This document shows, piece by piece, positions 1 to 59,409 of a stretch of 59,409 nucleotides of DNA (position 1 is the first letter of the stretch; the number at the start of each line of letters is the position of its first letter). The notes under the pieces are model-generated. The model saw only the letters and a list, made by a program, of their open reading frames with translations. It was not told where the DNA came from and did no database searches. The translations under genes were made by a program, and so were the position numbers. Origin of the DNA: Candidatus Xenobia bacterium (GTDB taxonomy: Bacteria > Vulcanimicrobiota > Xenobia > Xenobiales > QWHO01); the NCBI GenBank assembly GCA_045863235.1, contig BTUM01000049.1, forward strand, positions 1 through 59,409, written 5' to 3'.

Positions 1-791
1 GGAGCGGCAGCCGGCGGGGGAAGAGGCGCAGCCTGAGCCGGGGGCGGCCAGCTCGGTGCGGCAGCCGGCGGGGGAAGAGGCGCAGCCTGAGCCGGGGGCG
101 GCCAGCCTGGGGCGGCAGCCGGCGGGGGAAGAGGCGCAGCCTGGGCCGGGGGCGGCCAGCTTTGCTCGAGAGGGGCAGGTTGGGACGGGGGAGGGGAGGG
201 GGATGGCCAGCCCTGCTGGTTCGGTCCCGCCGGGGGCCACCCTTGAGTTGACGGAGGGGGAGGAGCAGCCGGGGGCCAGCCTTCGCCCGGAGAGCTGCTC
301 AGGGGAGGGAGCGTGGGTGACGACGGAACCGGCGGAGGCGGGGCGGGCGACCAGCTCGGACCCGAAGACGCGCGGGCGGGCAGGGGCGGGGCGACCTCCG
401 CCGGCGCCACGGGCTCCGGCTCTCGCGGCTGAATCGTCAGCGAAGCGTTGGCTTTGCTGCCTTCCAGGGGGAGAGTGAGGCCCGAGTCGGCTTTCGGATC
501 GCGACCCAGGAAGGCGGGCGATTGAATTTTTCCCGATGGTGGGTTGCTGCGCGTGGGCAACGAGAGCGGGGGGATCACCATGGAGGCGTTCTGAGGCTGG
601 CGGGGAGCCTCGGCTTGACCGGTGGCCTGACGACCGGGACCAATCTTGGACTCGGGCATGGGATGCAGGTCTTGAATGACGAAGCCCTTGGCTTTGAGCT
701 GCTGCTCAGCCTCCTTCTTGTTGGCGACGTCCAGAGTGCCGGTTTTGATCCGACCCTGGTCGTCCTTTACCTTGTAGATGAACTTCGCCAC
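1..791 (-). CDS. Partial (runs off left edge): PilC/GspF-N-terminus-like domain followed by long proline-rich region
   Basis: Not in ORF track. GTG at 791 with GGGAG upstream; manual translation MAKFIYKVKDDQGRIKTGTLDVANKKEAEQQLKAKGFVIQDL, then Pro-rich with WPP repeats; no stop down to base 1. Confidence 0.8.
   Translation of the reverse strand, partial: MAKFIYKVKDDQGRIKTGTLDVANKKEAEQQLKAKGFVIQDLHPMPESKIGPGRQATGQAEAPRQPQNASMVIPPLSLPTRSNPPSGKIQSPAFLGRDPKADSGLTLPLEGSKANASLTIQPREPEPVAPAEVAPPLPARASSGPSWSPAPPPPVPSSPTLPPLSSSPGEGWPPAAPPPPSTQGWPPAGPNQQGWPSPSPPPSQPAPLEQSWPPPAQAAPLPPPAAAPGWPPPAQAAPLPPPAAAPSWPPPAQAAPLPPPAAA
4..160. repeat. 54-bp coding tandem repeat (~3 copies) encoding WPPPAQAAPLPPPAAAP(G/S)
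   Basis: GCGGCAGCCGGCGGGGGAAGAGGCGCAGCCTG recurs at 4, 58 and 112. Confidence 0.9.
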
Positions 792-890
792 GTCAAGCTC
801 CCACCCCGGAGGATATTTCCCGTGAGATGGCTCGGGCCCTCTTTCTTCGGCCCTTCGGAGGAGTGGCCGGGGAGGGAATCTTATTCAAGA

Positions 891-3659
891 TCAGCGGAGT
901 TGATCGAGCAGGGCCGCGGTTGCCGGTTCGGGGTCCACTCCCAGCTCTTGCTGCAGGCGCTGGCGGCACTGCTCGAAGATGCGGCGGGCCAGGTAATCGT
1001 GCCCTGAGCCGAGCTGGACCCGCATCAGCAGGCGGTAAGCCTCCTCCAGGCACGGGTCGAGCTCGAGAGCCCGACGAGCCAGCTCTTCCGCCACCGTGGC
1101 CTGGCCTGAGGCAAGCGCTGTCTCGCCCGATTCCATCAGGACCCGAAGGCTGCGCACCCGCACGGCCTCTCGTTCGGCCTGGAGCCACTCGGCATAGGGA
1201 TAGTCGGCCAGCAGCTCGCCTCGAATCAGCTCGGCCGCTCCTCGAGCGCTCTGCTGCTCGAACTCGGCCAGATCCAGGCTGACGGCTTCGAGATCCAGCT
1301 GGTAGGACTCTTCGCGCCTCGTCACGGCACGCGAAGCAGCCCCCTTGGGCTTGTCCGGCTCAAGCACCTGGGTGAGATTGTGCAACACCACCCGGAAATC
1401 CCGTTCGGCCGCATCGGGCGTGGAATCGGGAAAGAGCTGGTCGACCAGATGCTCCTTGCCTACGGGCCGGCCTTTGGCCAGGGCCAACATGGCCAGGAGT
1501 TCGCGGGCTTTGCGGCGCTTGAAGGCGCGGGTTGGGATCTCCTCACCGGACCGCCACACCCGCATCGGTCCGAGCACTTCCACGCGCAGCTCGTTGCGGG
1601 GGACTCCCTGTGTCGGCGGCGGGAACAGGCACCTTTTCTCGAGCACGAAGCCAAGACCTCGTTCGCGTAGACGGTCGCGTGCCTGGCTCGAGCCCGGCTC
1701 CAGCCAGAGCTGGGCCAGAGAGCTGCCGAAAGCATCATGGCATCGTTCCAGCTCGGCTCGGGCGGCCCGCACCAGCTCGACAGCCCCGGGATGGCCGCCC
1801 CTGGTGGCGGCCATGCCCGCCACCAGGCGCAACCAGGCTGCCAGCCAGGCGTCCCCGGCCTCGGAAGCGATGGCCAGCCCCTCGGCGGCGCAATCGTAGG
1901 CGCGGGGGGTATCCTGACGGCCGGTGTAGAGCAGCGCCAGGCCCATCAGGGCTTCCACCCGCAGACGGGCCACCCCCAGCTCGGCCGCCAGCTCCAGCGA
2001 GCGCTTGTAGGCTGCCTCGGCCTCGTCCGAGCCGGCCACCTGGCGGGCGTGGCCAAGGCGCATCCAGGCTACGGCTCGCGTTTGCCGGCTGTCGCCGCGA
2101 CGGGCCTGCTCCAGGACGGCCGTGGCCGCTCGTTCGGCCGTTTCGGCGTCGCCCATGACGGCGGCCACATAGGCCAGCACCAGCTGCTCCTCGGCATGGG
2201 CGGTGAGGGGGCGATCCTCCCCCGGGCCGGCCGGGCCCTCCAGAGCTCGCAGGGCGGCCGGAAGCTGGCCGCTGCGAAGCAGGATGCGGGCGTCCAGGCT
2301 ACCAGCCGGCGCGCGCCCCTCCAACCGGGCCACCCAACGGCGGAAGCGAGCCGCGGCTCGGTTCTGGCCCAGGTTGACCGCGTTCTCGGCCAGCATGGAC
2401 ACCACTTCGGTGCGCTCTTCCGCCGGAGCCAGCCGATAGGCCTGACGCAGCAGGCCGCGGGCGGCGGCGGGCTGGACTGTATCGAGGTAGACGCGGGCCT
2501 GGCCCAGCAGGGCCTCCAACTGGTGCTCGTCGTGCTTGCTGGCCCGCGCGAACTCGGCCAGGGCAGCCTGCCAGTCGTTTTGCTGGCGCAAGGCGTGGGC
2601 TCGATACAGGCTGGCGCCGGGACTGCCGTGGCCTTCCAGCAGCTTGAGCAGCTTTCCGTGGCGCCCCTTGCGCAACAGCTCGGGAGCTACCTGCAGCACG
2701 AGCTCCTGGGCCTGGGCGGGCTCCAGCCATTCCAGCGCCTCCAGAATGAGGCCCCGTCTGAGGTAGCTCTGAGCCAGTCTCTGCCGGCCGGCCTGGTAGC
2801 GTTCGGGCTGGCTCTGCAAGCGAGCCAGCAGGGGCTCTCGAAAGAGCGGCTGCAGTCGGAAAGAGCCTTCGGCCAGCGGCTGCACGGCCGGGCCCTGGGC
2901 CGCCAGGCGGGCCAGTCGCTCGCTCTCGCCCGTCAGCTCGGCGGCCTCGGCCGCGGTGAAGAACTCCAGCAGGCTCAACTGCTCGAGAAACCGGAGATCG
3001 TCCGGGTCGAGCTCGTCCAGTACCAGGTCGGGAAGCTCGGAGTCGGCCTCCATGCCGAGCTCAACGGCCAGGGGCCACCCGCCGGTGCGCTCCCACAGGT
3101 CCGGGTCGCTCAGCTCGGCCTGGGAGTAAGCCAGCTCGCGGCTGCCCAGGACCGTCAGGCGGCGTTTCAGCTTCAGGCTCTTCCAGGCGGGGAGATTGGT
3201 GCGGGTGAGCAGCACCGCCTGCGAGCCGGGGGGGAGGTAGTCGAGCAGATACTGCAACAGCTCGGTATCGCGTGGGCGGTGGGCGTCGTCGAATACCAAC
3301 CGGCGTGGGGAATCGGCCAGACGGTTGAGCAGGGCGTCCAGAGCCCAGCGGGGCTGGCCCTTCTCGAGCCACTCGTGGGCCTCATCCAGCTCCAGCCCGG
3401 AGGCTTGACCGGCCGCCAGCAGGAGGCCGGCCAGCTGGTAGGGCTCCTCGTCGCCCTCCACCAGCGAAGCCCACAGCACAGGGGGGGGCCGTCGCGTCGC
3501 CCAGGAGGCCACCAGGGCCGTCTTGCCGTAGCCCGGACCGGCCACCAGCGCCACCACGGGCGACTCGATGGCGTCCAGGCGCTCGAGCAGGCGGGGCCGA
3601 TCGCGCTCGGGAGACCCGGGCGGCGGGCTGATCCGAGAGCGGGCGACGGGAACACTCAT
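891..3659 (-). CDS. Large transcriptional activator: MalT-like P-loop, TPR region, C-terminal wHTH + BTAD (SARP-like)
   Basis: AGPGYGKT Walker A; TGGWPLA; LRVEVLGPMRV...RKARELLAML; ALELDPCLEEAYRLLM...LQQELGVDPEPAT. Confidence 0.9.
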   Translation of the reverse strand: MSVPVARSRISPPPGSPERDRPRLLERLDAIESPVVALVAGPGYGKTALVASWATRRPPPVLWASLVEGDEEPYQLAGLLLAAGQASGLELDEAHEWLEKGQPRWALDALLNRLADSPRRLVFDDAHRPRDTELLQYLLDYLPPGSQAVLLTRTNLPAWKSLKLKRRLTVLGSRELAYSQAELSDPDLWERTGGWPLAVELGMEADSELPDLVLDELDPDDLRFLEQLSLLEFFTAAEAAELTGESERLARLAAQGPAVQPLAEGSFRLQPLFREPLLARLQSQPERYQAGRQRLAQSYLRRGLILEALEWLEPAQAQELVLQVAPELLRKGRHGKLLKLLEGHGSPGASLYRAHALRQQNDWQAALAEFARASKHDEHQLEALLGQARVYLDTVQPAAARGLLRQAYRLAPAEERTEVVSMLAENAVNLGQNRAAARFRRWVARLEGRAPAGSLDARILLRSGQLPAALRALEGPAGPGEDRPLTAHAEEQLVLAYVAAVMGDAETAERAATAVLEQARRGDSRQTRAVAWMRLGHARQVAGSDEAEAAYKRSLELAAELGVARLRVEALMGLALLYTGRQDTPRAYDCAAEGLAIASEAGDAWLAAWLRLVAGMAATRGGHPGAVELVRAARAELERCHDAFGSSLAQLWLEPGSSQARDRLRERGLGFVLEKRCLFPPPTQGVPRNELRVEVLGPMRVWRSGEEIPTRAFKRRKARELLAMLALAKGRPVGKEHLVDQLFPDSTPDAAERDFRVVLHNLTQVLEPDKPKGAASRAVTRREESYQLDLEAVSLDLAEFEQQSARGAAELIRGELLADYPYAEWLQAEREAVRVRSLRVLMESGETALASGQATVAEELARRALELDPCLEEAYRLLMRVQLGSGHDYLARRIFEQCRQRLQQELGVDPEPATAALLDQLR

Positions 3660-3686
3660 GGCGTCCTGCTTTGCCCGCCGCCCGGC

Positions 3687-4880
3687 TTACCCTTCTGGGG
3701 CCAGGCGCAGCGCCACGGGACGTCGTCCCGTCTCGGGCAGCAGCCAGCCGGCCAGGGCCAGCGAGGCCGAGCCGAAGGCAACCACCCTCAGGCCCGGCAG
3801 GAAGCTGCCGGTCACCTGCTCGAGCCACCCGACCATCGTGGGGGCCAGGAACGAAACCGCGTAGGCCGTGCTGAAGACCACTCCCGACAAAAGCGCCACC
3901 GACTCGGGGCGCATCCCCTTGAGCTCCATCGGGATGGTGAAGAGCGGGGCCACGTAGAGGAAGAAGGAAGCGCCCAGAAAGGCGGCCGAGAGCAGCCGCA
4001 GCCAGGACTCCTCGGCCTGGATCATCCCCAGAGCCGCCACCGGCATCATCAATCCGGCGGTTACGATGAGCGGACGGCGCAGGCCCAGGCGCGCCGTCAG
4101 CCACCCGCCCAGCAGGGCCACCGGGATGCCGACCAGGTTGAACATGCCCGTGGTCTGGGACGCGGCCGCCTTGTCCAGGCCAAAAGCGGCCTGGTAGTAG
4201 GTGGGCAGCCAGGTGTTGAGGGAGAGGTAGAGCGACAGGGGACCGGTGAAGGCCAGGGCCACCAGCCACGTCTCGCGACGCTTGAGCACGCTCATCCACT
4301 CGCCTTTGGGGGCGGCCTGGGTGGAAACGGTCAGCTTGCCGGCGTAGAGCCACCACCAGGCCAGGGCCAGCACCAGGGAGATACTTCCCATCCCCGTCAG
4401 GGCGGCCTTCCAGCCGATCAACCGGGTCAGCGGCACGGTTGCGAAGAGGGCTACGGTGATGCCGCAGTTGACGGCCACGTTGTTGAGCCCGTTGACCATG
4501 GGCAGCTCGCTCCGCTCGAAGAGCCGCATGGTGACGGCCCCCATCAGGGTCACCACCACCGCGCCGCCCACGCCGAAGAAGAAGCGCAGCACCAGCAGGG
4601 TGTTGAAGTCTGAGGCCAGGGGCACCAGCACCGAGAGCGAGGCCAGCAGGGCCCCGATGCCCAGGGCGCGACCCAATCCGAGTCGGGTGGCCAGAATGCC
4701 CGCTAGAAGCGGCACGAAGGCTTTACTGACCGAGACCAGCGAGATGATCATGGCTCCTTTGGCGTGGGTCACGCCGAAGAGCTTCTCGAGCTCGGGCAAG
4801 AGCGGAGCGTAGGCCAGCCAGCTGATGCCAAAGGCCAGGTAGATGGAGAAGAGGAGAAATTCCAGGCGCCACTTAGACAT
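3687..4880 (-). CDS. MFS transporter (CynX/NimT-like)
   Basis: 397 aa, about 12 hydrophobic segments, G-x3-(T/A)-RLG-x-R loops, TWLPTYY. Confidence 0.9.
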   Translation of the reverse strand: MSKWRLEFLLFSIYLAFGISWLAYAPLLPELEKLFGVTHAKGAMIISLVSVSKAFVPLLAGILATRLGLGRALGIGALLASLSVLVPLASDFNTLLVLRFFFGVGGAVVVTLMGAVTMRLFERSELPMVNGLNNVAVNCGITVALFATVPLTRLIGWKAALTGMGSISLVLALAWWWLYAGKLTVSTQAAPKGEWMSVLKRRETWLVALAFTGPLSLYLSLNTWLPTYYQAAFGLDKAAASQTTGMFNLVGIPVALLGGWLTARLGLRRPLIVTAGLMMPVAALGMIQAEESWLRLLSAAFLGASFFLYVAPLFTIPMELKGMRPESVALLSGVVFSTAYAVSFLAPTMVGWLEQVTGSFLPGLRVVAFGSASLALAGWLLPETGRRPVALRLAPEG

Positions 4881-6306
4881 TGGCCAGCTCCCGCTTGAGG
4901 ATTTTGCCGGCCGAGCTCTTGGGCAAGGCCTCCAGGAAGACCACCTGCTTGGGGGTCTTGTAGCGGGCCAGACGGCCCCGGCAGAAGTCGATCAGGTCGT
5001 CGGGGGTCAAAGATGCGCCCTCGCGGCACACCAGATAGGCGCGTCCTACTTCGCCCCAGCGAGGGTCGGCCACGCCCACCACGGCTGCCTCGCGCACCTC
5101 GGGGTGGGCCAACAGCACTTCCTCGATCTCGGCCGGGAAGACGTTCTCGCCGCCGGAGATGTACATCTCCTTGCTGCGACCGCAGATGGTCACGAAGCCC
5201 TCGGCGTTGCGGCGAGCCAGGTCTCCTGTGCGCAGCCAGCCGCTGCCCAGCACGGCCTGGCTCTCCTTGGGGCGTTGCCAGTAGCCAGGCATCACGTGGC
5301 CGCCCCGGATGTGGAGCTCGCCCACCTGATCCGGCCCCACCTCGGCACCGTTCTCGTCCAGCAAAGCGATCTGGACGTGCGGGAGGGGACGGCCAACGGT
5401 GCCGAGGTGGGTCTGGGCTTCCTCCAGGGTGATGCCGAAGTTGTTGGGCCCTGCCTCGGTGAGGCCGTAGCCCTGGCGCAGAGGCAGCCCCAGCTTCCAG
5501 TAGCGCTCGAAGAGCGGTTGCGGGCAGGGTGCGCCGCCCGAGATCATCTGGCGCACGCTGCTCAGACGCTCGGCCGAGAAGCCCGGGGTATCAGCCAGCA
5601 TGGTGAACATCGTGGGCACCAGGAAGAGCAGCGTGCAACCCTCCTGCTCGATCAACTCCAGGGCCTTCTCGGGCTCGAAGGGGCCGGGCAGCACGATGGT
5701 GCCGCCGATGGAGAGGAGCGGGGTGGCCATCACGTTCAGGCCGCCGGTGTGGAACATCGGGGTGAAGATGGGGGCCACGTCGTCCGAGCGAAGTCCCCAG
5801 CCTTCCACAGTGTTGCGGGCGTTCCAGTGGATGGTGTCCTGGGTCAGCAGAGCTCCCTTGGGAACCCCGGTGGTGCCGCCGGTGTAGAGGATGGCCACCG
5901 GCTCGTTCCCGGCTGCGGGGCGGGGAGGCTCGCAGGGGCCGGAAACCTCGGCCAGGCGCAGCAGGCCGGGGTGCTCGGGGGCCTGGCCCAGGAAGGCGTC
6001 CTCGGCAAAGAGCAGACGCGGCTGCGCGTCGCTCAGGATGACCTCCCATTCGGGACGGGTCAGGCGGGTGTTCAGGGGCACGAAGATGGCCCCCACCCAG
6101 GCGCAGGCCAGGAAGAGCTCCCACAGCTCTACCCGGTTGGCCGACAGAGCCGCCACCCGGTCGCCCCGCTCGATCCCCTGCTCGGTCAGCTCGCCGGCCC
6201 GAACTGCCACGCGCTGGCGCAGTTGGCCGTAGGTAAGCCGCAGATCGCCCTCGATTACGGCCAGTTTCTCTGAATCCGCCTGTTGGAGCCACTGCACCAG
6301 ATGCAT
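4873..6306 (-). CDS. Acyl-CoA synthetase / long-chain fatty-acid-CoA ligase
   Basis: YTGGTTGVPKG, QGYGLTE, TGDL, SGGENVFPAEIE, GKILK; start moved to ATG 6306 (GGAGG RBS). Confidence 0.92.
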   Translation of the reverse strand: MHLVQWLQQADSEKLAVIEGDLRLTYGQLRQRVAVRAGELTEQGIERGDRVAALSANRVELWELFLACAWVGAIFVPLNTRLTRPEWEVILSDAQPRLLFAEDAFLGQAPEHPGLLRLAEVSGPCEPPRPAAGNEPVAILYTGGTTGVPKGALLTQDTIHWNARNTVEGWGLRSDDVAPIFTPMFHTGGLNVMATPLLSIGGTIVLPGPFEPEKALELIEQEGCTLLFLVPTMFTMLADTPGFSAERLSSVRQMISGGAPCPQPLFERYWKLGLPLRQGYGLTEAGPNNFGITLEEAQTHLGTVGRPLPHVQIALLDENGAEVGPDQVGELHIRGGHVMPGYWQRPKESQAVLGSGWLRTGDLARRNAEGFVTICGRSKEMYISGGENVFPAEIEEVLLAHPEVREAAVVGVADPRWGEVGRAYLVCREGASLTPDDLIDFCRGRLARYKTPKQVVFLEALPKSSAGKILKRELANV

Positions 6307-6337
6307 CGGCGACCTCCACAAATTTTCTCGCAGCCGG

Positions 6338-6370
6338 AAGGTAAACGCAGGCTGTTGCATGCCTGTTGCA
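6338..6370 (-). promoter_or_regulatory. Putative SARP/BTAD-type promoter of the ligase-MFS-regulator operon
   Basis: TGCAACAG-gca-TGCAACAG (11-bp period), 8 bp spacer, then TACCTT. Confidence 0.6.
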
Positions 6371-6384
6371 GAACGGGGTGCTGC

Positions 6385-7032
6385 GTGAGTATCGAGTTCG
6401 AGTCGGTGGCCTGCTACCTGTGTGGGGAGGAGACCGACGTGCGCCGGCTGGGGCGCCTTCAAGCTCAGGGTCCGAGCGATCTCGACGGCCGACCCGGCCC
6501 GCCCCTTCGCACGGCCATCTGTGACGAGGTGCAACGCTGCTCGACCTGCGGCTTCTGCTCGCCCGACCTGGGCAGCTCGCCCGGGCTTCCTCGCGAGCAG
6601 GCCCGGCAGCTGCTGGAGACGCCTGGGTATCAGGGTCAGCTGGTGAACCCGCGCCTGAACTCGGCCGCCAACAACAACCTTTGCTGGGCCTTGATCTGCC
6701 GCGAAGCTCGACGTTACGAGGCGGCCGGGCAGGCGGTGCTGCGCGCGGCCTGGCTGTGCGACGACGGAGGAGCGGTCCAGGCCGCTCGCTGGTGTCGCGA
6801 GCGAGCCCTCGAGCTTTACCTGCAGGCCCCTTCCTTACCGACCGTGCAGGCCATGCAAGTGGAGCTCTTGCGCCGTCTGGGCCGCTTCGAGGGCGCCCGG
6901 ACCACCAATGAGAGCCTGCTCAAGCAGCGCCTGCCCGCCGAGCTCTCCCGAGCAGCTCGCCTGCAGAAGGTGCTGATTCAAAATCAGGACTCGGGCAGCG
7001 CTTCGGTGGCCACGGGCAGCAATGCCAGGTAA
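6385..7032 (+). CDS. DUF2225-like zinc-ribbon/TPR protein
   Basis: CYLC...DLDGRP...CSTCGF, LRAAWLCDD, ELLRRLGRFE; probable GTG start 6385. Confidence 0.7.
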   Translation: MSIEFESVACYLCGEETDVRRLGRLQAQGPSDLDGRPGPPLRTAICDEVQRCSTCGFCSPDLGSSPGLPREQARQLLETPGYQGQLVNPRLNSAANNNLCWALICREARRYEAAGQAVLRAAWLCDDGGAVQAARWCRERALELYLQAPSLPTVQAMQVELLRRLGRFEGARTTNESLLKQRLPAELSRAARLQKVLIQNQDSGSASVATGSNAR

Positions 7033-7054
7033 GGAGCGGGTCCCGCCGCGCTCC

Positions 7055-7314
7055 CCCGGTACCGGTTTTTTACCCGGTACCGCCCTGATTCCAGCGTATA
7101 CCCCGGAGCCAGCCCGGTACCGGTCCATTACCCGGTACCGCCCCGATTCCAGCGTATACCCCCGGAGCCAGCCCGGTACCGGTCCATTACCCGGTACCGC
7201 CCCGATTCCAGCGTATACCCCCGGAGCCCGCCCGGTACCGGTCCATTACCCGGTACCGCCCCGATTCCAGCGTATACCCCGGAGCCAGCCCGGTACCGGT
7301 TCTTGACCCGGTAC
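7055..7314. repeat. Intergenic tandem array of 58-59 bp units (~4.5 copies) containing CCGGTACCGG palindromes
   Basis: Units start at 7055, 7113, 7172, 7231, 7289; lies between convergent genes. Confidence 0.95.
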
Positions 7315-7332
7315 ATCGAGTGACTTGAGCTT

Positions 7333-7917
7333 CTAGAACTTGAGCTCGATCCGCTCGACCTGCGGGTTGAGCGCCCGGATGAGGGGATCGCTCGACTCCA
7401 GTCGGCCCGGCTTCTCCAGCGCCTCTTTCTGCTCGCCGGTCAGCGGTCCGTAGCCGGGCACGTTCATGGTCAAAGCCAGCGTGACACCGGGCAGGGCTTT
7501 CTGCAGGGCTCCGCCCTCCCAGTCGAGCACCTCGCCCCAGCGCTTGCCCGAGAACGTGTTCATCACGAAAGGCTCGCCGTTGAGCTTCTCCAGCTCACTG
7601 GCCGAGGTCCCCAGAGTGATGCCTTCGCGGGTCTTGTAGACCGTGGGCGGACGCCCCCCCACCAGCAGGCGCAGAATGCTCCCCTGCGGCCCCCAGAAGA
7701 CGGTGATCCGGCGGTCCGGGTCCATGGCCCAGAGGGTGGTGGAGGGCCAGTGGTCGGTGTTCCCGTCGAACAGGGCCTCGGCCGGCGCCACCCGGTCCAG
7801 GTCGGGACGCATCATCGAGCGCTTCACGGGCCCGATTCCCTGGCCTGGCTCGATCAACTCGCTCTGGGCCAGCACGATCGCCGACAGCAACATGAGCAAA
7901 ATCAGCCTTTTCAGCAT
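7333..7917 (-). CDS. Secreted hypothetical protein
   Basis: ATG 7917 after GGAGGAGG; signal peptide MLKRLILLMLLSAIVLA. Confidence 0.8.
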   Translation of the reverse strand: MLKRLILLMLLSAIVLAQSELIEPGQGIGPVKRSMMRPDLDRVAPAEALFDGNTDHWPSTTLWAMDPDRRITVFWGPQGSILRLLVGGRPPTVYKTREGITLGTSASELEKLNGEPFVMNTFSGKRWGEVLDWEGGALQKALPGVTLALTMNVPGYGPLTGEQKEALEKPGRLESSDPLIRALNPQVERIELKF

Positions 7918-8657
7918 AAGCCTCCTCCCGGCTCGCGGGCCTGACCCAGCGAGTCCCACAGGGGGGACCAGTGGTCGGAGGCGCGCTCGGTCCAGCGCGA
8001 GCGATCGACGTACTCGAGCCACGAGCTCTGCATGACGCCCGGGACCACCACGAAGCGCTCCGGATTGTCTCGACACCAGGCCTGCAGAGCCCTGCGCTCG
8101 CCGGGCGAGACCGGATTGTGGGTGCTGCCCACAGCAGCGTCGTAGAGCTCGATTCTGTCGGGCAGTCGATCTTGCCGGGCGATGGCTTTGGCGATCACCG
8201 AGCCTCCGGCCGAATGGCCGCTCACCACCGTGCGGCCGGCGCGGGCGGGGTCCAGCCCGCTTGCCTGCACGGCACCGTCGGCCAGATCGCCCAGGTTGCG
8301 GATGTTGTTCCAGTCGCTGCGGGGGGCCGCGCTTTCATTGCGGGCCTCGGGCAGCACGAAGACCTGATCGGGGTTGCTCTGCCAGGCGCGCTCCACCGTC
8401 GAGCCGATGCGCTGCTCGTAACCCACCTGCTGGTCGTAGAGCTGATCTCCGTGAAAGTGGGTGTGCACCTGGAACCCCTCGGTGGCCCCGCGCTGATTCC
8501 GAAGCACCACCACCGGCCGGCCCGACGAGGCGGGGCTTGCGTGCACGGCAATCTGAACCCCCTCGATCCTGCCAAAGCGGCGCTCGGCCCGGCGGCGGGC
8601 CTCCTGTACCGGGTCCGAGCGCATGAGCGAGCAGGCGCTGGTGGGCACAATGCGCAT
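7911..8657 (-). CDS. Alpha/beta-hydrolase-like protein
   Basis: Nucleophile elbow VVSGHSAGG, HFHG, LYDA, C-terminal DHW. Confidence 0.7.
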   Translation of the reverse strand: MRIVPTSACSLMRSDPVQEARRRAERRFGRIEGVQIAVHASPASSGRPVVVLRNQRGATEGFQVHTHFHGDQLYDQQVGYEQRIGSTVERAWQSNPDQVFVLPEARNESAAPRSDWNNIRNLGDLADGAVQASGLDPARAGRTVVSGHSAGGSVIAKAIARQDRLPDRIELYDAAVGSTHNPVSPGERRALQAWCRDNPERFVVVPGVMQSSWLEYVDRSRWTERASDHWSPLWDSLGQAREPGGGLC

Positions 8658-8663
8658 GTTGGC

Positions 8664-8695
8664 ATGCTAGGGGTTGGGGCTGACAGGGGCATGAA
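8664..8695 (-). promoter_or_regulatory. Direct-repeat promoter, leaderless geometry
   Basis: TTCAT-N6-GTCAG-N10-TAGCAT-N6-ATG. Confidence 0.65.
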
Positions 8696-8708
8696 AGCCC
8701 CGGGCTTA

Positions 8709-8942
8709 TCAGGGAACCGTCTCTACCACCGCTGGCGGCGGCGTGGGCGGGTGCATGTGACGCAGGATCAGCCCCACGTTGCACCCGGCCAGATAGACCA
8801 GCAGCCCGATGGCGATGGAGACCACCAGGCCTGGCTTCCTGGGCGTGGCCTGGGCCCAGTAGGGCTTGGAGCAGTGCTCGCAGGCGGTGCTCGAGGAAGG
8901 GTTCTGGCCGCCGCAGTTGGGACAGGTGATCGATTCGCTCAT
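8709..8942 (-). CDS. Small zinc-ribbon membrane protein
   Basis: MSESITCPNCG...CEHC, then one TM helix; GGGAGG RBS. Confidence 0.75.
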   Translation of the reverse strand: MSESITCPNCGGQNPSSSTACEHCSKPYWAQATPRKPGLVVSIAIGLLVYLAGCNVGLILRHMHPPTPPPAVVETVP

Positions 8943-8960
8943 CAGGGCCTCCCGGTCAGG

Positions 8961-9506
8961 ATGCATGCTCTGTCGCCAGAGGCGGGCGCCTTCTTCCCGA
9001 CGAAATCCGGCCAGGTGAGACTGTTCCCCCTCCAGCCCGAGCACGCCGGGGCGGTGGCCCGCCTGGCTGACCATCTCTATCCTTCGGGCTTTCCGCTGGA
9101 CGCCCTGGCCATCGCCGAGAACCTGGCCCGGCTGACCCCCGAGGAAAGCTACTGCTACGGCGTGGAGGTGGACGGGGAACTGGTGGCCTTTATGATGGCC
9201 TGGCTGGACACCAGCCAGGTGGAGGGGTGGGAGGAGCAACAGGTGGTGCTGGTGGACGACCTGTGCGCCCTCCCCAGGCACCGTCGCCACACCTACACCT
9301 TGCTGCGCAAGCTCGATCTCGAGCTGTGCGCGCGAGGCGTGCAAGGCATTCCGCTGGAGGGGACCCATCGGCTCGAGGCCGACCGGCTCTTCACCGAGCA
9401 TGCCGCTGTGGTGCGCCGACTGGGCTATGAGCGGGTGGCTCAGCACACCTTCGACTCCGAACACGGCGAGCGGTTGGTCTGGACGCGTTACGAAGGGGTC
9501 AGGTGA
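8961..9506 (+). CDS. GNAT-like hypothetical protein (start uncertain)
   Basis: 3' part of ORF 7971-9506; GVEVDGELVAFMMA, VLVDDLCALP, RRLGYE. Confidence 0.6.
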   Translation: MHALSPEAGAFFPTKSGQVRLFPLQPEHAGAVARLADHLYPSGFPLDALAIAENLARLTPEESYCYGVEVDGELVAFMMAWLDTSQVEGWEEQQVVLVDDLCALPRHRRHTYTLLRKLDLELCARGVQGIPLEGTHRLEADRLFTEHAAVVRRLGYERVAQHTFDSEHGERLVWTRYEGVR

Positions 9507-9606
9507 GCTGACAGACCTGCTCGAGCTTCCTCAGAGCCTCGAGAATCGACTCCAGAGACTCCAGGTAGGTGGGGTCTTCTTGCTCCAACTGCTCTGCAGG
9601 CGCCAT
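9499..9606 (-). CDS. 35-aa acidic small protein
   Basis: Manual translation MAPAEQLEQEDPTYLESLESILEALRKLEQVCQLT*; GAAAGGA RBS. Confidence 0.6.
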   Translation of the reverse strand: MAPAEQLEQEDPTYLESLESILEALRKLEQVCQLT

Positions 9607-9711
9607 CGGTCTTGTCCTTTCAGAAGTATCGTTACGGATAGAACCCGGTCGGTCTGAAAAAAAACTGAAGTGAATTTAATTCAATGACCGAGAGGGTGAC
9701 TCCTGCCCGGC

Positions 9712-10890
9712 TCACCGGCGTAGCCAGTCGAGAGCCAGGGCGGCCGTCCAGGTAAACTGGCTGGCCCCCAGCCCCTCCCCGGTCAGCGGGTTGAAGTACT
9801 CACGGAACCCGCTGCGCTCGATCAGCTCCAGAGTGCGCTCCTTCAGCCCCGGCAAAGAGTCTGCCAACAGCCAGTTGACGTTGACCCAGGTAGGCCCGCG
9901 CCAGTAGCGCACGGGGTCGAACTCGGGGTGGTCGGGCGCGGTCGAGGGCAGAGGCCATTCGGTCCAGTAGCTTTCCCGCAGCCGCTGCAGGACCTGGGAC
10001 CGGACCGGCAGGTCGAGCATGGCCGGCAGGTAGGCTCCCACCACGTCCGCCTCCAACCGCTGGCCGGCTGCCGCGTCGTAGAACGAGAAGCGCTCCAGAT
10101 CGGGGTTGTAGAGCTTGCTCATGAGCCCTGCCTTGAGCCTCGCGCCCCGCCCGCGCTCGAGGCCGGCGTAGTCGAGCCGGTCGGCCAGCCACTCCAGGTC
10201 TTCCTCGGCCCGGGCCAGGATGGCGGTCATCATCGGGTCGTAGACGGCCAGAGGCCCCGGGCCGAAGTCCGAGTCGGCAATCTCCTTGACCAGCACGGCG
10301 TAGCGCTTGTAGTGATCGTCGGTGGGCCGCTGGGACGGATCCCCCACCCGCTCTTTGTCCACCCGCTTGAAGGGAGGTGCCTTGGCGGGGTCGATGGCCG
10401 CCATGGCGCGATCCCAGGCGGGGCTGTTGTCCAGGCCGCTCTCCCAGGGGTGCACCACGGCCACAGCGCCATACCCGAGCGGGTCGCGGGAGGCCCCAAA
10501 GAACCGGTGCGAGCGGTCGAGCGCTTCGAGCAGGGCGCGCACGCGAGCCGGGTCGGCTCCCAGTTCGAACAGACGGCGGGCTGCGCTGGCCCAGACCGGG
10601 GGCTGGGTGATGGACGAGCGGTCGCGGGTTCCCCAGAACTCTGGCCCCGGAAAGTAGTCGTCGCTCAGTTTGTGAAAGCGGATGTGCGGGATGCGCCCGT
10701 CCTCCCACTGGCCCTGCATCAAGAGCTCGAGCTCGGTCACGGCCCGGTCGAGGTCGATGTGGGCCCAGCCGATGGCGGCGAAGGCCGAGTCCCAGGCCCA
10801 CTGGTGGGGGTAGAGGCGGGGCGAGGGCACGGTGTAGCCACCCCGGTCGTTGGCGCGTAGAAGGTCGATGCAGGCTCGTTCGAGGCTCAT
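9712..10890 (-). CDS. GH63/MGH1-like glycoside hydrolase (glucosylglycerate/mannosylglycerate hydrolase family)
   Basis: YPHQWAWDSAF, TQPPV, HPWESGLDNSPAWD, YWRGPTWVNVNW, GFREYF, FTWTAA. Confidence 0.9.
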   Translation of the reverse strand: MSLERACIDLLRANDRGGYTVPSPRLYPHQWAWDSAFAAIGWAHIDLDRAVTELELLMQGQWEDGRIPHIRFHKLSDDYFPGPEFWGTRDRSSITQPPVWASAARRLFELGADPARVRALLEALDRSHRFFGASRDPLGYGAVAVVHPWESGLDNSPAWDRAMAAIDPAKAPPFKRVDKERVGDPSQRPTDDHYKRYAVLVKEIADSDFGPGPLAVYDPMMTAILARAEEDLEWLADRLDYAGLERGRGARLKAGLMSKLYNPDLERFSFYDAAAGQRLEADVVGAYLPAMLDLPVRSQVLQRLRESYWTEWPLPSTAPDHPEFDPVRYWRGPTWVNVNWLLADSLPGLKERTLELIERSGFREYFNPLTGEGLGASQFTWTAALALDWLRR

Positions 10891-11076
10891 GACGAGGACT
10901 TCGCACCGGGGCTTTCTCCGCCCTACGGAGCGTCGGCAGTGAAGCCGCCAGAGGGAACTTGCCCGATGCGTTGCTCATTGCAGTTCTCGCTCCCACAAGA
11001 ACCTCGTCTCCGGTAGGAAGCCAGGCCCTCCCGCGGAACAAGGCTCCATCTTGCGCTTCCCCGGCTCGAGCTGACC

Positions 11077-12360
11077 GTGTTCGTCCTGCGCGCTCTTTTG
11101 TGGGTGGGCCTCATCGTTTTCCTTTCCAACCTGACCGTGCCCGCACCGCCCCCCTCGAGCAGCGCAACCTTGCGCACCCCGCCTCCGCCCGTGCCTGATC
11201 CCGACCGCCGCTGGGCGGGCACCACGCTGACCTACTATGGAGAGCGCCCGGGCTTCGGGATGGCCTTCGAGCGCGCGCTGCTCAAGCAGTTCGAGCAGGA
11301 TACCGGCATTCAGGTCAACTACATCCCCCGCCCCCTCTCGGCCAGCGAGTGCTATGCCTCCTACCAGCGCGTCTTCCAGGCCCGGAGCCCGGACGTGGAC
11401 GTGATGATGGTGGACGTGGTCTGGCCGGGGGCCCTGGCTCCCCATCTGGTGCCTCTGAGCCTCTCGACGGAGGGCTTTCTGCCCCAGCTGGTCGACAACA
11501 GCACGGTGGACGGCAAGCTGGTGGCCATGCCGGGCTACCTGGGTGCCGGGCTGCTCTATTACCGCACGGATCTGTTGCAACGCTATGGCTACTCAGGGCC
11601 TCCCGGCAGCTGGAATGAGCTGGAAGAGATGGCAGCGCGCATCCAGGCCGGCGAGAAGCCCTCCAACCCGCGCTTCGTAGGCTTCGTCTGGCAGGGCTAT
11701 ACTTACGAGGGGCTGACCTGCAACGCGCTGGAGTGGCAGGTCAGCCAGGGCGGGGGCCAGATGCTCGACCAGGTGGACAGTCCGGCAGCGCTGCGGGCGT
11801 TTTCGCGTGCCGCCGGCTGGATCGGCACCATCTCACCGGCGGGCGTGACCGGCTATCAGGAAGAGGATGTGCGCAACGTCTTTGAAGGCGGCAATGCCGC
11901 CTTCATGCGTCACTGGCCCTACTGTTACGCTTCCGGCAACGCGCCCGGCTCTCCCGTGAGAGGCCGTTTCGAAGTTGCTCCCCTGCCCGGAGCTTCTGTG
12001 CTGGGGGGCTGGGAGTGGGCCGTCTCGGCCTACAGTCGCCATCCCCAGGCGGCCGAGCAGCTGGTGGCCTACCAGACCTGTCTGGAAGTGCAACGCTGGC
12101 GGGCCATCGAGGGGGCCTTCCTGCCCACCCGGCCCGAGCTCTACCGCGACAGGGAGCTGCTCGAGCGCATGCCATTTTGCGCCATCATGCCCGAGGTCTT
12201 CCGCCAGGCCATCACGCGCCCCAGCACGCGCTGTCGCGATCTCTACAACGAGGCCAGCTCGATCTACTTCCAGGGGGTGGCCACCGTGCTGCAGGGCGGC
12301 GATCCGGTCGCCTCCATGGGGCGGGTGCGCCGTGACCTGACCGAGCTGATGCAGCCTTGA
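11077..12360 (+). CDS. Sugar ABC substrate-binding protein (trehalose/maltose ThuE-like)
   Basis: DVVWPG, LLYYRTDLL, WQGYTYEGLTCNALEW, FMRHWPY. Confidence 0.9.
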   Translation: MFVLRALLWVGLIVFLSNLTVPAPPPSSSATLRTPPPPVPDPDRRWAGTTLTYYGERPGFGMAFERALLKQFEQDTGIQVNYIPRPLSASECYASYQRVFQARSPDVDVMMVDVVWPGALAPHLVPLSLSTEGFLPQLVDNSTVDGKLVAMPGYLGAGLLYYRTDLLQRYGYSGPPGSWNELEEMAARIQAGEKPSNPRFVGFVWQGYTYEGLTCNALEWQVSQGGGQMLDQVDSPAALRAFSRAAGWIGTISPAGVTGYQEEDVRNVFEGGNAAFMRHWPYCYASGNAPGSPVRGRFEVAPLPGASVLGGWEWAVSAYSRHPQAAEQLVAYQTCLEVQRWRAIEGAFLPTRPELYRDRELLERMPFCAIMPEVFRQAITRPSTRCRDLYNEASSIYFQGVATVLQGGDPVASMGRVRRDLTELMQP

Positions 12361-13220
12361 AGGAGCGTCGCCGTCTGGCCTGGCTGCTGCTGGCCCCCAC
12401 GCTGATCGTCCTGGCCGTGGTGGCCTTCTACCCGCTGGCCCAGACGCTGGCCTACAGCTTCACCGACGCGCGCCTGGGCTCGAGCCGCCCGGTGCACTTC
12501 GTGGGCCTGCGCAACTACCTCGACCTGCTCGCCGACCCCCGCTTCTACTCCAGCCTGAGCCTCACTGTTCGCTTTGCGGCCGTCACGGTGGTGTTCGAGT
12601 TCACGCTGGGGCTGATCATCGCGCTGGTGATCAACAGCCAGTTTCGGGGCAGAGGATTGATGCGGGCCGCGGTGCTGGTGCCCTGGGCCATCCCCACGGT
12701 CATGTCCACCCAGATGTGGAAATGGATGTACCACGACGTCTTCGGCGTGCTCAACGACCTGGGACTGCGGTGCGGGCTGCTTTCGGCTCCCGTGGCCTGG
12801 GCCGCCGACCCGGTCTACCTCTTCCCGTCTCTCTGCGCGGTGGACATCTGGAAGACCACCCCCTTCATCGCCCTGATGCTGCTGGCTGGATTACAGGTCA
12901 TCCCCTCCGACATCTACGAAGCGGCTGACATCGATGGTGCCTCACCTTTCCAGCAGTTCTGGGCCCTGACGTTGCCGCTCTTGCGTCCGGCCATCGTGGT
13001 CACGCTGATCTTCCGCACCCTGGACGCTCTGCGGGCCTTCGACATCTTCTACGTGATGGTAGGCAATCGGCCCCACTACCAGACTCTGGCCGTGTTCAAC
13101 CAGCAGGTGCTCGTTGAGTTCTCCCGGGTCGGCCCTGGCTCGGCCATCAGTGTGGTCATCTTCCTTCTGATCGCCTTTTTCGTGTTCGTCTACATGCGAT
13201 TGTTCGGGGTGCGCGAATGA
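12357..13220 (+). CDS. Carbohydrate ABC permease
   Basis: DIWKTTPF, EAA loop IYEAADIDGA. Confidence 0.93.
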   Translation: MKERRRLAWLLLAPTLIVLAVVAFYPLAQTLAYSFTDARLGSSRPVHFVGLRNYLDLLADPRFYSSLSLTVRFAAVTVVFEFTLGLIIALVINSQFRGRGLMRAAVLVPWAIPTVMSTQMWKWMYHDVFGVLNDLGLRCGLLSAPVAWAADPVYLFPSLCAVDIWKTTPFIALMLLAGLQVIPSDIYEAADIDGASPFQQFWALTLPLLRPAIVVTLIFRTLDALRAFDIFYVMVGNRPHYQTLAVFNQQVLVEFSRVGPGSAISVVIFLLIAFFVFVYMRLFGVRE

Positions 13221-14044
13221 GGCGGCTCTCGTTCTACGCTCTGTTGACGCTCATCATCGGCTACACCGTCTTCCCCTACTACTGGGCTTTCGTAAGCTCG
13301 ATCAAGCCTAACTCCGAGCTCTTTGCCACTCCGGTCAGCCTCTGGCCCGAGCACCCCACCCTCGAGAACTACGGCCTGGTGCTGAGCAATGCCGGTTTCC
13401 TGCAGGCCCTGGTCAACTCGGCCGCGGTCTGCCTGGCCAGTGTGACCATGGCTCTCAGCTTCGGGTCGCTGGCTGCCTACGCGCTGGGACGCTTCCAGTT
13501 TCGGGGACGCACAGCAACGCTCTATCTGGTCCTCTCCATGACCATGTTCCCCCAGATCGCAGTGCTGGGAGGCCTCTACACCATCATCAACCAGATCGGC
13601 CTGTTCAACCGGCTGCCGGCCCTGATGTTGAGCTATCTGCTGTTCACCCTTCCCTTTACGGTATGGGTGCTGACCAATTTCTTCAAGCAGCTCCCGGGCG
13701 AGCTCGAGGAGGCGGCCATCGTGGACGGGGCCACCCCGATGCAGACCTATCGGCTCATCCTGTTGCCCCTGCTGAGCCCGGCCCTGGTGACCACCGGCCT
13801 GCTGGCCTTCATCCAGTGCTGGAACGAGTTCCTTTATGCGCTCTCCTTCATGCAGACGCCCGACCGTTACACCGTGACCCGGGCCATCTTCAGCTTCGCG
13901 GGGGTGACCGGCAGCGGCTATGAGATCCCCTGGGGCCAGATGATGGCCGCCACCATTCTTGTCACCCTGCCCCTGCTGGTTCTGGTGCTGATCCTGCAGA
14001 ACCGTATCATCGCCGGCCTCACGGGAGGAGCCGTCAAGGGTTGA
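13217..14044 (+). CDS. Carbohydrate ABC permease
   Basis: ELEEAAIVDGA, WNEFLYAL, GLTGGAVKG end. Confidence 0.93.
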   Translation: MRRLSFYALLTLIIGYTVFPYYWAFVSSIKPNSELFATPVSLWPEHPTLENYGLVLSNAGFLQALVNSAAVCLASVTMALSFGSLAAYALGRFQFRGRTATLYLVLSMTMFPQIAVLGGLYTIINQIGLFNRLPALMLSYLLFTLPFTVWVLTNFFKQLPGELEEAAIVDGATPMQTYRLILLPLLSPALVTTGLLAFIQCWNEFLYALSFMQTPDRYTVTRAIFSFAGVTGSGYEIPWGQMMAATILVTLPLLVLVLILQNRIIAGLTGGAVKG

Positions 14045-14060
14045 GCGGAACACGCCCGGC

Positions 14061-14798
14061 ATGCAGGTGACCTGTCGTTTGTGCCGCCTTCGATTCGACC
14101 TCGTCGACCCTTCTGCCACCGAGGTGCGCTGTCCGCGTTGCGAGGGGAAGGTTAAGATCGAGCCCGAGATGCTGCAGCAACCCTCCGCCACGAAGCCTCC
14201 GGTGGGCTGTCCGGGTTGCCTGAACCTGCTCGGCCCCACCGAGCAATATCCCGTGCACTGCCGCTACTGCGGCTACCACATCCAGCAGGAAGAGGGCGAG
14301 AGGCTGGGCGCCTCGCTCAAGGGCCTGGAAGGTCGCCTGAAGAGCTATCTCATGGCCGGTGGGAGCCCCAGCGAGGCGGTGCGCTTGATCGAGCAGTTGG
14401 GAGTGACCTCCGAGCAGGCCTTCGGCTATGTGGACAAGCGCGTGCTGGAGGTGCCCTTCGAGCGGCATCCGCTCTGGAAAGCGAACCAGCGAGTGACCAT
14501 GGCCCCGACCTGCGACTCGTGCGGAGTGGCCGGGCACCTCTCCCCCTACCAGGCGACCTGGAACGTGCGCGAGGAAGAGCTCAAGCGCTACCGCGAGGGT
14601 TGGGGCGGCTTTCACGATACCGAGCTGAAGCAGTCGCGCAAGGCCCTCTACTTTCTCTGCAAGGACTGCACCAAGCTGCCGCCCGAGCGATTCGCGGGCG
14701 GCTACCCGGCTCGCAACGGGTTCATCTGGAACCGCCTGGAGGCGGTCAAAGCGACCTTTCCGCCCCCCGAGCCGGTGGAGCTGGTCCTGAAGGCCTAG
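14061..14798 (+). CDS. Multi-zinc-finger hypothetical protein
   Basis: Six CxxC pairs. Confidence 0.75.
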   Translation: MQVTCRLCRLRFDLVDPSATEVRCPRCEGKVKIEPEMLQQPSATKPPVGCPGCLNLLGPTEQYPVHCRYCGYHIQQEEGERLGASLKGLEGRLKSYLMAGGSPSEAVRLIEQLGVTSEQAFGYVDKRVLEVPFERHPLWKANQRVTMAPTCDSCGVAGHLSPYQATWNVREEELKRYREGWGGFHDTELKQSRKALYFLCKDCTKLPPERFAGGYPARNGFIWNRLEAVKATFPPPEPVELVLKA

Positions 14799-14835
14799 CA
14801 GCCTGCTAGAACCCGGTGAGGTCCACGAGGGCTTC

Positions 14836-14866
14836 TAAAGTGCAAGGCCTTTGGTCTTGCACTTTA
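14836..14866. terminator. Strong hairpin between convergent genes
   Basis: TAAAGTGCAAGGCC-TTT-GGTCTTGCACTTTA. Confidence 0.65.
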
Positions 14867-14920
14867 CAACGCGCAGTTCCGGCGCGTTCGTCAGATTGTG
14901 CCAATGTGCAAAACCACACA

Positions 14921-15490
14921 TTAGCTTTTCTTCTCCCCCAGGTCGAGGATCAGGGGCAGGGTATACATGGCGCCTCGCCCCCCGTCGTAGCGGATGGGCT
15001 CGGTCAGCGGGGCGACCTCCAGCTTGCCCTCGTAGGCAGGCAGCCCCGGAGAGCTGGCCTGCACCTGGTAGGTTCCGGGAATCAGCTCCACCTGGAAGCG
15101 CCCCCGGGGATCGGTCTCGAGCGGCACGACGAATCCGTCGCTGGTGATGAACTTGACCTGGGCCGGGAACACACCCATCCCCCCCGGAGTGGCCGGAAGA
15201 GGGGCCGGTGGGGACTCGCCCAGCCAGCTCTTCTGGCTGTCGATGATCAGCCCCGCAAAGCGCGTCGGGCGGTGCGGGCCGGGCAGGATGTAACGGGCCT
15301 TTCCCTGGCCGAAGCATGATTTGCACCCGCTGGCCTTGCCCTGGCACTCAGGGCAAGCTCGCTGCTCCAGCCGGTCCCCTTCCCAGAGGGGCGGCTGGCC
15401 GATCTTGCCGCTCATGAGCAGGGCCAGCGGCGTCAACATGAGAGCGATCGACAAAAACAGGACCAGCCTGAGCTTGGTTGCGAACTTCAC
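14921..15490 (-). CDS. Membrane-anchored protein with DnaJ-like Cys motifs and carboxypeptidase-regulatory-like beta domain
   Basis: N-terminal TM; CPECQGK, CKSCFGQG; TDPRGRF..L.PGTYQV.AS.PG; GTG 15490 probable start. Confidence 0.65.
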   Translation of the reverse strand: MKFATKLRLVLFLSIALMLTPLALLMSGKIGQPPLWEGDRLEQRACPECQGKASGCKSCFGQGKARYILPGPHRPTRFAGLIIDSQKSWLGESPPAPLPATPGGMGVFPAQVKFITSDGFVVPLETDPRGRFQVELIPGTYQVQASSPGLPAYEGKLEVAPLTEPIRYDGGRGAMYTLPLILDLGEKKS

Positions 15491-15564
15491 GCCCCTGGCT
15501 TCAGCACCCACCGCGCCGTTCCTTCGGCAGGCCCCGACGGCCCTGGAAGAGAACCGCGCTCTTG

Positions 15565-16620
15565 ATGGGCGAGCCCCTCAAGATCCTCTTTCTCACCACC
15601 ACCGACGATCAGGCGGCCACCTTCTTGCGCTCCTGGTTCTACCGCCTCTCGGCCCAGGAGGCCGAGGTCAGCCTGGCTACCACCGTGGCCTACTTCCGCG
15701 ATGAGCTGGAGGAGGCCGGGGCCCAGGTGCTGGACCTGAGCTTCTCGCCCCGACCAAATCTGACGAGTGATCTGGCCTCGATGATCGATCTGATTTACCT
15801 GATCGGACGCCTGCGCCCCGACGTGGTCCACACCCACAGCGTGCGGGCCGGGTTTCTGGGGCGCCTGGCGGCCTGGCTGTGCGCCGTGCCGGTGGTGATC
15901 CACACGGTGCGCAGCCTGCCCTCCAATGGTACGGCCTGGGCCATGGAATGGCTGGCGGCCCGCTGGTGCCATCACCTGGTGGCTGTTTCCGAGCAGGACT
16001 TCGAGCAGGTCGCCCGCCGGTTGGCTCCCCGCCGCAAGCTCTCCCTGATTCGCGACGGCATCTCTCGGCACGACTTCGCCCCCCGCGAGGGCTCGCGCGA
16101 GCGGGTGCGGACGAAGCTGGGCCTGGAGGAGGGCGAGCCCCTGGTGGGACTGGTGGTAGAGCCGGGAACCCGTATCCTGGAGAGCTTGCAGGAGCGACGT
16201 CCCGAGGTCCACCTGGGTTACCTTGGGCTCTCGCGTCCCGACCCCGAGGAGCCCCGGGTGCACCACCTGCCCTGGGGGCGCTCAGGGCCGGACGTTCTGG
16301 CTTCCCTGGACGTTTTCGTGCTCACCTCGGCTCACCGTGAGCTGCATCCTCTGCTGCTGGGCATCATGCAGTTGGGCAAGCCGGTCGTCTCCCTGGTTCC
16401 CACCGAGGTCATCCGGCCCGGGGTGGACGGCCTGGTGTGCAGCGAGTCCGAGCTGGACGAGACGGTGGAGTTCGTGCTCAGCCACCCGGAAGAAGCGGCC
16501 CGGCTGGGGGCAGCCGCCCGCGAGCGGGTCGAGAGCGTCTACGACGACAGCGACTCCAAGAGTCGCCTCTGGTCGCTCTACCACAACTTGTGGTCGCGCC
16601 ATCGCTCGCGGATAGACTGA
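15565..16620 (+). CDS. Glycosyltransferase family 4-like protein (degenerate motifs)
   Basis: RPDVVHTHS..AG.LGRLAA, VVIHTV, AVSE, GKPVV, GVDGL. Confidence 0.8.
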   Translation: MGEPLKILFLTTTDDQAATFLRSWFYRLSAQEAEVSLATTVAYFRDELEEAGAQVLDLSFSPRPNLTSDLASMIDLIYLIGRLRPDVVHTHSVRAGFLGRLAAWLCAVPVVIHTVRSLPSNGTAWAMEWLAARWCHHLVAVSEQDFEQVARRLAPRRKLSLIRDGISRHDFAPREGSRERVRTKLGLEEGEPLVGLVVEPGTRILESLQERRPEVHLGYLGLSRPDPEEPRVHHLPWGRSGPDVLASLDVFVLTSAHRELHPLLLGIMQLGKPVVSLVPTEVIRPGVDGLVCSESELDETVEFVLSHPEEAARLGAAARERVESVYDDSDSKSRLWSLYHNLWSRHRSRID

Positions 16621-16688
16621 ACTTCAACGGTGTCCCGGGTCGACTGCGCCAGGCAGGCATAGGCTTTCGCCCGGGGAATTCCTGGGCG

Positions 16689-17483
16689 ATGCTGGCCTGG
16701 AATGCTCAACCCCCGCGCCCGGACCTGTCCTCTCCCTTCCTCTTGGAGGGGCAGGACGAGAAGACCGCCGTGCTTTTGCTGCACGGATTCGCCTGCTCTC
16801 CTCACACCATGCGCAGCATGGGCACGGCTTTGCACATGCGGGGACACACCTGCTACGCGCCCCTGTTGCCGGGCCACGGCGAGATGCTGGAAGACTTCAA
16901 CATGGTGCTCCACACCGACTGGCTGGATGCGGCCGAGGCCAGCTTCGACCACCTCAAGCAGCGCCATGATCGGGTCGCTGTGGTTGGTTTCTCGATGGGC
17001 GGGACGCTGGGTCTGCACCTGGCCACCGTGCGCGCCCTGCAGTCGCTGACCTTGCTGGCCACCCCGGTATTCTTTGGATCGTGGGTGCGCCGCTTCTACC
17101 CTATGGCGCGGGCCTTCACCTCGGCCCTTCCGGTGGTCTTCGACGTGGCCAACCATCGGGCTCGCAAGCGCAGGAAGCACGGGGTCCACACCGTCCTGCC
17201 GGTGCATGCCGTGGGCGAACTGCTGGCGCTGCTCGAAGAGGTGCGTCCGCGCCTTAATCAGGTCGAGTGCCCGCTCTTGATCGCCCAGTCGCGTTCGGAT
17301 CACACCGTCCCGCCCACCAATGCTCCGTTCATCGCCCAGAACGTTTCTTCGCGGTTGCGAAGACTGCTGTGGCTGCGACGGGCTTTCCACGTCTTGCCGG
17401 TGGACTATGGCTTCCGCCGCCTCGAGCACGAAACGGCGCGCTTTCTGGCCGAGGTCGACGCGCGGGCTACGTCGCTACGATAA
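16689..17483 (+). CDS. Carboxylesterase (alpha/beta hydrolase)
   Basis: LLLHGF, LPGHG, GFSMGG, DHTVP, FHV. Confidence 0.88.
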   Translation: MLAWNAQPPRPDLSSPFLLEGQDEKTAVLLLHGFACSPHTMRSMGTALHMRGHTCYAPLLPGHGEMLEDFNMVLHTDWLDAAEASFDHLKQRHDRVAVVGFSMGGTLGLHLATVRALQSLTLLATPVFFGSWVRRFYPMARAFTSALPVVFDVANHRARKRRKHGVHTVLPVHAVGELLALLEEVRPRLNQVECPLLIAQSRSDHTVPPTNAPFIAQNVSSRLRRLLWLRRAFHVLPVDYGFRRLEHETARFLAEVDARATSLR

Positions 17484-18327
17484 ACTCGAGCTGCGAGGCC
17501 ATCTCGACCAGCTCGTCAGCCTTCTTCTCCATCAGTTGCTGCTCGAGGGTGCGCTCGGCGGCCTGGCTGCGCGATTGCTCGGCATCGAGCTTGAGGCGCG
17601 AGGCCTCGGCGCCCTTGCTGCGGGACTGATCCTTGAGGCTGGTGGAGCGCTTCTCGGCATCGCCTGCGGCCTGCTCGGCGCTCTTGTGACGCTGCTGGGC
17701 CGCCTCGCCGCTCTGGCGGCGGCTACGGCTCTCGCCCTGCAGTCGGGTGCCCTCGGTGCTGTGGCGCGTCACCCGGGCCTCGCGGTCGCCGGCCTGAGCC
17801 AGGAGGCTCATTCCCTGCTGGTAGGACTCGTTGGACTTCTCCGATTCGGCGCGTTCAATGGCGCGCTCGCCCTGAGCCCGGAGCAGGTCAGCCTCGCGCT
17901 TGGCTCCCCTGGCCAGCGACTCGGCCTCCTGGGCTTGCTGCTCGAGCTGGCTGGCTTTGGAGAGCTCGGCCTCGGACTCGATGCGGGCCCGATCCGATTC
18001 CATCCGACCGAAGATCGACTCGCCCTGGGCCACGGCTGACTGGCGCTCGAGCTCCTGGGAGGCCTGATCGGCCTGGGCTGCCTGGGCGGTGGAGGTCTGG
18101 GCCTTCTCGTTGAGCTTGGCCACCTCGACCTTCAGGGCGGCCACCCGCTCCTTGAGATGGCCCAGCGAGGTGCGCTCGCCGTTCGCTTTGACGGCCACGG
18201 CATCGACCACGACGCCGCTCTTGTCTTGCCCCCCCTGGTTCTTCAGCTTCTGCAGGTAGTCGGCATAGGCTTCCAGCATCGGGGAGCGGGCACCGGATTT
18301 GTTGAGTTCTTCGATAGCTTCAGGCAT
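17467..18327 (-). CDS. Coiled-coil Ala/Glu/Gln/Ser-rich hypothetical protein
   Basis: Long ORF, heptad-rich; start at ATG 18327 inferred from promoter geometry. Confidence 0.75.
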   Translation of the reverse strand: MPEAIEELNKSGARSPMLEAYADYLQKLKNQGGQDKSGVVVDAVAVKANGERTSLGHLKERVAALKVEVAKLNEKAQTSTAQAAQADQASQELERQSAVAQGESIFGRMESDRARIESEAELSKASQLEQQAQEAESLARGAKREADLLRAQGERAIERAESEKSNESYQQGMSLLAQAGDREARVTRHSTEGTRLQGESRSRRQSGEAAQQRHKSAEQAAGDAEKRSTSLKDQSRSKGAEASRLKLDAEQSRSQAAERTLEQQLMEKKADELVEMASQLEFIVAT

Positions 18328-18333
18328 GTCCTG

Positions 18334-18428
18334 ATCATCTCTCATCGGCCTGAAAGGGTTATGAATATCCGATGAACTTCCGGCCACGCCCACCGTTTCA
18401 GGTTTTTTTCAGGCTCCAGTCGAGATAT
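18334..18428. promoter_or_regulatory. Back-to-back direct-repeat promoters
   Basis: Minus strand TTCAT-N6-TTCAT-N6-TTCAG; plus strand TTCAG-N6-TTCAG; each ends 22 nt before an ATG. Confidence 0.6.
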
Positions 18429-18434
18429 TGTGCT

Positions 18435-19370
18435 ATGGACAACGGTGCCCCTTACCCCGCTGCGGCTGCGGCCGAGAAGTTCTATCGGCTCCATTCCCCG
18501 GGCCTGGTGGCGTCACTGCTGGAGTTCTTCGGTCAGCGTCCCAGCGAGCGATTGCTCTCCTTTGATGAAGTGCATCAGCTGCTGTCCGAGAAGCGCCAGA
18601 TCCCGCGAGGGACGCGGATGATCCCCATCGACCACATCGTGGGCAGCGTGGGTCGCTATCGCGACTTCGACCGACACTTTCTGCCTCTCAACCCGGCCAG
18701 CGAAGAGCGCTGGAAGCGACTGGACATGGCTCTCAACCAGCTGGTTTCCTTGCCCCCCATCGAGGTGTTTCAGGTGGGCGACGTCTACTTCGTGCGCGAC
18801 GGTAACCACCGCGTTTCGGTGGCCCGGGCCAACAAGCTGACCGAGATCGAGGCGGTCGTGACCGAGATCCCCTTCAAGGGCCGGCTGACCCCTGAGATGG
18901 ACATCGACCAGCTGGTGGCCGAGACCCAGCACGCCCGCTTTCTGGAGGCCACCGGACTGGAGGGGGAGCTGCGGCTGACCGGAACGGCCCGCTACGAGGT
19001 GCTGCTCGACCACATCGAGGTCCACCGTTACTATCTCGGCCTGGAGCACAATCGCGAGCTGGAGCTTCGCGAGGCCGCCCAAAGCTGGTATGAGCAGGTC
19101 TATCTGCCGGTGGTGGAGGCGATCCGATCCACCGATGTCATGCGTGAGTTTCCCAACCGGACGGAGGCCGATCTCTACCTCTGGGTGGCCTACCACCGAG
19201 AGCGGCTTCGTGAGGAGCTGGGTCTGGCCCCGCCCGATGCCGAGGTAGCGGCCACCCTGGCCCAGGACTTCAGCGACCGCCCGGTGGTGTCGCTGGTCAA
19301 GCGCGTGACCCGCGCCATTCGTGCCGCCGTCAAGGCGGCCAGCGAGACTCCCGAGCCTCCGGCCGGTTGA
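18435..19370 (+). CDS. ParB/Srx-like domain protein (DUF4032-associated type)
   Basis: IVGSVGRY.DFDR.FLP, LPPIEV, YFVRDGNHRVSVA, RTEADLYLWV. Confidence 0.8.
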   Translation: MDNGAPYPAAAAAEKFYRLHSPGLVASLLEFFGQRPSERLLSFDEVHQLLSEKRQIPRGTRMIPIDHIVGSVGRYRDFDRHFLPLNPASEERWKRLDMALNQLVSLPPIEVFQVGDVYFVRDGNHRVSVARANKLTEIEAVVTEIPFKGRLTPEMDIDQLVAETQHARFLEATGLEGELRLTGTARYEVLLDHIEVHRYYLGLEHNRELELREAAQSWYEQVYLPVVEAIRSTDVMREFPNRTEADLYLWVAYHRERLREELGLAPPDAEVAATLAQDFSDRPVVSLVKRVTRAIRAAVKAASETPEPPAG

Positions 19371-19436
19371 AGGGAACCCGCCCCGCCTCCAGAAACTACT
19401 TTGGGAAAAAAATCACAAGCGCGAGGAGAAGCCATC

Positions 19437-20522
19437 TTGAAGACCCTGACCGGGGTAGACCGGGGGCGGATCGAGGCCCGCGTGGAGGCCGGACAGCGGC
19501 TGACCTGCGAGGAGGGTGTGGCCCTCTTCGACGAGCCCGACTTCGAGTGGGTGTGCGGCTTGGCCAACAGAGTGCGCGAGCGGCTTTACGCCGATCGCAC
19601 CACCTACGTGGTCAACATGCACCTCAACTACTCCAACGTCTGCGCCCTGTCGTGCATGTTTTGCGCCTTCGCCCGCAAGAGCGGCCAGGAAGGCGCCTAC
19701 GAGATGAGTCTGGAGGAGATGATCGAGCGCGTCTCCATCATGAAGGGCATCGAGGGGGCCGAAGTCCACATCGTCGGCGGACTTCATCCCGACTATCCCT
19801 ACGAGTACTACCCGCGTCTTCTCTCCACCCTGCGCGAGCACTATCCCAACGTGCACCTGAAGGCCTTCACCGCCGTGGAGATCGACTTCTTTGCCCAGCT
19901 GGCCGGCAAGAGCGTGGCCTGGGTGCTGCAGGACCTGCGCGAGAACGGGCTGGGGTCGCTGCCGGGAGGTGGGGCCGAGGTGCTCACCGACCGGATCCAC
20001 CAGAAGCTCTACCGCGACAAGATGGGACCCGACCGCTGGCTGGCCATTCACAGGGAGGCTCACCAGCTGGGCATCCCCACCAGCGCCACGATGCTGGCCG
20101 GCCACATCGAGACCATGGCCGAGCGGATCGAGCATCTGGACAGGCTGCGCCGCCTGCAGGACGAAACGGGGGGCTTTCTGGCCTACATCCCGCTGCGCTT
20201 TCATCCCGACAACACCCCGCTCAAGAAGCTCAATCTGATGGACGGCGATGCGGTGGTGCGCAACGTAGCCGTGGGCCGGCTGATGCTGGACAACTTTCCC
20301 CACGTCAAGGCTTACTGGGTGATGAGCGGCCTGGAGAACGCGGCCCGGGCGCAGTGGGCTGGCGCCGACGACTTCGACGGCACGGTGGTGGATGAGCGCA
20401 TCACCCACATGGCTGGCTGCCAGACCCCGGTGGGGGTGACCGAGCAGTCCTTGTTGCAGATGATCCGCGATTCGGGGCGTCGTCCGGTGCGGCGTGACGC
20501 CCTCTACAACCTGCTCTCGTGA
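19437..20522 (+). CDS. mqnE: Aminofutalosine synthase (radical SAM, CofH/MqnE family)
   Basis: CALSCMFC, HLKAFTAVEI, PGGGAE, HVKAYWVM, DDFDGTV; TTG start after GAGGAG. Confidence 0.85.
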   Translation: MKTLTGVDRGRIEARVEAGQRLTCEEGVALFDEPDFEWVCGLANRVRERLYADRTTYVVNMHLNYSNVCALSCMFCAFARKSGQEGAYEMSLEEMIERVSIMKGIEGAEVHIVGGLHPDYPYEYYPRLLSTLREHYPNVHLKAFTAVEIDFFAQLAGKSVAWVLQDLRENGLGSLPGGGAEVLTDRIHQKLYRDKMGPDRWLAIHREAHQLGIPTSATMLAGHIETMAERIEHLDRLRRLQDETGGFLAYIPLRFHPDNTPLKKLNLMDGDAVVRNVAVGRLMLDNFPHVKAYWVMSGLENAARAQWAGADDFDGTVVDERITHMAGCQTPVGVTEQSLLQMIRDSGRRPVRRDALYNLLS

Positions 20523-21277
20523 AGCTGCACGTGCTGGGCTCGGGCACTGTTTGCCCCAGCCTGCGCCGGGCGGCCTCGGGTTACCTGCTGGAGGTGGGGG
20601 AGGAGCTGCTCTGGTTCGACATGGGGGCCGGCACTCTGCGGCGCTTCCTGGAGGGGGGTCACGCCCTGGAGCGGGTCTCGCGGATCTTTCTCACTCACAC
20701 CCATCCCGACCATACCAGCGATCTGGTCCCCTTCTGCTTTGCCCTCAACTACGCCCCCGGCTGGAGCGGCCGCAACCTGACGCTCTACGGGCCCAACGGG
20801 CTCTGGCACTTCCTGACCCACCTGGGGGCCGCCTGGTCCTGGGTGGAGCCTAAGAAGTGGGAGCGGCACGTGCACGAGATCGACGAGCACGAGACGATCG
20901 ACCTGGGTTCCTGCAAGGTCAGCGCCTGGTCGGTTGCGCACGGCGAGTTGAACGCTCTCAGCTTTCGTGTCGAGTCCGAGGGGCGGGTGTTCTGCTACTC
21001 AGGCGACAGCGGCGTGTGCGACAACCTGGTCAAAGCCGCCCGTGAGGCCGACCTTTTCCTCTGCGAGTGCTCGATTCCGGCCGCCTATCCGGCCATGCCA
21101 GGGGTGCACCTGACCAGCGCCGAGGTGGGCCAGGTAGCCACTCGCGCCGGCGCCCGCCGGGTGGTGGTCACCCACCTCTACCCCCAGGCCGACGAGGTGG
21201 ATATCCTGGCCGAGGTGCGCGGGCACTACGCGGGACTGCTCGAGTTGGCCGAGGACGGCTCCAGCTTCCTGGTGTAA
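20519..21277 (+). CDS. MBL-fold hydrolase (RNase Z-like)
   Basis: THTHPDH, YSGDS, HLT, VTHLY. Confidence 0.88.
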   Translation: MKLHVLGSGTVCPSLRRAASGYLLEVGEELLWFDMGAGTLRRFLEGGHALERVSRIFLTHTHPDHTSDLVPFCFALNYAPGWSGRNLTLYGPNGLWHFLTHLGAAWSWVEPKKWERHVHEIDEHETIDLGSCKVSAWSVAHGELNALSFRVESEGRVFCYSGDSGVCDNLVKAAREADLFLCECSIPAAYPAMPGVHLTSAEVGQVATRAGARRVVVTHLYPQADEVDILAEVRGHYAGLLELAEDGSSFLV

Positions 21278-21297
21278 ATCCGGCATCAAGCCTGTGC

Positions 21298-21311
21298 GCG
21301 GGACTGTAACA
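21298..21311 (+). promoter_or_regulatory. 14-bp upstream motif shared with 45383-45396
   Basis: GCGGGACTGTAACA, 31 bp before TACCCT. Confidence 0.55.
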
Positions 21312-21381
21312 AGCCGTTCACCTCAGCCTGGCGGGGCCGCGCTACCCTGTTGCACAGAAAGAAAGATTCCAGGAGATCGCC

Positions 21382-22050
21382 ATGACTACCGTCGAGACCC
21401 CCGTCGTCCTGTCCGCCGGGCAGCGCCTGCAACAGGGCGTGCGCGCCTACCTTCCAGCCGCCTCGGACCCTTCCGGCCCCAGCGCCCACTCGCTGGCTCA
21501 GGCTTGCGACACCTATCTGGGCGGCGGAGCTCAGGCCACGCCTTATCCGGCCGATATGCCCGCCGACAAGGCCCGCGAGATCACTCGCAACCTGCAAGAG
21601 CTCGCTTCCGGAGCCCAGGCTGATTTCGCCTCCAAGGTACCCGGGGGGACCCTGAGCGTGGGGCAGCTGCTCTCCAGCGTGGGCCAGCTGCAGGCCGCCA
21701 AAGAATCCGAGGTCGAGGAGCTGTCGGCCCGCCGCAGCGAGCTCAAGGGCGCGTATCGCAAGCAGGTCGTCAAGACAGTGGCCTGGATGGGCGCCACCGC
21801 GGGAGCCCTGGTGCTGGGCGGCATCTTCCCCAACCCGGTCACCGGGCTTCTTCTGGCTGGGGCGGGGGCCATGACCGTGCGCCACATCTCCAAGGCGCGC
21901 ACGGCCCAGAAAGAGCTTCAGCAAACTCTGCCTCCCGTGGAGGCCAACCTCAAGGCGGCCCGCCAGCTGGCCGCTGACTGTGTGTTTTACGCACCTCACC
22001 TGGCCGGCTGGAACGACCTGCTGGGTGGGGCTCAGAGACAGGCGGCCTGA
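21382..22050 (+). CDS. Hypothetical protein with hydrophobic hairpin flanked by coiled coils
   Basis: AGGAG RBS; VAWMGATAGALVLGGIFPNPVTGLLLAGAGAM. Confidence 0.85.
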   Translation: MTTVETPVVLSAGQRLQQGVRAYLPAASDPSGPSAHSLAQACDTYLGGGAQATPYPADMPADKAREITRNLQELASGAQADFASKVPGGTLSVGQLLSSVGQLQAAKESEVEELSARRSELKGAYRKQVVKTVAWMGATAGALVLGGIFPNPVTGLLLAGAGAMTVRHISKARTAQKELQQTLPPVEANLKAARQLAADCVFYAPHLAGWNDLLGGAQRQAA

Positions 22051-22278
22051 TCGAAGGATCCCTTCCTCGCTGAATGGAACATGACAGAGAAGGTGGTTAA
22101 GCCATTCGGGTAGTTGTTGCCGCGATGTAAACTTGACGTTCATCAAGATTTAACATCGGTAGCCCAAAATACCCCGCTTTTGGCGTGAAAGGCACCCCCT
22201 TTCTGGTGTATCCTGGTAGCAATCGAACCCGCGACTCATCATGCTCGCGGGCCCTCAAGTGGCGAAGGAGGAATCAGT

Positions 22279-23730
22279 ATGGCAGGTTTTGGCTTCGGCG
22301 TCCCTCAGATTCCACAGGCATTTCCAGGTGTCTCGGCCGTCCCGACCTTTGGTGGGTTCGGTGGCTTTGGTGGCTTTGGCGGCATCGGTGGCGCCTCTCC
22401 GTTCGGAATGAGCGCGCTCGGCGGCTTCGGTGGCTTCCCTGGCGCTGGTGGCGTGGGTCAAATGGGCGCAATGCCCCCCGAGATGCAGATGCAGATGATG
22501 CAGATGATCCAGATGCTCCTTCAAGTTCTGATGCAGCTGTCGGCTGGCTATCAAGGCATCGGCGGCGGCCAGATGGGTGGCCCGGGTGGCGCTTATGGTG
22601 GCGGCGGCGCTGGTGGCGCCGGCGGCGCGGGCAACGCCGGGAACGCTGGGAATGCCGGCAACGCCGGGAATGCTGGCAACGCCGGGAACGCTGGCAATGC
22701 CGGGAATGCTGGCAACGCCGGGAACGCTGGCAACGCCGGGAACGCTGGCAACGCCGGGAACGCTGGCAATGCCGGGAACGCTGGCAACGCCGGGAATGCT
22801 GGCAATGCCGGGAATGCTGGCAATGCCGGGAACGCGGGCAATGCGGGTAACGCCGGCGGTGCCTACGGCGGTGGCGGCGGAGCCGGAGCGATCGGCGGTG
22901 GCGGTGGCGGTGCCTACGGTGGCGGAGCTGCTGGTGGCGCTGGCGGGGCTGGTGGTGCTTACGGCGCCGGCGGCGCGAATGGCGGCTTCGGCAACGTGAC
23001 TCAGCCGGGCTTCCGTTTCTCCAGCATCGATGGCCTGCAGCGCTACATCGACGCGGTGGACCAGAACGGCAACGTGAACAACAACAAGATCACTGCCAAT
23101 GGCACCATCCCGACCGACGCGGCTCGGGCCAACATTGTGGAGGGTTACGCGGCTGAGTTCTATGCCGGCGGACGCCTCGAGAACGCCCAGGAGATGAGCC
23201 GCAACCTCGACGTGCTCTATCAGGACCTCAACTCCAACAATCCCAACGCCCAGTCTTCGGCGACCTTCGCCCTGGTGGCCTCTCGCTTCAAGAACGCGGG
23301 TGGAAACTACGACAACGGCCAGCTCAAGAAAGTGCTGGAAGCGACCGGAAACGGTGATCTTGCCGGTGGCGGTGGCGTAGGCGCCAACGACGTCGAGACG
23401 CTGGGCGCGGTGTCGGCCGCTCTCAAGCGCGGCACGCTGCAACTCGGCCAGGTCTTTGGCCAGGATGGCAAAGACGTGCTGGGTGGCAATTCGATCACCG
23501 CCGGCGACAAAGCGAAGTACGAGCGCGCTATCGAGGCCGTTCAGGGACGCAACCTGGGCAGCAACATCGAGAACGCGCGCGCTCCGCGCGCCGGTAATGC
23601 TGGCAACGCCGGCAACGCTGGCAACGCCGGCAATGCCGGCAACGCTGGGAACGCTGGGAATGCCGGCAACGCTGGCAACGCTGGCAACGCTGGGAATGCC
23701 GGCAACGCTGGCAACGCTCGGCGCCGCTAG
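22279..23730 (+). CDS. Gly-rich protein with two (Gly-Asn-Ala)n blocks and a Met/Gln-rich helix
   Basis: AAGGAGG RBS; repeats vary only at synonymous positions in this frame; downstream terminator. Confidence 0.9.
   Translation: MAGFGFGVPQIPQAFPGVSAVPTFGGFGGFGGFGGIGGASPFGMSALGGFGGFPGAGGVGQMGAMPPEMQMQMMQMIQMLLQVLMQLSAGYQGIGGGQMGGPGGAYGGGGAGGAGGAGNAGNAGNAGNAGNAGNAGNAGNAGNAGNAGNAGNAGNAGNAGNAGNAGNAGNAGNAGNAGNAGNAGNAGNAGNAGGAYGGGGGAGAIGGGGGGAYGGGAAGGAGGAGGAYGAGGANGGFGNVTQPGFRFSSIDGLQRYIDAVDQNGNVNNNKITANGTIPTDAARANIVEGYAAEFYAGGRLENAQEMSRNLDVLYQDLNSNNPNAQSSATFALVASRFKNAGGNYDNGQLKKVLEATGNGDLAGGGGVGANDVETLGAVSAALKRGTLQLGQVFGQDGKDVLGGNSITAGDKAKYERAIEAVQGRNLGSNIENARAPRAGNAGNAGNAGNAGNAGNAGNAGNAGNAGNAGNAGNAGNAGNARRR
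22630..22854 (+). repeat. 25 x 9-bp GNA coding repeat
   Basis: GGN AAY GCN units. Confidence 0.95.
23593..23718 (+). repeat. 14 x 9-bp GNA coding repeat
   Basis: GGN AAY GCN units. Confidence 0.95.
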
Positions 23731-23772
23731 AACCCGGCATCGGGCACCAAGCCCGGCAGCCTGACAATGAAT

Positions 23773-23799
23773 GGGGCCTCTCGCAAGGGAGGCTCTTTT
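23773..23799 (+). terminator. Intrinsic terminator
   Basis: GGGGCCTCTC-GCAA-GGGAGGCTCT-TTT. Confidence 0.8.
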
Positions 23800-23802
23800 C
23801 CA

Positions 23803-23965
23803 TGGGGGCGGTAGGCACCGGCCTGCCCATCCCATGCCCGCCCGAGCCCCACGGCCCGCGGTGGGGATCCCCACGCCTGGTGGTGGGGCAGTTTCGCCCG
23901 CCCGAGCCCCACAGCCCGCGGTGGGGATCCCCACGCCAGGTGGTGGGGCAGGTCTGCCACCCCCA
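23803..23965. repeat. MITE/REPIN-like element: imperfect terminal inverted repeats enclosing two 60-bp units of paired hairpins
   Basis: Units at 23836 and 23896, each CCCCAC-N8-GTGGGG-AT-CCCCAC-N8-GTGGGG; ends TGGGGGCGGTAGGC / GTCTGCCACCCCCA. Confidence 0.75.
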
Positions 23966-23968
23966 GCC

Positions 23969-24000
23969 TTCATGATTTCTTCAGGGAGTAAAGCTAAGCT
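23969..24000 (+). promoter_or_regulatory. Direct-repeat promoter
   Basis: TTCAT-N6-TTCAG-N10-TAAGCT. Confidence 0.65.
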
Positions 24001-24022
24001 CAACAAAGCAAGGAGCAGAGCC

Positions 24023-24403
24023 ATGAACGTAACCACCCTCAGCCACCAGACCCAGCCGGCCCGGGCCAGCACGCAGCAGCCAGCCCATCAGCCCCCGGTC
24101 GAGCGACCTCCGACCGAGCACTATGAGCCCGGGGTGCTGGACACGCTCAAGAACATCGTGGGCGTCACCGCCTTTGCGGCCGGTCCCTCCCTGGTTGCCG
24201 CTCAATGGGGCCTGCCGGGCGCGGCCGTGGGAGTGGGTGCGTCCATGCTGGCCATGTATCTCATGGATCGCGACCGCGAGATCATGGTTCCCTTCGTGGG
24301 CCTCAGCGCAGCGGTTATGACCGTTCCTGCGCTGCTCTTTGGCTGGCCGGGCGCCCTCGTCTCCACGGCCCTGGCGGCTGGTTACGGCTACCACACCCGC
24401 TAG
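24023..24403 (+). CDS. Small membrane protein with disordered N-terminus and duplicated hydrophobic hairpin
   Basis: AAGGAG RBS; MNVTTLS...; WGLPGA and FGWPGA motifs. Confidence 0.8.
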   Translation: MNVTTLSHQTQPARASTQQPAHQPPVERPPTEHYEPGVLDTLKNIVGVTAFAAGPSLVAAQWGLPGAAVGVGASMLAMYLMDRDREIMVPFVGLSAAVMTVPALLFGWPGALVSTALAAGYGYHTR

Positions 24404-24445
24404 AATTCCGGCCGAACTGGCCAGCCGGAAAGGACACGAGATCAG

Positions 24446-25114
24446 TTAGATCCGGGCGTCCCCTTCGATCCAGACCTCGCCCTCGGGCCCGACCTCTTTC
24501 TTCCAGAGCGGGACCGTGCTCTTCAGGGTATCGATCAGCCAGCGTCCGGCTTCGAAGGCCTCCTTGCGATGCCCGGCCGAGACGGCCACGCAGACGCTGA
24601 TCTCTCCCGGACCCAGCGAGCCGTGCCGGTGCCACAGGGCCAGCGAGCCCAGCGGCCAGCGCTGGCGGGCCTCGGCCGCCAGGCGAGCCATCTCCTTGAG
24701 AGCCACCGGGGGGTAGGCCTGGTAGTCCAGCCGCTCCACCGGTTGGCCAGCGGTCTGGTTGCGCACCGTGCCGAGGAAGAGCACAACCGCCCCGCAGTCC
24801 TCGCGCCGCACGAAGGACAGGCACTGGTCCACCGAGATGGGGTCCTCTCCCAGTCGCACCAGATCCTCCGACCCGCCGCTCACCGGGGGGAGCAGGGCCA
24901 CCTCCTGGCCGGGCTGCACAACATGGCTCCAGGGCACCAGCTCCTCGCCGGCGGCCGCACGCAGCACGGGCCGATAGGGCGTCAGACCGGGCCAGCGCTC
25001 ACAGAGCGAGGCAAACAGGGCCTCCACGCTGCTGCCTTCGGAGACCTCCACCTCCAGCTCTTCCGAGCCCACCACGTTCCTCAGCGAGGCGAAGAAGAGA
25101 ACCCGAACGGTCAC
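24446..25114 (-). CDS. moaDE: Molybdopterin synthase MoaD-MoaE fusion
   Basis: [10 protein letters not shown]...LLPPVSGG followed by [25 protein letters not shown]. Confidence 0.92.
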
Positions 25115-26784
25115 AGGAAGGCGGGCTCGCGGTACTCTCCGTAGACGGCCCGCATGACCTCGACCATTTCGCCCAGGGTGGCATAGGTCTTGACCGCCTC
25201 GAGCAGGGCGGGCATGACGTTCTCGCCCTTCGCGGCAGCGCTCTTGAGCGTTTCCAGGGCGGCCTCGACCTGCTCGTGGTTGCGCTTCTCGCGCACCTTC
25301 TTGAGGTTGGCCACCTGCAGTTGCTCGGCCTCGCGGCCGATCTTGAGGATGGGGATCTCGCCCGCGGCGCAGTCCTGGGTGAACTCGTTGACGCCCACGA
25401 TGATCTCGTCCTTGCTCTCCACCGCCTGCTGGAAGTCATAGGCGCTGCGGGCGATCTCGCGCTGGAAGAAGCCCGAGTTGATGCCCGCAAGCACCCCACC
25501 CTCTTGCTCGATGCGGTCGAAGTAGGCAAAGCATTCTTTGACCATCCAGTCGGTCAAAGACTCCACGAAGTAGGAGCCGGCCAGCGGGTCGACCACGTCC
25601 GCCACCCCGGTTTCGTAGGCCAGAATCTGCTGAGTGCGCAGGGCGATCTGGGCGGATTTCTCGGTGGGCAGGGCCAGGGTCTCATCCATGGCGTTGGTGT
25701 GGAGCGACTGGGTGCCTCCCAGGACGGCCGCCATGGCCTGGTAGGCCGTGCGCACGATGTTGTTGTCGGGCTGCTGGGCGGTCAAGGATACGCCCGCGGT
25801 CTGGGTGTGGAAGCGCAACTTCCAAGAGCGCGGATCCTGGGCCTTGAAGCGGTCGCGCATCACCCGGGCCCAGATCTTGCGGGCCGCCCGGAACTTGGCG
25901 ATCTCTTCGAAGAAGTTGTTGTGGCAGTCCCAGAAAAAGCTCAGGCGGGGAGCGAACTCGTCCACCTTGAGGCCGCGCTCGATGCAGGCCTGAACGTAAG
26001 TGATGCCATCGGCCAGCGTGAACACCAGCTCTTGCAACGCGGTGGCGCCGGCCTCGCGGATGTGGTAGCCCGAGATGGAGATGGTGTTCCACTGGGGCAC
26101 GTTGCGGGTGCAGTACTCCACCGTGTCCACCACCACCTTGAGGCTGGGCTCGGGGGGGAAGATCCACTCCTTCTGCGCGATGTACTCTTTGAGGATGTCG
26201 TTTTGGAGCGTGCCCCGCACCCTGTCGAAGCTGACCCCCTGCTTCTCGGCCACCGCCAGGTACATGGCCAGAAGGATGGCGGCCGGACCGTTGATGGTCA
26301 TCGAGGTGCTGACCTTGTCCAGAGGGATGCCCTGGAACAGGATCTCCATGTCGGCCAGGGTGTCCACCGCCACGCCGCACTTGCCCACCTCACCCAGAGA
26401 GCGGGGATGGTCGGAGTCGTAGCCCATCAAGGTGGGCATGTCGAAGGCCACCGAGAGACCGTCCTGCCCGCTCTGGAGCAGCTTGTGGTAGCGGGCGTTG
26501 GTGTCTTTGGGGGTGGCAAAGCCCGAGAACAGCCGCATGGTCCACATCCGGGTGCGGTGCATGGTGGGGTGCACCCCGCGCAGGTAGGGATACTCGCCCG
26601 GGAAGCCGATGTCGGCCACGGGGTCGAGGTGGGCGATGTGCTCAGGAGTGTAGAGCGGCTCGAGGGGAGCCCCCGACCAGTTCTTGAAGCTGGCCTTGCG
26701 CAGGGGGTGCTTGCCCGCGTGGCGGGCCTCCCACTGGGCTCGGGCCTGGCGAACTGCTTCCAACTTCGGGTCTGAAGACTGCAT
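25111..26784 (-). CDS. B12-dependent acyl-CoA mutase large subunit (no B12-binding domain; isobutyryl-CoA mutase-like residues)
   Basis: [45 protein letters not shown]. Confidence 0.92.
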
Positions 26785-26816
26785 GGGTGACGCTCCTCCT
26801 GAATCGATGCCCGCTT

Positions 26817-26846
26817 ATTGTACAATCGGACGCCGAAATCTTGCAA
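26817..26846 (-). promoter_or_regulatory. Sigma70-type promoter of mutase-moaDE
   Basis: TTGCAA-N18-TACAAT; AGGAGG RBS downstream. Confidence 0.7.
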
Positions 26847-26853
26847 CGTGGGT

Positions 26854-27026
26854 CTACCAGAGCACCTCAAGATAGCGAGCCACCATCTCATCGCCCGAAA
26901 CCATCGTCAGGGGAGGCAAGCGGGAAAGCTTGAGGTTGAGCACACCAAACTGGTGCTTGGGAATCAGCCGGCCCGGCTAGCCTCATGAACATTGACGACG
27001 TGAGCCGCTCTCTGATGATGAGCCAA
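26854..27026 (-). pseudogene. Deleted Phd/VapC toxin-antitoxin relic
   Basis: Frame 1 ...VVNVHEAS* (Phd N-terminus-like); frame 2 ...RLPPL/TMVSGDEMVARYLEVLW* (PIN C-terminus lacking HRDPFDR). Confidence 0.55.
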
Positions 27027-27034
27027 GCTCCTGG

Positions 27035-28195
27035 CTAAGTCAACGGCAATCCGGCGGCGCAGGCGGCTCCCATCAAGTTGGCCTCATTCGCGCGCAGAAT
27101 GGCGAACTTGCGCTCGCCGAGCAGGGCCTGGAGGGTCTCGCCGACCCGACCGGGATACTGCGGGTCCTTCCAGAACGTGCTCCCCTCGGCCAGGATGCCC
27201 ACCGACCCCTGGCCCGGGAAGTGATCGATCAGGCCGGCCAGGCAGGCCGCCACCAGGTCGGCCGAGCGCGCCAGCACTCGTGCCGCCGCCTTTCCCTCGA
27301 CCGACTCGGGTCGGTTGGTGCGAAGGTCCACCAGGGGCCCGGTGCCGGCCGTGGGGTCAAAACCTGTCAGTCCGGGGACACACTGCTCGAAGACAAAGGG
27401 CAGATAGTAGCCCGAGACCGCCTTTTCCAGCCGCTGCAAGCCGGGGTTGTCCGAATTGCGGTCCACGGCTTCGTCAGCCGCGGTCAGGTGGGGGGGGTGG
27501 AAATTGCCCGACTCCAGGTTGACCGCCATCTTCCCGGTTAGAGGTCCGGCGTACTTGGGGATCGAGTCGAGGGGCAGAAAGCCGGCCGAATTGGTGCCGG
27601 TGCCCACGATCAGCCCGATGAAGTCGTCATACTCGGGGTGCGTCAATGCTCCGGCCAGCAGCGAGGCCACCGTGTCGTTCAGAACGCGCACCTCGCCCGG
27701 CTCCATCCCCGCTCGGCGCATGGCGCGGGCCAGCGCCGCTCCAACCGGCTCACCCTCGACCCCGGTTACGTGCACGCCCTTGGTCCAGCGGATCAAGGTC
27801 GCGTCCCGATTGGGTAGAACGTGGGCCGGGTAGGAGAAGCAGTAGCCGACGTTGCAGCCGGGGGGCGGGCTCAGGCGAGCCACCAGGGCGGCCTGGGAAT
27901 CGAAGAACTCGTCGGCCGGAACGGGTTGGTCGCGACCATCGCGGATACGCTCCTCGACGGGGCCGCCCTCGACCTTGCGGTTGTCCAGGTCTACCAGGGC
28001 GGCGCGCTGGTTGGTGCCGCCGCAGTCCACCACCACCACCCGGCCGGTGGGCTTGTCCAGCGGAGGCGGCAGGTAGGTGAGCAGGGCCCGGACCTCCTCT
28101 CCGTCCACCGTCAGCCCCTGGCCGATCCGTTCTCGCAGCGCCAGGCGCACATCCTCGAGTTGGCGGCGGTTGAGCAAGAGTTCGTCGAGATCCAT
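27035..28195 (-). CDS. Hexokinase (eukaryote-type family)
   Basis: DCGGTNQR, GYCFSYP, LIRWTKG, LNDTVASL, IVGTGTN, NLESGNF, LEKAVSG.YL. Confidence 0.9.
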   Translation of the reverse strand: MDLDELLLNRRQLEDVRLALRERIGQGLTVDGEEVRALLTYLPPPLDKPTGRVVVVDCGGTNQRAALVDLDNRKVEGGPVEERIRDGRDQPVPADEFFDSQAALVARLSPPPGCNVGYCFSYPAHVLPNRDATLIRWTKGVHVTGVEGEPVGAALARAMRRAGMEPGEVRVLNDTVASLLAGALTHPEYDDFIGLIVGTGTNSAGFLPLDSIPKYAGPLTGKMAVNLESGNFHPPHLTAADEAVDRNSDNPGLQRLEKAVSGYYLPFVFEQCVPGLTGFDPTAGTGPLVDLRTNRPESVEGKAAARVLARSADLVAACLAGLIDHFPGQGSVGILAEGSTFWKDPQYPGRVGETLQALLGERKFAILRANEANLMGAACAAGLPLT

Positions 28196-28250
28196 ACCGG
28201 CCTCGTTCTCACGGAAGGCGTCCGGTTCCTGGCGTTCGAAACAGGGGATA

Positions 28251-29003
28251 GTGCTCAAGCTCTTGATGCTCCTGCTCCTGGTTGTGCCGGCCGCCGCCCG
28301 CGAGGCCCGCGAGCTGCCCGTGCTCTGCTACCACCAGCTCTCGCCGCAGGGCGAAGACGCCATGACGCTCCGGCCCGAGCTCTTCTCCGCCCACATGGAT
28401 TACCTCAAGCGCCACGGCTACCAGCCGGTCCGGCTCGAGGACGCCCGCCTGTTCTTGTGGGGCAAGAAGAAGCTCAAGGGCAAACCGGTGCTGATCACCT
28501 TTGACGACGGCTATGAGGGCGTTTATCGCTATGCCCTGCCGGTCCTCAAGAAGCACAAGTATCCGGCCGTCCTGTTCCTGGTGGTGGGCAAGATCGGCTC
28601 TCCTCGCCCCACTCCCCACCTGACCCTCAGGCAGCTCAAGGAGATGAAGCAGACCGGGCTGTTCGAGTTCGGCTCGCACACCTACGACCTGCACGTGCTG
28701 ATTCCCGAGCGGCTCCGGCTGTCGCGGGTCTTTCCCGACCAGCTGCTGGCCGACCTGAAGAAGTCGCGCTCGGAGCTCAAGCGCCAGCTGGACGTGGAGG
28801 TGACCGCCCTGGCCTGGCCCTACGGGCACTTCGACGATCGTTGCCTGGAGCTGGCCGCCCGGGCCGGTTTCACGATGCAGTTCGGAACCGAGTACGGGGT
28901 GAGCAGGCCCTATGACGGGACGCTGCGCATCCGGCGCCTGCGGTTGTCGTCCAACTCCAACGATCTGGCCACTTTGCGGGCCAAGCTGGCCGAGCTTTAC
29001 TGA
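28251..29003 (+). CDS. Exported polysaccharide deacetylase (CE4, IcaB/PgaB-like)
   Basis: Signal peptide; LCYH, TFDDGY, GSHTYDLH, LAWPYG. Confidence 0.9.
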   Translation: MLKLLMLLLLVVPAAAREARELPVLCYHQLSPQGEDAMTLRPELFSAHMDYLKRHGYQPVRLEDARLFLWGKKKLKGKPVLITFDDGYEGVYRYALPVLKKHKYPAVLFLVVGKIGSPRPTPHLTLRQLKEMKQTGLFEFGSHTYDLHVLIPERLRLSRVFPDQLLADLKKSRSELKRQLDVEVTALAWPYGHFDDRCLELAARAGFTMQFGTEYGVSRPYDGTLRIRRLRLSSNSNDLATLRAKLAELY

Positions 29004-29018
29004 CTCACCCGGACAGTC

Positions 29019-29510
29019 CTACTGGACGTGAATAAGTCTCAAGGCGGCCCGGCACAACGCCACCCGCGCCCTGCTGCGCAGGAGATCGTGCCGGCAGTAG
29101 TAGTCGTCGAGCAAGGTGCGCAACCGCTCGGGGTCGCCCAGCCCGGCCGCTCTCCAGGCCGTGTAGCGCACCAGGTGCTGCTCGTCGGGATGGGTCAGCT
29201 CGTGCCAGGGAACCTCGTCCTCGGTTTCCAGGCCCAAGAACCCGGCCATTCGAAAGAACGACTCCCAGCGGTGGTCGAGGCCCTCCAGGGGGCCGATGGC
29301 CAGCTCATAGCGCGGTTCGGGGAAGAGGTAGCCCGCCTCTACCGTCGCGGGCACGCTCAGCCTCGAGGCCAGCGCCTCTGGATCCAGGCCCAGTTTCAGG
29401 GCTACAGGGCTCATCAGGCGCTCATCGCGCGAGAGCGTCAGCAGCGGCTCGACCGGCTCGGCTCCCAGCGCGCGGCAGGCGGCCTCCAGCTCTTCGCGCA
29501 GGGCATTCAC
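29019..29510 (-). CDS. Hypothetical protein
   Basis: 4-bp overlap with upstream gene; typical codon usage. Confidence 0.65.
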   Translation of the reverse strand: MNALREELEAACRALGAEPVEPLLTLSRDERLMSPVALKLGLDPEALASRLSVPATVEAGYLFPEPRYELAIGPLEGLDHRWESFFRMAGFLGLETEDEVPWHELTHPDEQHLVRYTAWRAAGLGDPERLRTLLDDYYCRHDLLRSRARVALCRAALRLIHVQ

Positions 29511-30361
29511 TCCCCCGTCAGCACCACCAGTCCGTGGCGGCTCTTCAGGCTGGGCTGCTCACTGGAGGTGGCCGGGCTGGCCACCTTCCAGCGATGGCCT
29601 TCGTGCTCGAGCCGGTCGCCCACTTGCAGCGACTCCTCGCGGCCCACGGCAAAGGCGGCGGCCCCGGCCAGAACGGCCGGGTCGACCTGTCCCGCAAAAA
29701 GCAGGTCGGGCAGGCCGAACTGGCCCAGCCCGTAAGTGCGTGTGAGCTGCTGACCCTCCAGCTCGACGGTGCCGCAGCTCACGAACAGGCCGACCTCCTC
29801 CGGGCCCAGCACATTGGGGCGGAAGTCGTCCAGGTGGGCCTTGCTCCAGGCCACCCGGCCCTCGGGCCAGGCCAGCAGCAGCGCGCCGGCGTCCATCCAG
29901 GCCCAGACCACCTGGTTGAGGGCTCGCATGCATTCCAACGGGGTGGCGTCCTCGGGGGACTCGGTCAGAAACACCAGCACGCTGGCCTCAGCCTGGCCGA
30001 GGGCCTGCTCCAGCAACACCGGCGGCGGGGCATCGGGCCACTGCGGGGCGCTGGCCACCGGCAGGCGGGTGGTGAGGGCGCAGGCCTGCAGCGATTGCGT
30101 CAGGGCCTCGATGGGTGGTTGGGGATCGACCACCACCCGCCAGGCCCAGGGTCCGGTCTCCAGGTCGGCGTAGGTGCAGGGGCGCGGATGAGTCAGTGCG
30201 GTCCAGTGCAGGGCTCGCGTGTCCAGCGCCGGCAGACGCTCTTCCAGGGCGGCCAGGAAGTAGGCCACCGCCTCCTGGGCTTCGGCCAACAGCACGGCAG
30301 CATGTCCCAGGGCCCGAGGGGGAATGGGCCCCGCAGGTGCGGCTCCGTTGTCCTGGCTCAC
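29507..30361 (-). CDS. DUF4261-like protein
   Basis: TRTYGLGQFGLPDL; GTGA overlap start at 30361. Confidence 0.6.
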   Translation of the reverse strand: MSQDNGAAPAGPIPPRALGHAAVLLAEAQEAVAYFLAALEERLPALDTRALHWTALTHPRPCTYADLETGPWAWRVVVDPQPPIEALTQSLQACALTTRLPVASAPQWPDAPPPVLLEQALGQAEASVLVFLTESPEDATPLECMRALNQVVWAWMDAGALLLAWPEGRVAWSKAHLDDFRPNVLGPEEVGLFVSCGTVELEGQQLTRTYGLGQFGLPDLLFAGQVDPAVLAGAAAFAVGREESLQVGDRLEHEGHRWKVASPATSSEQPSLKSRHGLVVLTGE

Positions 30362-31275
30362 GGGGTGGGCTGCAACAGCAGCGTGGCGGTGGATTGGGCC
30401 CAGGCCACCGCGTTCATCGAGCCTGCGCTGCGCACGTCGGCCGAATAGGCGATGAGGATCACCGACACGGTGGGGGAGCCCTCGAAGATGCCGGCGGGAA
30501 TGGTGCAGGAGAGGTGGTCGGGCGGCAGCAGCTTGCCCGACTTCGCGCCTGCCGTGGTGCCCACGTTGTACCAGTTGCTCTGGCCGTCCTTGATGGCCTC
30601 CCACATGCAGGGCTTGCCCGTGGCCCTGTCCGTGCCGGAGGCCATCAAGCTGTAGCCGACCGCCCGGGGCACCTTGTTCCAGGTCAGCTTGACGGGCTTT
30701 CTCAGGTCCACCTGGGCCATCATGGTCGAGCTCGGGGCGGTGAAGGCCACCGGGTCGAGGAACTCCTGGGGCTCGCCCAGGGTGATCGGGGTATTGCCCG
30801 CGTAGCTGGTCTTGAGCAGATAGGCCCCGGGCGCCTTGCCGGTAATGCTGCCCAATTTGGCATAGTCGGCCGTGCCGCTGGAGCCGCCGACGTGGGTCTT
30901 GCCGGTCCCGACGTGCTTGTGCTTGAGGTGCTCGGGTTGGCCTTTGGGCACGCCCTCCCCACAGCCCCAGTAACGGATGAGCTCGCTCTGAGCGCTGACA
31001 TCGGTGCCCTTGACGTTCTGGATGGTCACCGGCACGTTGGGCCCCACCCCCAGGCCGGCGGGCACGTCCAGGCTGGCAGTCGCGCCTGTGGGGGCGGCCT
31101 TGGGATGGCTGTAGCTGGCGGTCATGGCTTTGGTGACCATCACGCTGGTACCCATGTTGGTGCCGGTGGTGCTGGCGATGAGGAAGAAGTCCCCCACCGG
31201 AACGGGCTTGGGGGCCGAGGCGGCCAGGCCGGCCAGAGCGGCCGTCAGGGCGAGGGCCAGAAACTGCTTTTTCAC
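30358..31275 (-). CDS. Secreted hypothetical protein
   Basis: Signal peptide MKKQFLALALTAALAGLAASA; YWGCGE motif; GAGGAG RBS. Confidence 0.8.
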   Translation of the reverse strand: MKKQFLALALTAALAGLAASAPKPVPVGDFFLIASTTGTNMGTSVMVTKAMTASYSHPKAAPTGATASLDVPAGLGVGPNVPVTIQNVKGTDVSAQSELIRYWGCGEGVPKGQPEHLKHKHVGTGKTHVGGSSGTADYAKLGSITGKAPGAYLLKTSYAGNTPITLGEPQEFLDPVAFTAPSSTMMAQVDLRKPVKLTWNKVPRAVGYSLMASGTDRATGKPCMWEAIKDGQSNWYNVGTTAGAKSGKLLPPDHLSCTIPAGIFEGSPTVSVILIAYSADVRSAGSMNAVAWAQSTATLLLQPTP

Positions 31276-31422
31276 GGGAGCTCCTCGATTCTCTACAGGT
31301 TGAACCTCGTCGCGCTCAAGGCGCAGAAGTTGGAGTCAGGCTGTTCTGAGCTTTCGCAGGAGGGTCCTCTCGGCCGGATAATAACTTCTGATAAGGATTT
31401 CACGGGCTGGGGAGAGGTTTGG

Positions 31423-32415
31423 ATGAGAAAGCGACTTGTGACCATCTTGCTGTTCGCGCTCCTGGTGCCTCTGGCCGGGGCCGATGTCGAGCAAGACAAG
31501 ATCCGGGCCATCGAGATCGCTCGCAAGTCGGTCGTCTCCATCCGCACCTATCGCCAGGGTCAGGAAGAACCGGGCATCGGCTCGGGAGTCATCCTGCGCA
31601 CCGATGGCTACATCATCACCAATCACCACGTGGTCGCCAAAGCCAAGATCGTCAAGGTGACCCTGGCGGGTGGCAAGACCTATACTGCCAAGGTCTGGAA
31701 GGCCGCCCCCGAGCAAGACCTGGCTCTGCTCAAGATCGAGGCCAACAACCTGCCGGTGGCCAAGGTGGGCAACTCCGACAAGGTCAAGCTGGGCGAGACG
31801 GCCATCGCTATCGGCGATCCGCTGGGCTTCTCGGGCACAGTGACGGTGGGCACCGTAGGCGGGCGCGGCCGAAACGTCAAGGTGGCCGGGGTCTACTACA
31901 AGAACCTGATCCAGACCGACGCCGCCATCAACCCGGGCTCGTCGGGCGGGGCCCTGATCAACCTCAAGGGCGAGGTCGTGGGCATCAACGCCCTGGTCTA
32001 CACCGGCCCCCAGAGTTACAAGCACGCCCAGGGCCTGGGCTTCGCCATCCCCATCAACGACGCCATCCAGCTAGCCAAGAAGCTGGTTCAGTCGGCTCCC
32101 GCAACAGCCGGCCAGGGAAAGGCCTGGCTGGGGATCACGGGCGAGAATCTGACCGAGGATTTTCAGCTCACCTACGGCGTGCCGGTCAAGAAGGGCGTCA
32201 TGGTGACCTCGGTCATCAATGGCTCGCCGGCTGGCTCGGCCGGCATGATCGTGGGCGACACCATCGTCCAGGCCGATGGACGCACGGTGCTCTCGGTCTC
32301 TCAGTTTCTGGGCTACCTGGCCACCAAGAAGCCGGGTGATGTCGTCCAGCTAGGTTACTGGCGAGGAAACAAGAAGTCGACCGTTTCCGTCACCCTGGAC
32401 GCACAGAGCCAGTAG
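31423..32415 (+). CDS. htrA: HtrA/DegP-family serine protease with one PDZ domain
   Basis: Signal peptide; TNHHV, DLALLK, QTDAAINPGSSGG. Confidence 0.92.
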   Translation: MRKRLVTILLFALLVPLAGADVEQDKIRAIEIARKSVVSIRTYRQGQEEPGIGSGVILRTDGYIITNHHVVAKAKIVKVTLAGGKTYTAKVWKAAPEQDLALLKIEANNLPVAKVGNSDKVKLGETAIAIGDPLGFSGTVTVGTVGGRGRNVKVAGVYYKNLIQTDAAINPGSSGGALINLKGEVVGINALVYTGPQSYKHAQGLGFAIPINDAIQLAKKLVQSAPATAGQGKAWLGITGENLTEDFQLTYGVPVKKGVMVTSVINGSPAGSAGMIVGDTIVQADGRTVLSVSQFLGYLATKKPGDVVQLGYWRGNKKSTVSVTLDAQSQ

Positions 32416-32416
32416 C

Positions 32417-33061
32417 TTACAACTCGACGTGGGTCACTCCCACGTCACTGAGGGCTTGCAACAGCACCGTCTTGCTCAGCTCGCGCGGGACCTCGACCGT
32501 CATGCGCAAGAGCAGGGTGGTTTCCTCGTGGAGCAGGTCCATGTTGCGCAGGGTAATGCCCAGCAACTCGAGCACTCCCTGGACCTTGGCAAGTTGACCG
32601 GGTCCGTGATCCATCGTCAGCTCCAGGTGGGTGAACTCCCGGTCGCCGAAGCGAGCCTCGATGCGCTTGAGGGTGACCAGCGAGATCAGCGTGATCAGGG
32701 TCGAGAGCACCGCGCCCTGGTAGAATCCAGCTCCTGCAGCCATGCCGATGCCGGCGCACACCCACAGGGTGGCGGCCGTGGTGAGGCCGCGCACGGTGGC
32801 CCCGTGCTTCATGATGGTCCCTGCCCCCAGAAAGCCGATGCCGCTGACGATCTGGGCGGCTACTCGGGCCGGGTCGTTGACCGGCCCGACTCCCTGGAAG
32901 GCAAACAGAGAGATCAGGGTGAACAGAGCCGAGCCCACCGAAACCAGCACGTGGGTGCGCAGGCCGGCGGCCCGGTTGAGCCGTTCGCGCTCGACGCCGA
33001 TCAACCCGCCCAGAAAGGCGGCCAGCAAGAGCCGGGCCAGTTGTTCGAGGTCAATTCCCAT
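32417..33061 (-). CDS. MgtC/SapB family protein with ACT-like C-terminus
   Basis: AGLRTH, DPARVAAQIVSGIGFLGAG, GLTTAA. Confidence 0.92.
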   Translation of the reverse strand: MGIDLEQLARLLLAAFLGGLIGVERERLNRAAGLRTHVLVSVGSALFTLISLFAFQGVGPVNDPARVAAQIVSGIGFLGAGTIMKHGATVRGLTTAATLWVCAGIGMAAGAGFYQGAVLSTLITLISLVTLKRIEARFGDREFTHLELTMDHGPGQLAKVQGVLELLGITLRNMDLLHEETTLLLRMTVEVPRELSKTVLLQALSDVGVTHVEL

Positions 33062-33147
33062 AAACCGCTAGTTTCCATTTCCTGGCATGGGTTTCCTATG
33101 CCGGCCGGACCAGGAAGCAAGACGCGCAAACAGAAGCTCCGCTCGCT

Positions 33148-34335
33148 ATGGCATACGATTGGAACTTGCCCGACACGGCTCTCCTGCAGCTCAACCGCCA
33201 CCTCCAGCTGCAAGATGAGACCTTGCGCGACGGGCTGCAGCGCCCCTCGGCTTACGATCCTCCCATCGAGGCCAAGCTCGAGATCCTCCACCTGATGGAG
33301 GCCCTGGGCATCCACGGGGCCGATGTCGGGTTGCCCGGCGCCGGGCCCCGGGCGGTGGCCGACGTGACCGCCATCGTGACCGAGATCGTGGACCAGAAGC
33401 TCAAGATCAAGCCCAGCTGCGCCGGTCGCACCCTCAAAGTCGACATCCAGCCTATCGTGGACATCGCTCAGAAGACCGGCAAGGTGCTCGAGGCCGACCT
33501 CTTCATCGGCTCGAGCCCGGTGCGCCAGTACGCCGAGGACTGGACGCTGGACAAGATGCTCAAGGTGACCGAGGAGGCCGTGGTGTACGCCGTGGAGCAG
33601 GGCCTCGAGGTCATGTATGTCACCGAGGACACCATTCGCAGCCATCCCGAGACTCTGCGCCGTCTCTACACCACGGCCATCGAGTGCGGGGCCATCCGCA
33701 TCTGCCTGTGCGACACAGTGGGCCACGCGACCCCTGACGGCGTGCGCGCCCTGGTGCGCTTCATCCAGAGCGTGGTGGCTGATACCGGCAAGTCGGTCAA
33801 GATCGACTGGCACGGGCATCGCGACCGAGGCCTGGGACTGGCCAACACCCTGGCCGCCGTGGAGGTGGGGGTGGACCGCGTGCACGGCACCGCTCTGGGC
33901 ATCGGAGAGCGGGTGGGCAATACCCCCATGGAGCACCTGCTGGTCAATCTCAAGTTGCTGGGCGTGCTGCATAACGATCTGACCCGCTTGCAGGAGTATG
34001 TAGACACGGTCAGCCGGCATTGTCGCGTGCCGCTGCCTTTCAGCTGGCCGGGCCTGGGTCGGGACGCCTTTGCGGCCACCTCGGCCGAGAGCGCCGAGCG
34101 ATTGATCGAGCTGTACGAGCTGGGAGAGCGCCAGCTGTTCGAGCACACCTTCTCGGGCGTGGCCCCCGGCCTGCTGGGTCGGGAGGCCCGTTTTGCGGTG
34201 GGTCCGCGCAGCGGCCCCGCCAACGTGCGCGGCTGGCAACTGCAGAGCCAGAAGAGCGGCGAGGTCGAGCCCGTGCTGGCGGCCGCCCGCGAACGCGGAC
34301 GCGTGCTCGAGTCCCACGAGCTGGAGGCCCTGTGA
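33148..34335 (+). CDS. LeuA/homocitrate-synthase family enzyme, subunit A (intact TIM-barrel motifs)
   Basis: DETLRDGLQ, TED, DTVG, HGHRDRG, GIGERVGN; lacks C-terminal GVH. Confidence 0.9.
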   Translation: MAYDWNLPDTALLQLNRHLQLQDETLRDGLQRPSAYDPPIEAKLEILHLMEALGIHGADVGLPGAGPRAVADVTAIVTEIVDQKLKIKPSCAGRTLKVDIQPIVDIAQKTGKVLEADLFIGSSPVRQYAEDWTLDKMLKVTEEAVVYAVEQGLEVMYVTEDTIRSHPETLRRLYTTAIECGAIRICLCDTVGHATPDGVRALVRFIQSVVADTGKSVKIDWHGHRDRGLGLANTLAAVEVGVDRVHGTALGIGERVGNTPMEHLLVNLKLLGVLHNDLTRLQEYVDTVSRHCRVPLPFSWPGLGRDAFAATSAESAERLIELYELGERQLFEHTFSGVAPGLLGREARFAVGPRSGPANVRGWQLQSQKSGEVEPVLAAARERGRVLESHELEAL

Positions 34336-35552
34336 CGGAAGAGCAGCTGATCTACGACTGGAACCGGCAGTCCGGGGGCGGCGAGCTGACCCACAGCCCC
34401 GAAGTGCTCGATGTCACCTTGCTGGAGGCTCCCCACAGCCCGGCTGCCCGCCAGCCAGCTCTCTCCGAGCGCTTGCGGCTGCTGCACCAACTCGACGAGC
34501 TGGGGCTCGACCTGGCGTGCCTGGGGGATGCCGGCGAAGGCTGGGCCGAGACGCTGCCCCTGGTGTCGGAGGTGGTCGAGTCGCGCCTCAAGGTGCGCCC
34601 GGCCGTGGTCTGCCAGAGCCACGCCAGCGAGCTCGAGCGGGTGGCCGAGGCCTGCGAGCAGCTCGGCCACGCCATCCACGTGCTGCTGCAGTGCGGCTAC
34701 TCACCCCTTCAGGACTGGAAGGGGGAAGCCTGGACGGCGGCCCGCGCCGAGCGCATGCAAGAATCGATCATGTTCGCCGTGGGGCTGGGCCTGAACGTCA
34801 CCCTGCTCTGCCCGGATGCCCCGCGGGCCCACCCCGCCTGGCTGGTGGACACCCTGGGTCGGGCTCTGGACAGCGGCGCCCAGCGCCTGGCGCTGGTGGA
34901 TACGACCGGCTGTGCCACTCCTGAGGGCGTGGCCCGCCTGATGGCCTTCGTCGCCGAGCTATGCCGTCGCAAAGCCGCGCCCCAGCGGATCGACTGGTTC
35001 GGCTTCAACGACCGGGGTCTGGCCCTGGCCAACGCGCTCACCGCCCTCGAGTCGGGTGCCAGCCGCGTGCATGCCAGCGTGCTCGGCCTGGCCGAGCGCT
35101 CGGGCTGCGTGCCGCTCGATCTGCTGTTGATCAATCTGCGCCTGCTGGGGGCCCTGGACCGTCCGATGGAGGCCCTGGCCAGCGTCTGCCAGCGGGTGGC
35201 CGAGACCTACCAGGTCGAGGTACTGTCCAACTATCCCGTGCTGGGCAAAGACGCCTTCCGCACCGGCACGGGGGTGCACGCCGCGGCCATCATCAAGGCC
35301 GAGCGCAAGGGCTTCAGCTGGCTGGCCGACCTGATCTACTCGGGGGTGCCGGCGGCCCTGTTCGGTTTCGAGCAGCTCATCGAGGTGGGGCCGATGGCGG
35401 GAGAGTCGAACGTGTTGCACTGGCTGGGGCGCAACGGGTTGGAGGCGACCCCTGAGAGGGTGCAGGCTCTGCTGGCGGCGGCCAAGTCGGCCGACCACGT
35501 GCTCAGCGACGAGGAGATTCGGGTCGCGCTGGGGGAGACAGCCTCGGTTTAG
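34332..35552 (+). CDS. LeuA-family paralogue, subunit B (degenerate barrel, intact subdomain I)
   Basis: DVTLLEAPH, FGFNDRG, but FRTGTGVHAAAI and LIYSG; GTGA overlap. Confidence 0.85.
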   Translation: MTEEQLIYDWNRQSGGGELTHSPEVLDVTLLEAPHSPAARQPALSERLRLLHQLDELGLDLACLGDAGEGWAETLPLVSEVVESRLKVRPAVVCQSHASELERVAEACEQLGHAIHVLLQCGYSPLQDWKGEAWTAARAERMQESIMFAVGLGLNVTLLCPDAPRAHPAWLVDTLGRALDSGAQRLALVDTTGCATPEGVARLMAFVAELCRRKAAPQRIDWFGFNDRGLALANALTALESGASRVHASVLGLAERSGCVPLDLLLINLRLLGALDRPMEALASVCQRVAETYQVEVLSNYPVLGKDAFRTGTGVHAAAIIKAERKGFSWLADLIYSGVPAALFGFEQLIEVGPMAGESNVLHWLGRNGLEATPERVQALLAAAKSADHVLSDEEIRVALGETASV

Positions 35553-35564
35553 AGTCCCGCGCTT

Positions 35565-36218
35565 CTACCCCAGCAGTCGGTGCATCTTCCCTGCCGTTTG
35601 GTGGGCCCGGCGCAGGGGCTCGGGCAGCCGGTGGCGCGACATCTCCAGCACCAGCTTGAGGGCGCTGTCGAGGTCGGTGCGGTGACCGGGTGAGACGAAC
35701 ACCGGCCGTCCCCCTGCCTTCGTGCGCAGGGCCGCTCCCCGCACCTCGCCCTCGAGCTCGATGGGGGTCCAGGCTCCCCGCTCGGGTCCGGGCATGGTCC
35801 ACTGGTAACGTCCCGGGCTCTTGGCGCAGCCGATGGTGGGCAGGTCGAAGGCCAGCCCGAGCAGCGAGGCCAGGCCGCAGCGGCGCGGGTGCAGGATGCC
35901 GTTGGCGTCCACCAGCAGGCAGTCGGGGGCGGGGAACAGCTTTTCCAGCACCCGGATCGAGATGGGGCCCTCGCGCAGCACGAAGAGGTCGCTCACGTAG
36001 CCGGCCTCGACCGGAGACCAGATGGAGTAGCTCGCTTCCAGGGCCAGCTCGGGCCGGGTCATCACCACCACCGCCGCCCAGGCCTTCTCTGACCCGTAAT
36101 GCACGTCCAGCCCGGCGATCATGCGGGCCCCCTTGAGCGGCTCGAGTCGGACTCGCTGGCCCCATTCCCGCTGCAGTTGCACCACGCCCTGCGGCTCGGT
36201 GGGCAGCTGGAAGGCCAG
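35565..36218 (-). CDS. nfi: Endonuclease V (start uncertain)
   Basis: IAGLDV, LREGP, VDANGILHPRRCGLAS, TIGCAKS, PVFVSPGH, RLPEPLR.AH. Confidence 0.88.
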   Translation of the reverse strand: MAFQLPTEPQGVVQLQREWGQRVRLEPLKGARMIAGLDVHYGSEKAWAAVVVMTRPELALEASYSIWSPVEAGYVSDLFVLREGPISIRVLEKLFPAPDCLLVDANGILHPRRCGLASLLGLAFDLPTIGCAKSPGRYQWTMPGPERGAWTPIELEGEVRGAALRTKAGGRPVFVSPGHRTDLDSALKLVLEMSRHRLPEPLRRAHQTAGKMHRLLG

Positions 36219-36226
36219 CGCCGGTT

Positions 36227-36739
36227 TCAGGGCTGCACCTGGCTCGCGAAGCGCCCCTGGTAGACCGCCTCCCCCACGGTCCTGGCGAAGATGAACTGGG
36301 CCAGGCGCGTGCCGGGGTGCAGCGCCAGCGGCACCGAGGAGACATTGGAGATCTCCAGCACCTGGCGGTTGTTGATGCCGGGCTGCATGAATCCGGCGGT
36401 GATGTGGACCATCAGGCCCAGCCGGGCGAATCGGCTGCGCCCTTCGAGCCAGCCGCACAGGTAGGGGGCCAGGTGGATTCGCTCCTTGGTGATGGCCAGC
36501 ACCGTCTCTTGCGGCATCAGCACGAAGTAGTCCTGAACCTGGACCAGCTCGGTGATCTGCTCGAAGTCCGAGTCGTTGGTCACGTGGTAGATCGTGTGGA
36601 GTTTCTTGAAGACCCGGAACTGATCGCCCAGGTGCAGGTCCACCGAGCCCGGCCCCACCAGGGAGGCATCGTACGGATCGATGGTGATGCCGCCTTTGTC
36701 GATCTCCTTGAGGATCTCGTCGCGCGTCAGGACGGACAT
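36227..36739 (-). CDS. dcd: dCTP deaminase
   Basis: SVDLHLG, EGRSRFARLGL.VH.TAG, LEISN, YQG. Confidence 0.92.
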   Translation of the reverse strand: MSVLTRDEILKEIDKGGITIDPYDASLVGPGSVDLHLGDQFRVFKKLHTIYHVTNDSDFEQITELVQVQDYFVLMPQETVLAITKERIHLAPYLCGWLEGRSRFARLGLMVHITAGFMQPGINNRQVLEISNVSSVPLALHPGTRLAQFIFARTVGEAVYQGRFASQVQP

Positions 36740-36746
36740 GGTGCGA

Positions 36747-37445
36747 TCAGGCGTTGACCTTGCGGGCTTGCTCCAGCAAGGGCGAGAGGCCGGCCGCCAG
36801 CTGGATGGGATTGCGGGTCTGGATCAGCACCGAGCCTGGCCCTTCGAAGACGGCCACCAGGGTCTCCTGAGTCATCATCGACACCAGGGCCGACTTGGCC
36901 GCCTTCTCCAACTTGTAGCGGGTGTGGGCCTCGAAGGCCAGCACGTGGCCGGTGTCCAGGGCCAGGCTCTCGCCCGCCTGCAGGGTGAGGTTGTGGCAGC
37001 CGCCGTAGGCCCCCAGCATCAGCATGCCGGTGCCCGAGATCCCGATCAAGAACAGGTCGCTGGCCGAGAAGAAGGTGGAGGCGTTGGCGATCTCCGTGTC
37101 CAGCTCGAGCTCGGGGCTACAGGCGAGGAAGGCCGCCGAGCTGACGTGGAAGGTGCGGTGCTCCAGGTTCAGCACCTCGATCGAGCCGGGTAGCATGGGT
37201 GCCAGGATCACCTTGCCTCCGCCGTTCTTGGGCGTGTAGAGGTTGGAGAACTGGGTGCGGCGGGTCTTCTTGCCCGCCTCCTGCAACAGCTGCACCACCC
37301 CTTCGGAGGTGTCCGCGTGCAGCTCGACGTTGGGCGACATGGCTACCAGCGCCCCCTGCTCGGCGCGTACCGTCTGGCCCTCGGTGAGGTAGAGGTGGGC
37401 GACCGCATGAGCGGGTCCATCGGAGATCTGGTGCGTGATAGCCAT
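36747..37445 (-). CDS. AIM24/TIGR00266 family protein
   Basis: AEQGALVAMS, GAYGG, DTGHVLAF, FEGPG.V.IQTRN; GAGGAGG RBS. Confidence 0.85.
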   Translation of the reverse strand: MAITHQISDGPAHAVAHLYLTEGQTVRAEQGALVAMSPNVELHADTSEGVVQLLQEAGKKTRRTQFSNLYTPKNGGGKVILAPMLPGSIEVLNLEHRTFHVSSAAFLACSPELELDTEIANASTFFSASDLFLIGISGTGMLMLGAYGGCHNLTLQAGESLALDTGHVLAFEAHTRYKLEKAAKSALVSMMTQETLVAVFEGPGSVLIQTRNPIQLAAGLSPLLEQARKVNA

Positions 37446-37551
37446 ACAGGGCTGCCTCCTCGCGGTAAGTTGGTGCTCGGCCTTCGTGAAACAGGGACCG
37501 GCTCCCTGCGCTCGAAGCTTTGGGCGCGCCAACTGCGGCCGCAAGCAACCC

Positions 37552-39273
37552 ATGAAGTCCGGCCTCCAGACCCTGCTCGCCTACCAGTGGAAGTACCGCA
37601 AGTTGGTGCTCCCGGGCCTGCTGCTGCTCCTCAGCTCGGACGCCGGTCAGCTGATCGCCCCTCTGATCGTGGCCCGCATCATCGACGCCCTGGCTGCACC
37701 CCATCCTTCCCAGGGCCCCATCGACCGGCTCTGCTGGCAGCTCTTCGCCGTGGCCGCCTGGATCTTCGCCTCGCGGTTCCTGTGGCGCCACTTCATGTTC
37801 TCGGCCGCCCGCCAGGCCGAGATGGAGATCCGCAATCGCCTGCTGGAGCAGGTGTTGCGCCTTCCCTCCAGCTACTTCACGCGCACCCGCACGGGCGAGG
37901 TGATGGCCCTGGCCACCAACGACCTGGTCTCGGTGCGGACGGCCCTGGCCATGGGCATCGTGGCCGGGTTCGACTCCAGCGTCCTGGCCGCCGCCACCCT
38001 GGTCATCATGGCCTGGATGGACTGGCGCCTCACCCTCTGGACGGTGCTGCCCTTCCCCATGCTGGCGCTGGTGATGGCCGTTGGCCTCAGCTTGAGCTAC
38101 AAGCGCTGGGATGCGGTCCAGAAGTCGGTCGAGCACCTGACCGAGAAGGTGCGCGAGAGCCTGGCCGGCATGCGGGTGCTGAAGGCATACGTCCAGGAGG
38201 CGGGCGACCTGGAAGACTTCGAGCAAACCAACCGGGCCAACTACGAGTCCAATATGGCCTACGTGCGCATCGACGCCCTCTACCAGCCGGCGATCGTGGT
38301 CCTGGCGGGCTCGTCGGTGGCCATCCTGATCGCCGTGGGGGGAGCCGACGTGGTCTCGGGCCAGCTCAGCCTGGGCAAGTTCAACGCCTTCATGGCCTAC
38401 CTGGGCATGCTGACCTGGCCCATGATCGCCGCTGGCTGGATGGTCTCGCTGGTGCAGCGCGGGGCCGTCTCGATGGGGCGCATCCAGACCATGCTGGCGC
38501 TGCCCCCTGAAGAAGCGGGGGGAACCGAGCTCGACCTGCGGGGAGCGCTGGAGGCCCGCCACCTGACCTTTACCTATCCCGAGGCAGCTGCGCCCGCTCT
38601 GGTGGACTTCTCCTTCCGACTCGAGCCTGGCCAGAGCCTTGGCATCGTGGGCGAGGTGGGCAGCGGCAAGTCAACTCTGGCCCTGTTGCTGGGCCGCATT
38701 TACGATCCACCCCCGGGCACGCTCTTCCTGGACGGCCAGGACGTGCGCGAGCTGAGCCTGTCGAGCCTGCGCCGGGCCATCTCCTGGGTGCCCCAGGAAG
38801 CCTTCCTTTTCTCGGAGACCATCGAGGAGAACTTGCGCCTGGGCCACTTCGAGGCTGCCCCTGAGGAGCTGCGCCGGATGGCCGCGGTGGCCGCCCTGGA
38901 GAACGAGATCCTCGAGTTCCCCGCTGGCTACGAGACCATGCTCGGCGAGCGGGGCATCACCCTCTCGGGCGGTCAGAAGCAACGGCTCTGCCTGGCCCGG
39001 GCCCTGCTCAAGCCGGCCCCCGTGATCGTGCTGGACGACACTTTGTCGGCGGTGGACTCCGAGTCCGAGCGAGCCATCCTGGCCGAGCTGAGGGGAGCGC
39101 TGGCCGGCCGCACGGCGGTGGTGATCAGCCACCGGGCCAGCTCGGTGCGCGACCTGGACCACATCCTGGTGCTGGAGGGCGGCCGCATCGTGCAGCAGGG
39201 CCGCCACGCCGAGCTGGTGGCTCAGCGCGGATACTACAAGGACATGGTCGAGCTGCAGGAGCTGGAGAAATGA
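37552..39273 (+). CDS. ABC exporter subunit (TMD+NBD, MdlA/YheI-like)
   Basis: GEVGSGKS, LSGGQKQR, LDD (degenerate Walker B). Confidence 0.92.
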   Translation: MKSGLQTLLAYQWKYRKLVLPGLLLLLSSDAGQLIAPLIVARIIDALAAPHPSQGPIDRLCWQLFAVAAWIFASRFLWRHFMFSAARQAEMEIRNRLLEQVLRLPSSYFTRTRTGEVMALATNDLVSVRTALAMGIVAGFDSSVLAAATLVIMAWMDWRLTLWTVLPFPMLALVMAVGLSLSYKRWDAVQKSVEHLTEKVRESLAGMRVLKAYVQEAGDLEDFEQTNRANYESNMAYVRIDALYQPAIVVLAGSSVAILIAVGGADVVSGQLSLGKFNAFMAYLGMLTWPMIAAGWMVSLVQRGAVSMGRIQTMLALPPEEAGGTELDLRGALEARHLTFTYPEAAAPALVDFSFRLEPGQSLGIVGEVGSGKSTLALLLGRIYDPPPGTLFLDGQDVRELSLSSLRRAISWVPQEAFLFSETIEENLRLGHFEAAPEELRRMAAVAALENEILEFPAGYETMLGERGITLSGGQKQRLCLARALLKPAPVIVLDDTLSAVDSESERAILAELRGALAGRTAVVISHRASSVRDLDHILVLEGGRIVQQGRHAELVAQRGYYKDMVELQELEK

Positions 39274-41093
39274 GCGAGCGCGAGGAAGACGAACGCCTGG
39301 GGGCCTTCGACCTGACCCGTCACGTGCGCCGGATTCTCAGCTACGTCGCCAAGCTGGGCTGGCTGCTCTGGCTGGCGGTGCTGGGCTCGCTCCTCTACGC
39401 CGGGCTCGAGCTCAGCCTGCCCCAGGTGGTGCGCTACGGGGTGGACCACTATCTGGTTCCGGGTCAGGCCGTGGCTGCCCCCGTGCGGGTGGAGGGCGTG
39501 CGCACGCTGGGCCTGATCTACGCCGGGCTCCTCTTCGGTATGCTCTTTCTCAGCTATGCTCGCTCGATGGCCCTCAACCACGTGGGACAGAGAGTGGTGC
39601 AGCGCCTGCGCACCCACCTCTGGTCGCATCTTCACCGTCTTCCGGTGCGCTTTTTTGATCACAACCCGGTGGGCCGCCTGGTCACCCGGGTGGCCAACGA
39701 TACCAACGCTCTGAGCGATCTCTTCACCAACGTGCTGGCCTCCGGGGTCGAGGACGTTCTGCGCGTGGCCGGGGTCATGCTCATCCTGGCCACCATGGAG
39801 CCGCGACTCTCGCTCGCGGTGGCCGCCGTCCTGCTACCGCTGGCCGTCATGACCTGGTGGTTCAAGGTTTCCAGCTCCGCCATGCACCGCAAGATTCGCG
39901 TGCTGCTCGCGCGCGTCAATGCCTTCCTGCAGGAGAACGTGCAGGGCATCAGCGTGGTCAAGTCGTTCGTGGCCGAGAAAGCCATGCAGTCCAAGTTCCA
40001 CCGGCTCAACAAGGACTTCTACCAGGCCGAGATGTCCCTGATCTATCTCAACGCCGTCTTCCGGCCGGCCATCTCGGCTGCCTCGACCATCGCCATGGGC
40101 CTGGTCTTGTGGTTTGGAAGCCGGGCCGTGCTGGCTCACGACCTCACTCTGGGCACCCTGCTGGCTTACCTGTTCTACCTGCGATTGCTCTTCTCGCCGC
40201 TGGAGGCTCTGGCCGAGAAGTTCAACATCCTGCAGGGGGCCGCGGTGGCCTCCGAGCGGCTCTTTCGCATTCTCGACACGCCGGTCGAGGAGGGCTATCC
40301 GGCCCAACCGGCCGAGCGCAAGACGCGCGCCCGCGGCCACCTGGTCTTCGAGAACGTCTCGTTTGCTTACGATCCGGACAAGCCGGTGCTCAAGAACGTG
40401 AGCTTCGAGGTGCTGCCCGGCCAGACCGCGGCCCTGGTGGGCCCCAGCGGCTCGGGCAAGACGACCATTGCTTCGCTGATGCTGGGTTTCTATCGGCTCC
40501 AGGGGCACGGCAGCGGGCGCATCCTGCTCGACGGCCGGCTCCTGCAGGAGTGGGATCTGACCCAACTGCGCCAGCAGTTTGCCCTGGTGCAGCAAGACCT
40601 GTTCCTGTTCGGCCGTCAGCTGCGTCAGAACGTGGCCCTGTTCAGCCCTCGCACCGATGAGGAGCTGTGGAAGGCGCTCGAGTTGGCCCAGGCGGCCGAG
40701 CTGGTGCGCCGATTCCCGGAAGGGCTCTCCCACGAGCTCACCGAGCGCGGCTCCACCCTCTCGCAGGGAGAGCGCCAGCTTTTGAGCTTCGCCCGGGCTC
40801 TGGTGGCGGATCCGCCCATCTTGCTCTTAGACGAGGCCACCGCCAACATCGACTCGCGCACCGAGCAAGCCATCCAGCGGGCCCTGAAGGCTCTGCTGGA
40901 GGGTCGCACGGCGCTGGTGGTCGCCCACCGGCTCTCCACCGTGCAGGAGGCCGACCAGATCCTGGTGTTGCGCAAGGGCGAGCTGGTCGAGCGCGGGCGC
41001 CATGACGAGCTGATGCGCTCGGACGGACTCTACGCGCACCTCTACCGCACCCAGCGTCTGACCCACACCGACTCTGGTCGCTTCCGCGTCTGA
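39270..41093 (+). CDS. ABC exporter subunit (TMD+NBD, MdlB/YheH-like)
   Basis: GPSGSGKT, LSQGERQL, LDEATANID..TE. Confidence 0.92.
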   Translation: MSEREEDERLGAFDLTRHVRRILSYVAKLGWLLWLAVLGSLLYAGLELSLPQVVRYGVDHYLVPGQAVAAPVRVEGVRTLGLIYAGLLFGMLFLSYARSMALNHVGQRVVQRLRTHLWSHLHRLPVRFFDHNPVGRLVTRVANDTNALSDLFTNVLASGVEDVLRVAGVMLILATMEPRLSLAVAAVLLPLAVMTWWFKVSSSAMHRKIRVLLARVNAFLQENVQGISVVKSFVAEKAMQSKFHRLNKDFYQAEMSLIYLNAVFRPAISAASTIAMGLVLWFGSRAVLAHDLTLGTLLAYLFYLRLLFSPLEALAEKFNILQGAAVASERLFRILDTPVEEGYPAQPAERKTRARGHLVFENVSFAYDPDKPVLKNVSFEVLPGQTAALVGPSGSGKTTIASLMLGFYRLQGHGSGRILLDGRLLQEWDLTQLRQQFALVQQDLFLFGRQLRQNVALFSPRTDEELWKALELAQAAELVRRFPEGLSHELTERGSTLSQGERQLLSFARALVADPPILLLDEATANIDSRTEQAIQRALKALLEGRTALVVAHRLSTVQEADQILVLRKGELVERGRHDELMRSDGLYAHLYRTQRLTHTDSGRFRV

Positions 41094-41195
41094 AGCCCCT
41101 CAAAGGCTGGAATTCGCGCGACAGATTGGCGCGGGAGTTGCAGGAGTGCGGCGTTTTCCGGCTGCGCGACGCCCAACAAGTCCGGCCGCCGGGTT

Positions 41196-42287
41196 CTAGT
41201 CCTCCATGCCCTCCGGCGGCTTGAGCCCGGCCCGGGTGAGCACCGTCTTGTCGTGACAGCGCTCGAAGGCGGTCTGGGCGCTGATCTTGTTTTCCTTGGC
41301 CAGCTTGATCAGGTGCTGGTCCATGCTCTGCATGCCCTCTTTGGCGCCCATGGTGATAAAGGAAGGGATCTGGGTGGTCTTGCCCTCGCGAATCAGGCCC
41401 GCCAGGCCCACGTTCACGGTCATGATCTCTTGCACCGCGATGCGCCCCCGCCCGTCCGCGGTCCGTACCAACTGCTGGGCGACCACCGCCTTCAAGCTTC
41501 CGGCCAGCATGGAGCGGATCTGATCCTGCTGGTCCGACGGGAAGACGTCGATGATGCGGTCCACGGTCTTGGAGGCGGAGTTGGTGTGCAGTGTTCCGAA
41601 CACCAGGTGGCCCGTCTCGGCCGCTGCCAGGGCCTGGCTGATGGTGTCCAGGTCGCGCATCTCGCCCACCAGCACGATGTCGGGTGATTCGCGCACGGCG
41701 GCCTTGACCGCTTCGGAGAAGCTGCGGGCGTGACGGTGCACCTCGCGCTGCTGGATCATGGCCGTGGCCGACGGGTGGGCATACTCGATGGGATCTTCCA
41801 CCGTGATGATGTGCACGCTGCGGCTGTGGTTGATGTGGTTGATCATGGCCGCCAGGGTGGTGGATTTGCCCGAGCCGGTCGGACCGGTCACCACCACCAG
41901 CCCCTTGTTGAAGAAGCAGATCTCCTCCAGGATAGGCGGCAGACCCAGTTCGGTCATGGTGGGAATCTTGGAGGGGATCACTCGGAAGACCCCTCCATAG
42001 CCGTAGTGCTGGAGCAGCAGGTTGCAGCGAAATCGGGCGATGCCGGGCAGCTCATAGGCAAAGTCCACGTTGCCGGAGCTGAACAGCTCCTCCACCTTCA
42101 CCTCGTCGAGCAGAGCCATCAGCATGGTCTCGGCCCGTTCGTTGGTCAGGGGAGGCTCTTGCAGGAACTGAACCTCGCCCAGGGCGCGGATTGCAGGCGG
42201 GGCGCCGGTCTGGATGTGGAGGTCCGAGCCCTTGCGGTCGACCACCAGGGTGAGATAACGATTGATGACCTCCAGCCCCTCGCTCAT
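41196..42287 (-). CDS. pilT: Type IV pilus retraction ATPase
   Basis: GPTGSGKSTT, EDPIE, QREV, VGEMRD, AETGHLVFGTLHT. Confidence 0.93.
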   Translation of the reverse strand: MSEGLEVINRYLTLVVDRKGSDLHIQTGAPPAIRALGEVQFLQEPPLTNERAETMLMALLDEVKVEELFSSGNVDFAYELPGIARFRCNLLLQHYGYGGVFRVIPSKIPTMTELGLPPILEEICFFNKGLVVVTGPTGSGKSTTLAAMINHINHSRSVHIITVEDPIEYAHPSATAMIQQREVHRHARSFSEAVKAAVRESPDIVLVGEMRDLDTISQALAAAETGHLVFGTLHTNSASKTVDRIIDVFPSDQQDQIRSMLAGSLKAVVAQQLVRTADGRGRIAVQEIMTVNVGLAGLIREGKTTQIPSFITMGAKEGMQSMDQHLIKLAKENKISAQTAFERCHDKTVLTRAGLKPPEGMED

Positions 42288-43408
42288 ACAGCCTGACCTC
42301 CGGTGAACTCGGACGCGGCCTGCATGAAGCTGGCCCGGTCATGGGCCCGATCGATCGCCTCCTGCACTTTGACCTGGCGGTTCTGGACCAGCTCGAGCAG
42401 GCTGTGGTCCATACTGCGCATGCCCTTGCGCGAGCCGGTCTGCATGATGGAAGCGACCTGGTGCATCTTGTTCTCGCGGATCAGGTTGGAGGTGGCCCCG
42501 GTGGTGATCAGGATCTCCACGGCGGCGACTCGGCCTCTTCCATCGGAACGAGCCAGGAGCTGCTGGGAGATCACGCCTCGCAGCGACTCGCTCAGCATGA
42601 TGCGCACCTGGGACTGCTGTCGGGGAGGGAAGGCGTTGATGATGCGGTTCACGGTCTGGGCGCCGGACATCGTGTTCATGGTGGCCACGACCAGGTGTCC
42701 CGTCTCGGCAGCGGTGATACAGAGCGAAATGGTCTCCAGATCGCGCAGCTCGCCCACCACGATCACGTCGGGGTCCTCGCGCAGGGCGGCGCGCAGCGCG
42801 TTGTTATAGCTGTCCACATGCAGGCCCACCTGACGCTGCACCACCAGGCTCTTCTTGATGGGGTGCACGAACTCGATGGGGTCTTCCAATGTGATGATGT
42901 TTTGGGGGCGGGTGCGGTTGCAGTAATCGACCAGCGCCGCTACGGTCGAGGTTTTGCCCGAGCCGGTGGGGCCGGTCACCATCACCAGGCCCTGATGGAA
43001 GTCCATCAAGCGGGTCAACTCATCGGGCAGACCGAGCTGGGCCATCGTGGGAATCTCGCGCGGGATGCTGCGAAAAACCAGCGAGCACCCGAAGCGCTGG
43101 ATGAACGCATTGGCTCGGAAGCGGAAGGCGCCCTGACCGGGGATCTCGATCTGGTAGGCAAAGTCCATGTCCTGCTGCTGGCGGAAGAACTCCTGCTCGG
43201 AGTCGGACAGGATGGAAGAAAGGATCCCTTCGACCTCATCGGGATCGGAAAGAGGGTGGTTGGTCTTGACCAGCATTCCATGGATGCGCATCGCGGGCGG
43301 ATAACCCGCTGCGATCAACAGGTCGGAGCCGCCCCGCTGCAGCAATTCTTTCAGCAGGCCGTCGAGAACTCCCGAGACTCGAAGAGTGCCTAGCTTTTCA
43401 CCACTCAA
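42284..43408 (-). CDS. pilT: Second PilT-family ATPase
   Basis: GPTGSGKTST, EDPIE, REDPD, VGELRD, NLIRE; TMNT replaces TLHT. Confidence 0.9.
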   Translation of the reverse strand: MSGEKLGTLRVSGVLDGLLKELLQRGGSDLLIAAGYPPAMRIHGMLVKTNHPLSDPDEVEGILSSILSDSEQEFFRQQQDMDFAYQIEIPGQGAFRFRANAFIQRFGCSLVFRSIPREIPTMAQLGLPDELTRLMDFHQGLVMVTGPTGSGKTSTVAALVDYCNRTRPQNIITLEDPIEFVHPIKKSLVVQRQVGLHVDSYNNALRAALREDPDVIVVGELRDLETISLCITAAETGHLVVATMNTMSGAQTVNRIINAFPPRQQSQVRIMLSESLRGVISQQLLARSDGRGRVAAVEILITTGATSNLIRENKMHQVASIMQTGSRKGMRSMDHSLLELVQNRQVKVQEAIDRAHDRASFMQAASEFTGGQAV

Positions 43409-43433
43409 TGGTAGAAACCGCTCCTATACTCCT

Positions 43434-43558
43434 TGCCGAACTGGGCGATGCATGGCGCTTCCCGAGGGGAGGCTCGGATTCCTCCGTGTGGTTGCTTTCC
43501 TCCCGGGCAGGAGTTCCAGGCCCCAGAGAGGTAACACACGCTGCAGAGCCGGTCGGCA
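43434..43558 (+). ncRNA. Unassigned structured RNA (three-way junction), sRNA or 5' leader
   Basis: TGCCGA/TCGGCA closing stem, CCGAG/CTCGG hairpin, CGTGTGGTTGC/GTAACACACG stem; G-U pairs favour + strand; TATACT just upstream. Confidence 0.55.
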
Positions 43559-43634
43559 CAGGATGTTGCCGGCACGCAGATCCAGAATCATTTCAACGGC
43601 GCGGCGGAAAGCGTGCGCCCACCAAGGAGTCCAA

Positions 43635-44006
43635 GTGACCACAAACACCGAGATACCCACCCATAGCCTGCACGTTGGCGCGGCGGTCTACACCGCCAAC
43701 GGCGAGAAAGTCGGCAAGCTGCGCTTCGTCGTGGTCGAGCCCGAGACCGAGATCGTCAGCCACCTCGTTCTGGAGAGGGGCATGATGCTCAGCCGCGACG
43801 TGCTCGCTCCCATCGGAGTGGTGGGTAAAGTGATGCATCGGGGCATCTTCCTGACCATCTCTCCGGATGAGGTGCAAGAGCTGCCTGACTTCGCCGAAGG
43901 GCGCTATCTTTCGGGCGGCCACGGCGGTCACGGTGGCGGCGGGGGCGGCGGCGAGCGCAAGGACCGCGGTCGCAAGCGCTACCGCGGCGGCTATCGCCAC
44001 GGCTGA
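43635..44006 (+). CDS. PRC-barrel protein with Gly/Arg-rich tail
   Basis: AAGGAG RBS; GAAVYTANGEKVGKL..VVVEPET..VSHLV. Confidence 0.85.
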   Translation: MTTNTEIPTHSLHVGAAVYTANGEKVGKLRFVVVEPETEIVSHLVLERGMMLSRDVLAPIGVVGKVMHRGIFLTISPDEVQELPDFAEGRYLSGGHGGHGGGGGGGERKDRGRKRYRGGYRHG

Positions 44007-44010
44007 TCGG

Positions 44011-44277
44011 CTATAAGCCCACTTCCGTCTCCAGGCACCAGAGAATCTTCTCGCTGATCGAATCGAGCACGTCCTCGAGGTCGTTGGTGGGCTTGTTCTC
44101 CAGCGCTCGAGCGCCCATCAGCTTCTTGATGCGCCGCACCTCGTTCACCAGGCCCTTCAGGTTGCGGGTCGCCTGAGGAGTCAGCACCACCCCTTCAGGC
44201 GCGGGTGGAGGGGCGGGGGCCGCCGGGGCGGGCTCCTCGGTAGTGATTGTTTCCGGGGTGGGAATCTCCTCGCTCAT
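44011..44277 (-). CDS. Small hypothetical protein
   Basis: GGGAGG RBS; Pro-rich N-terminus, helical C-terminus. Confidence 0.75.
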   Translation of the reverse strand: MSEEIPTPETITTEEPAPAAPAPPPAPEGVVLTPQATRNLKGLVNEVRRIKKLMGARALENKPTNDLEDVLDSISEKILWCLETEVGL

Positions 44278-44329
44278 GCTGCCTCCCAAGTTTGCTTCCG
44301 CTCTTGGGAGACTTTGCAGCCCGCAGGGC

Positions 44330-45334
44330 TCAATCCTTTTGAGGGGCCGTGGGGTCGGGCAGGAAGCGGTAAGCGGCGGGCGCGATCAGCATGTATTCCC
44401 GGCGGATCTCTTGAGCTTGCTGGGCTTGCTCGCGTCGCTTGACCAGCTTGTAGGTGCTGACGGCTCCCACGGTGGCCCCGATGCCGGCCATGACGGCGGC
44501 ACCTTTCCAGCCGGCCACCAGGCCGATCGGGCCCAGCATGAGCGCGCCCGAGGCAGCCCCGGCGAGCATCTTGCCGCGCGTGGTCAGAGGGTGCTTCTCC
44601 AGCCAGGGATCGAGCCGCTTGTTGATGGCCAGCGTCAGATCTTCGGTGGCGTTGCGCTGCACCTGGCGCAAGCTGGGCCCGGCCAGTGAGCCGACCGAGC
44701 CGAGCACGGCTCCCACCAGCGCTCCCTGCGCCACGTTTCCGCCCATCAGGCCCGCCACAGCCCCGGCGCCGGCTCCGGTGAGCACTCCCAGCACGGCCCG
44801 CCCGGCCGGAGTGACGGCCCGTCCGGCGGCTCCGGCGCCGGCCGCTCCCGCGATGACCATGGCCGGGTTGCCTGTGGCGACGAAGGCCAGTCCGCCTGCC
44901 AGCATCCCTCCGTAGACGCTGTCCCGGGTGGCCGCTCGACGACTGCCCGACAGGGTGCCCACCGCGCCGGTGAAGGCCCCCATGACGGCCGGTCCGATCA
45001 GGAATTGGGGCGGAAGCATCACCCCCGACATGGCCGCCAGCCCGGCCGTGGCAGCGGCTGCGACGCCCGCTCCCACCAGGGCCCCGGCGCCCAGGGCCAC
45101 GCTGAAAGAGCCGCTCTTCTCGCCGATCTTCACCCCGGCGTAGCCACCGATCAGGCCGGCGGCAGCTCCGGTCGGGCCCCCGGTGATGTAGCCCTGGATG
45201 CCACCTGCAATAGCGGCTGAAATGGGGGATGGACCGGCCAGATCACCGCCCGTGGTGGGCCGGGGCCGAGCATAGTCGCGCACTTTCCCCAGAAATCCGG
45301 GGACGGCGGCGGGTTTGGCAACGGCGACTTGCAT
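44330..45334 (-). CDS. Glycine-zipper-rich membrane protein
   Basis: Many GxxxG(A) hydrophobic segments; MQVAVAKP N-terminus. Confidence 0.85.
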   Translation of the reverse strand: MQVAVAKPAAVPGFLGKVRDYARPRPTTGGDLAGPSPISAAIAGGIQGYITGGPTGAAAGLIGGYAGVKIGEKSGSFSVALGAGALVGAGVAAAATAGLAAMSGVMLPPQFLIGPAVMGAFTGAVGTLSGSRRAATRDSVYGGMLAGGLAFVATGNPAMVIAGAAGAGAAGRAVTPAGRAVLGVLTGAGAGAVAGLMGGNVAQGALVGAVLGSVGSLAGPSLRQVQRNATEDLTLAINKRLDPWLEKHPLTTRGKMLAGAASGALMLGPIGLVAGWKGAAVMAGIGATVGAVSTYKLVKRREQAQQAQEIRREYMLIAPAAYRFLPDPTAPQKD

Positions 45335-45382
45335 TCCAGGGTGGAGGATAGTCCATGACGGGCAACAGATTCCTCTCCGCGA

Positions 45383-45396
45383 TGTTACAGTCCCGC
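45383..45396 (-). promoter_or_regulatory. 14-bp upstream motif shared with 21298-21311
   Basis: GCGGGACTGTAACA, 32 bp before TATCCT. Confidence 0.55.
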
Positions 45397-45457
45397 ACAG
45401 CCGAAGAGCGCACCTCCCTTCCTGCCCGGCAGGAGTGGCGTCGAAAGAGCCCCCGCG

Positions 45458-46060
45458 ATGGATACCTTCCTGGCCAATCTGGAGAAGTCACGTCTGGAGC
45501 TCGAGTCGCGCTTGCTGCGGCTGCCCGAGTCGAGCGATCTGCTGGCCCGCTTTCAGGGCCGGGTCACGCCCGACCCCCAGGCCTACCTGCACGCCCTGCC
45601 GACCACGCTGGCCCTGATTGCCAGCCTGGCCAACGCTCCCCGCACCGGGGGGGCCTTCCGTGATCAGCTCGAGCGCACCGGCCCGGTGCGAGTGCGCGAC
45701 CACGAGGTGAGTAGCGCCATGATGTGCTTTGCCATCGCTTACCTGTATCGAAACGTGGCCAAAGCCACCAACGACCCGAACTTCGCCAACCTCTTGACCC
45801 GCATCGCGGTGCGCACCGGTCTCGACCCCAAGGTGGCCCACAAGGTGGACTGGGTGGTCAAGGCCATGAGCCATCGCCACCCCGATGGCACGAAGGACCG
45901 GTTTGCGGCCCCCACGCTGCTGGTCTCCTGGCTCACCGGCAGTGAGTCCTATCCTCGGGCCTATGAGGCGCTCCAGTTCCTGGAGAAGTTCCAGGGCTTC
46001 GTCGACAAGGCCCTCGAGCATGCCCTGCGCAACCAGATCTGCCTGGAGTTTCCCTGGTAA
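45458..46060 (+). CDS. Hypothetical protein
   Basis: 200-aa ORF with host-like codon usage. Confidence 0.75.
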   Translation: MDTFLANLEKSRLELESRLLRLPESSDLLARFQGRVTPDPQAYLHALPTTLALIASLANAPRTGGAFRDQLERTGPVRVRDHEVSSAMMCFAIAYLYRNVAKATNDPNFANLLTRIAVRTGLDPKVAHKVDWVVKAMSHRHPDGTKDRFAAPTLLVSWLTGSESYPRAYEALQFLEKFQGFVDKALEHALRNQICLEFPW

Positions 46061-46100
46061 CTCGCTGGGTTAAAGCCAGCACTGCGGTGAGAAATAGGAA

Positions 46101-46126
46101 ACGGCCCCGAACGCTGTCGGGGCTGT
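46101..46126 (-). terminator. Intrinsic terminator of 46149-46709
   Basis: ACAGCCCCGA-N6-TCGGGGCCGT followed by a T-rich tail on the minus strand. Confidence 0.7.
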
Positions 46127-46148
46127 CTGGTCCGCGAGAAGGAGAGGG

Positions 46149-46709
46149 TTATCCGAGCATGGTGCGGATGTTGCCCGCGCCGGCCATAGCGAAGGCTCCG
46201 GTGCCGTTCACCCCGGCGAACGCCGCGGCGCCGTTGCCGACCTGGCCGACGGTGTTGAACCCGCCGACGTTGCCGGCGAAGTTCTGGACGCCGTTATTCT
46301 GACTCTGGCCCAGGCCCCCCGAGGCCGCCAGGCCCATCCCCAGGCCGGCGCCGAACGAGAAGGCCTGCTGGGCGTTGTTGCCGCCGAAGGCGGGGTTCAT
46401 GTTGGAGGAGAGCATGTTGTTGCCCCCCTGAATCCCGAACGGGTTCTGCTTCTGGCCACAGGCGCCACACTGCTGCCCCTGCTGGCCCATCATCCCCTGC
46501 ATCATGCCCTGCATCTGCGCCATCATCTGCTGCATCTGCTGCATCATCTGCTTCATCTTTTTCTTCTTGCCGCCGCCGCAGCACTTCTTGCCGCCACCGG
46601 GGCCGCCGGGGCCGCCGCCACCCTTGAGGCTGCCAAGCAGACCGGCGATATCTCCCAGGCCGCCGCCGCCACCCATCGCTCCACCCACCAGATTCTTGAT
46701 CATATCCAT
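46149..46709 (-). CDS. Low-complexity Gly/Gln/Met/Asn-rich protein
   Basis: GAGGAG RBS; MKQMMQQMQQMMAQMQGMM; own terminator. Confidence 0.85.
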   Translation of the reverse strand: MDMIKNLVGGAMGGGGGLGDIAGLLGSLKGGGGPGGPGGGKKCCGGGKKKKMKQMMQQMQQMMAQMQGMMQGMMGQQGQQCGACGQKQNPFGIQGGNNMLSSNMNPAFGGNNAQQAFSFGAGLGMGLAASGGLGQSQNNGVQNFAGNVGGFNTVGQVGNGAAAFAGVNGTGAFAMAGAGNIRTMLG

Positions 46710-46937
46710 CGTGGGGTCTCCTCTCGGTTCGGACCGTTTCTGGCCGGTCCACTGTTACACCCATCATAAGGACCTGACCCGGCCATGCATGCCTTGCATG
46801 TGTTTCCGATTTGTAAACGTTGTGAACTGGAAGTAACGCTTTGTTGCCGACTCTTTGACAATTGGAAACATCTTGCTGCAACCCTAGACGCGCCGAAGAG
46901 AAGGGGGATACACGCACCTCGGCCGAAAGCGCCGCCG

Positions 46938-47597
46938 ATGACTGCAGCAGAGATTCTCGATCAGCTCGACGCCGCCGCGGCCAGTTGCAACTGGCCAATC
47001 CTCGAGAATGTGAACGTGGACATGGCCTCGGTGCGGCTGCACGCCTACGGGGACGGTGCCCGCTGGGCCCTGGTGATGGAAGTGCTGGGCACCAATATCG
47101 GGGCCGGTCCGAGCTCGATCCACACGACTTTGTACTCCTACGGGAATTGCCTCAAGTCCAGCGAGACGCTCTCATTGGTTCTCAGCGCCGACGTGGGGCC
47201 GGCGCTGGACAAGTACACCGGTGAGCTCAGGTCGGATGGCTACATCCTGGTGCGGGGCCGGCGGGTTGCCGTCGAGCTTTCGCCCGCCACCCTGGAACGG
47301 CTCGAGATTCAGCCGCGCTTCTCCGAGCCGGGAGACTTCGAGCTGCTGCTGACCCTGCTGAGCGAGCACCGCGAGGCCCTGCTGGCCTCCCGCGAGGAGC
47401 TGGCCGAGGTCGTTCCCGCCGACATGCCCGAGCTGCTGCTGCTGGAGGAGTGGAATCACCCCCGCGTCAACGAGAAGCCGAGCGACACGGAGACCTTCCG
47501 CCTGTTGGCCCAGGTGCTGGCCACGGGCGGGGCCGAGCACTGGCGGCCGCTGACCGCTCCCAATACCGACTGGCGCCACTGGATCGAGGGAAAGTAG
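46938..47597 (+). CDS. DUF7003-like protein
   Basis: EILDQLD...RLHAY....WALV.E.LG ... LEEWNHP...PSDTETF..LA.VLATG ... PNTDWRHW. Confidence 0.65.
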   Translation: MTAAEILDQLDAAAASCNWPILENVNVDMASVRLHAYGDGARWALVMEVLGTNIGAGPSSIHTTLYSYGNCLKSSETLSLVLSADVGPALDKYTGELRSDGYILVRGRRVAVELSPATLERLEIQPRFSEPGDFELLLTLLSEHREALLASREELAEVVPADMPELLLLEEWNHPRVNEKPSDTETFRLLAQVLATGGAEHWRPLTAPNTDWRHWIEGK

Positions 47598-47615
47598 TCA
47601 GTTTGCCACGGGAGG

Positions 47616-48020
47616 TCAATCAGGTTCGATGCGGGTTAGCCCGGGCACGTCGTCAAATCCACGGTCGAAACTCACCACATATTCGATCTGGTGGTTGAGC
47701 ATCACCGCCGCGTGAACCGCATCCCTCGCCGATAGCCCGAGATCGGAAAGAATGAGGTCGCGGGCCCGGTCGGTATCAGCAAGAGTCACAGGAAGCACCT
47801 CCGGACAGACAACCACGAAGAGGTCGTAGACGGTGCGCGCCAGGTCCAACCTGTGCAACGCGGCGTAGCGATAGAGAATCTCTTGGAGAACCTCGGTGCT
47901 GGTGGCGCTCTCGACCTCGCCACGCTGGACGCGCTCGAGGAAGCGTCGAGACGGAAGGCGATTGGGATGCTCTCGTCCGGCCACGTACATCGGGATGTTC
48001 GAATCGATGAAGACCTTCAC
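47616..48020 (-). CDS. vapC: VapC PIN-domain toxin
   Basis: FIDSNIPMY, EVLQEI, LSARDAVHAA, SFDRGFD. Confidence 0.92.
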   Translation of the reverse strand: MKVFIDSNIPMYVAGREHPNRLPSRRFLERVQRGEVESATSTEVLQEILYRYAALHRLDLARTVYDLFVVVCPEVLPVTLADTDRARDLILSDLGLSARDAVHAAVMLNHQIEYVVSFDRGFDDVPGLTRIEPD

Positions 48021-48247
48021 GAACGACCCGATTCGATCTCCGCCAGCATTTGCTCGATGTCACCCGTTGGCGCTTCCAGAGAAGCCAGGCGAGCCACCGG
48101 GTCGAAGCCCGACTGCTGACCCCGGCTGAGCGCCTCCTGCAGAGCGCGCCGGACCCACTCTCCCCGCGAAATCCCCAGCCTCTGCGCAGCCTTGCGTACC
48201 TTCCGGTCCAGATCGTCGGGAATGATGACCTGCAATCGGTGACTCAT
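48017..48247 (-). CDS. vapB: RHH/CopG antitoxin
   Basis: RLQVIIPD...ISRGEWVRRAL; 4-bp overlap with the toxin gene. Confidence 0.88.
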   Translation of the reverse strand: MSHRLQVIIPDDLDRKVRKAAQRLGISRGEWVRRALQEALSRGQQSGFDPVARLASLEAPTGDIEQMLAEIESGRS

Positions 48248-48253
48248 AGGAGT

Positions 48254-48283
48254 ATGATAATGGGAGACATGTCGGATGGTCAA
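48254..48283 (-). promoter_or_regulatory. Leaderless TA promoter with palindromic operator
   Basis: TTGACC-N18-TATCAT-N6-ATG; GACATGTC in the spacer. Confidence 0.7.
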
Positions 48284-48360
48284 GGCGCCGAACCTCGCTG
48301 AACTGCAACCCGGGAGCTTCTCCAGCGAGAAGAGCGCAAGTCACGCAGGCAAGCAAGCAA

Positions 48361-48387
48361 AAGAGCCACCCTCGAGGGTGGCTCCTT
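48361..48387 (-). terminator. Terminator of the four-gene glycine-zipper operon
   Basis: GAGCCACCC-TCGA-GGGTGGCTC with a T-run on the minus strand. Confidence 0.85.
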
Positions 48388-48407
48388 GCCTTTTGGGCTG
48401 AGCGGTC

Positions 48408-50027
48408 CTACTTGCGCTTGTCGCGCTCGCACTGCTCCACGCGGGCCTCGCGGCGCGCGAGATCGTACTTGCGTGACTCCACCTGGCTGCGCTTGGAGTT
48501 GACTTCGCCCTGCAGGCTGGTCACGTCGGGCCGGATCGAGTCGGCCTCGCGCTCCTTGCGGTCGGCTTCGCTGCGCTCGCTGCGCGCCGCCGACTGGATG
48601 CCCGGGATGGCGGCCATATCGGCCATCGCCTGGCTGCGCAGGCGGTCAGCCTGGCTCTCCATGTTGCGGGCGTTGTCGCGGCGCTGCTCGAGGTCGCGGC
48701 GCAGGGGGGCCAGGGTCTTTTCGACCTTCTCGGCCACCACTTGCGGGATCTGCTGCTCGGCGCGGTCCAGGTCGCGGTCGCGGCTCTCGAGCTGGCCCTT
48801 GCGGGTCTGGTACTGGCCCTCGAGCTTGCCCTCGAGGTCCTTGTACAGCTTCTCCTGGCGCTCGTCGATGTAGCGGTCGATGTCGGCCCGCTTCTGGTTG
48901 ACCCGGGCGTCCTCGGCCTCGAGGTGCTGCTGGCGCTGGTTCTGGCCGGCTTCCCGCTCGACCAGGCCCTGTTTGGTCGTGTTGTAGAGGTTCTGAGCGC
49001 GCTGCTCGACCAGCTCGTCCACCCGGGCGTTCTTGTCGGCGATGCGCTCGTTCTGGGTCTTGAGGGCGTCCTCGCGCCGGTCGAGCTCTTCGGTGCGCTC
49101 GGCGTGATTCTCGCGGGCGTCCAGGCGAGCCTGCTCGAGGCCCTTGCCGTACTGGTCGAGCTGGGCGGCGTTCTGGGTGAGACGGTTCTCCTTCTCGTCG
49201 AGCTCCATCCACTTGCGGCTGTTGTGGGCGCCGTCCACCACGGCGGTGGCGCCGTGACGCAGGGCCTTGACGGCCAGGTAGCCGCCGATGCCGCCCGCCA
49301 CGAGCATGATGCCGCCGCCGATGAGGGCGCCGGTGCCGGCCGTGGCAGCCACGGTCGCCAGGCTGAAGTTGCCGCTGACCAGGCCGGAGAGGGCGCTGCC
49401 TGCAGCGGTGATGCCGCCGCCCATGGCCATTCCACCCACGCCGCCTGCCAGGGCGCCCATGCCGGACACCACGGTGCCGACCACGCGCAGCGGGCCTTTG
49501 AGGGGCAGCAGCTTCTTCTGCTCGCCCGGCTGCCCGGCATCAGGATCCTCACCGGCCAGCTTCTTACCGATCCAGCGCATCCCCTTGGCGGGCACGCCGG
49601 CCACGCTCTGACCCAGGGCCCAGCCGCCGGCAAGGCCGGTGGCTCCGCCGATGACCATGCCGACCTTGGCGCCGATGGCGGTGGTGGTCCAGGCCGCGCC
49701 CAGGAAGCCCATCACGCCGCTGGTGGTGGCCGAGGCCACGATCGGGCCGAGTCCGCCGCCCAGAGCCGCGCCCACCAGGGCGCCGCCCACCACGCCGGCG
49801 TAGACCGTGGCGATACCCGCCGCCAGGGCGACCCCGCCGCCGATGGCCAGGTCCCAGTTGTTGCTCGCGCCGATCAGGCCGCGTCCGAGCTCTTTGCGAA
49901 CCCGGCCGCCGAAGCCGTCCTTGGGCTCTTCCGTGGCGGGAGGATTTGGATTCTCGGCCGGAGGAGCGCTGTTGGCCGCGCTGAGAGTGTTGTAGTTAAA
50001 GGGTTTGGGAGCAACGCTGACTTGCAT
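48408..50027 (-). CDS. Glycine-zipper membrane domain + long coiled coil (paralogue 3)
   Basis: YAGVVGGA.VG...G.GP..A......GFLG..W.....AKVGM.IGG; charged heptad C-half; GGAGG RBS. Confidence 0.9.
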   Translation of the reverse strand: MQVSVAPKPFNYNTLSAANSAPPAENPNPPATEEPKDGFGGRVRKELGRGLIGASNNWDLAIGGGVALAAGIATVYAGVVGGALVGAALGGGLGPIVASATTSGVMGFLGAAWTTTAIGAKVGMVIGGATGLAGGWALGQSVAGVPAKGMRWIGKKLAGEDPDAGQPGEQKKLLPLKGPLRVVGTVVSGMGALAGGVGGMAMGGGITAAGSALSGLVSGNFSLATVAATAGTGALIGGGIMLVAGGIGGYLAVKALRHGATAVVDGAHNSRKWMELDEKENRLTQNAAQLDQYGKGLEQARLDARENHAERTEELDRREDALKTQNERIADKNARVDELVEQRAQNLYNTTKQGLVEREAGQNQRQQHLEAEDARVNQKRADIDRYIDERQEKLYKDLEGKLEGQYQTRKGQLESRDRDLDRAEQQIPQVVAEKVEKTLAPLRRDLEQRRDNARNMESQADRLRSQAMADMAAIPGIQSAARSERSEADRKEREADSIRPDVTSLQGEVNSKRSQVESRKYDLARREARVEQCERDKRK

Positions 50028-50039
50028 GACACTTCCTCC

Positions 50040-51116
50040 TTAGATGGTCCGACGCAGGACGTTGAGTGCGACGCCGATTCCGACGCCGGCGATGCCGCCC
50101 ACGACGACGCCGCCCACCAGGCCGCCCACCAGGCCGAAGCGGCCGTCTTGCTGCACCTGGACTTCATTCTTGTCGACCTCGGGACGCCCGAAGAACCCGG
50201 TCTTGGGAACGTCGCGCTCGATGTTGACGGTACCGGGCGTGTTGCCGCCGTTGGCGGACAGCGCGCTCTTGAAGTAGTCGGAGGGGATCTGGCCGAGCAC
50301 GCGGTGCTCGGTGACCGGGGTCTCGGTGTTGTAGCTCTGGCTGATGGCGTTGTTGGACTCCATCAGGCCGTTGAGCAGGCCCACGCCGCCGCCGATCACC
50401 GCGCCCACGGCGCCGGTCTTGATCAGAAGCTGGGTCTCACCCTTCACCTCGCGGCGCTCGTGCTCCTCATAACCCTGGCCCACGGCCTTGCGGCCGACGG
50501 CGATCAGGGCTCCCAGGCCGGCGCCCACGCCCATCCCGATGCCCAGTCCGACCAGGCCGCTGGTCAGCGGCGAGCCGCTGCCGGGGGTCTTGATCTCGTG
50601 GCTGCGCTGGGTGTACTCCCCGATGCGCTCCTGGGTGATGCTGGGGGTGTGGCGCACGTCCCAACCCACCAGCTCGCGGGTGGTGCCCACCTGCTGGCCG
50701 CTGGAGTTGAACACGGGCTGCTCGTCGTAGCGGGGCACCTCGACGAAGGTGGAGCCGGTCAGCTTCTCGCTGAAGATGGGCACCTTCGTCTCGCTGACGA
50801 CGACTTCGGGCCGGGCCACGGCCGAGGTGATCAGGCTGTCGGCGATGCCAAGGCCGCCGCCGATGGCTCCACCCACGCCGGCGCCCAGCATGATCAGCTC
50901 GGCGTTCTTGAAGTTCTTGAGGGCCGGAGGACGCAGCTTGGTGTCCTCGTCGATGCGGTCGAGGTCGCCCTTGACCTTGCCCAGACCGTCCTCGATGCGG
51001 CCGTAATCGCGATCGATGTCACCGGCCGGCTTGCCGGCCAGGGCATCCTCGGAGGCGGCACCAACCACGTTGGTGCGCACCCAACTGTTGACTCTGGAAG
51101 CGACAGTTCCCAACAT
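50040..51116 (-). CDS. Glycine-zipper protein with beta-rich soluble inserts
   Basis: Four GxxxGxxxG segments; AGGAGG RBS. Confidence 0.88.
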   Translation of the reverse strand: MLGTVASRVNSWVRTNVVGAASEDALAGKPAGDIDRDYGRIEDGLGKVKGDLDRIDEDTKLRPPALKNFKNAELIMLGAGVGGAIGGGLGIADSLITSAVARPEVVVSETKVPIFSEKLTGSTFVEVPRYDEQPVFNSSGQQVGTTRELVGWDVRHTPSITQERIGEYTQRSHEIKTPGSGSPLTSGLVGLGIGMGVGAGLGALIAVGRKAVGQGYEEHERREVKGETQLLIKTGAVGAVIGGGVGLLNGLMESNNAISQSYNTETPVTEHRVLGQIPSDYFKSALSANGGNTPGTVNIERDVPKTGFFGRPEVDKNEVQVQQDGRFGLVGGLVGGVVVGGIAGVGIGVALNVLRRTI

Positions 51117-51129
51117 TCTCGTGCTCCTC

Positions 51130-52710
51130 CTAAATCCCGCAAGCCCGCTCGCGGGATGCGATATTGGCTTCCTTACCGTCGAGTTGACGGTCCTGGGCTT
51201 CCAGGTTGCGAAGTTGCGAGCCCAGCTGGGCCCGGGCGTTGGTGAGGCGGTTGACTTCGGCCTCGGCCTGGCGGCGCTGGCTCTGGGCCGAGCTCAGCTC
51301 GGACTGGGCCTGGGCCCGCTGGCCCGAGGCGATGCTGGCCTCGGACTGAGCCTGGCGCATCCGGTCGCTGGCCCGATCCTCGTCGCGGCGAGCGTCGGAG
51401 ATCTCCGACTCGAGCTGGCTCTTCTTGGGAGCCAGGTCTTGCTGGTAGCGGCGCTCGGTCTCGTTGGCGATGTCGCTCTCACGACGGTCGAGACGGTCCT
51501 TGTACTGGTCGAGCTGGCCCTGCAGGCCCTGGTAGTGCTGCTCGAGCGCGGGGCGGCGGCCGGCGAAGATCTTGTCCGACTCGGAGACGATCTCGCGGTC
51601 GATCTGCGCCTCGCGGGCCTCGATCTCACCCTGGAACTGGTTCTGCTGGCCCTCGCGGGTATCCAGGCGACCCTTCCAGTCGCGCAGGTCCTGCGAGCGC
51701 TCGTGGAAGGCGGCCTGGCCGCGGGTCTCGATGGTGTCGTCAATCTGCTTCTCGCGCCCGTTGGCGTCCTTCTCGCGCTCTTCGATGTCGCGCTCGCGGG
51801 TGTCCAGGCGGGCTGTCTCCTGCTGGTGGAAGGCGCGGTCGGCCACGGCCACCTGGGCCAGATCCGACTGCTTCTTCTTGAGCTCTTCCTCGAGCTTCTC
51901 CAGGCGCTCTTCCTTCAGGGCCAGGTCTTCGGTCTCACCGGTCTTGTCCCACAGCTTGGATACCTTGTCGCCCACCCAGCTGGCCGCGTTGATGGTGCCC
52001 TTGGCGATGGTCAGAGCGCCCGCCCCGACCACCAGGCCCATGGCGCCGGCGCCGATGGCTCCGCCGATTCCGGCCGCGCCCAGCACCGAGGCTCCGCTCA
52101 GGCCCTGGCCGAGCAGGCCGCTGATGGTGGCGCCGCCGGCGGCGACCGAGCCGCCGATGACCGCGCCGCCCACCAGGCCGCCCAGGGCACCCGTGCCGGC
52201 GATGACCCGTCCGGCCACTCCCTTGGCGCCCGTGAAGGCTTTCAGGTCGGAGGGCTTGCCGGGCTCTTGCTTGTCGGCCCCGAGCAGGCGGCCGGCGGCG
52301 TTGCCGAAGCTGGTGCCGGTCTTCCAGGCGCCCACGATGCCGCTGGCGCCCCCGATGAACATGCCCACTTTGGCGGCCGAGAAGCCGGCGTTCCACACGC
52401 CGCCCAGGAAGCCCAGGGCGCCGTTGGTGCTGACCGAGGCGATGGCCGGGCCGATGCCGGCTCCGAACAGACCGCCCACGATGGCGCCGCCGAGCACGCC
52501 GGCGTACATGGCCGGGATGGCCAGGGTCAAGAAGCCCACGCCCCCGATGGCCAGGTTGATGGCGTTGCCGAACTCGCTGCCCTGCTTGGGCTCCTTCTCA
52601 CCGCTGAGGGTGAACGACTCCTGCGGGCCGGCCGCGACCGGAGCCTGGTACTGGTTGTAGAGCCTGCCGACCGACTGGGGGGCGGCGGGGGCCAGGGTGC
52701 TTACATTCAT
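51130..52710 (-). CDS. Glycine-zipper membrane domain + long coiled coil (paralogue 2)
   Basis: GSEFGNA, MYAGVLGGA motif; coiled coil; C-terminal Cys. Confidence 0.9.
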   Translation of the reverse strand: MNVSTLAPAAPQSVGRLYNQYQAPVAAGPQESFTLSGEKEPKQGSEFGNAINLAIGGVGFLTLAIPAMYAGVLGGAIVGGLFGAGIGPAIASVSTNGALGFLGGVWNAGFSAAKVGMFIGGASGIVGAWKTGTSFGNAAGRLLGADKQEPGKPSDLKAFTGAKGVAGRVIAGTGALGGLVGGAVIGGSVAAGGATISGLLGQGLSGASVLGAAGIGGAIGAGAMGLVVGAGALTIAKGTINAASWVGDKVSKLWDKTGETEDLALKEERLEKLEEELKKKQSDLAQVAVADRAFHQQETARLDTRERDIEEREKDANGREKQIDDTIETRGQAAFHERSQDLRDWKGRLDTREGQQNQFQGEIEAREAQIDREIVSESDKIFAGRRPALEQHYQGLQGQLDQYKDRLDRRESDIANETERRYQQDLAPKKSQLESEISDARRDEDRASDRMRQAQSEASIASGQRAQAQSELSSAQSQRRQAEAEVNRLTNARAQLGSQLRNLEAQDRQLDGKEANIASRERACGI

Positions 52711-52741
52711 CTTGCTTGACCTTCCTCCCGATTCCTAACTC

Positions 52742-53539
52742 TTAAGCTGCTTTGGTGCTCGCGCCCGGGGGCGGGGTGGGCTGCTGCACCGGGGGCTTGT
52801 CCTGCGGCGTCAGCTTGTCGACCAGGCGGGCGGCCGTCTTGGCCACCTTGTAGCCGCCCATCATCCCCATCGCGCCGAAGGCCACCAGGCCGATGCCGCC
52901 GCCGATCAGGGCGGCGCTGCCCATGTTGCTCATGGCCGCCATGTTGAAGCCGTTGAGGGTAAGGCCGTGGATCAGGCTGCCGGCCGAGGCCACCGAAGCG
53001 CCCAGGATGCCGCCGCCCACTCCGCCGGCCAGGGCGCCGCCACCCACGGTGATGGCGCCGATGGTGCCCTTGATGGGGCCGGTGATCTTGACGTGCTTGC
53101 TGGGGTCTTCCTTATCCGCCCCGAACAGGCGTCCCACGGCGTTGCCGATGCCGGTGCCGGTGGCCCAGCCGCCCAGGAGACCGCTCACGCCGCCCAGCAC
53201 CATTCCCGCCTTGGCGACGGTGGAGGTGCTCTGCCACACCGTTCCCACCATCCCCAGGAACCCGTTGCTGGTCACCGCTCCGGCGATGGGGCCGAAGCCC
53301 AGGCCGAGCATCGAGCCCACCACGGCGCCACCGATGACGCCGGCATACATGCAGGGGATGATGAGCGCCAGGGCGCCCACTCCACCAACGCCCATCTTGA
53401 CGGCGTTGCCGAACTCGCTCCCCTCACTGAGTTGAGCCTGGTCTTGCGGGGCAGCCTGGCTCTCGGTCTGAGGGGCCAGGGACTGGCTGGCCCGGGTGTA
53501 GGGGGCCAGGCTTGGCGCGGTGGCGGCGGTGACGTTCAT
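52742..53539 (-). CDS. Glycine-zipper membrane domain only (paralogue 1)
   Basis: GSEFGNA, MYAGVIGGA, GRLFGADKE shared with 51130-52710; GGGAGG RBS. Confidence 0.9.
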   Translation of the reverse strand: MNVTAATAPSLAPYTRASQSLAPQTESQAAPQDQAQLSEGSEFGNAVKMGVGGVGALALIIPCMYAGVIGGAVVGSMLGLGFGPIAGAVTSNGFLGMVGTVWQSTSTVAKAGMVLGGVSGLLGGWATGTGIGNAVGRLFGADKEDPSKHVKITGPIKGTIGAITVGGGALAGGVGGGILGASVASAGSLIHGLTLNGFNMAAMSNMGSAALIGGGIGLVAFGAMGMMGGYKVAKTAARLVDKLTPQDKPPVQQPTPPPGASTKAA

Positions 53540-53567
53540 GGATTCCTCCCGTGTTTGTTGCGTCAGC

Positions 53568-53616
53568 ACCATAAGCGGTCGGGCAAGTCGGATTGGTAAA
53601 CGTTGTATGAACGTCA
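53568..53616 (-). promoter_or_regulatory. Promoter of the glycine-zipper operon
   Basis: TGACGTTCATACAACGTTTAC-N22-TATGGT; similar boxes at 22134 and 46806. Confidence 0.55.
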
Positions 53617-53680
53617 CGCCAAAGAACTTTCAGCTTCCTTTAAGAAACAAATTTGTAATGCCCGTAACGACGCCATCCGT

Positions 53681-53712
53681 TTCACCCATTTTTCAGCCGG
53701 GGGGGGTAGAGT
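53681..53712 (+). promoter_or_regulatory. Direct-repeat promoter with G8 tract in the spacer
   Basis: TTCAC-N6-TTCAG-N10-TAGAGT. Confidence 0.65.
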
Positions 53713-53774
53713 GGCCATGGGCGACGGGGTTTTTCCCCCCGATCCCGAACATCACGAGCACGATGGAGCCGAAC

Positions 53775-56700
53775 ATGGACGCCACCCGCATCACCGCCAA
53801 CACGACCAGCGCCTTCAGCGCCCCCACCCGCAGCGCGGGACAGGACGAAGACCCCCACAAAGGGGTGAAGGAGAAGTTCGAGTGGAGCGGCCGCCCGACG
53901 GCCGGTGAATCGGGGAGCTTCCAGCCTCAGGCCCAGCAGGCCCAGACGGCCGCCCCGTCGGTCCAGACCGAGACGGCCATCGCGATGAAGGCCCCTCCGG
54001 GCGCGCGCAAGAGCGAGGACCTGGGCGTGGTGACCGTGCTCGACGCGGCCTCCGTGGCTCCTGGAGCCGACCTGATTCAGGCCGAGGAGAGCCGCACCTC
54101 CGAGGCCCAGACTCGCAACTGGGCCGACATCGGCAAGAAGGTCGGCCTGGTGGTGCTGGGCGGTCTGGCAGTAGGCGTGCCCCTGGCGATGCCGGCCGTG
54201 GCCCAGGCGGCTCCGGCCCAGGTGGCCACCCAGCAGCAGGTCAACAGGGACGTCGCCCCGGTGCATGTCGGCAGCCTGCAGGACGTGGTCAACCAGTACA
54301 ACGGCACGCGCCCCTTCTTCGTGGTCGGCACCCCCAAGATCAACGGCACCGCCCTCAGCCAGAACGAGATGCGCGAGTTCCAGCAGGTGCTGCGCGAGCA
54401 CCCCAACACCGTGGTGGTGCTCGTCGAGAACACCAACAACGAGGATGCCGACAACACCCTGATCGGGCGCGGCATCGGCAACAACCCCGCCTTCCAGAAC
54501 ATCAAGAACGCCCAGACCGGCGAGGGCGAGGGCGTGATGCTGGTCATCTACTTCGCCAACCGGGGCGACGCCAGCGATCGTCCCATCTTCTACCGGGCCG
54601 GCGACCTGGCCGACCGCCTCAACGTGGGCGAGGCCAACTGGGCCGCCCCCGACCACTCGCCGCGCGAGCTGATGCGCACCTTCATCAACGCCTTCCGCAA
54701 CGAGGGTCGCAGCCTGGCCGGCTCGGTGGACGCCGTCTTCGACCAGGTCAACGGTACCATCGCCCGCGAGGTGCAGGCCCAGGTGGGCAACGCCCAGCAG
54801 AACGTGAGCGCCGCCCAGTCGGCCCTTAACGGCGTGAAGCCCAAGGTTACCCAGTTCCAGCAGCGCCACGGCTCGGGCGGCACCATCGGCAGCCCGGACG
54901 TGAACAGCTGGCAGCAGCAGCTCACCACCGCCCAGCAGCAGCTGGCTAACCGCGACTTTGCGGGAGCGACCCGCACCGCCAACGCCCTGGTCCAGACCAT
55001 CCGCGGTCACGAGACCCTGATGGCCAACTACGAGGCCGCTCCCGGCGTGGCCAGCCAGGTCGAGGCCCAGATTCAGCAGCTGCAGCAGCAGATCCAGAAC
55101 CTGCCCGACAACAGCCAGGCCCAGAGTGCCCGGGCCTCCTTCGAGCGGGCTCAGAGCGAGCTGCAGCAGTTCCGTAACGACCACTCCGCCAAGAGCCCCG
55201 GCTTCCAGCAGCACCTCGACGCCGCCAAGTCGGCTGCCGCCGAGGGCCTCTCTCAGGCCCAGAGCTCCAAGGACACGGCCGCCCGCAACGAGGCCATCCG
55301 CAACTACGGAGCCGCGGCCGGCGCCATCGCCATCCTGGTCACCGGCATCATCCTCAACGTCCGCGCCCGCGGCGCTCGGAAGGCTGCCGAGGCCGAGTAT
55401 GAAGAAGCCATCAACGAGATCGGCAAGAAGTCGCACGAACTGCTCGAGCTGATGAACGAGGCCGACTACCACAAGGTGGCCAACTACGAGGGCAAGACCA
55501 AGGAAGTGGCCGACGCCCTGATGGCCAATGTGGTGGACGCCCTCACCCTGGTGGGCGGCGCCGAGAAGTTCGCCAACGAGGCCAAGAGCCTGATCGACGC
55601 CGGCGGCTTCGGGCGCGTCAAGAACTGGTTCACCACCGGCAACTTCAAGAAGGCCGAGCGGTTGCTCACTGACCCCAACGAGAAGCTGACCTTCAGCTTC
55701 ACCGACAGCTCCCGCAAGGTGATCGAGAAGGACTCGCAGGCCGCCACCTGGCGCGAGGAGCTGCTCAAGCGGGGCACCAGCCGCGAGTTCACCCAGTCGC
55801 TGCAAGAGATCTTGCTGGCGATGGCCGACAACCGCGACGAGGCGAAGGGACAGCTGGCCGAGCTCGACAAGAAGGGCTCCGAGATCAACACTTATATCCA
55901 GCGCGTGGACGACGCCTCGGCCGCGGCCTTCAAGAAGGCCACTTCGCTCAAGGCGGGCGAGTCCTTCGCCGCTCCCGAGGCCAAGGTGGCCGTGCAGGCT
56001 GCCTCGCGCGCGGTGGTGGCCGAGGCCGCCCAGGACAGCGATGAGAAGTATCCCAACCTGTCGGCCGACCAGCTCCTCAAGCGCTCGGCCTTCCCGGCCG
56101 CGGCCGGCGACGCGTCTTTCACGGCCCCGGCGGTGGTCGACAACCTGCTGCCGATGGTGCGCGGCTCCAAGGCCGAGGGCGGCCTGCTGGCCAAAGGCCG
56201 CGAGCTGGCCGACCGCAACTTCATCACCGCCTGGGACGACTATGCAACTCCCGCCGAGCGCATGACCAACGAGGCCACCCAGATCATCGACCTGGGCGTG
56301 GACACCCGCACGGGCCTCTTGCAGACCCTGGGCGCGGCCGACAGCTTCCTGCACGCCAATCAGGTCAAGACCGACTGGGCCCACGCCACCAAGGACAAGC
56401 TCTCGGGCCGTCTCAACGAGGCCGCTAACAAGGCGATGCGCACCTCGGCCGCCGACGACATCAAGCAGATCGGCAGCGAGATTCAGGCCCTCGAGGCCCG
56501 CGTCGAGCGCGTCGTGGAGCAAGACTACGAGCGCCGCGAGATCTCGCCCAAGCTGATCGCCGATGCCGAGGCCGACGTCACCAAGACCCGTCAGGAGCTG
56601 TGCGACCAGCTGCAGAAGTTCGGCGTCTTCAAAGGCGGCAAGCCGGAAGAAGTGCTCGTCGAGCCGCAGCGCAACCCCACCGACCGCACCAAAGCTTCTC

Positions 56701-57944
56701 ACGACAACCTGGCCAGGGTGAAGCCGCAGCTCGACACCGGTAACATGGAGAAGGCCGGCGAGCACCTGGGCAACATCCGCGACCTGACCGACGAGGCTCA
56801 CGACCTGGTGGCCCAGAGCCGCGCGGCCGTCAAGAGCTACCACGGCACTCTGGAGGAGCGCCAGAAGCGCACCACCAAGACCACCGACAGCATTGCCTCG
56901 ACCTACCAGCCCTCCTTCGACCGCATCAAGTCGACTTACGCCGCCGCCTGCCAGCAGCTGATCGCCGCCGAGGTGGGCGCGGGCGACACCATCGGGGACA
57001 ACATCGCGCAAGCCCGGGCCGACATCAAGAAGGCCGAAGGCGAAACCGCCGACGGCATCAAGAACTTCGACCGCGCTTACGTGCTGACCTCACGCGACGA
57101 CCTCAACAAGGCCGATGCCAGCCTCAAGAGCGCACAGGCGCACCTGGACGGCATCACCAACGCCGAGAAGCTGCTCGGCCAGAAGCAGACCGCGGTGGAG
57201 GGCGAGCTGAAGACCCTCGAAGGCAACTACGCTCGCACCCGCTCCAACGCCGGCCAGGTGTTCGTGCGCTCGCAGGCCAAGAGCCTGCTGAGCCAGGGCG
57301 AGCAGAGCCTGCGCCAGGCTGGCAACGCGGTCAACGCCAAGCCCAAGAACCCGTTCGAGGCCAAGAATGCTCTGGGAGCCTCTGAGAGCATGCGCGGCCA
57401 GGTCGAGACGGCCATCGCGGCCGACAAGCGGGCTTACGACGCGGCCAACTCGGCCGTCTCCAGCGCTGAGAGCGAGATGTCCAGCGCCCGTGGCCAGATC
57501 ATGGCCTACGCCGCCGAGAGCTGGAGCTTCTCCAACCGCTGCGGCAGCGCCCGCAACTCGGTGGGTCAGGCGGCGGTGGCCGGTGCCCTGGTCTCGCTCG
57601 GCTCGGCCGAAGGCGACCTGCGCTCGGCTCGCACCCTCATCTCGGCTCAGCGCTACGAGGAAGCCGCCCAGGAAGCCCAGCAGGCCGAGCGGGCCGCCGG
57701 CAGCGCGGTGGGCCTGGCCGCAGCCGCGCGGGCTTCGGCTTACGCCTCGCATATGAGCGAAGTGCGTCGCCTGGAAGCCGAGGAGGACGCTCTCGAGCGT
57801 CGCGAGGCCGAAGAGCGTCGCCGGCAGGAGGAGGCCGAGGCGGCTCGCCGCCGGGCCAGCGAATCGAGTTCTTCGTCGGGCGGCTCCAGCGGCGGCTGGG
57901 GCGGCGGCGGCGGTGGGAGCGGCGGCTCAAGCGGCCGCTGGTAA
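53775..57944 (+). CDS. Giant (~1390 aa) protein: disordered N-extension, signal/TM, TPM-like domain, second TM, long helical region, Gly/Ser tail
   Basis: ATG 53775 after GGAG; VGLVVLGGLAVGVPLAMPAVAQA; AAAGAIAILVTGIIL; ends GGGGGGSGGSSGRW. Confidence 0.88.
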   Translation: MDATRITANTTSAFSAPTRSAGQDEDPHKGVKEKFEWSGRPTAGESGSFQPQAQQAQTAAPSVQTETAIAMKAPPGARKSEDLGVVTVLDAASVAPGADLIQAEESRTSEAQTRNWADIGKKVGLVVLGGLAVGVPLAMPAVAQAAPAQVATQQQVNRDVAPVHVGSLQDVVNQYNGTRPFFVVGTPKINGTALSQNEMREFQQVLREHPNTVVVLVENTNNEDADNTLIGRGIGNNPAFQNIKNAQTGEGEGVMLVIYFANRGDASDRPIFYRAGDLADRLNVGEANWAAPDHSPRELMRTFINAFRNEGRSLAGSVDAVFDQVNGTIAREVQAQVGNAQQNVSAAQSALNGVKPKVTQFQQRHGSGGTIGSPDVNSWQQQLTTAQQQLANRDFAGATRTANALVQTIRGHETLMANYEAAPGVASQVEAQIQQLQQQIQNLPDNSQAQSARASFERAQSELQQFRNDHSAKSPGFQQHLDAAKSAAAEGLSQAQSSKDTAARNEAIRNYGAAAGAIAILVTGIILNVRARGARKAAEAEYEEAINEIGKKSHELLELMNEADYHKVANYEGKTKEVADALMANVVDALTLVGGAEKFANEAKSLIDAGGFGRVKNWFTTGNFKKAERLLTDPNEKLTFSFTDSSRKVIEKDSQAATWREELLKRGTSREFTQSLQEILLAMADNRDEAKGQLAELDKKGSEINTYIQRVDDASAAAFKKATSLKAGESFAAPEAKVAVQAASRAVVAEAAQDSDEKYPNLSADQLLKRSAFPAAAGDASFTAPAVVDNLLPMVRGSKAEGGLLAKGRELADRNFITAWDDYATPAERMTNEATQIIDLGVDTRTGLLQTLGAADSFLHANQVKTDWAHATKDKLSGRLNEAANKAMRTSAADDIKQIGSEIQALEARVERVVEQDYERREISPKLIADAEADVTKTRQELCDQLQKFGVFKGGKPEEVLVEPQRNPTDRTKASHDNLARVKPQLDTGNMEKAGEHLGNIRDLTDEAHDLVAQSRAAVKSYHGTLEERQKRTTKTTDSIASTYQPSFDRIKSTYAAACQQLIAAEVGAGDTIGDNIAQARADIKKAEGETADGIKNFDRAYVLTSRDDLNKADASLKSAQAHLDGITNAEKLLGQKQTAVEGELKTLEGNYARTRSNAGQVFVRSQAKSLLSQGEQSLRQAGNAVNAKPKNPFEAKNALGASESMRGQVETAIAADKRAYDAANSAVSSAESEMSSARGQIMAYAAESWSFSNRCGSARNSVGQAAVAGALVSLGSAEGDLRSARTLISAQRYEEAAQEAQQAERAAGSAVGLAAAARASAYASHMSEVRRLEAEEDALERREAEERRRQEEAEAARRRASESSSSSGGSSGGWGGGGGGSGGSSGRW

Positions 57945-57950
57945 GACGGA

Positions 57951-57973
57951 AGAAGGGCCGAAAGGCCCTTTTT
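57951..57973. terminator. Intrinsic terminator (likely bidirectional)
   Basis: AAGGGCC-GAAA-GGCCCTT-TTT. Confidence 0.9.
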
Positions 57974-57983
57974 CATTTGCGGT

Positions 57984-58406
57984 TCAGGGCAGAACGGTGA
58001 AGCCTTCTTGCATGGCGACCTGGCGCAGCCGGTGGTCCAGGCTGACCAGCTCGCGGCCCGCCGGTTGCTGCTCGCACCAGGCAAGCGAGGCGGCCAGTTG
58101 CAGCGAGTCGGCTGCGCGCAGGGGATAGGCAGCCACCAGTCGGTGAGCCATGAGGCGCACAAGCTCGGTCGGCTCGACCTGCTCGGCGCTTTGAAGCACT
58201 AATCGCAACGTCTCGCGCGCGAGCTGGAGCTCGTCGCCCGCCAGGGAGCCCTCGCGAAACCGTCGGTTGAGCGCGGAATGACATTCCACCGAGGTTCCCC
58301 ACCACAAGACGAGGCGCTCGTCTGACTCGAGCAGCGCCAGGCTTTCTGCGCGCCCCGGCTCGTCGAGCAGCAACGGGAGCACGGCGGAGGAGTCCCAGAA
58401 CCTCAC
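57984..58406 (-). CDS. vapC: VapC PIN-domain toxin
   Basis: MRFWDSSAVLPLL, VEC.SAL.R, LRAADSLQLAA, VSLDHRL. Confidence 0.92.
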   Translation of the reverse strand: MRFWDSSAVLPLLLDEPGRAESLALLESDERLVLWWGTSVECHSALNRRFREGSLAGDELQLARETLRLVLQSAEQVEPTELVRLMAHRLVAAYPLRAADSLQLAASLAWCEQQPAGRELVSLDHRLRQVAMQEGFTVLP

Positions 58407-58699
58407 CAGCCGTTCGCACGCTCTTGAAGGAGTGCCTCGACGACCGACTCGGAGGCGCGGGCCGCCCGCCGCCCCCGGAGCGCCTCGACCAGTGATTGTC
58501 CGTTGCCCGGCTTCAAGATACCGTCGCGATAGAGGCGCTCGAGCCGGGAGCCCTCCTGCTCGGGATCCGACTGGTAGGGAACCAGCTTTGCGATCGGTCG
58601 GCCTCGCTCGGTGACCAGCACTTCTTCCCCTGCCTTGACCAGGCTCAGATAAGCGCTCAGGGACGCTTTCAGGGTTGTGACCGAAGTGACTTTTTCCAT
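58403..58699 (-). CDS. vapB: Phd/YefM-family antitoxin
   Basis: SVTTLKASLSAYL..VKAGEEVLVTERGRPIAKLVP. Confidence 0.92.
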   Translation of the reverse strand: MEKVTSVTTLKASLSAYLSLVKAGEEVLVTERGRPIAKLVPYQSDPEQEGSRLERLYRDGILKPGNGQSLVEALRGRRAARASESVVEALLQERANGW

Positions 58700-58700
58700 G

Positions 58701-58735
58701 TGACCAGTCTAGTCTGTTTCTGAAGCACTGGTCAA
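58701..58735 (-). promoter_or_regulatory. Leaderless TA promoter with inverted-repeat operator
   Basis: TTGACC-N18-TAGACT-N6-ATG; TGACCAGT...ACTGGTCA. Confidence 0.75.
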
Positions 58736-58979
58736 GGAGCCCGGGAGGCTTGTGTTCGACACAGGGCTTTGAGTCCGCTTCGTAGCGGCCTTGCTTGTTT
58801 CGATTTTTGAACCGGCGGTTCATTTTTGGAGCGTTTGTTCGCCGTTGGGGAGCTGCGCGCCCACCTCGCTGGCTCGACGGCGTCGCGGATTGGCCCAGGC
58901 CGACGGGCCTGGAAAGAAATTCAATGGCAACCGTCGAATCAGACAAGAAACTAGAGTTCAGCAGGTCGGGGGAGGTCGA

Positions 58980-59409
58980 ATGCAGTGCCGTGGGACGCAC
59001 CAACCGGTCCGAGCCAGTCTTCTAGCAGTTCTGGTAGCCTGCCTGTTTGCTCTCCAGTGTGGAGGCAATGAGCCGGGCCCGTCAAGCTCCGGCACCAGTC
59101 CCGACGACGCGACCCTCGGGGGGGGGGCTAAGCGGTAACTTCAAAGCCACTCCAGTCTCCCTCAGCCTCGTAACCCCGGCCGATGTGCCGAGCGGTCTTC
59201 TCGACGTCACTCCCGGAGCCGTCTCCGAAGCCCAGAGAAACGTCATCCTGGCGCGCAAGCTCAGCCCCGAGCGGATCCAACCTCGTCACAACAACTCTCC
59301 GCACCTGCGCCAATTCACCGTTCACCAGGTCGAGAACCAGGCGACCCTCTATTACGTGCTCAACCAGCTCCAGGGCACCACCCAGCCTTACGTCGCCTAC
59401 ACTCCCGAG
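58980..59409 (+). pseudogene. Putative lipoprotein gene frameshifted at a G10 tract (partial, runs off right edge)
   Basis: GGAGG RBS, LLAVLVACLFALQC signal; with 9 G the frame stays open to the window end. Confidence 0.65.

Follow-up and report, generated by a model that had tools for sequence, protein, structure and literature searches.

Two overlapping genes of a Candidatus Xenobia bacterium, here called A and B, most probably encode the unlike subunits of an obligate A:B heterodimer that would assemble a single composite active site. Both lie in the window, by which we mean the whole 59,409-nucleotide stretch of DNA analysed (contig BTUM01000049.1, assembly GCA_045863235.1), and both are annotated as isopropylmalate synthases, though neither should work alone: judged by comparison with relatives, the full residue set of a Claisen-condensing DRE-TIM synthase is found only in A and B together. 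Complementary loss that turns self-pairing enzymes into obligate two-subunit complexes is mostly approached through reconstruction; the present genomes offer natural intermediates in the form of small soluble proteins.

Complementary residue loss in an overlapping gene pair

All features located below are on the + strand of the window. Gene A (33148..34335; 395 aa), the predicted catalytic-barrel subunit, comprises an intact DRE-TIM catalytic barrel (approximately residues 20-303) followed by a degenerate C-terminal accessory domain (34057..34335). The barrel carries DETLRDGLQ at residue 23, MYVTED at 156, DWHGH at 220 and GERVGN at 253; by homology, Arg27-Asp28 of the LRDG motif (33226..33231) would bind substrate and metal, Glu160 of TED (33625..33627) would be the DRE glutamate, and His222-Gly-His224 (33811..33819) would furnish metal ligands. 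The accessory domain, which is shortened or absent in relatives, reads FAATSAESA at 308 and HTFSG at 333, placing Ser at the His position and Phe at the Tyr position of the family. Gene B (34332..35552; 406 aa from a GTG start), the predicted capping subunit, is its mirror image, with a barrel that appears catalytically dead and probably serves as a dimerisation scaffold, its motifs being eroded (DVTLLEAPH at 27, LLCPD at 158, DWFGF at 221), and intact C-terminal accessory subdomains whose motifs are kept (FRTGTGVH at 309, LIYSG at 334). His316 of TGVH (35277..35279) is the equivalent, by alignment, of the trans-acting catalytic His, as TGVH aligns with KAGVH and ESGIH of solved relatives, and Tyr336 of IYSG (35337..35339) is likely the equivalent of the His-stacking Tyr, given that alignment and its conservation in 80/80 intact homologues.

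The two proteins are 32% identical over their length, and in each the sole Pfam domain is HMGL-like; the Pfam scan detected no LeuA_dimer regulatory domain (PF08502) in either. An earlier, sequence-only reading of this DNA had pointed out that neither gene has the Leu-regulatory domain, which is true but is a trait of the whole subfamily, intact members of approximately 410 aa included, rather than of the pair. The open reading frames, GTGA overlap and motifs that it quoted were all confirmed in the sequence. At the gene junction, a GGAGG Shine-Dalgarno-like motif together with the GTGA start/stop overlap (34323..34335) likely provides translational coupling: the A stop overlaps an in-frame B start (NTGA) in 16/16 pairs even though A spans 311-400 aa, and retention of the overlap whatever the length of A suggests that translation is coupled. 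The A+B two-gene unit is flanked on one side by mgtC, which is divergent, and on the other by an endonuclease V gene, which is convergent. Contigs from RNA libraries span portions of A and B and also their flanks at a depth of approximately 2-6, and one 192-base contig bridges the A-B junction, but DNA carry-over is possible in both cases and such contigs cannot show transcription. The promoter scan found no sigma-70-like site, and terminator-like hits numbered 2 versus 0.9 expected.

The reciprocal pattern extends well beyond the window, as seen by comparing 80 intact single-gene homologues with 16 A and 16 B sequences. R27, D28, Q31, H222 and N258 are present in all 80 intact proteins and all 16 A, and in no B; other barrel residues linger in a few B (E160 in 3/16, T190 in 5/16, H224 in 1/16, R94 in 2/16). 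H316 and K385 (B numbering) are present in 80/80 intact proteins and 16/16 B but 0/16 A, and Y336 in 80/80, 16/16 and 2/16, respectively, the catalytic Tyr position still being Tyr in A098 and A109. Among family-conserved columns, those in the N-terminal half of the barrel are retained at 40-41 of 42 in A versus 10-19 in B, and those in the C-terminal part at 0-19 of 34 in A (17 in the window's A) versus 32-33 in B. Thus a TIM barrel with the R-D, E and HxH motifs is present in every A and in no B, and C-terminal subdomains with the trans-acting His and Tyr are present in every B, the His being missing from every A. That these are LeuA-family paralogues with reciprocal motif loss, as originally proposed, is borne out in 16/16 pairs against the 80 intact homologues.

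Distribution, graded erosion and selection

Across the genomes searched (41 relatives and 301 genomes of the phylum), the tandem pair occurs in 16, all of them within the 44 genomes of the class and spread over four of its five families (f1, f2, f4 and f5), with gene order always A then B. None of the genomes searched, several of which are incomplete assemblies, has A alone or B alone, and with the same proviso no intact family member was found in 11 of the 16 pair genomes. The other five (G000-G003, the host genome included, and G019) have an intact family gene alongside the pair, which could mix subunits with it or cover its function; this extra gene groups with proteobacterial and myxobacterial sequences. 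Outside the class, four genomes have one intact gene each. In a quick tree, A forms one clade (SH-aLRT 99) together with A2, the A-like member of a second split pair described below, and this clade is sister to the out-of-class single genes (SH-aLRT 87); the placement of B rests on long branches and few columns. Since A is a single clade and the genomes are kin, the 16 pairs represent one origin, and the co-occurrence counts are thus not independent. The nearest named homologue of B, at 62% identity, is labelled Ca. Eremiobacterota; by that label, the class likely belongs there.

Erosion of both subunits is graded across these genomes. With some starts approximate, A measures 387-400 aa in the window's genus and G098, approximately 348-358 aa in seven other genomes, and 311-324 aa in G013, G025 and G040, where it ends shortly after the barrel, and 10 of the 16 B barrels carry deletions of 31-78 residues. 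Might B then be a decaying pseudogene and the pattern accidental? Its barrel is indeed eroded and partly deleted, but the B reading frame is open in 16/16 genomes, 32-33 of the 34 conserved C-terminal columns are kept, the overlap with A is retained, and dN/dS of B, computed pairwise for 12 pairs of genomes, lies at 0.056-0.26 (0.028-0.16 for A), from which we conclude that B is not a pseudogene. Refuted by these selection data, that explanation is left with a vanishingly small probability. The possibility of neutral evolution, which the sequence-only reading had wished to see checked by dN/dS, thus gives way to purifying selection (0.06-0.26 in round figures). The A tail, for its part, has dN/dS of 0.02-0.10 among four close genomes of the window's genus and 0.50 against G004; this constraint suggests that in the window's genus the A tail keeps some role.

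A probable composite active site and competing readings

Structural and mutational work on related enzymes bears on how such halves could cooperate. As described in the available portion of one study, the accessory domain of one chain caps the active site of the partner chain and truncations impair catalysis; the same portion describes the His379/Tyr410 substitutions of the M. tuberculosis enzyme as disrupting allostery, not as activity loss (PMC9860122). In MAM synthase, according to the accessible part of a second report, the accessory His probably acts as general base, with activity of H388A not detectable, and Y399F lowers kcat/Km by approximately 80-230-fold (PMC11532901). Because the C-terminal domain of LeuA-type dimers caps the barrel of the other chain, an obligate A:B assembly with one site is likely: given a complementary A barrel and B cap, A:B would have one complete site and one empty site, and each homodimer would be without something essential. 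This was the main inference of the sequence-only reading, and it is strongly supported by the comparative evidence, namely the reciprocity in 16/16 pairs, the deletion of the A C-terminal domain in three genomes, the lack of any A without B, the purifying selection on B and the retained start/stop overlap.

We propose the following mechanism. A and B would be diverged duplicates of a single LeuA-like acetyl-CoA:2-oxoacid condensing enzyme, and of its two symmetric sites one would have been retained after duplication. A would provide the metal and 2-oxoacid site (R27, D28, E160, T190, H222 and H224), and B would provide H316, Y336 and the C-terminal subdomain that caps the A barrel, its own barrel persisting as a dimer scaffold; A:A and B:B would be inactive. 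The alkylmalate product would pass to a fused LeuD-LeuC and then to a LeuB-like dehydrogenase, with a likely outlet in acyl-CoA metabolism (thiolase, crotonase, 3-hydroxyacyl-CoA dehydrogenase) rather than in leucine or lysine synthesis.

An A:B complex predicted without alignments scored 0.94, compared with 0.00 for the best of three controls, a score that cannot separate A:B from A:A or B:B; the mark for a complex was reached by 51/78 solved pairs and 2/108 mismatched pairs. At least 95% of contacts recur between runs, the partner pLDDT is at least 86, and B315-316 and B334-339, which include His316 and Tyr336, fall within the predicted interface. The predicted complex is symmetric, so that the degenerate A tail also contacts B. 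As similar homodimers have been solved (e.g., 6ktq), the pass may reflect memory, and it does not rank A:B above A:A.

Would A suffice as a homodimer, with B as a dispensable pseudoenzyme that modulates it? A keeps every catalytic residue of the barrel, and in the window's genus it is full length with a constrained tail. We nevertheless judge this very unlikely, as the His is missing from 16/16 A and the whole accessory domain from A of three genomes, B conserves precisely the catalytic His, Tyr and Lys (16/16), and related enzymes lose activity on such changes, to go by the available portions of the two reports (PMC11532901; PMC9860122). A different proposal dispenses with the cap altogether, making A a barrel-only DRE-TIM lyase or aldolase akin to HMG-CoA lyase and leaving B to work separately, for example paired with an intact paralogue. 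HMG-CoA lyase is barrel-only and needs no accessory domain, so that barrel-only DRE-TIM enzymes do exist, and A matches them weakly. However, all 16 A share the pocket signature AMVCH, which is also the most frequent pattern of intact proteins (45/80, and 4/4 out-of-class singles), 11 of the 16 genomes offer B no intact paralogue, and the pair tracks a fused dehydratase; we regard this proposal as highly improbable.

A milder departure accepts the heterodimer and adds an allosteric ligand site in the dead B barrel, as had been suggested from the sequence. Such a site could be lineage-specific, and within genera purifying selection acts on the B barrel (dN/dS approximately 0.05-0.15). But the pocket positions of B vary freely, its lining being scrambled across nine B lineages; the 31-78-residue deletions already noted affect 10 of the 16 barrels; and the positions that B does conserve cluster at the predicted dimer interface, where they are enriched in each of three segments (6/26 vs 4/124, 14/42 vs 19/111 and 20/28 vs 26/69). 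This favours a B barrel that serves as a scaffold and speaks against a conserved allosteric site, and we consider the added ligand site unlikely.

Predicted metabolic role, relatives and further split genes

As to the reaction itself, pocket residues and gene content tilt the balance moderately toward one-carbon elongation of a hydrophobic, non-carboxylate 2-oxoacid that would feed acyl-CoA pools. The five specificity positions of A read A/M/V/C/H in 16/16. The corresponding positions are tabulated for HphA, homocitrate synthase and LeuA in the accessible part of PMC12961565, where LeuA is L/E/S/N/E and the Ala at the main specificity position of HphA (A73) disfavours ketoisovalerate; A92 of our A is the same Ala. 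A has Ala92 and Met156 where homocitrate synthase has the His and Arg for the C5 carboxylate of 2-oxoglutarate, and it is without the LeuA pocket Leu. Scores of A and B are far below all curated LeuA, homocitrate synthase and CimA cut-offs: the best for LeuA is 159 bits against 517, the NifV model gives 147 (A) and 132 bits (B) against 463, and CimA gives 97 bits against 450.

Gene content points the same way. IlvD was not found in G000 (97.6% complete) and was found in 2/16 pair genomes, and the host genome yielded no full-length IlvC match, only a 64-residue KARI_N match. A de novo leucine role is disfavoured on these grounds and by a pocket that is A/M/V/C/H rather than L/E/S/N/E, and de novo leucine synthesis is probably absent from the host. 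A lysine (aminoadipate) role is likewise disfavoured: the homocitrate synthase His and Arg are absent, no LysX scored over cut-off in the host genome, and DapB and LysA are present. From sequence, the pair is probably neither a leucine nor a lysine enzyme. Hosts of Re-citrate synthase are usually without Si-citrate synthase; the host here has a Si-type citrate synthase family gene, which tends to disfavour a citrate-replacement role. Ketoisovalerate, 2-oxoglutarate and oxaloacetate, among the substrates listed in the sequence-only reading, are consequently a poor fit to both pocket residues and gene content.

A fused LeuD-LeuC (at least 68% identity) is present in 14/16 pair genomes and 0/28 other genomes of the class; in G000 it is encoded at C38:64875-66899. 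The LeuB-like gene (C32:15942-17009), whose protein was domain-scanned, sits with 3-hydroxyacyl-CoA dehydrogenase, crotonase and thiolase-like genes, these neighbours being read from sequence, and the same thiolase adjoins intact family genes in 15/30 myxobacterial and 11/80 other loci. On a Streptomyces plasmid, an intact family gene shares an operon with a fused aconitase, a dehydrogenase, crotonyl-CoA carboxylases and an acyl-CoA dehydrogenase. The neighbourhood of the pair itself (MgtC, endonuclease V and dCTP deaminase; other genes in other families) gave no substrate, and it is not conserved beyond families.

The parent family consists of approximately 410-aa proteins labelled 'LeuA family protein' that lack a regulatory domain and occur in Acidobacteriota, Myxococcota, Eisenbacteria and others, including 145/182 and 193/351 genomes of two Myxococcota classes. 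These short proteins are 38-50% identical to the pair and have the DWN, DETLRDGLQ, TEDT, DWHGH and FRTGTGVH motifs in common with it, but they hold all catalytic residues in one chain (80/80 loci are single genes), whereas here the residues are split over two. The family matched no characterised family model among those tested. The model of an intact member (pLDDT 92.5) has 6ktq and 6e1j (S. acidocaldarius homocitrate synthase and plant MAM synthase) as its best structural matches. LeuA of M. tuberculosis and N. meningitidis agrees in fold, in metal site and in having a shared, domain-swapped active site, but is a homodimer with two sites, a Leu-regulatory domain and the L/E/S/N/E pocket, unlike the pair with its A/M/V/C/H pocket and its host without IlvD and full-length IlvC. 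Closer in pathway layout is the cyanobacterial Phe/Tyr homologation route, made up of the HphA benzylmalate synthase, HphCD and HphB according to the available portion of PMC12961565. It too combines a short LeuA-like synthase, with Ala at the main specificity position, a combined dehydratase and a dehydrogenase. HphA is, however, a single gene with different residue spacing, and its pocket (A/D/A/M/S) matches that of A at 1/5 positions in a comparison with the published table rather than with the HphA sequence, the other four being D/A/M/S versus M/V/C/H.

The closest precedent in design is the clostridial NifV alpha/omega. The original description of this two-gene homocitrate synthase reportedly dates from 1991, and to our knowledge no biochemical dissection of the split has followed. 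The consulted part of PMC12342839 names NifV omega and alpha as subunits of homocitrate synthase for three clostridia, and that of PMC5027557 mentions two adjacent nifV genes. We fetched and aligned the C. butyricum chromid pair, in which the genes are adjacent and overlapping: a 265-aa gene retains DTTLRDG, ED, HAH and GERTGN but ends after the barrel, and a 315-aa gene combines a dead, shortened barrel with the retained motifs ESGIH, FEPY and GKHSG. This is the same reciprocal anatomy, so the two-gene design is already known and the precedent cited in the sequence-only reading is real. The fully trimmed NifV state corresponds to the end state of G025 and G013 in this class. Gene order is, however, reversed relative to A-B, and the A-B pair differs in lacking a nif-cluster context (no nif genes among its annotated neighbours), in lacking the homocitrate synthase pocket His/Arg, and in that full-length early-stage pairs, such as the window's, survive. 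A nests in the short LeuA-like family in a tree without NifV, and membership of a different subfamily, given the NifV scores above, makes A-B a likely independent variant. In a literature search covering few subscription journals, we found no description of a split or pseudoenzyme LeuA-type heterodimer like A-B.

Taken jointly, and only tentatively, the class may preserve a stepwise record of the passage from homodimer to obligate heterodimer, from an intact single gene through a full-length reciprocal pair (the window) and a tail-trimmed A with a deleted B barrel to a bare-barrel, NifV-alpha/omega-like end state. On the same tentative reading, evolution may have followed this route repeatedly (in clostridial NifV, in this class, and in another clade of dead barrels that includes myxobacterial members); the enzyme would stand at the start of an undescribed pathway that lengthens 2-oxoacids and leads into acyl-CoA metabolism; and another copy of the split pair, fused to an N-acyl amino acid synthase, would have been recruited for a signal-like metabolite. 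The value of the A-B variant lies in these preserved intermediates of a NifV alpha/omega-type design, for whose split the pair gives a mechanism-level model, and which are easy to test with a CoA-release assay and cross-pairing of stages.

Apart from the window's genes, contig C11 of the host genome holds another split pair, which is found also in G004, G007, G019 and G031. Its A2 carries a FeeM/GNAT N-acyl amino acid synthase domain as a fusion, and the pair lies near a methyltransferase (4/5) and a MalT-like regulator; in G019, and in part in G004, the pair is in decay. An independent origin of this pair was rejected because A2 nests inside the A clade, which makes the C11 pair likely a copy of an already split pair.

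Dead barrels also occur more widely. In a set of 116 library representatives with a length of at least 300 aa, a strict rule picks out 19 with a dead barrel and intact tail, and approximately 20 more look alike by eye; 14 dead-barrel representatives form a separate clade, three of them with Myxococcota labels. A common clade of the myxobacterial dead-barrel group with B gave p=0.57 in the AU test. No myxobacterial dead-barrel orthologue or tandem partner turned up when 401, 182 and 351 Myxococcota genomes were searched, and each of the 60 top Myxococcota loci checked is a single gene; all five motifs are present in 58 of them, and the other 2 lack one regex match.

A second split pair and an intact relative in the same genome

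The window's own genome carries a second split pair, A2 and B2 (contig C11, L007:7308-11013), which is found in five genomes and is flanked by methyltransferases and a MalT/BTAD regulator. In A2, a FeeM/GNAT N-acyl amino acid synthase domain at the N-terminus is fused to an intact barrel and the tail is absent, whereas B2 combines an intact tail with a dead barrel; the product of the pair could be an N-acylated, chain-extended amino acid. Degraded forms of the GNAT-barrel fusion also occur in two related genomes (G023 and G013). An intact single family gene lies on contig C51 (L008:7539-8762), 3′ of xanthine-dehydrogenase-family molybdoenzyme genes. Its specificity pocket reads ASVVH, unlike that of the first pair's A, it clusters with proteobacterial and myxobacterial sequences, and it is likely a later horizontal gain.

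Other genes in genomes with the split pair

A fused, permuted LeuD-LeuC protein of the aconitase family, encoded in the window's genome (contig C38, L065:718-2739), scores under every curated cut-off and accompanies the first split pair, A and B, in 14 of 16 genomes. In G004, the first pair is immediately adjoined by a fused B12-binding/MeaB/mutase protein (L043:2217-5579), which we take to be IcmF-like; the window holds a methylmalonyl-CoA mutase gene (25111-26784). A hexokinase-family gene matching eukaryote-type Pfam models (window 27035-28258) is not linked to the first pair.

Dead barrels and an intact synthase elsewhere

The dead-barrel proteins P0206, P0210, P0227 and 11 more, three of the clade labeled Myxococcota, form a separate clade with a perfect C-terminal His/Tyr domain; a partner for them was sought and none was found, and they possibly represent another split. 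The metagenome proteins P0011 and P0012 are B-like with only mild barrel damage, P0011 retaining LRDG and Q with both metal histidines gone, and are the earliest-looking stage of B decay. On a plasmid of Streptomyces sp. KN37, an NRPS/PKS cluster (L162:7480-18944) includes an intact family synthase and also encodes a fused aconitase, a dehydrogenase, two crotonyl-CoA carboxylases, a fatty acyl-AMP ligase and a KAS III, providing a way to the family's substrate in a culturable host.

Follow-up and report, generated by a model that had tools for sequence, protein, structure and literature searches.

Glycine zippers line the channels of VacA and the MscS type, and the glycine-zipper toxins and bacteriocins of the CdzC/D, Tse4, and VacA class are encoded next to an immunity gene, have a secretion system dedicated to them, and display a patchy, transfer-prone distribution. 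The type III secretion system (T3SS) translocators of the IpaB/SipB/YopB class have a hydrophobic domain with a coiled coil, while chlamydial IncA displays a hydrophilic N-terminus, a hydrophobic helix pair, and a C-terminal coiled coil. The MICOS core contains the glycine-rich hairpin of Mic10 and the coiled coil of Mic60, Zorya ZorA is a membrane motor with a long helical tail, and TPM-domain proteins have a YgcG-like layout. To our knowledge, a single cultured species has been described from the phylum Eremiobacterota (WPS-2), and little is known about the cell biology of this phylum; in the literature searched, no paper connected it with membrane proteins of the glycine-zipper or coiled-coil kind.

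The locus compared with these systems here lay in a 59,409-nt stretch of DNA, which was analysed as a whole and is termed the window below. Its core was a minus-strand operon of four genes, A, B, X, and C (Table 1), all strongly coding and each preceded by a GGAGG ribosome site; these four and the divergent giant gene had a GC3 of 0.87–0.91. The ORFs that the earlier note had delimited for A, B, X, and C were found at the same coordinates in the ORF list, and the spacing was as short as claimed: 31 bp (A–B), 13 bp (B–X), and 12 bp (X–C). The start of A was most likely 53539, corresponding to M27 of a 291-aa ORF, with GGGAGGAATCC right before the ATG. A claimed terminal hairpin proved to be a canonical terminator downstream of C, with its stem at 48363–48384, 24 nt past the C stop, followed by minus-strand TTTT. 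The operon had also been credited with its own promoter, but a sigma-70 scan upstream of A, covering 53540..53762, returned no sigma-70-like site. Toxin–antitoxin pairs were located on both sides of the region: PIN/RHH at 47616–48283 and a Phd-type antitoxin at 58403–58699.

Table 1. Positions of the operon, its flanking features, and the fifth gene in the window
Feature	Position	Strand	Basis	Description
Gene A	52742..53539	-	ORF, start and GGAGG site	265 aa, glycine-zipper domain alone
Gene B	51130..52710	-	ORF	526 aa, glycine-zipper domain and charged helical arm
Gene X	50040..51116	-	ORF	358 aa, four glycine-zipper helices and two beta-rich inserts (predicted)
Gene C	48408..50027	-	ORF	539 aa, third paralogue, charged helical arm
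Intrinsic terminator	48359..48384	-		9-bp GC-rich stem, 4-nt loop, TTTT
Divergent intergenic region	53540..53762	.		Expected place of operon promoter and 5′ leader
Giant gene	53763..57944	+	ORF	Start uncertain, 53658–53775; facultative neighbour
G334	44330..45334	-	Synteny and co-distribution	Fifth member; 334-aa glycine-zipper membrane protein

A, B, X, and C were one transcribed operon: the four genes were co-transcribed, since all of them lay on one RNA contig. This single 5231-nt contig from metatranscriptome run X18 spanned 48357–53542 at 96.5% identity, with just 7 and 42 unaligned letters and with flanks nearly without cover. RNA contigs from three studies ended at 53542–53546, and one further end was at 48401; DNA contigs of X1 and X3 continued through both of these end sites. 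The operon stretch was present in eight RNA runs from at least six studies, and parts of the window lacking RNA cover in single runs were excluded as evidence.

The sequence comparison of A, B, and C bore out the claim of three paralogues: they had in common a glycine-zipper domain of ~230 residues, with 45% (B) and 40% (C) domain identity to A. The claimed layout likewise held, A being domain-only and B and C each carrying a charged helical arm of ~280 residues (40% D/E/K/R in the B arm, which gave only sub-threshold coiled-coil matches in Pfam/NCBIfam). A Cys near the end, also claimed, was the sole one in each arm-bearing protein (524/526 in B and 533/539 in C), and in families f1 and f3, 5/5 arm-bearing proteins retained a single Cys at the C-terminus. 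Every subunit contained many tandem GxxxG repeats. Hydropathy placed hydrophobic segments of A at about 43–91, 108–126, 160–196, and 201–233; the segments of the proteins were Gly/Ala-rich and only moderately hydrophobic, their membrane insertion being predicted from hydropathy. As the earlier note had held, A, B, C, and X lacked an N-terminal Sec-type signal, because the first hydrophobic segment began late, at residue 72 in X and at 43–57 in the three paralogues. In the tree, A fell within the B clade (support 98/98), and C grouped with the C-like gene of G060 (99/97).

X had been described as unrelated to A/B/C, and it had in common with B just 23-residue Gly-rich stretches (26.9 bits). Its predicted parts were a helix at the N-terminus, four helices of the glycine-zipper type, and a pair of beta-rich inserts; the protein was built of two repeats, the halves of which were separate ORFs/genes in other lineages. 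The beta-rich inserts claimed for it were modeled by AlphaFold2 with pLDDT 78–91 (residues 105–172) and 64–89 (262–320), the former as a two-stranded long hairpin with strands 104–136 and 142–176; outside the inserts, pLDDT was <50, the helices being unplaced at about 30–40. Complex prediction with three copies of X residues 66–358, run without controls, gave no answer (score 0.00 vs the mark of 0.42) and speaks neither for nor against oligomers. A second operon was considered at an X paralogue on contig C39 and rejected, as the two upstream ORFs were antisense frames of a plus-strand gene.

The family and fold check called for by the earlier note left A, B, X, and C without a match in Pfam, NCBIfam, PADLOC, or PDB and without a fold match: PADLOC-DB 2.0 gave nothing for these four or the giant at E up to 0.01, PDB profile searches gave nothing below E 0.015, and Pfam PF13441 did not match A, B, C, or X. 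Foldseek with the X model returned no match at E ≤ 1e-3, its matches and those of VIA being generic long hairpins or helical hairpins, and the best VIA score of this model, of low confidence outside the inserts, was Z 5.8 with helices only. A low-confidence Atlas model of A reached TM-scores up to 0.40, all <0.5, and Atlas look-alikes of A (scores 0.78–0.79) were labelled 'Candidatus Melainabacteria'.

The synteny check, likewise called for, was applied to loci of ten relatives and showed the gene order A–B–X–C–G334 to be kept at 25–45% identity, with the following arrangements: (i) A-like, B-like, X, C-like, and G334 in G016 (39% GC), ordered as in the window; (ii) A-like, an arm-bearing paralogue, X, and G334 in G014; and (iii) the domain split over two genes, then X, then G334 in G007 and G020. 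The flanking genes were housekeeping genes unrelated to the set and were unlike at every locus (EF-P, NFACT, PFOR, Na/H exchanger, and others). G334, missed in the first reading and newly recognised here, belonged to the A–B–X–C set: it directly followed the operon in distant relatives and was separated from it in the window by a ~3-kb insertion. An hhalign comparison matched its N-terminal ~70 residues to the profile of the A/B/C domain (probability 94%, E 9.5e-8); A, B, C, and G334 had a common N-terminal module.

Among 401 sampled genomes of the phylum, the domain was present in 36, X in 44, and G334 in 45; comparison of the three lists showed that 34/36 domain-bearing genomes also carried X and G334. 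By family, the domain, X, and G334 were found in 4/4 genomes of f1, in 16/16, 15/16, and 16/16 of f3, in 2/2 of f11, and in 4–5/5 of f13, while f15 (297 genomes), to which the cultured member of the phylum probably belongs, gave one weak match for the domain and none for X or G334. The system was kept only in some lineages of this uncultured phylum, and its identity followed kinship: 84–99% within the genus, 37–45% within the order, and 24–31% in other classes. Because of the kept order, the co-occurrence, and the single RNA contig, these proteins were taken as parts of one multi-subunit membrane system. This part of the earlier proposal was supported; its attack, translocon, and host-interaction reading was not.

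For the domain family, a set of 1.84 billion protein representatives yielded 123 matches. Its long members (840–1482 aa) held no Pfam domain, and a candidate fusion to PDZ was discarded, the one PDZ protein being a chance match. In three lineages, a gene for the domain alone preceded an arm-bearing one, with the paralogues clustering by genome (tree support 98/93 in G016 and 100/100 in G014); this pairing suggests repeated selection for mixed subunits, and gene conversion could be another source of the by-genome clusters.

The giant divergent gene was a facultative neighbour outside the core set. It had been read as an operon partner, but adjacency was confined to this genus (identity 93% and 64% in two same-genus genomes) and one locus of another family; its family, a multi-copy one, was found in 14/44 of the genomes sampled from the class, as a rule away from the cluster, and in G060:C6 a homologue stood in tandem with two domain paralogues. 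Numbered from 53520, its product was predicted to comprise a cytoplasmic head, a membrane helix at ~202–233, an outer part of ~360 residues, a helix at 592–619, a helical region of ~800 residues, and a Ser/Gly-rich tail ending in W. The claim that it was TPM-like was not confirmed: PF04536 (cut-off 22.1 bits) matched nothing on this contig, all five matches of the genome lying on other contigs, and hhalign against the genome's TPM proteins gave 0.2%. Atlas leads to DUF5129/TPM were weak (0.81–0.83), and AlphaFold2, with an alignment of only three sequences, modeled the outer part at pLDDT 30–40.

Taken together, the operon and G334 may well be a lineage-specific glycine-zipper set forming one inner-membrane scaffold complex, an explanation that we hold tentatively and somewhat short of probable; it is a default reading, preferred for want of signatures of the alternatives and not on a positive clue to function. 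In such a complex, the Gly-x-x-x-Gly helices of A, B, C, G334, and X would pack side by side in a mixed bundle, X would place its two beta-rich inserts, one of them the long hairpin, in the periplasm, and B and C would reach with their ~280-residue helical arms into the cytoplasm, a side favoured because stretches rich in Lys/Arg border both the central loop and the last membrane segment. A would be the arm-less subunit setting how many arms there are per membrane module, and the whole would organise, shape, or stabilise the membrane or tie a cytoplasmic structure to the envelope rather than act as a weapon. Counting against this topology, the terminal Cys would make more sense as a disulphide outside the cytoplasm; and conserved gene order proves co-regulation, not binding.

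The numerous tandem GxxxG repeats in every subunit would also suit an ion or solute pore in the cell's own membrane, with a zipper-lined channel, the X hairpin as periplasmic collar, and the arms gating. The weak Foldseek matches of the hairpin were pore stems and ring collars (aerolysin, anthrax protective antigen, and FliF collar; E ≥ 0.017). Such a pore is unlikely, however, given that no fold match was significant, that the hairpin is polar and not amphipathic like a membrane stem, and that conserved charged or polar residues in membrane columns were limited to N352 and K210 in X and Y65 and P84 in the A/B/C domain. None of the membrane helices had a conserved acidic residue, which speaks likewise against an anti-phage or conflict system in which a membrane motor or sensor would carry a long helical tail as in ZorA; this highly improbable explanation could draw on the combination of membrane domain and helical tail and on the flanking toxin–antitoxin pairs, yet PADLOC gave no match for A, B, X, C, or the giant and two very weak ones for G334 (E 0.002–0.003, 14.6 bits), nuclease, ATPase, and other effector genes were absent, and presence was stable and by kinship, not patchy. 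The sub-threshold scores of G334 (21.9 bits) and one X paralogue (18.9 bits) on Gly-zipper_YMGG (cut-off 28.9 bits) recall stress-induced envelope proteins, and a ribosome-hibernation factor lay one to two genes from the reduced three-gene cluster at 2/3 scanned loci (G002, G005, and G022). Membrane protection in stress or dormancy, the arms coating and stabilising the membrane in starvation or drying, is nevertheless quite improbable: the two genomes with the hibernation factor may owe this arrangement to common descent, and searches of f15 did not recover the system.

Export into another cell's membrane, possibly via a flagellar-type type III gate and in the service of predation or contact-dependent attack, has in its favour the layout of hydrophilic N-terminus, paired hydrophobic helices, and coiled coil, and the N-terminal module common to A, B, C, and G334 as a candidate export signal. 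The genome search for export machinery, as called for by the earlier note, recovered FliM/N, FliP, FliQ, FliR, FlhB, and FlhA, together with two FliF-like genes and rod-type proteins; the export operon was on another contig, C27, and Flagellin_N had no match in the genome. FHIPEP, the flagellar-type export gate, was matched in 10/10 system-bearing genomes checked (by its C-terminal part only in G076, 85% complete), so export is possible. Predation has been suggested for a related family of the phylum with large genomes (PMC9259500). Against export, FHIPEP was also widespread where the system was not found (268/297 genomes of f15 and 10/10 of genus g2) and, occurring phylum-wide (364/401), therefore does not track the system; two full-length copies were common with and without the system, and copy number is thus uninformative. 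At the ten relatives' loci (neighbours scanned at six), the cluster was free of adjoining toxin, immunity, chaperone, and secretion genes, and no needle, secretin, or effector gene adjoined it at the scanned loci. Divergence followed kinship, with neither hypervariable ends nor immunity-like small genes at the loci, and X, its four helices and two predicted periplasmic inserts fitting a resident membrane protein, looks like an occupant of the cell's own inner membrane. Export in this sense is decidedly unlikely, and improbable as well is its elaboration into a membrane-inserting arm of an undescribed contact-dependent apparatus of large-genome Eremiobacterota, with recognition by way of the common N-terminal module, export by a flagellum-derived type III machine in a genome without recognisable flagellin, Inc-like insertion into the membrane of prey or partner cells, and X as beta-hairpin collar.

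Whether scaffold, channel, or export device, the system likely represents lineage-defining envelope biology: five membrane proteins expressed in natural communities, without a relative in any curated library, and with a gene order kept for very long in many larger-genome lineages of the phylum. It offers a natural case in which stacked glycine zippers are combined with long coiled coils and a predicted periplasmic beta-hairpin, and, with few genes and a clearly bounded operon, it lends itself to direct tests in a surrogate host.

Compared with the described systems, the proteins had GxxxG runs like the Gly-zipper_YMGG (PF13441) SlyB/OsmB class, but members of that class are short lipoproteins with a signal peptide, while those of the system had 265–539 residues and no lipobox or signal. 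In contrast to the CdzC/D, Tse4, and VacA class, distribution was by kinship and the loci were free of immunity and secretion genes. The T3SS translocators displayed the same combination of hydrophobic domain and coiled coil; unlike them, the operon had no adjoining TPR chaperone, tip protein, or other type III gene and no Pfam match, and the export gate did not co-vary with it. The likeness to chlamydial Inc proteins, one of layout, extended to the hydrophilic N-terminus, a close hydrophobic helix pair, the long C-terminal coiled coil, and the lack of a Sec signal; the system differed in (i) the missing sequence or fold match, (ii) a domain with at least four hydrophobic segments, (iii) old paralogues and a four-helix protein with predicted periplasmic inserts, and (iv) the missing type III chaperone/effector context, in a free-living organism of sludge and bioreactors. 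The facultative giant resembled TPM-domain proteins in having a membrane helix or signal, an outer domain, a membrane helix, and a Ser/Gly-rich tail ending in W, a tail also found in two true TPM proteins of the same genome, but it had ~800 extra helical residues, no HMM match, and no confident fold. The MICOS core differed in its mitofilin domain, absent here, with no homology detected and a bacterial host in the present case; like the operon with G334, it brings several small glycine-motif membrane proteins together with coiled-coil subunits in one membrane-shaping complex, and by this likeness of parts MICOS may be regarded as the nearest functional analogy to the scaffold reading.

The source organism is a large-genome member of Eremiobacterota (WPS-2), and the window is contig C49 of its genome (8.36 Mb, 67% GC, 97.6% complete). 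Four minus-strand genes, A, B, X, and C, were arranged as the earlier note had described, with short intergenic gaps (31, 13, and 12 bp) and a terminal hairpin; their GC3 values were 0.87–0.91, and GGAGG was found 5′ of each ATG. The promoter of its own that had also been ascribed to this operon was not recovered, a sigma-70 scan upstream of A finding no site.

Features of the glycine-zipper operon and its surroundings in the window
Feature	Position	Strand	Length	Remark
G334	44330–45334	−	334 aa	Fifth gene; synteny with relatives' clusters
Low-complexity protein	46149–46709	−	186 aa	28.5% Gly; inside insertion
DUF7003 protein	46785–47597	+		Pfam E 3e-52; within genus-specific insertion between G334 and operon
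PIN toxin + RHH antitoxin	47616–48283	−		Between C and G334
Terminator	48359–48384	−		3′ of C; 9-bp GC-rich hairpin, TTTT on minus strand
C	48408–50027	−	539 aa	Domain plus arm
X	50040–51116	−	358 aa
B	51130–52710	−	526 aa	Domain plus arm
A	52742–53539	−	265 aa	Domain only
Giant gene	53763–57944	+		Divergent from operon
Phd/YefM-type antitoxin	58403–58699	−		Just beyond giant gene

The proposed relationship among the products also held: B and C displayed 45% and 40% identity, respectively, to A over a shared domain of ~230 residues, while X was unrelated to the others except for Gly-rich runs. Gly (20% in A) and Ala were abundant in the domain, whose hydrophobic segments were placed by hydropathy at ~43–91, 108–126, 160–196, and 201–233; A had five Lys/Arg in a 33-residue loop and six in the 21 residues past the last hydrophobic segment. 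Hydropathy gave no early hydrophobic segment in any of the four proteins, in agreement with the reported lack of Sec-type signals. The charged helical C-terminal arms of B and C (~280 residues, 40–42% charged, almost devoid of Pro) ended near a Cys as claimed, and this was the sole Cys of each protein; a single Cys lay 3–7 residues before the end in each of the five arm-bearing proteins from families f1 and f3, compared with none of seven proteins from f2, f11, f13, and f17. In the alignments of X and of the domain, no predicted membrane helix carried a conserved charged residue.

A, B, X, and C had no match over threshold in Pfam, NCBIfam, or PADLOC, and sequence-profile searches of the PDB gave none below E 0.015. 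The Atlas model of A (pLDDT 0.61) had no structural neighbour above TM 0.40. AlphaFold2 modelled X from a nine-sequence alignment at a mean pLDDT of 49.8 with both beta-rich inserts confident, the first being a predicted two-stranded hairpin of ~33 residues per strand whose tip length differed among relatives; with this model, of low confidence outside the inserts, Foldseek gave no match at E ≤1e-3, and the best VIA Z was 5.8. Four more X-like genes, Trp/Tyr-rich and outside similar operons, were present in the source genome (C39:24970–26088, C77:2714–3772, C64:34914–35810, and C4:82884–84170), and in two of them a circular permutation had exchanged the order of the two beta-insert types.

The sequence comparison (tblastn plus ORF mapping) was applied to ten relatives' loci, in which the same cluster recurred at low identity and in a kept order amid unrelated housekeeping genes, and it added a fifth member, G334, to the four genes first noticed. 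Gene contents at these loci (i–iv) and in reduced or variant clusters (v–vii) were as follows: (i) A-like (306 aa), B-like (641 aa), X (387 aa), C-like (675 aa), and then a G334 relative in G016 (f13, 39% GC); (ii) A-like (276 aa), arm-bearing (533 aa), X (363 aa), and G334-like (333 aa) genes in G014 (f17); (iii) a domain split into 173 and 411 aa, then X, and then G334-like in G007 and G020 (f11); (iv) B, X, and C in G060 (f3), B, C, and X in G076 (f2), and C and X in G050 (f3); (v) X first half, X second half, and G334-like in the reduced clusters of G002, G005, and G022; (vi) a variant including an arm-bearing protein with half of the domain in G035; and (vii) four X-like genes, all with circular permutation, next to a long G334-like gene in G010. 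The N-terminal ~70 residues of G334 matched the domain profile (hhalign probability 94%, E 9.5e-8), the common module starting with Met-x-Val/Ile, continuing through a Pro/Ala-rich region and a P-x-D motif, and closing with the first zipper, which ends in YAGV. Two reduced clusters (L050 in G002:C18 and L052 in G005:C29) had, one or two genes away, a gene encoding a ribosome hibernation factor of the long form (Ribosomal_S30AE). A sequence 99% identical to G334 (locus L040, CAYYHB010000193.1) was titled 'uncultured Burkholderiales bacterium', probably a mis-binned or mislabelled record.

In the window, G334 and C were ~3 kb apart, separated by the PIN/RHH toxin–antitoxin pair, the DUF7003 gene, a low-complexity Gly/Gln/Met protein gene, and a 200-aa gene; matches to the genes of this insertion were confined to the own genus. 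The low-complexity protein, without family match, combined runs of Gly, Lys, and Cys-Cys with a Met/Gln-rich segment after them. Given the positions of the PIN/RHH pair and the Phd/YefM-type antitoxin, toxin–antitoxin modules flanked the block of operon and giant gene.

In a tree of all 17 rows of one domain alignment, C-type genes within the order formed one clade (support 99/97) and A nested among B-type genes (98/98); this makes A a B-derived copy that lacks the arm. Paralogues grouped by genome in G016 (98/93) and G014 (100/100), and thus the pairing of arm-less and arm-bearing copies arose more than once, or gene conversion homogenises the copies.

The domain, X, and G334 were sought in one sample of 401 phylum genomes (13 of them flagged as unpublished and used in tallies only) and matched in 36, 44, and 45 genomes, respectively; since genome sets are samples, absences denote not found in those searched. 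The largest family, f15, gave one weak domain match (E 4e-4) and no X or G334 match among 297 genomes, and f20 (30 genomes) and genus g2 (ten genomes of 2.2–2.9 Mb) gave none for any of the three. All three were spread over nearly the same families (f1, f3, f11, f13, f14, f17, f19, and parts of f2 and f4), X and G334 being additionally found in f7–f9 and f18 without a domain match there; by list comparison, 34 of the 36 domain-bearing genomes had both X and G334, some of the matches being to paralogues. Among 1,835,955,588 protein representatives, HMMER gave 123, 93, and 52 domain matches at E ≤1e-3, ≤1e-10, and ≤1e-30, respectively; the 123 included domain-only, arm-bearing, and split forms and a few of 840–1482 aa, the last with no Pfam domain. 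Word-indexed protein searches returned 8, 15, and 34 clusters, all hypothetical proteins, with Eremiobacterota or 'bacterium CPR1' as the only taxon names where given.

At least six studies, which covered sludge, bioreactors, wastewater, and soil, contributed the eight RNA runs in which the operon stretch was recovered; this is good evidence that A, B, X, and C are present together in RNA libraries. One 5231-nt RNA contig of run X18 spanned 48357–53542 at 96.5% identity, from the terminator T-tract to just beyond the A start codon, with 7 and 42 letters unaligned and the flanks almost uncovered, although assembled contigs cannot establish a single transcript. RNA contigs stopped at 48401 and 53546 in run X7 and at 53546 in run X14 (the next starting at 53863), and DNA contigs of X1 and X3 and RNA contigs of X4 and X12 ran through both end points; the contig ends are a weak hint of operon RNA ends.

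The giant gene kept its divergent position in two same-genus genomes (93% and 64% identity); the TPM likeness proposed in the earlier note serves as a lead only. The family of its N-terminal 407 residues was found in 14 of 44 class genomes (f1 3/4, f3 8/16, f2 0/19, and f4 2/3), with up to 11 matches per genome, mostly away from the glycine-zipper cluster, and a second copy on C51 of the source genome. Genera g8 and g9 of f2 had the system without the giant family, and G040 had the giant family without domain or G334. On G060:C6 (L060, 512000–531999, at positions 2743–9878 of that locus), a 1391-aa giant-family gene lay directly upstream of two further arm-bearing glycine-zipper paralogues (602 and 564 aa) on the same strand; thus the adjacency of the two families has one more, independent instance beyond the genus, yet is not obligatory.

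The operon proteins and G334 are argued to form one multi-subunit assembly because they combine tight co-transcription, ancient conserved order, and common distribution with a common N-terminal module, and because mixed paralogues were retained repeatedly. We further argue that it resides in the cell's own inner membrane, since signal peptides are lacking, X alternates helices with polar beta inserts, and Lys/Arg-rich stretches lie in the central loop and after the last segment; the X inserts would then face the periplasm and the B/C arms the cytoplasm. We tentatively favour, by exclusion, a structural or organising role, because no enzyme domain, conserved charged helix residue, or toxin, immunity, or secretion gene was found in the proteins or their cluster context; it ranks over a channel, which appears unlikely, a stress-protection coat, which is decidedly unlikely, and a defence system, which is very improbable. 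Part of the probability is allotted to none of the readings considered.

An exported translocon, in line with the attack apparatus suggested earlier, is unlikely, slightly more so than the channel. The source genome did contain a complete type III export core operon (G000:C27:60753–67984; FliM/N-type genes, FliP, FliQ, FliR, FlhB, and FlhA), which includes its one full FHIPEP gene. The genome also had two FliF-like genes and encoded four proteins of the rod type, but at 97.6% completeness it gave no Flagellin_N match; either its flagellin has diverged strongly or no normal filament belongs to this machine. FHIPEP matched in all ten system-bearing genomes checked (C-terminal-part matches only in G076, 85% complete), and thus export through the flagellar-type gate is possible. 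FHIPEP also occurred in 364 of the 401 genomes, f15 contributing 268 of its 297 and g2 all ten, and neither co-variation with it nor secretion, toxin, or immunity neighbours pointed to type III export of the operon proteins. One report (PMC9259500) suggests that a related marine family of the phylum may be predatory, which keeps the translocon idea alive and adds no direct evidence.

Besides the full-length gene, the source genome had five stand-alone or fused copies of the FlhA/FHIPEP C-terminal cytoplasmic domain (FHIPEP-type copies on C80, C3, C1, C106, and C107), and the large-genome relatives G060, G016, G035, and G050 had 10 to 19 FHIPEP matches each, an unusual expansion of the export-gate docking domain. 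FlhA was followed by two metabolic genes and an ORF of 104 aa, past which, on the strand of the export-gate operon, lay three tandem 81-aa ORFs of high GC3 without Pfam match (positions 7987–9052 of locus L062 on C27, minus strand).

The known systems used for comparison are Inc proteins, translocators, MICOS, SlyB/OsmB, and ZorA, along with YgcG for the giant gene.
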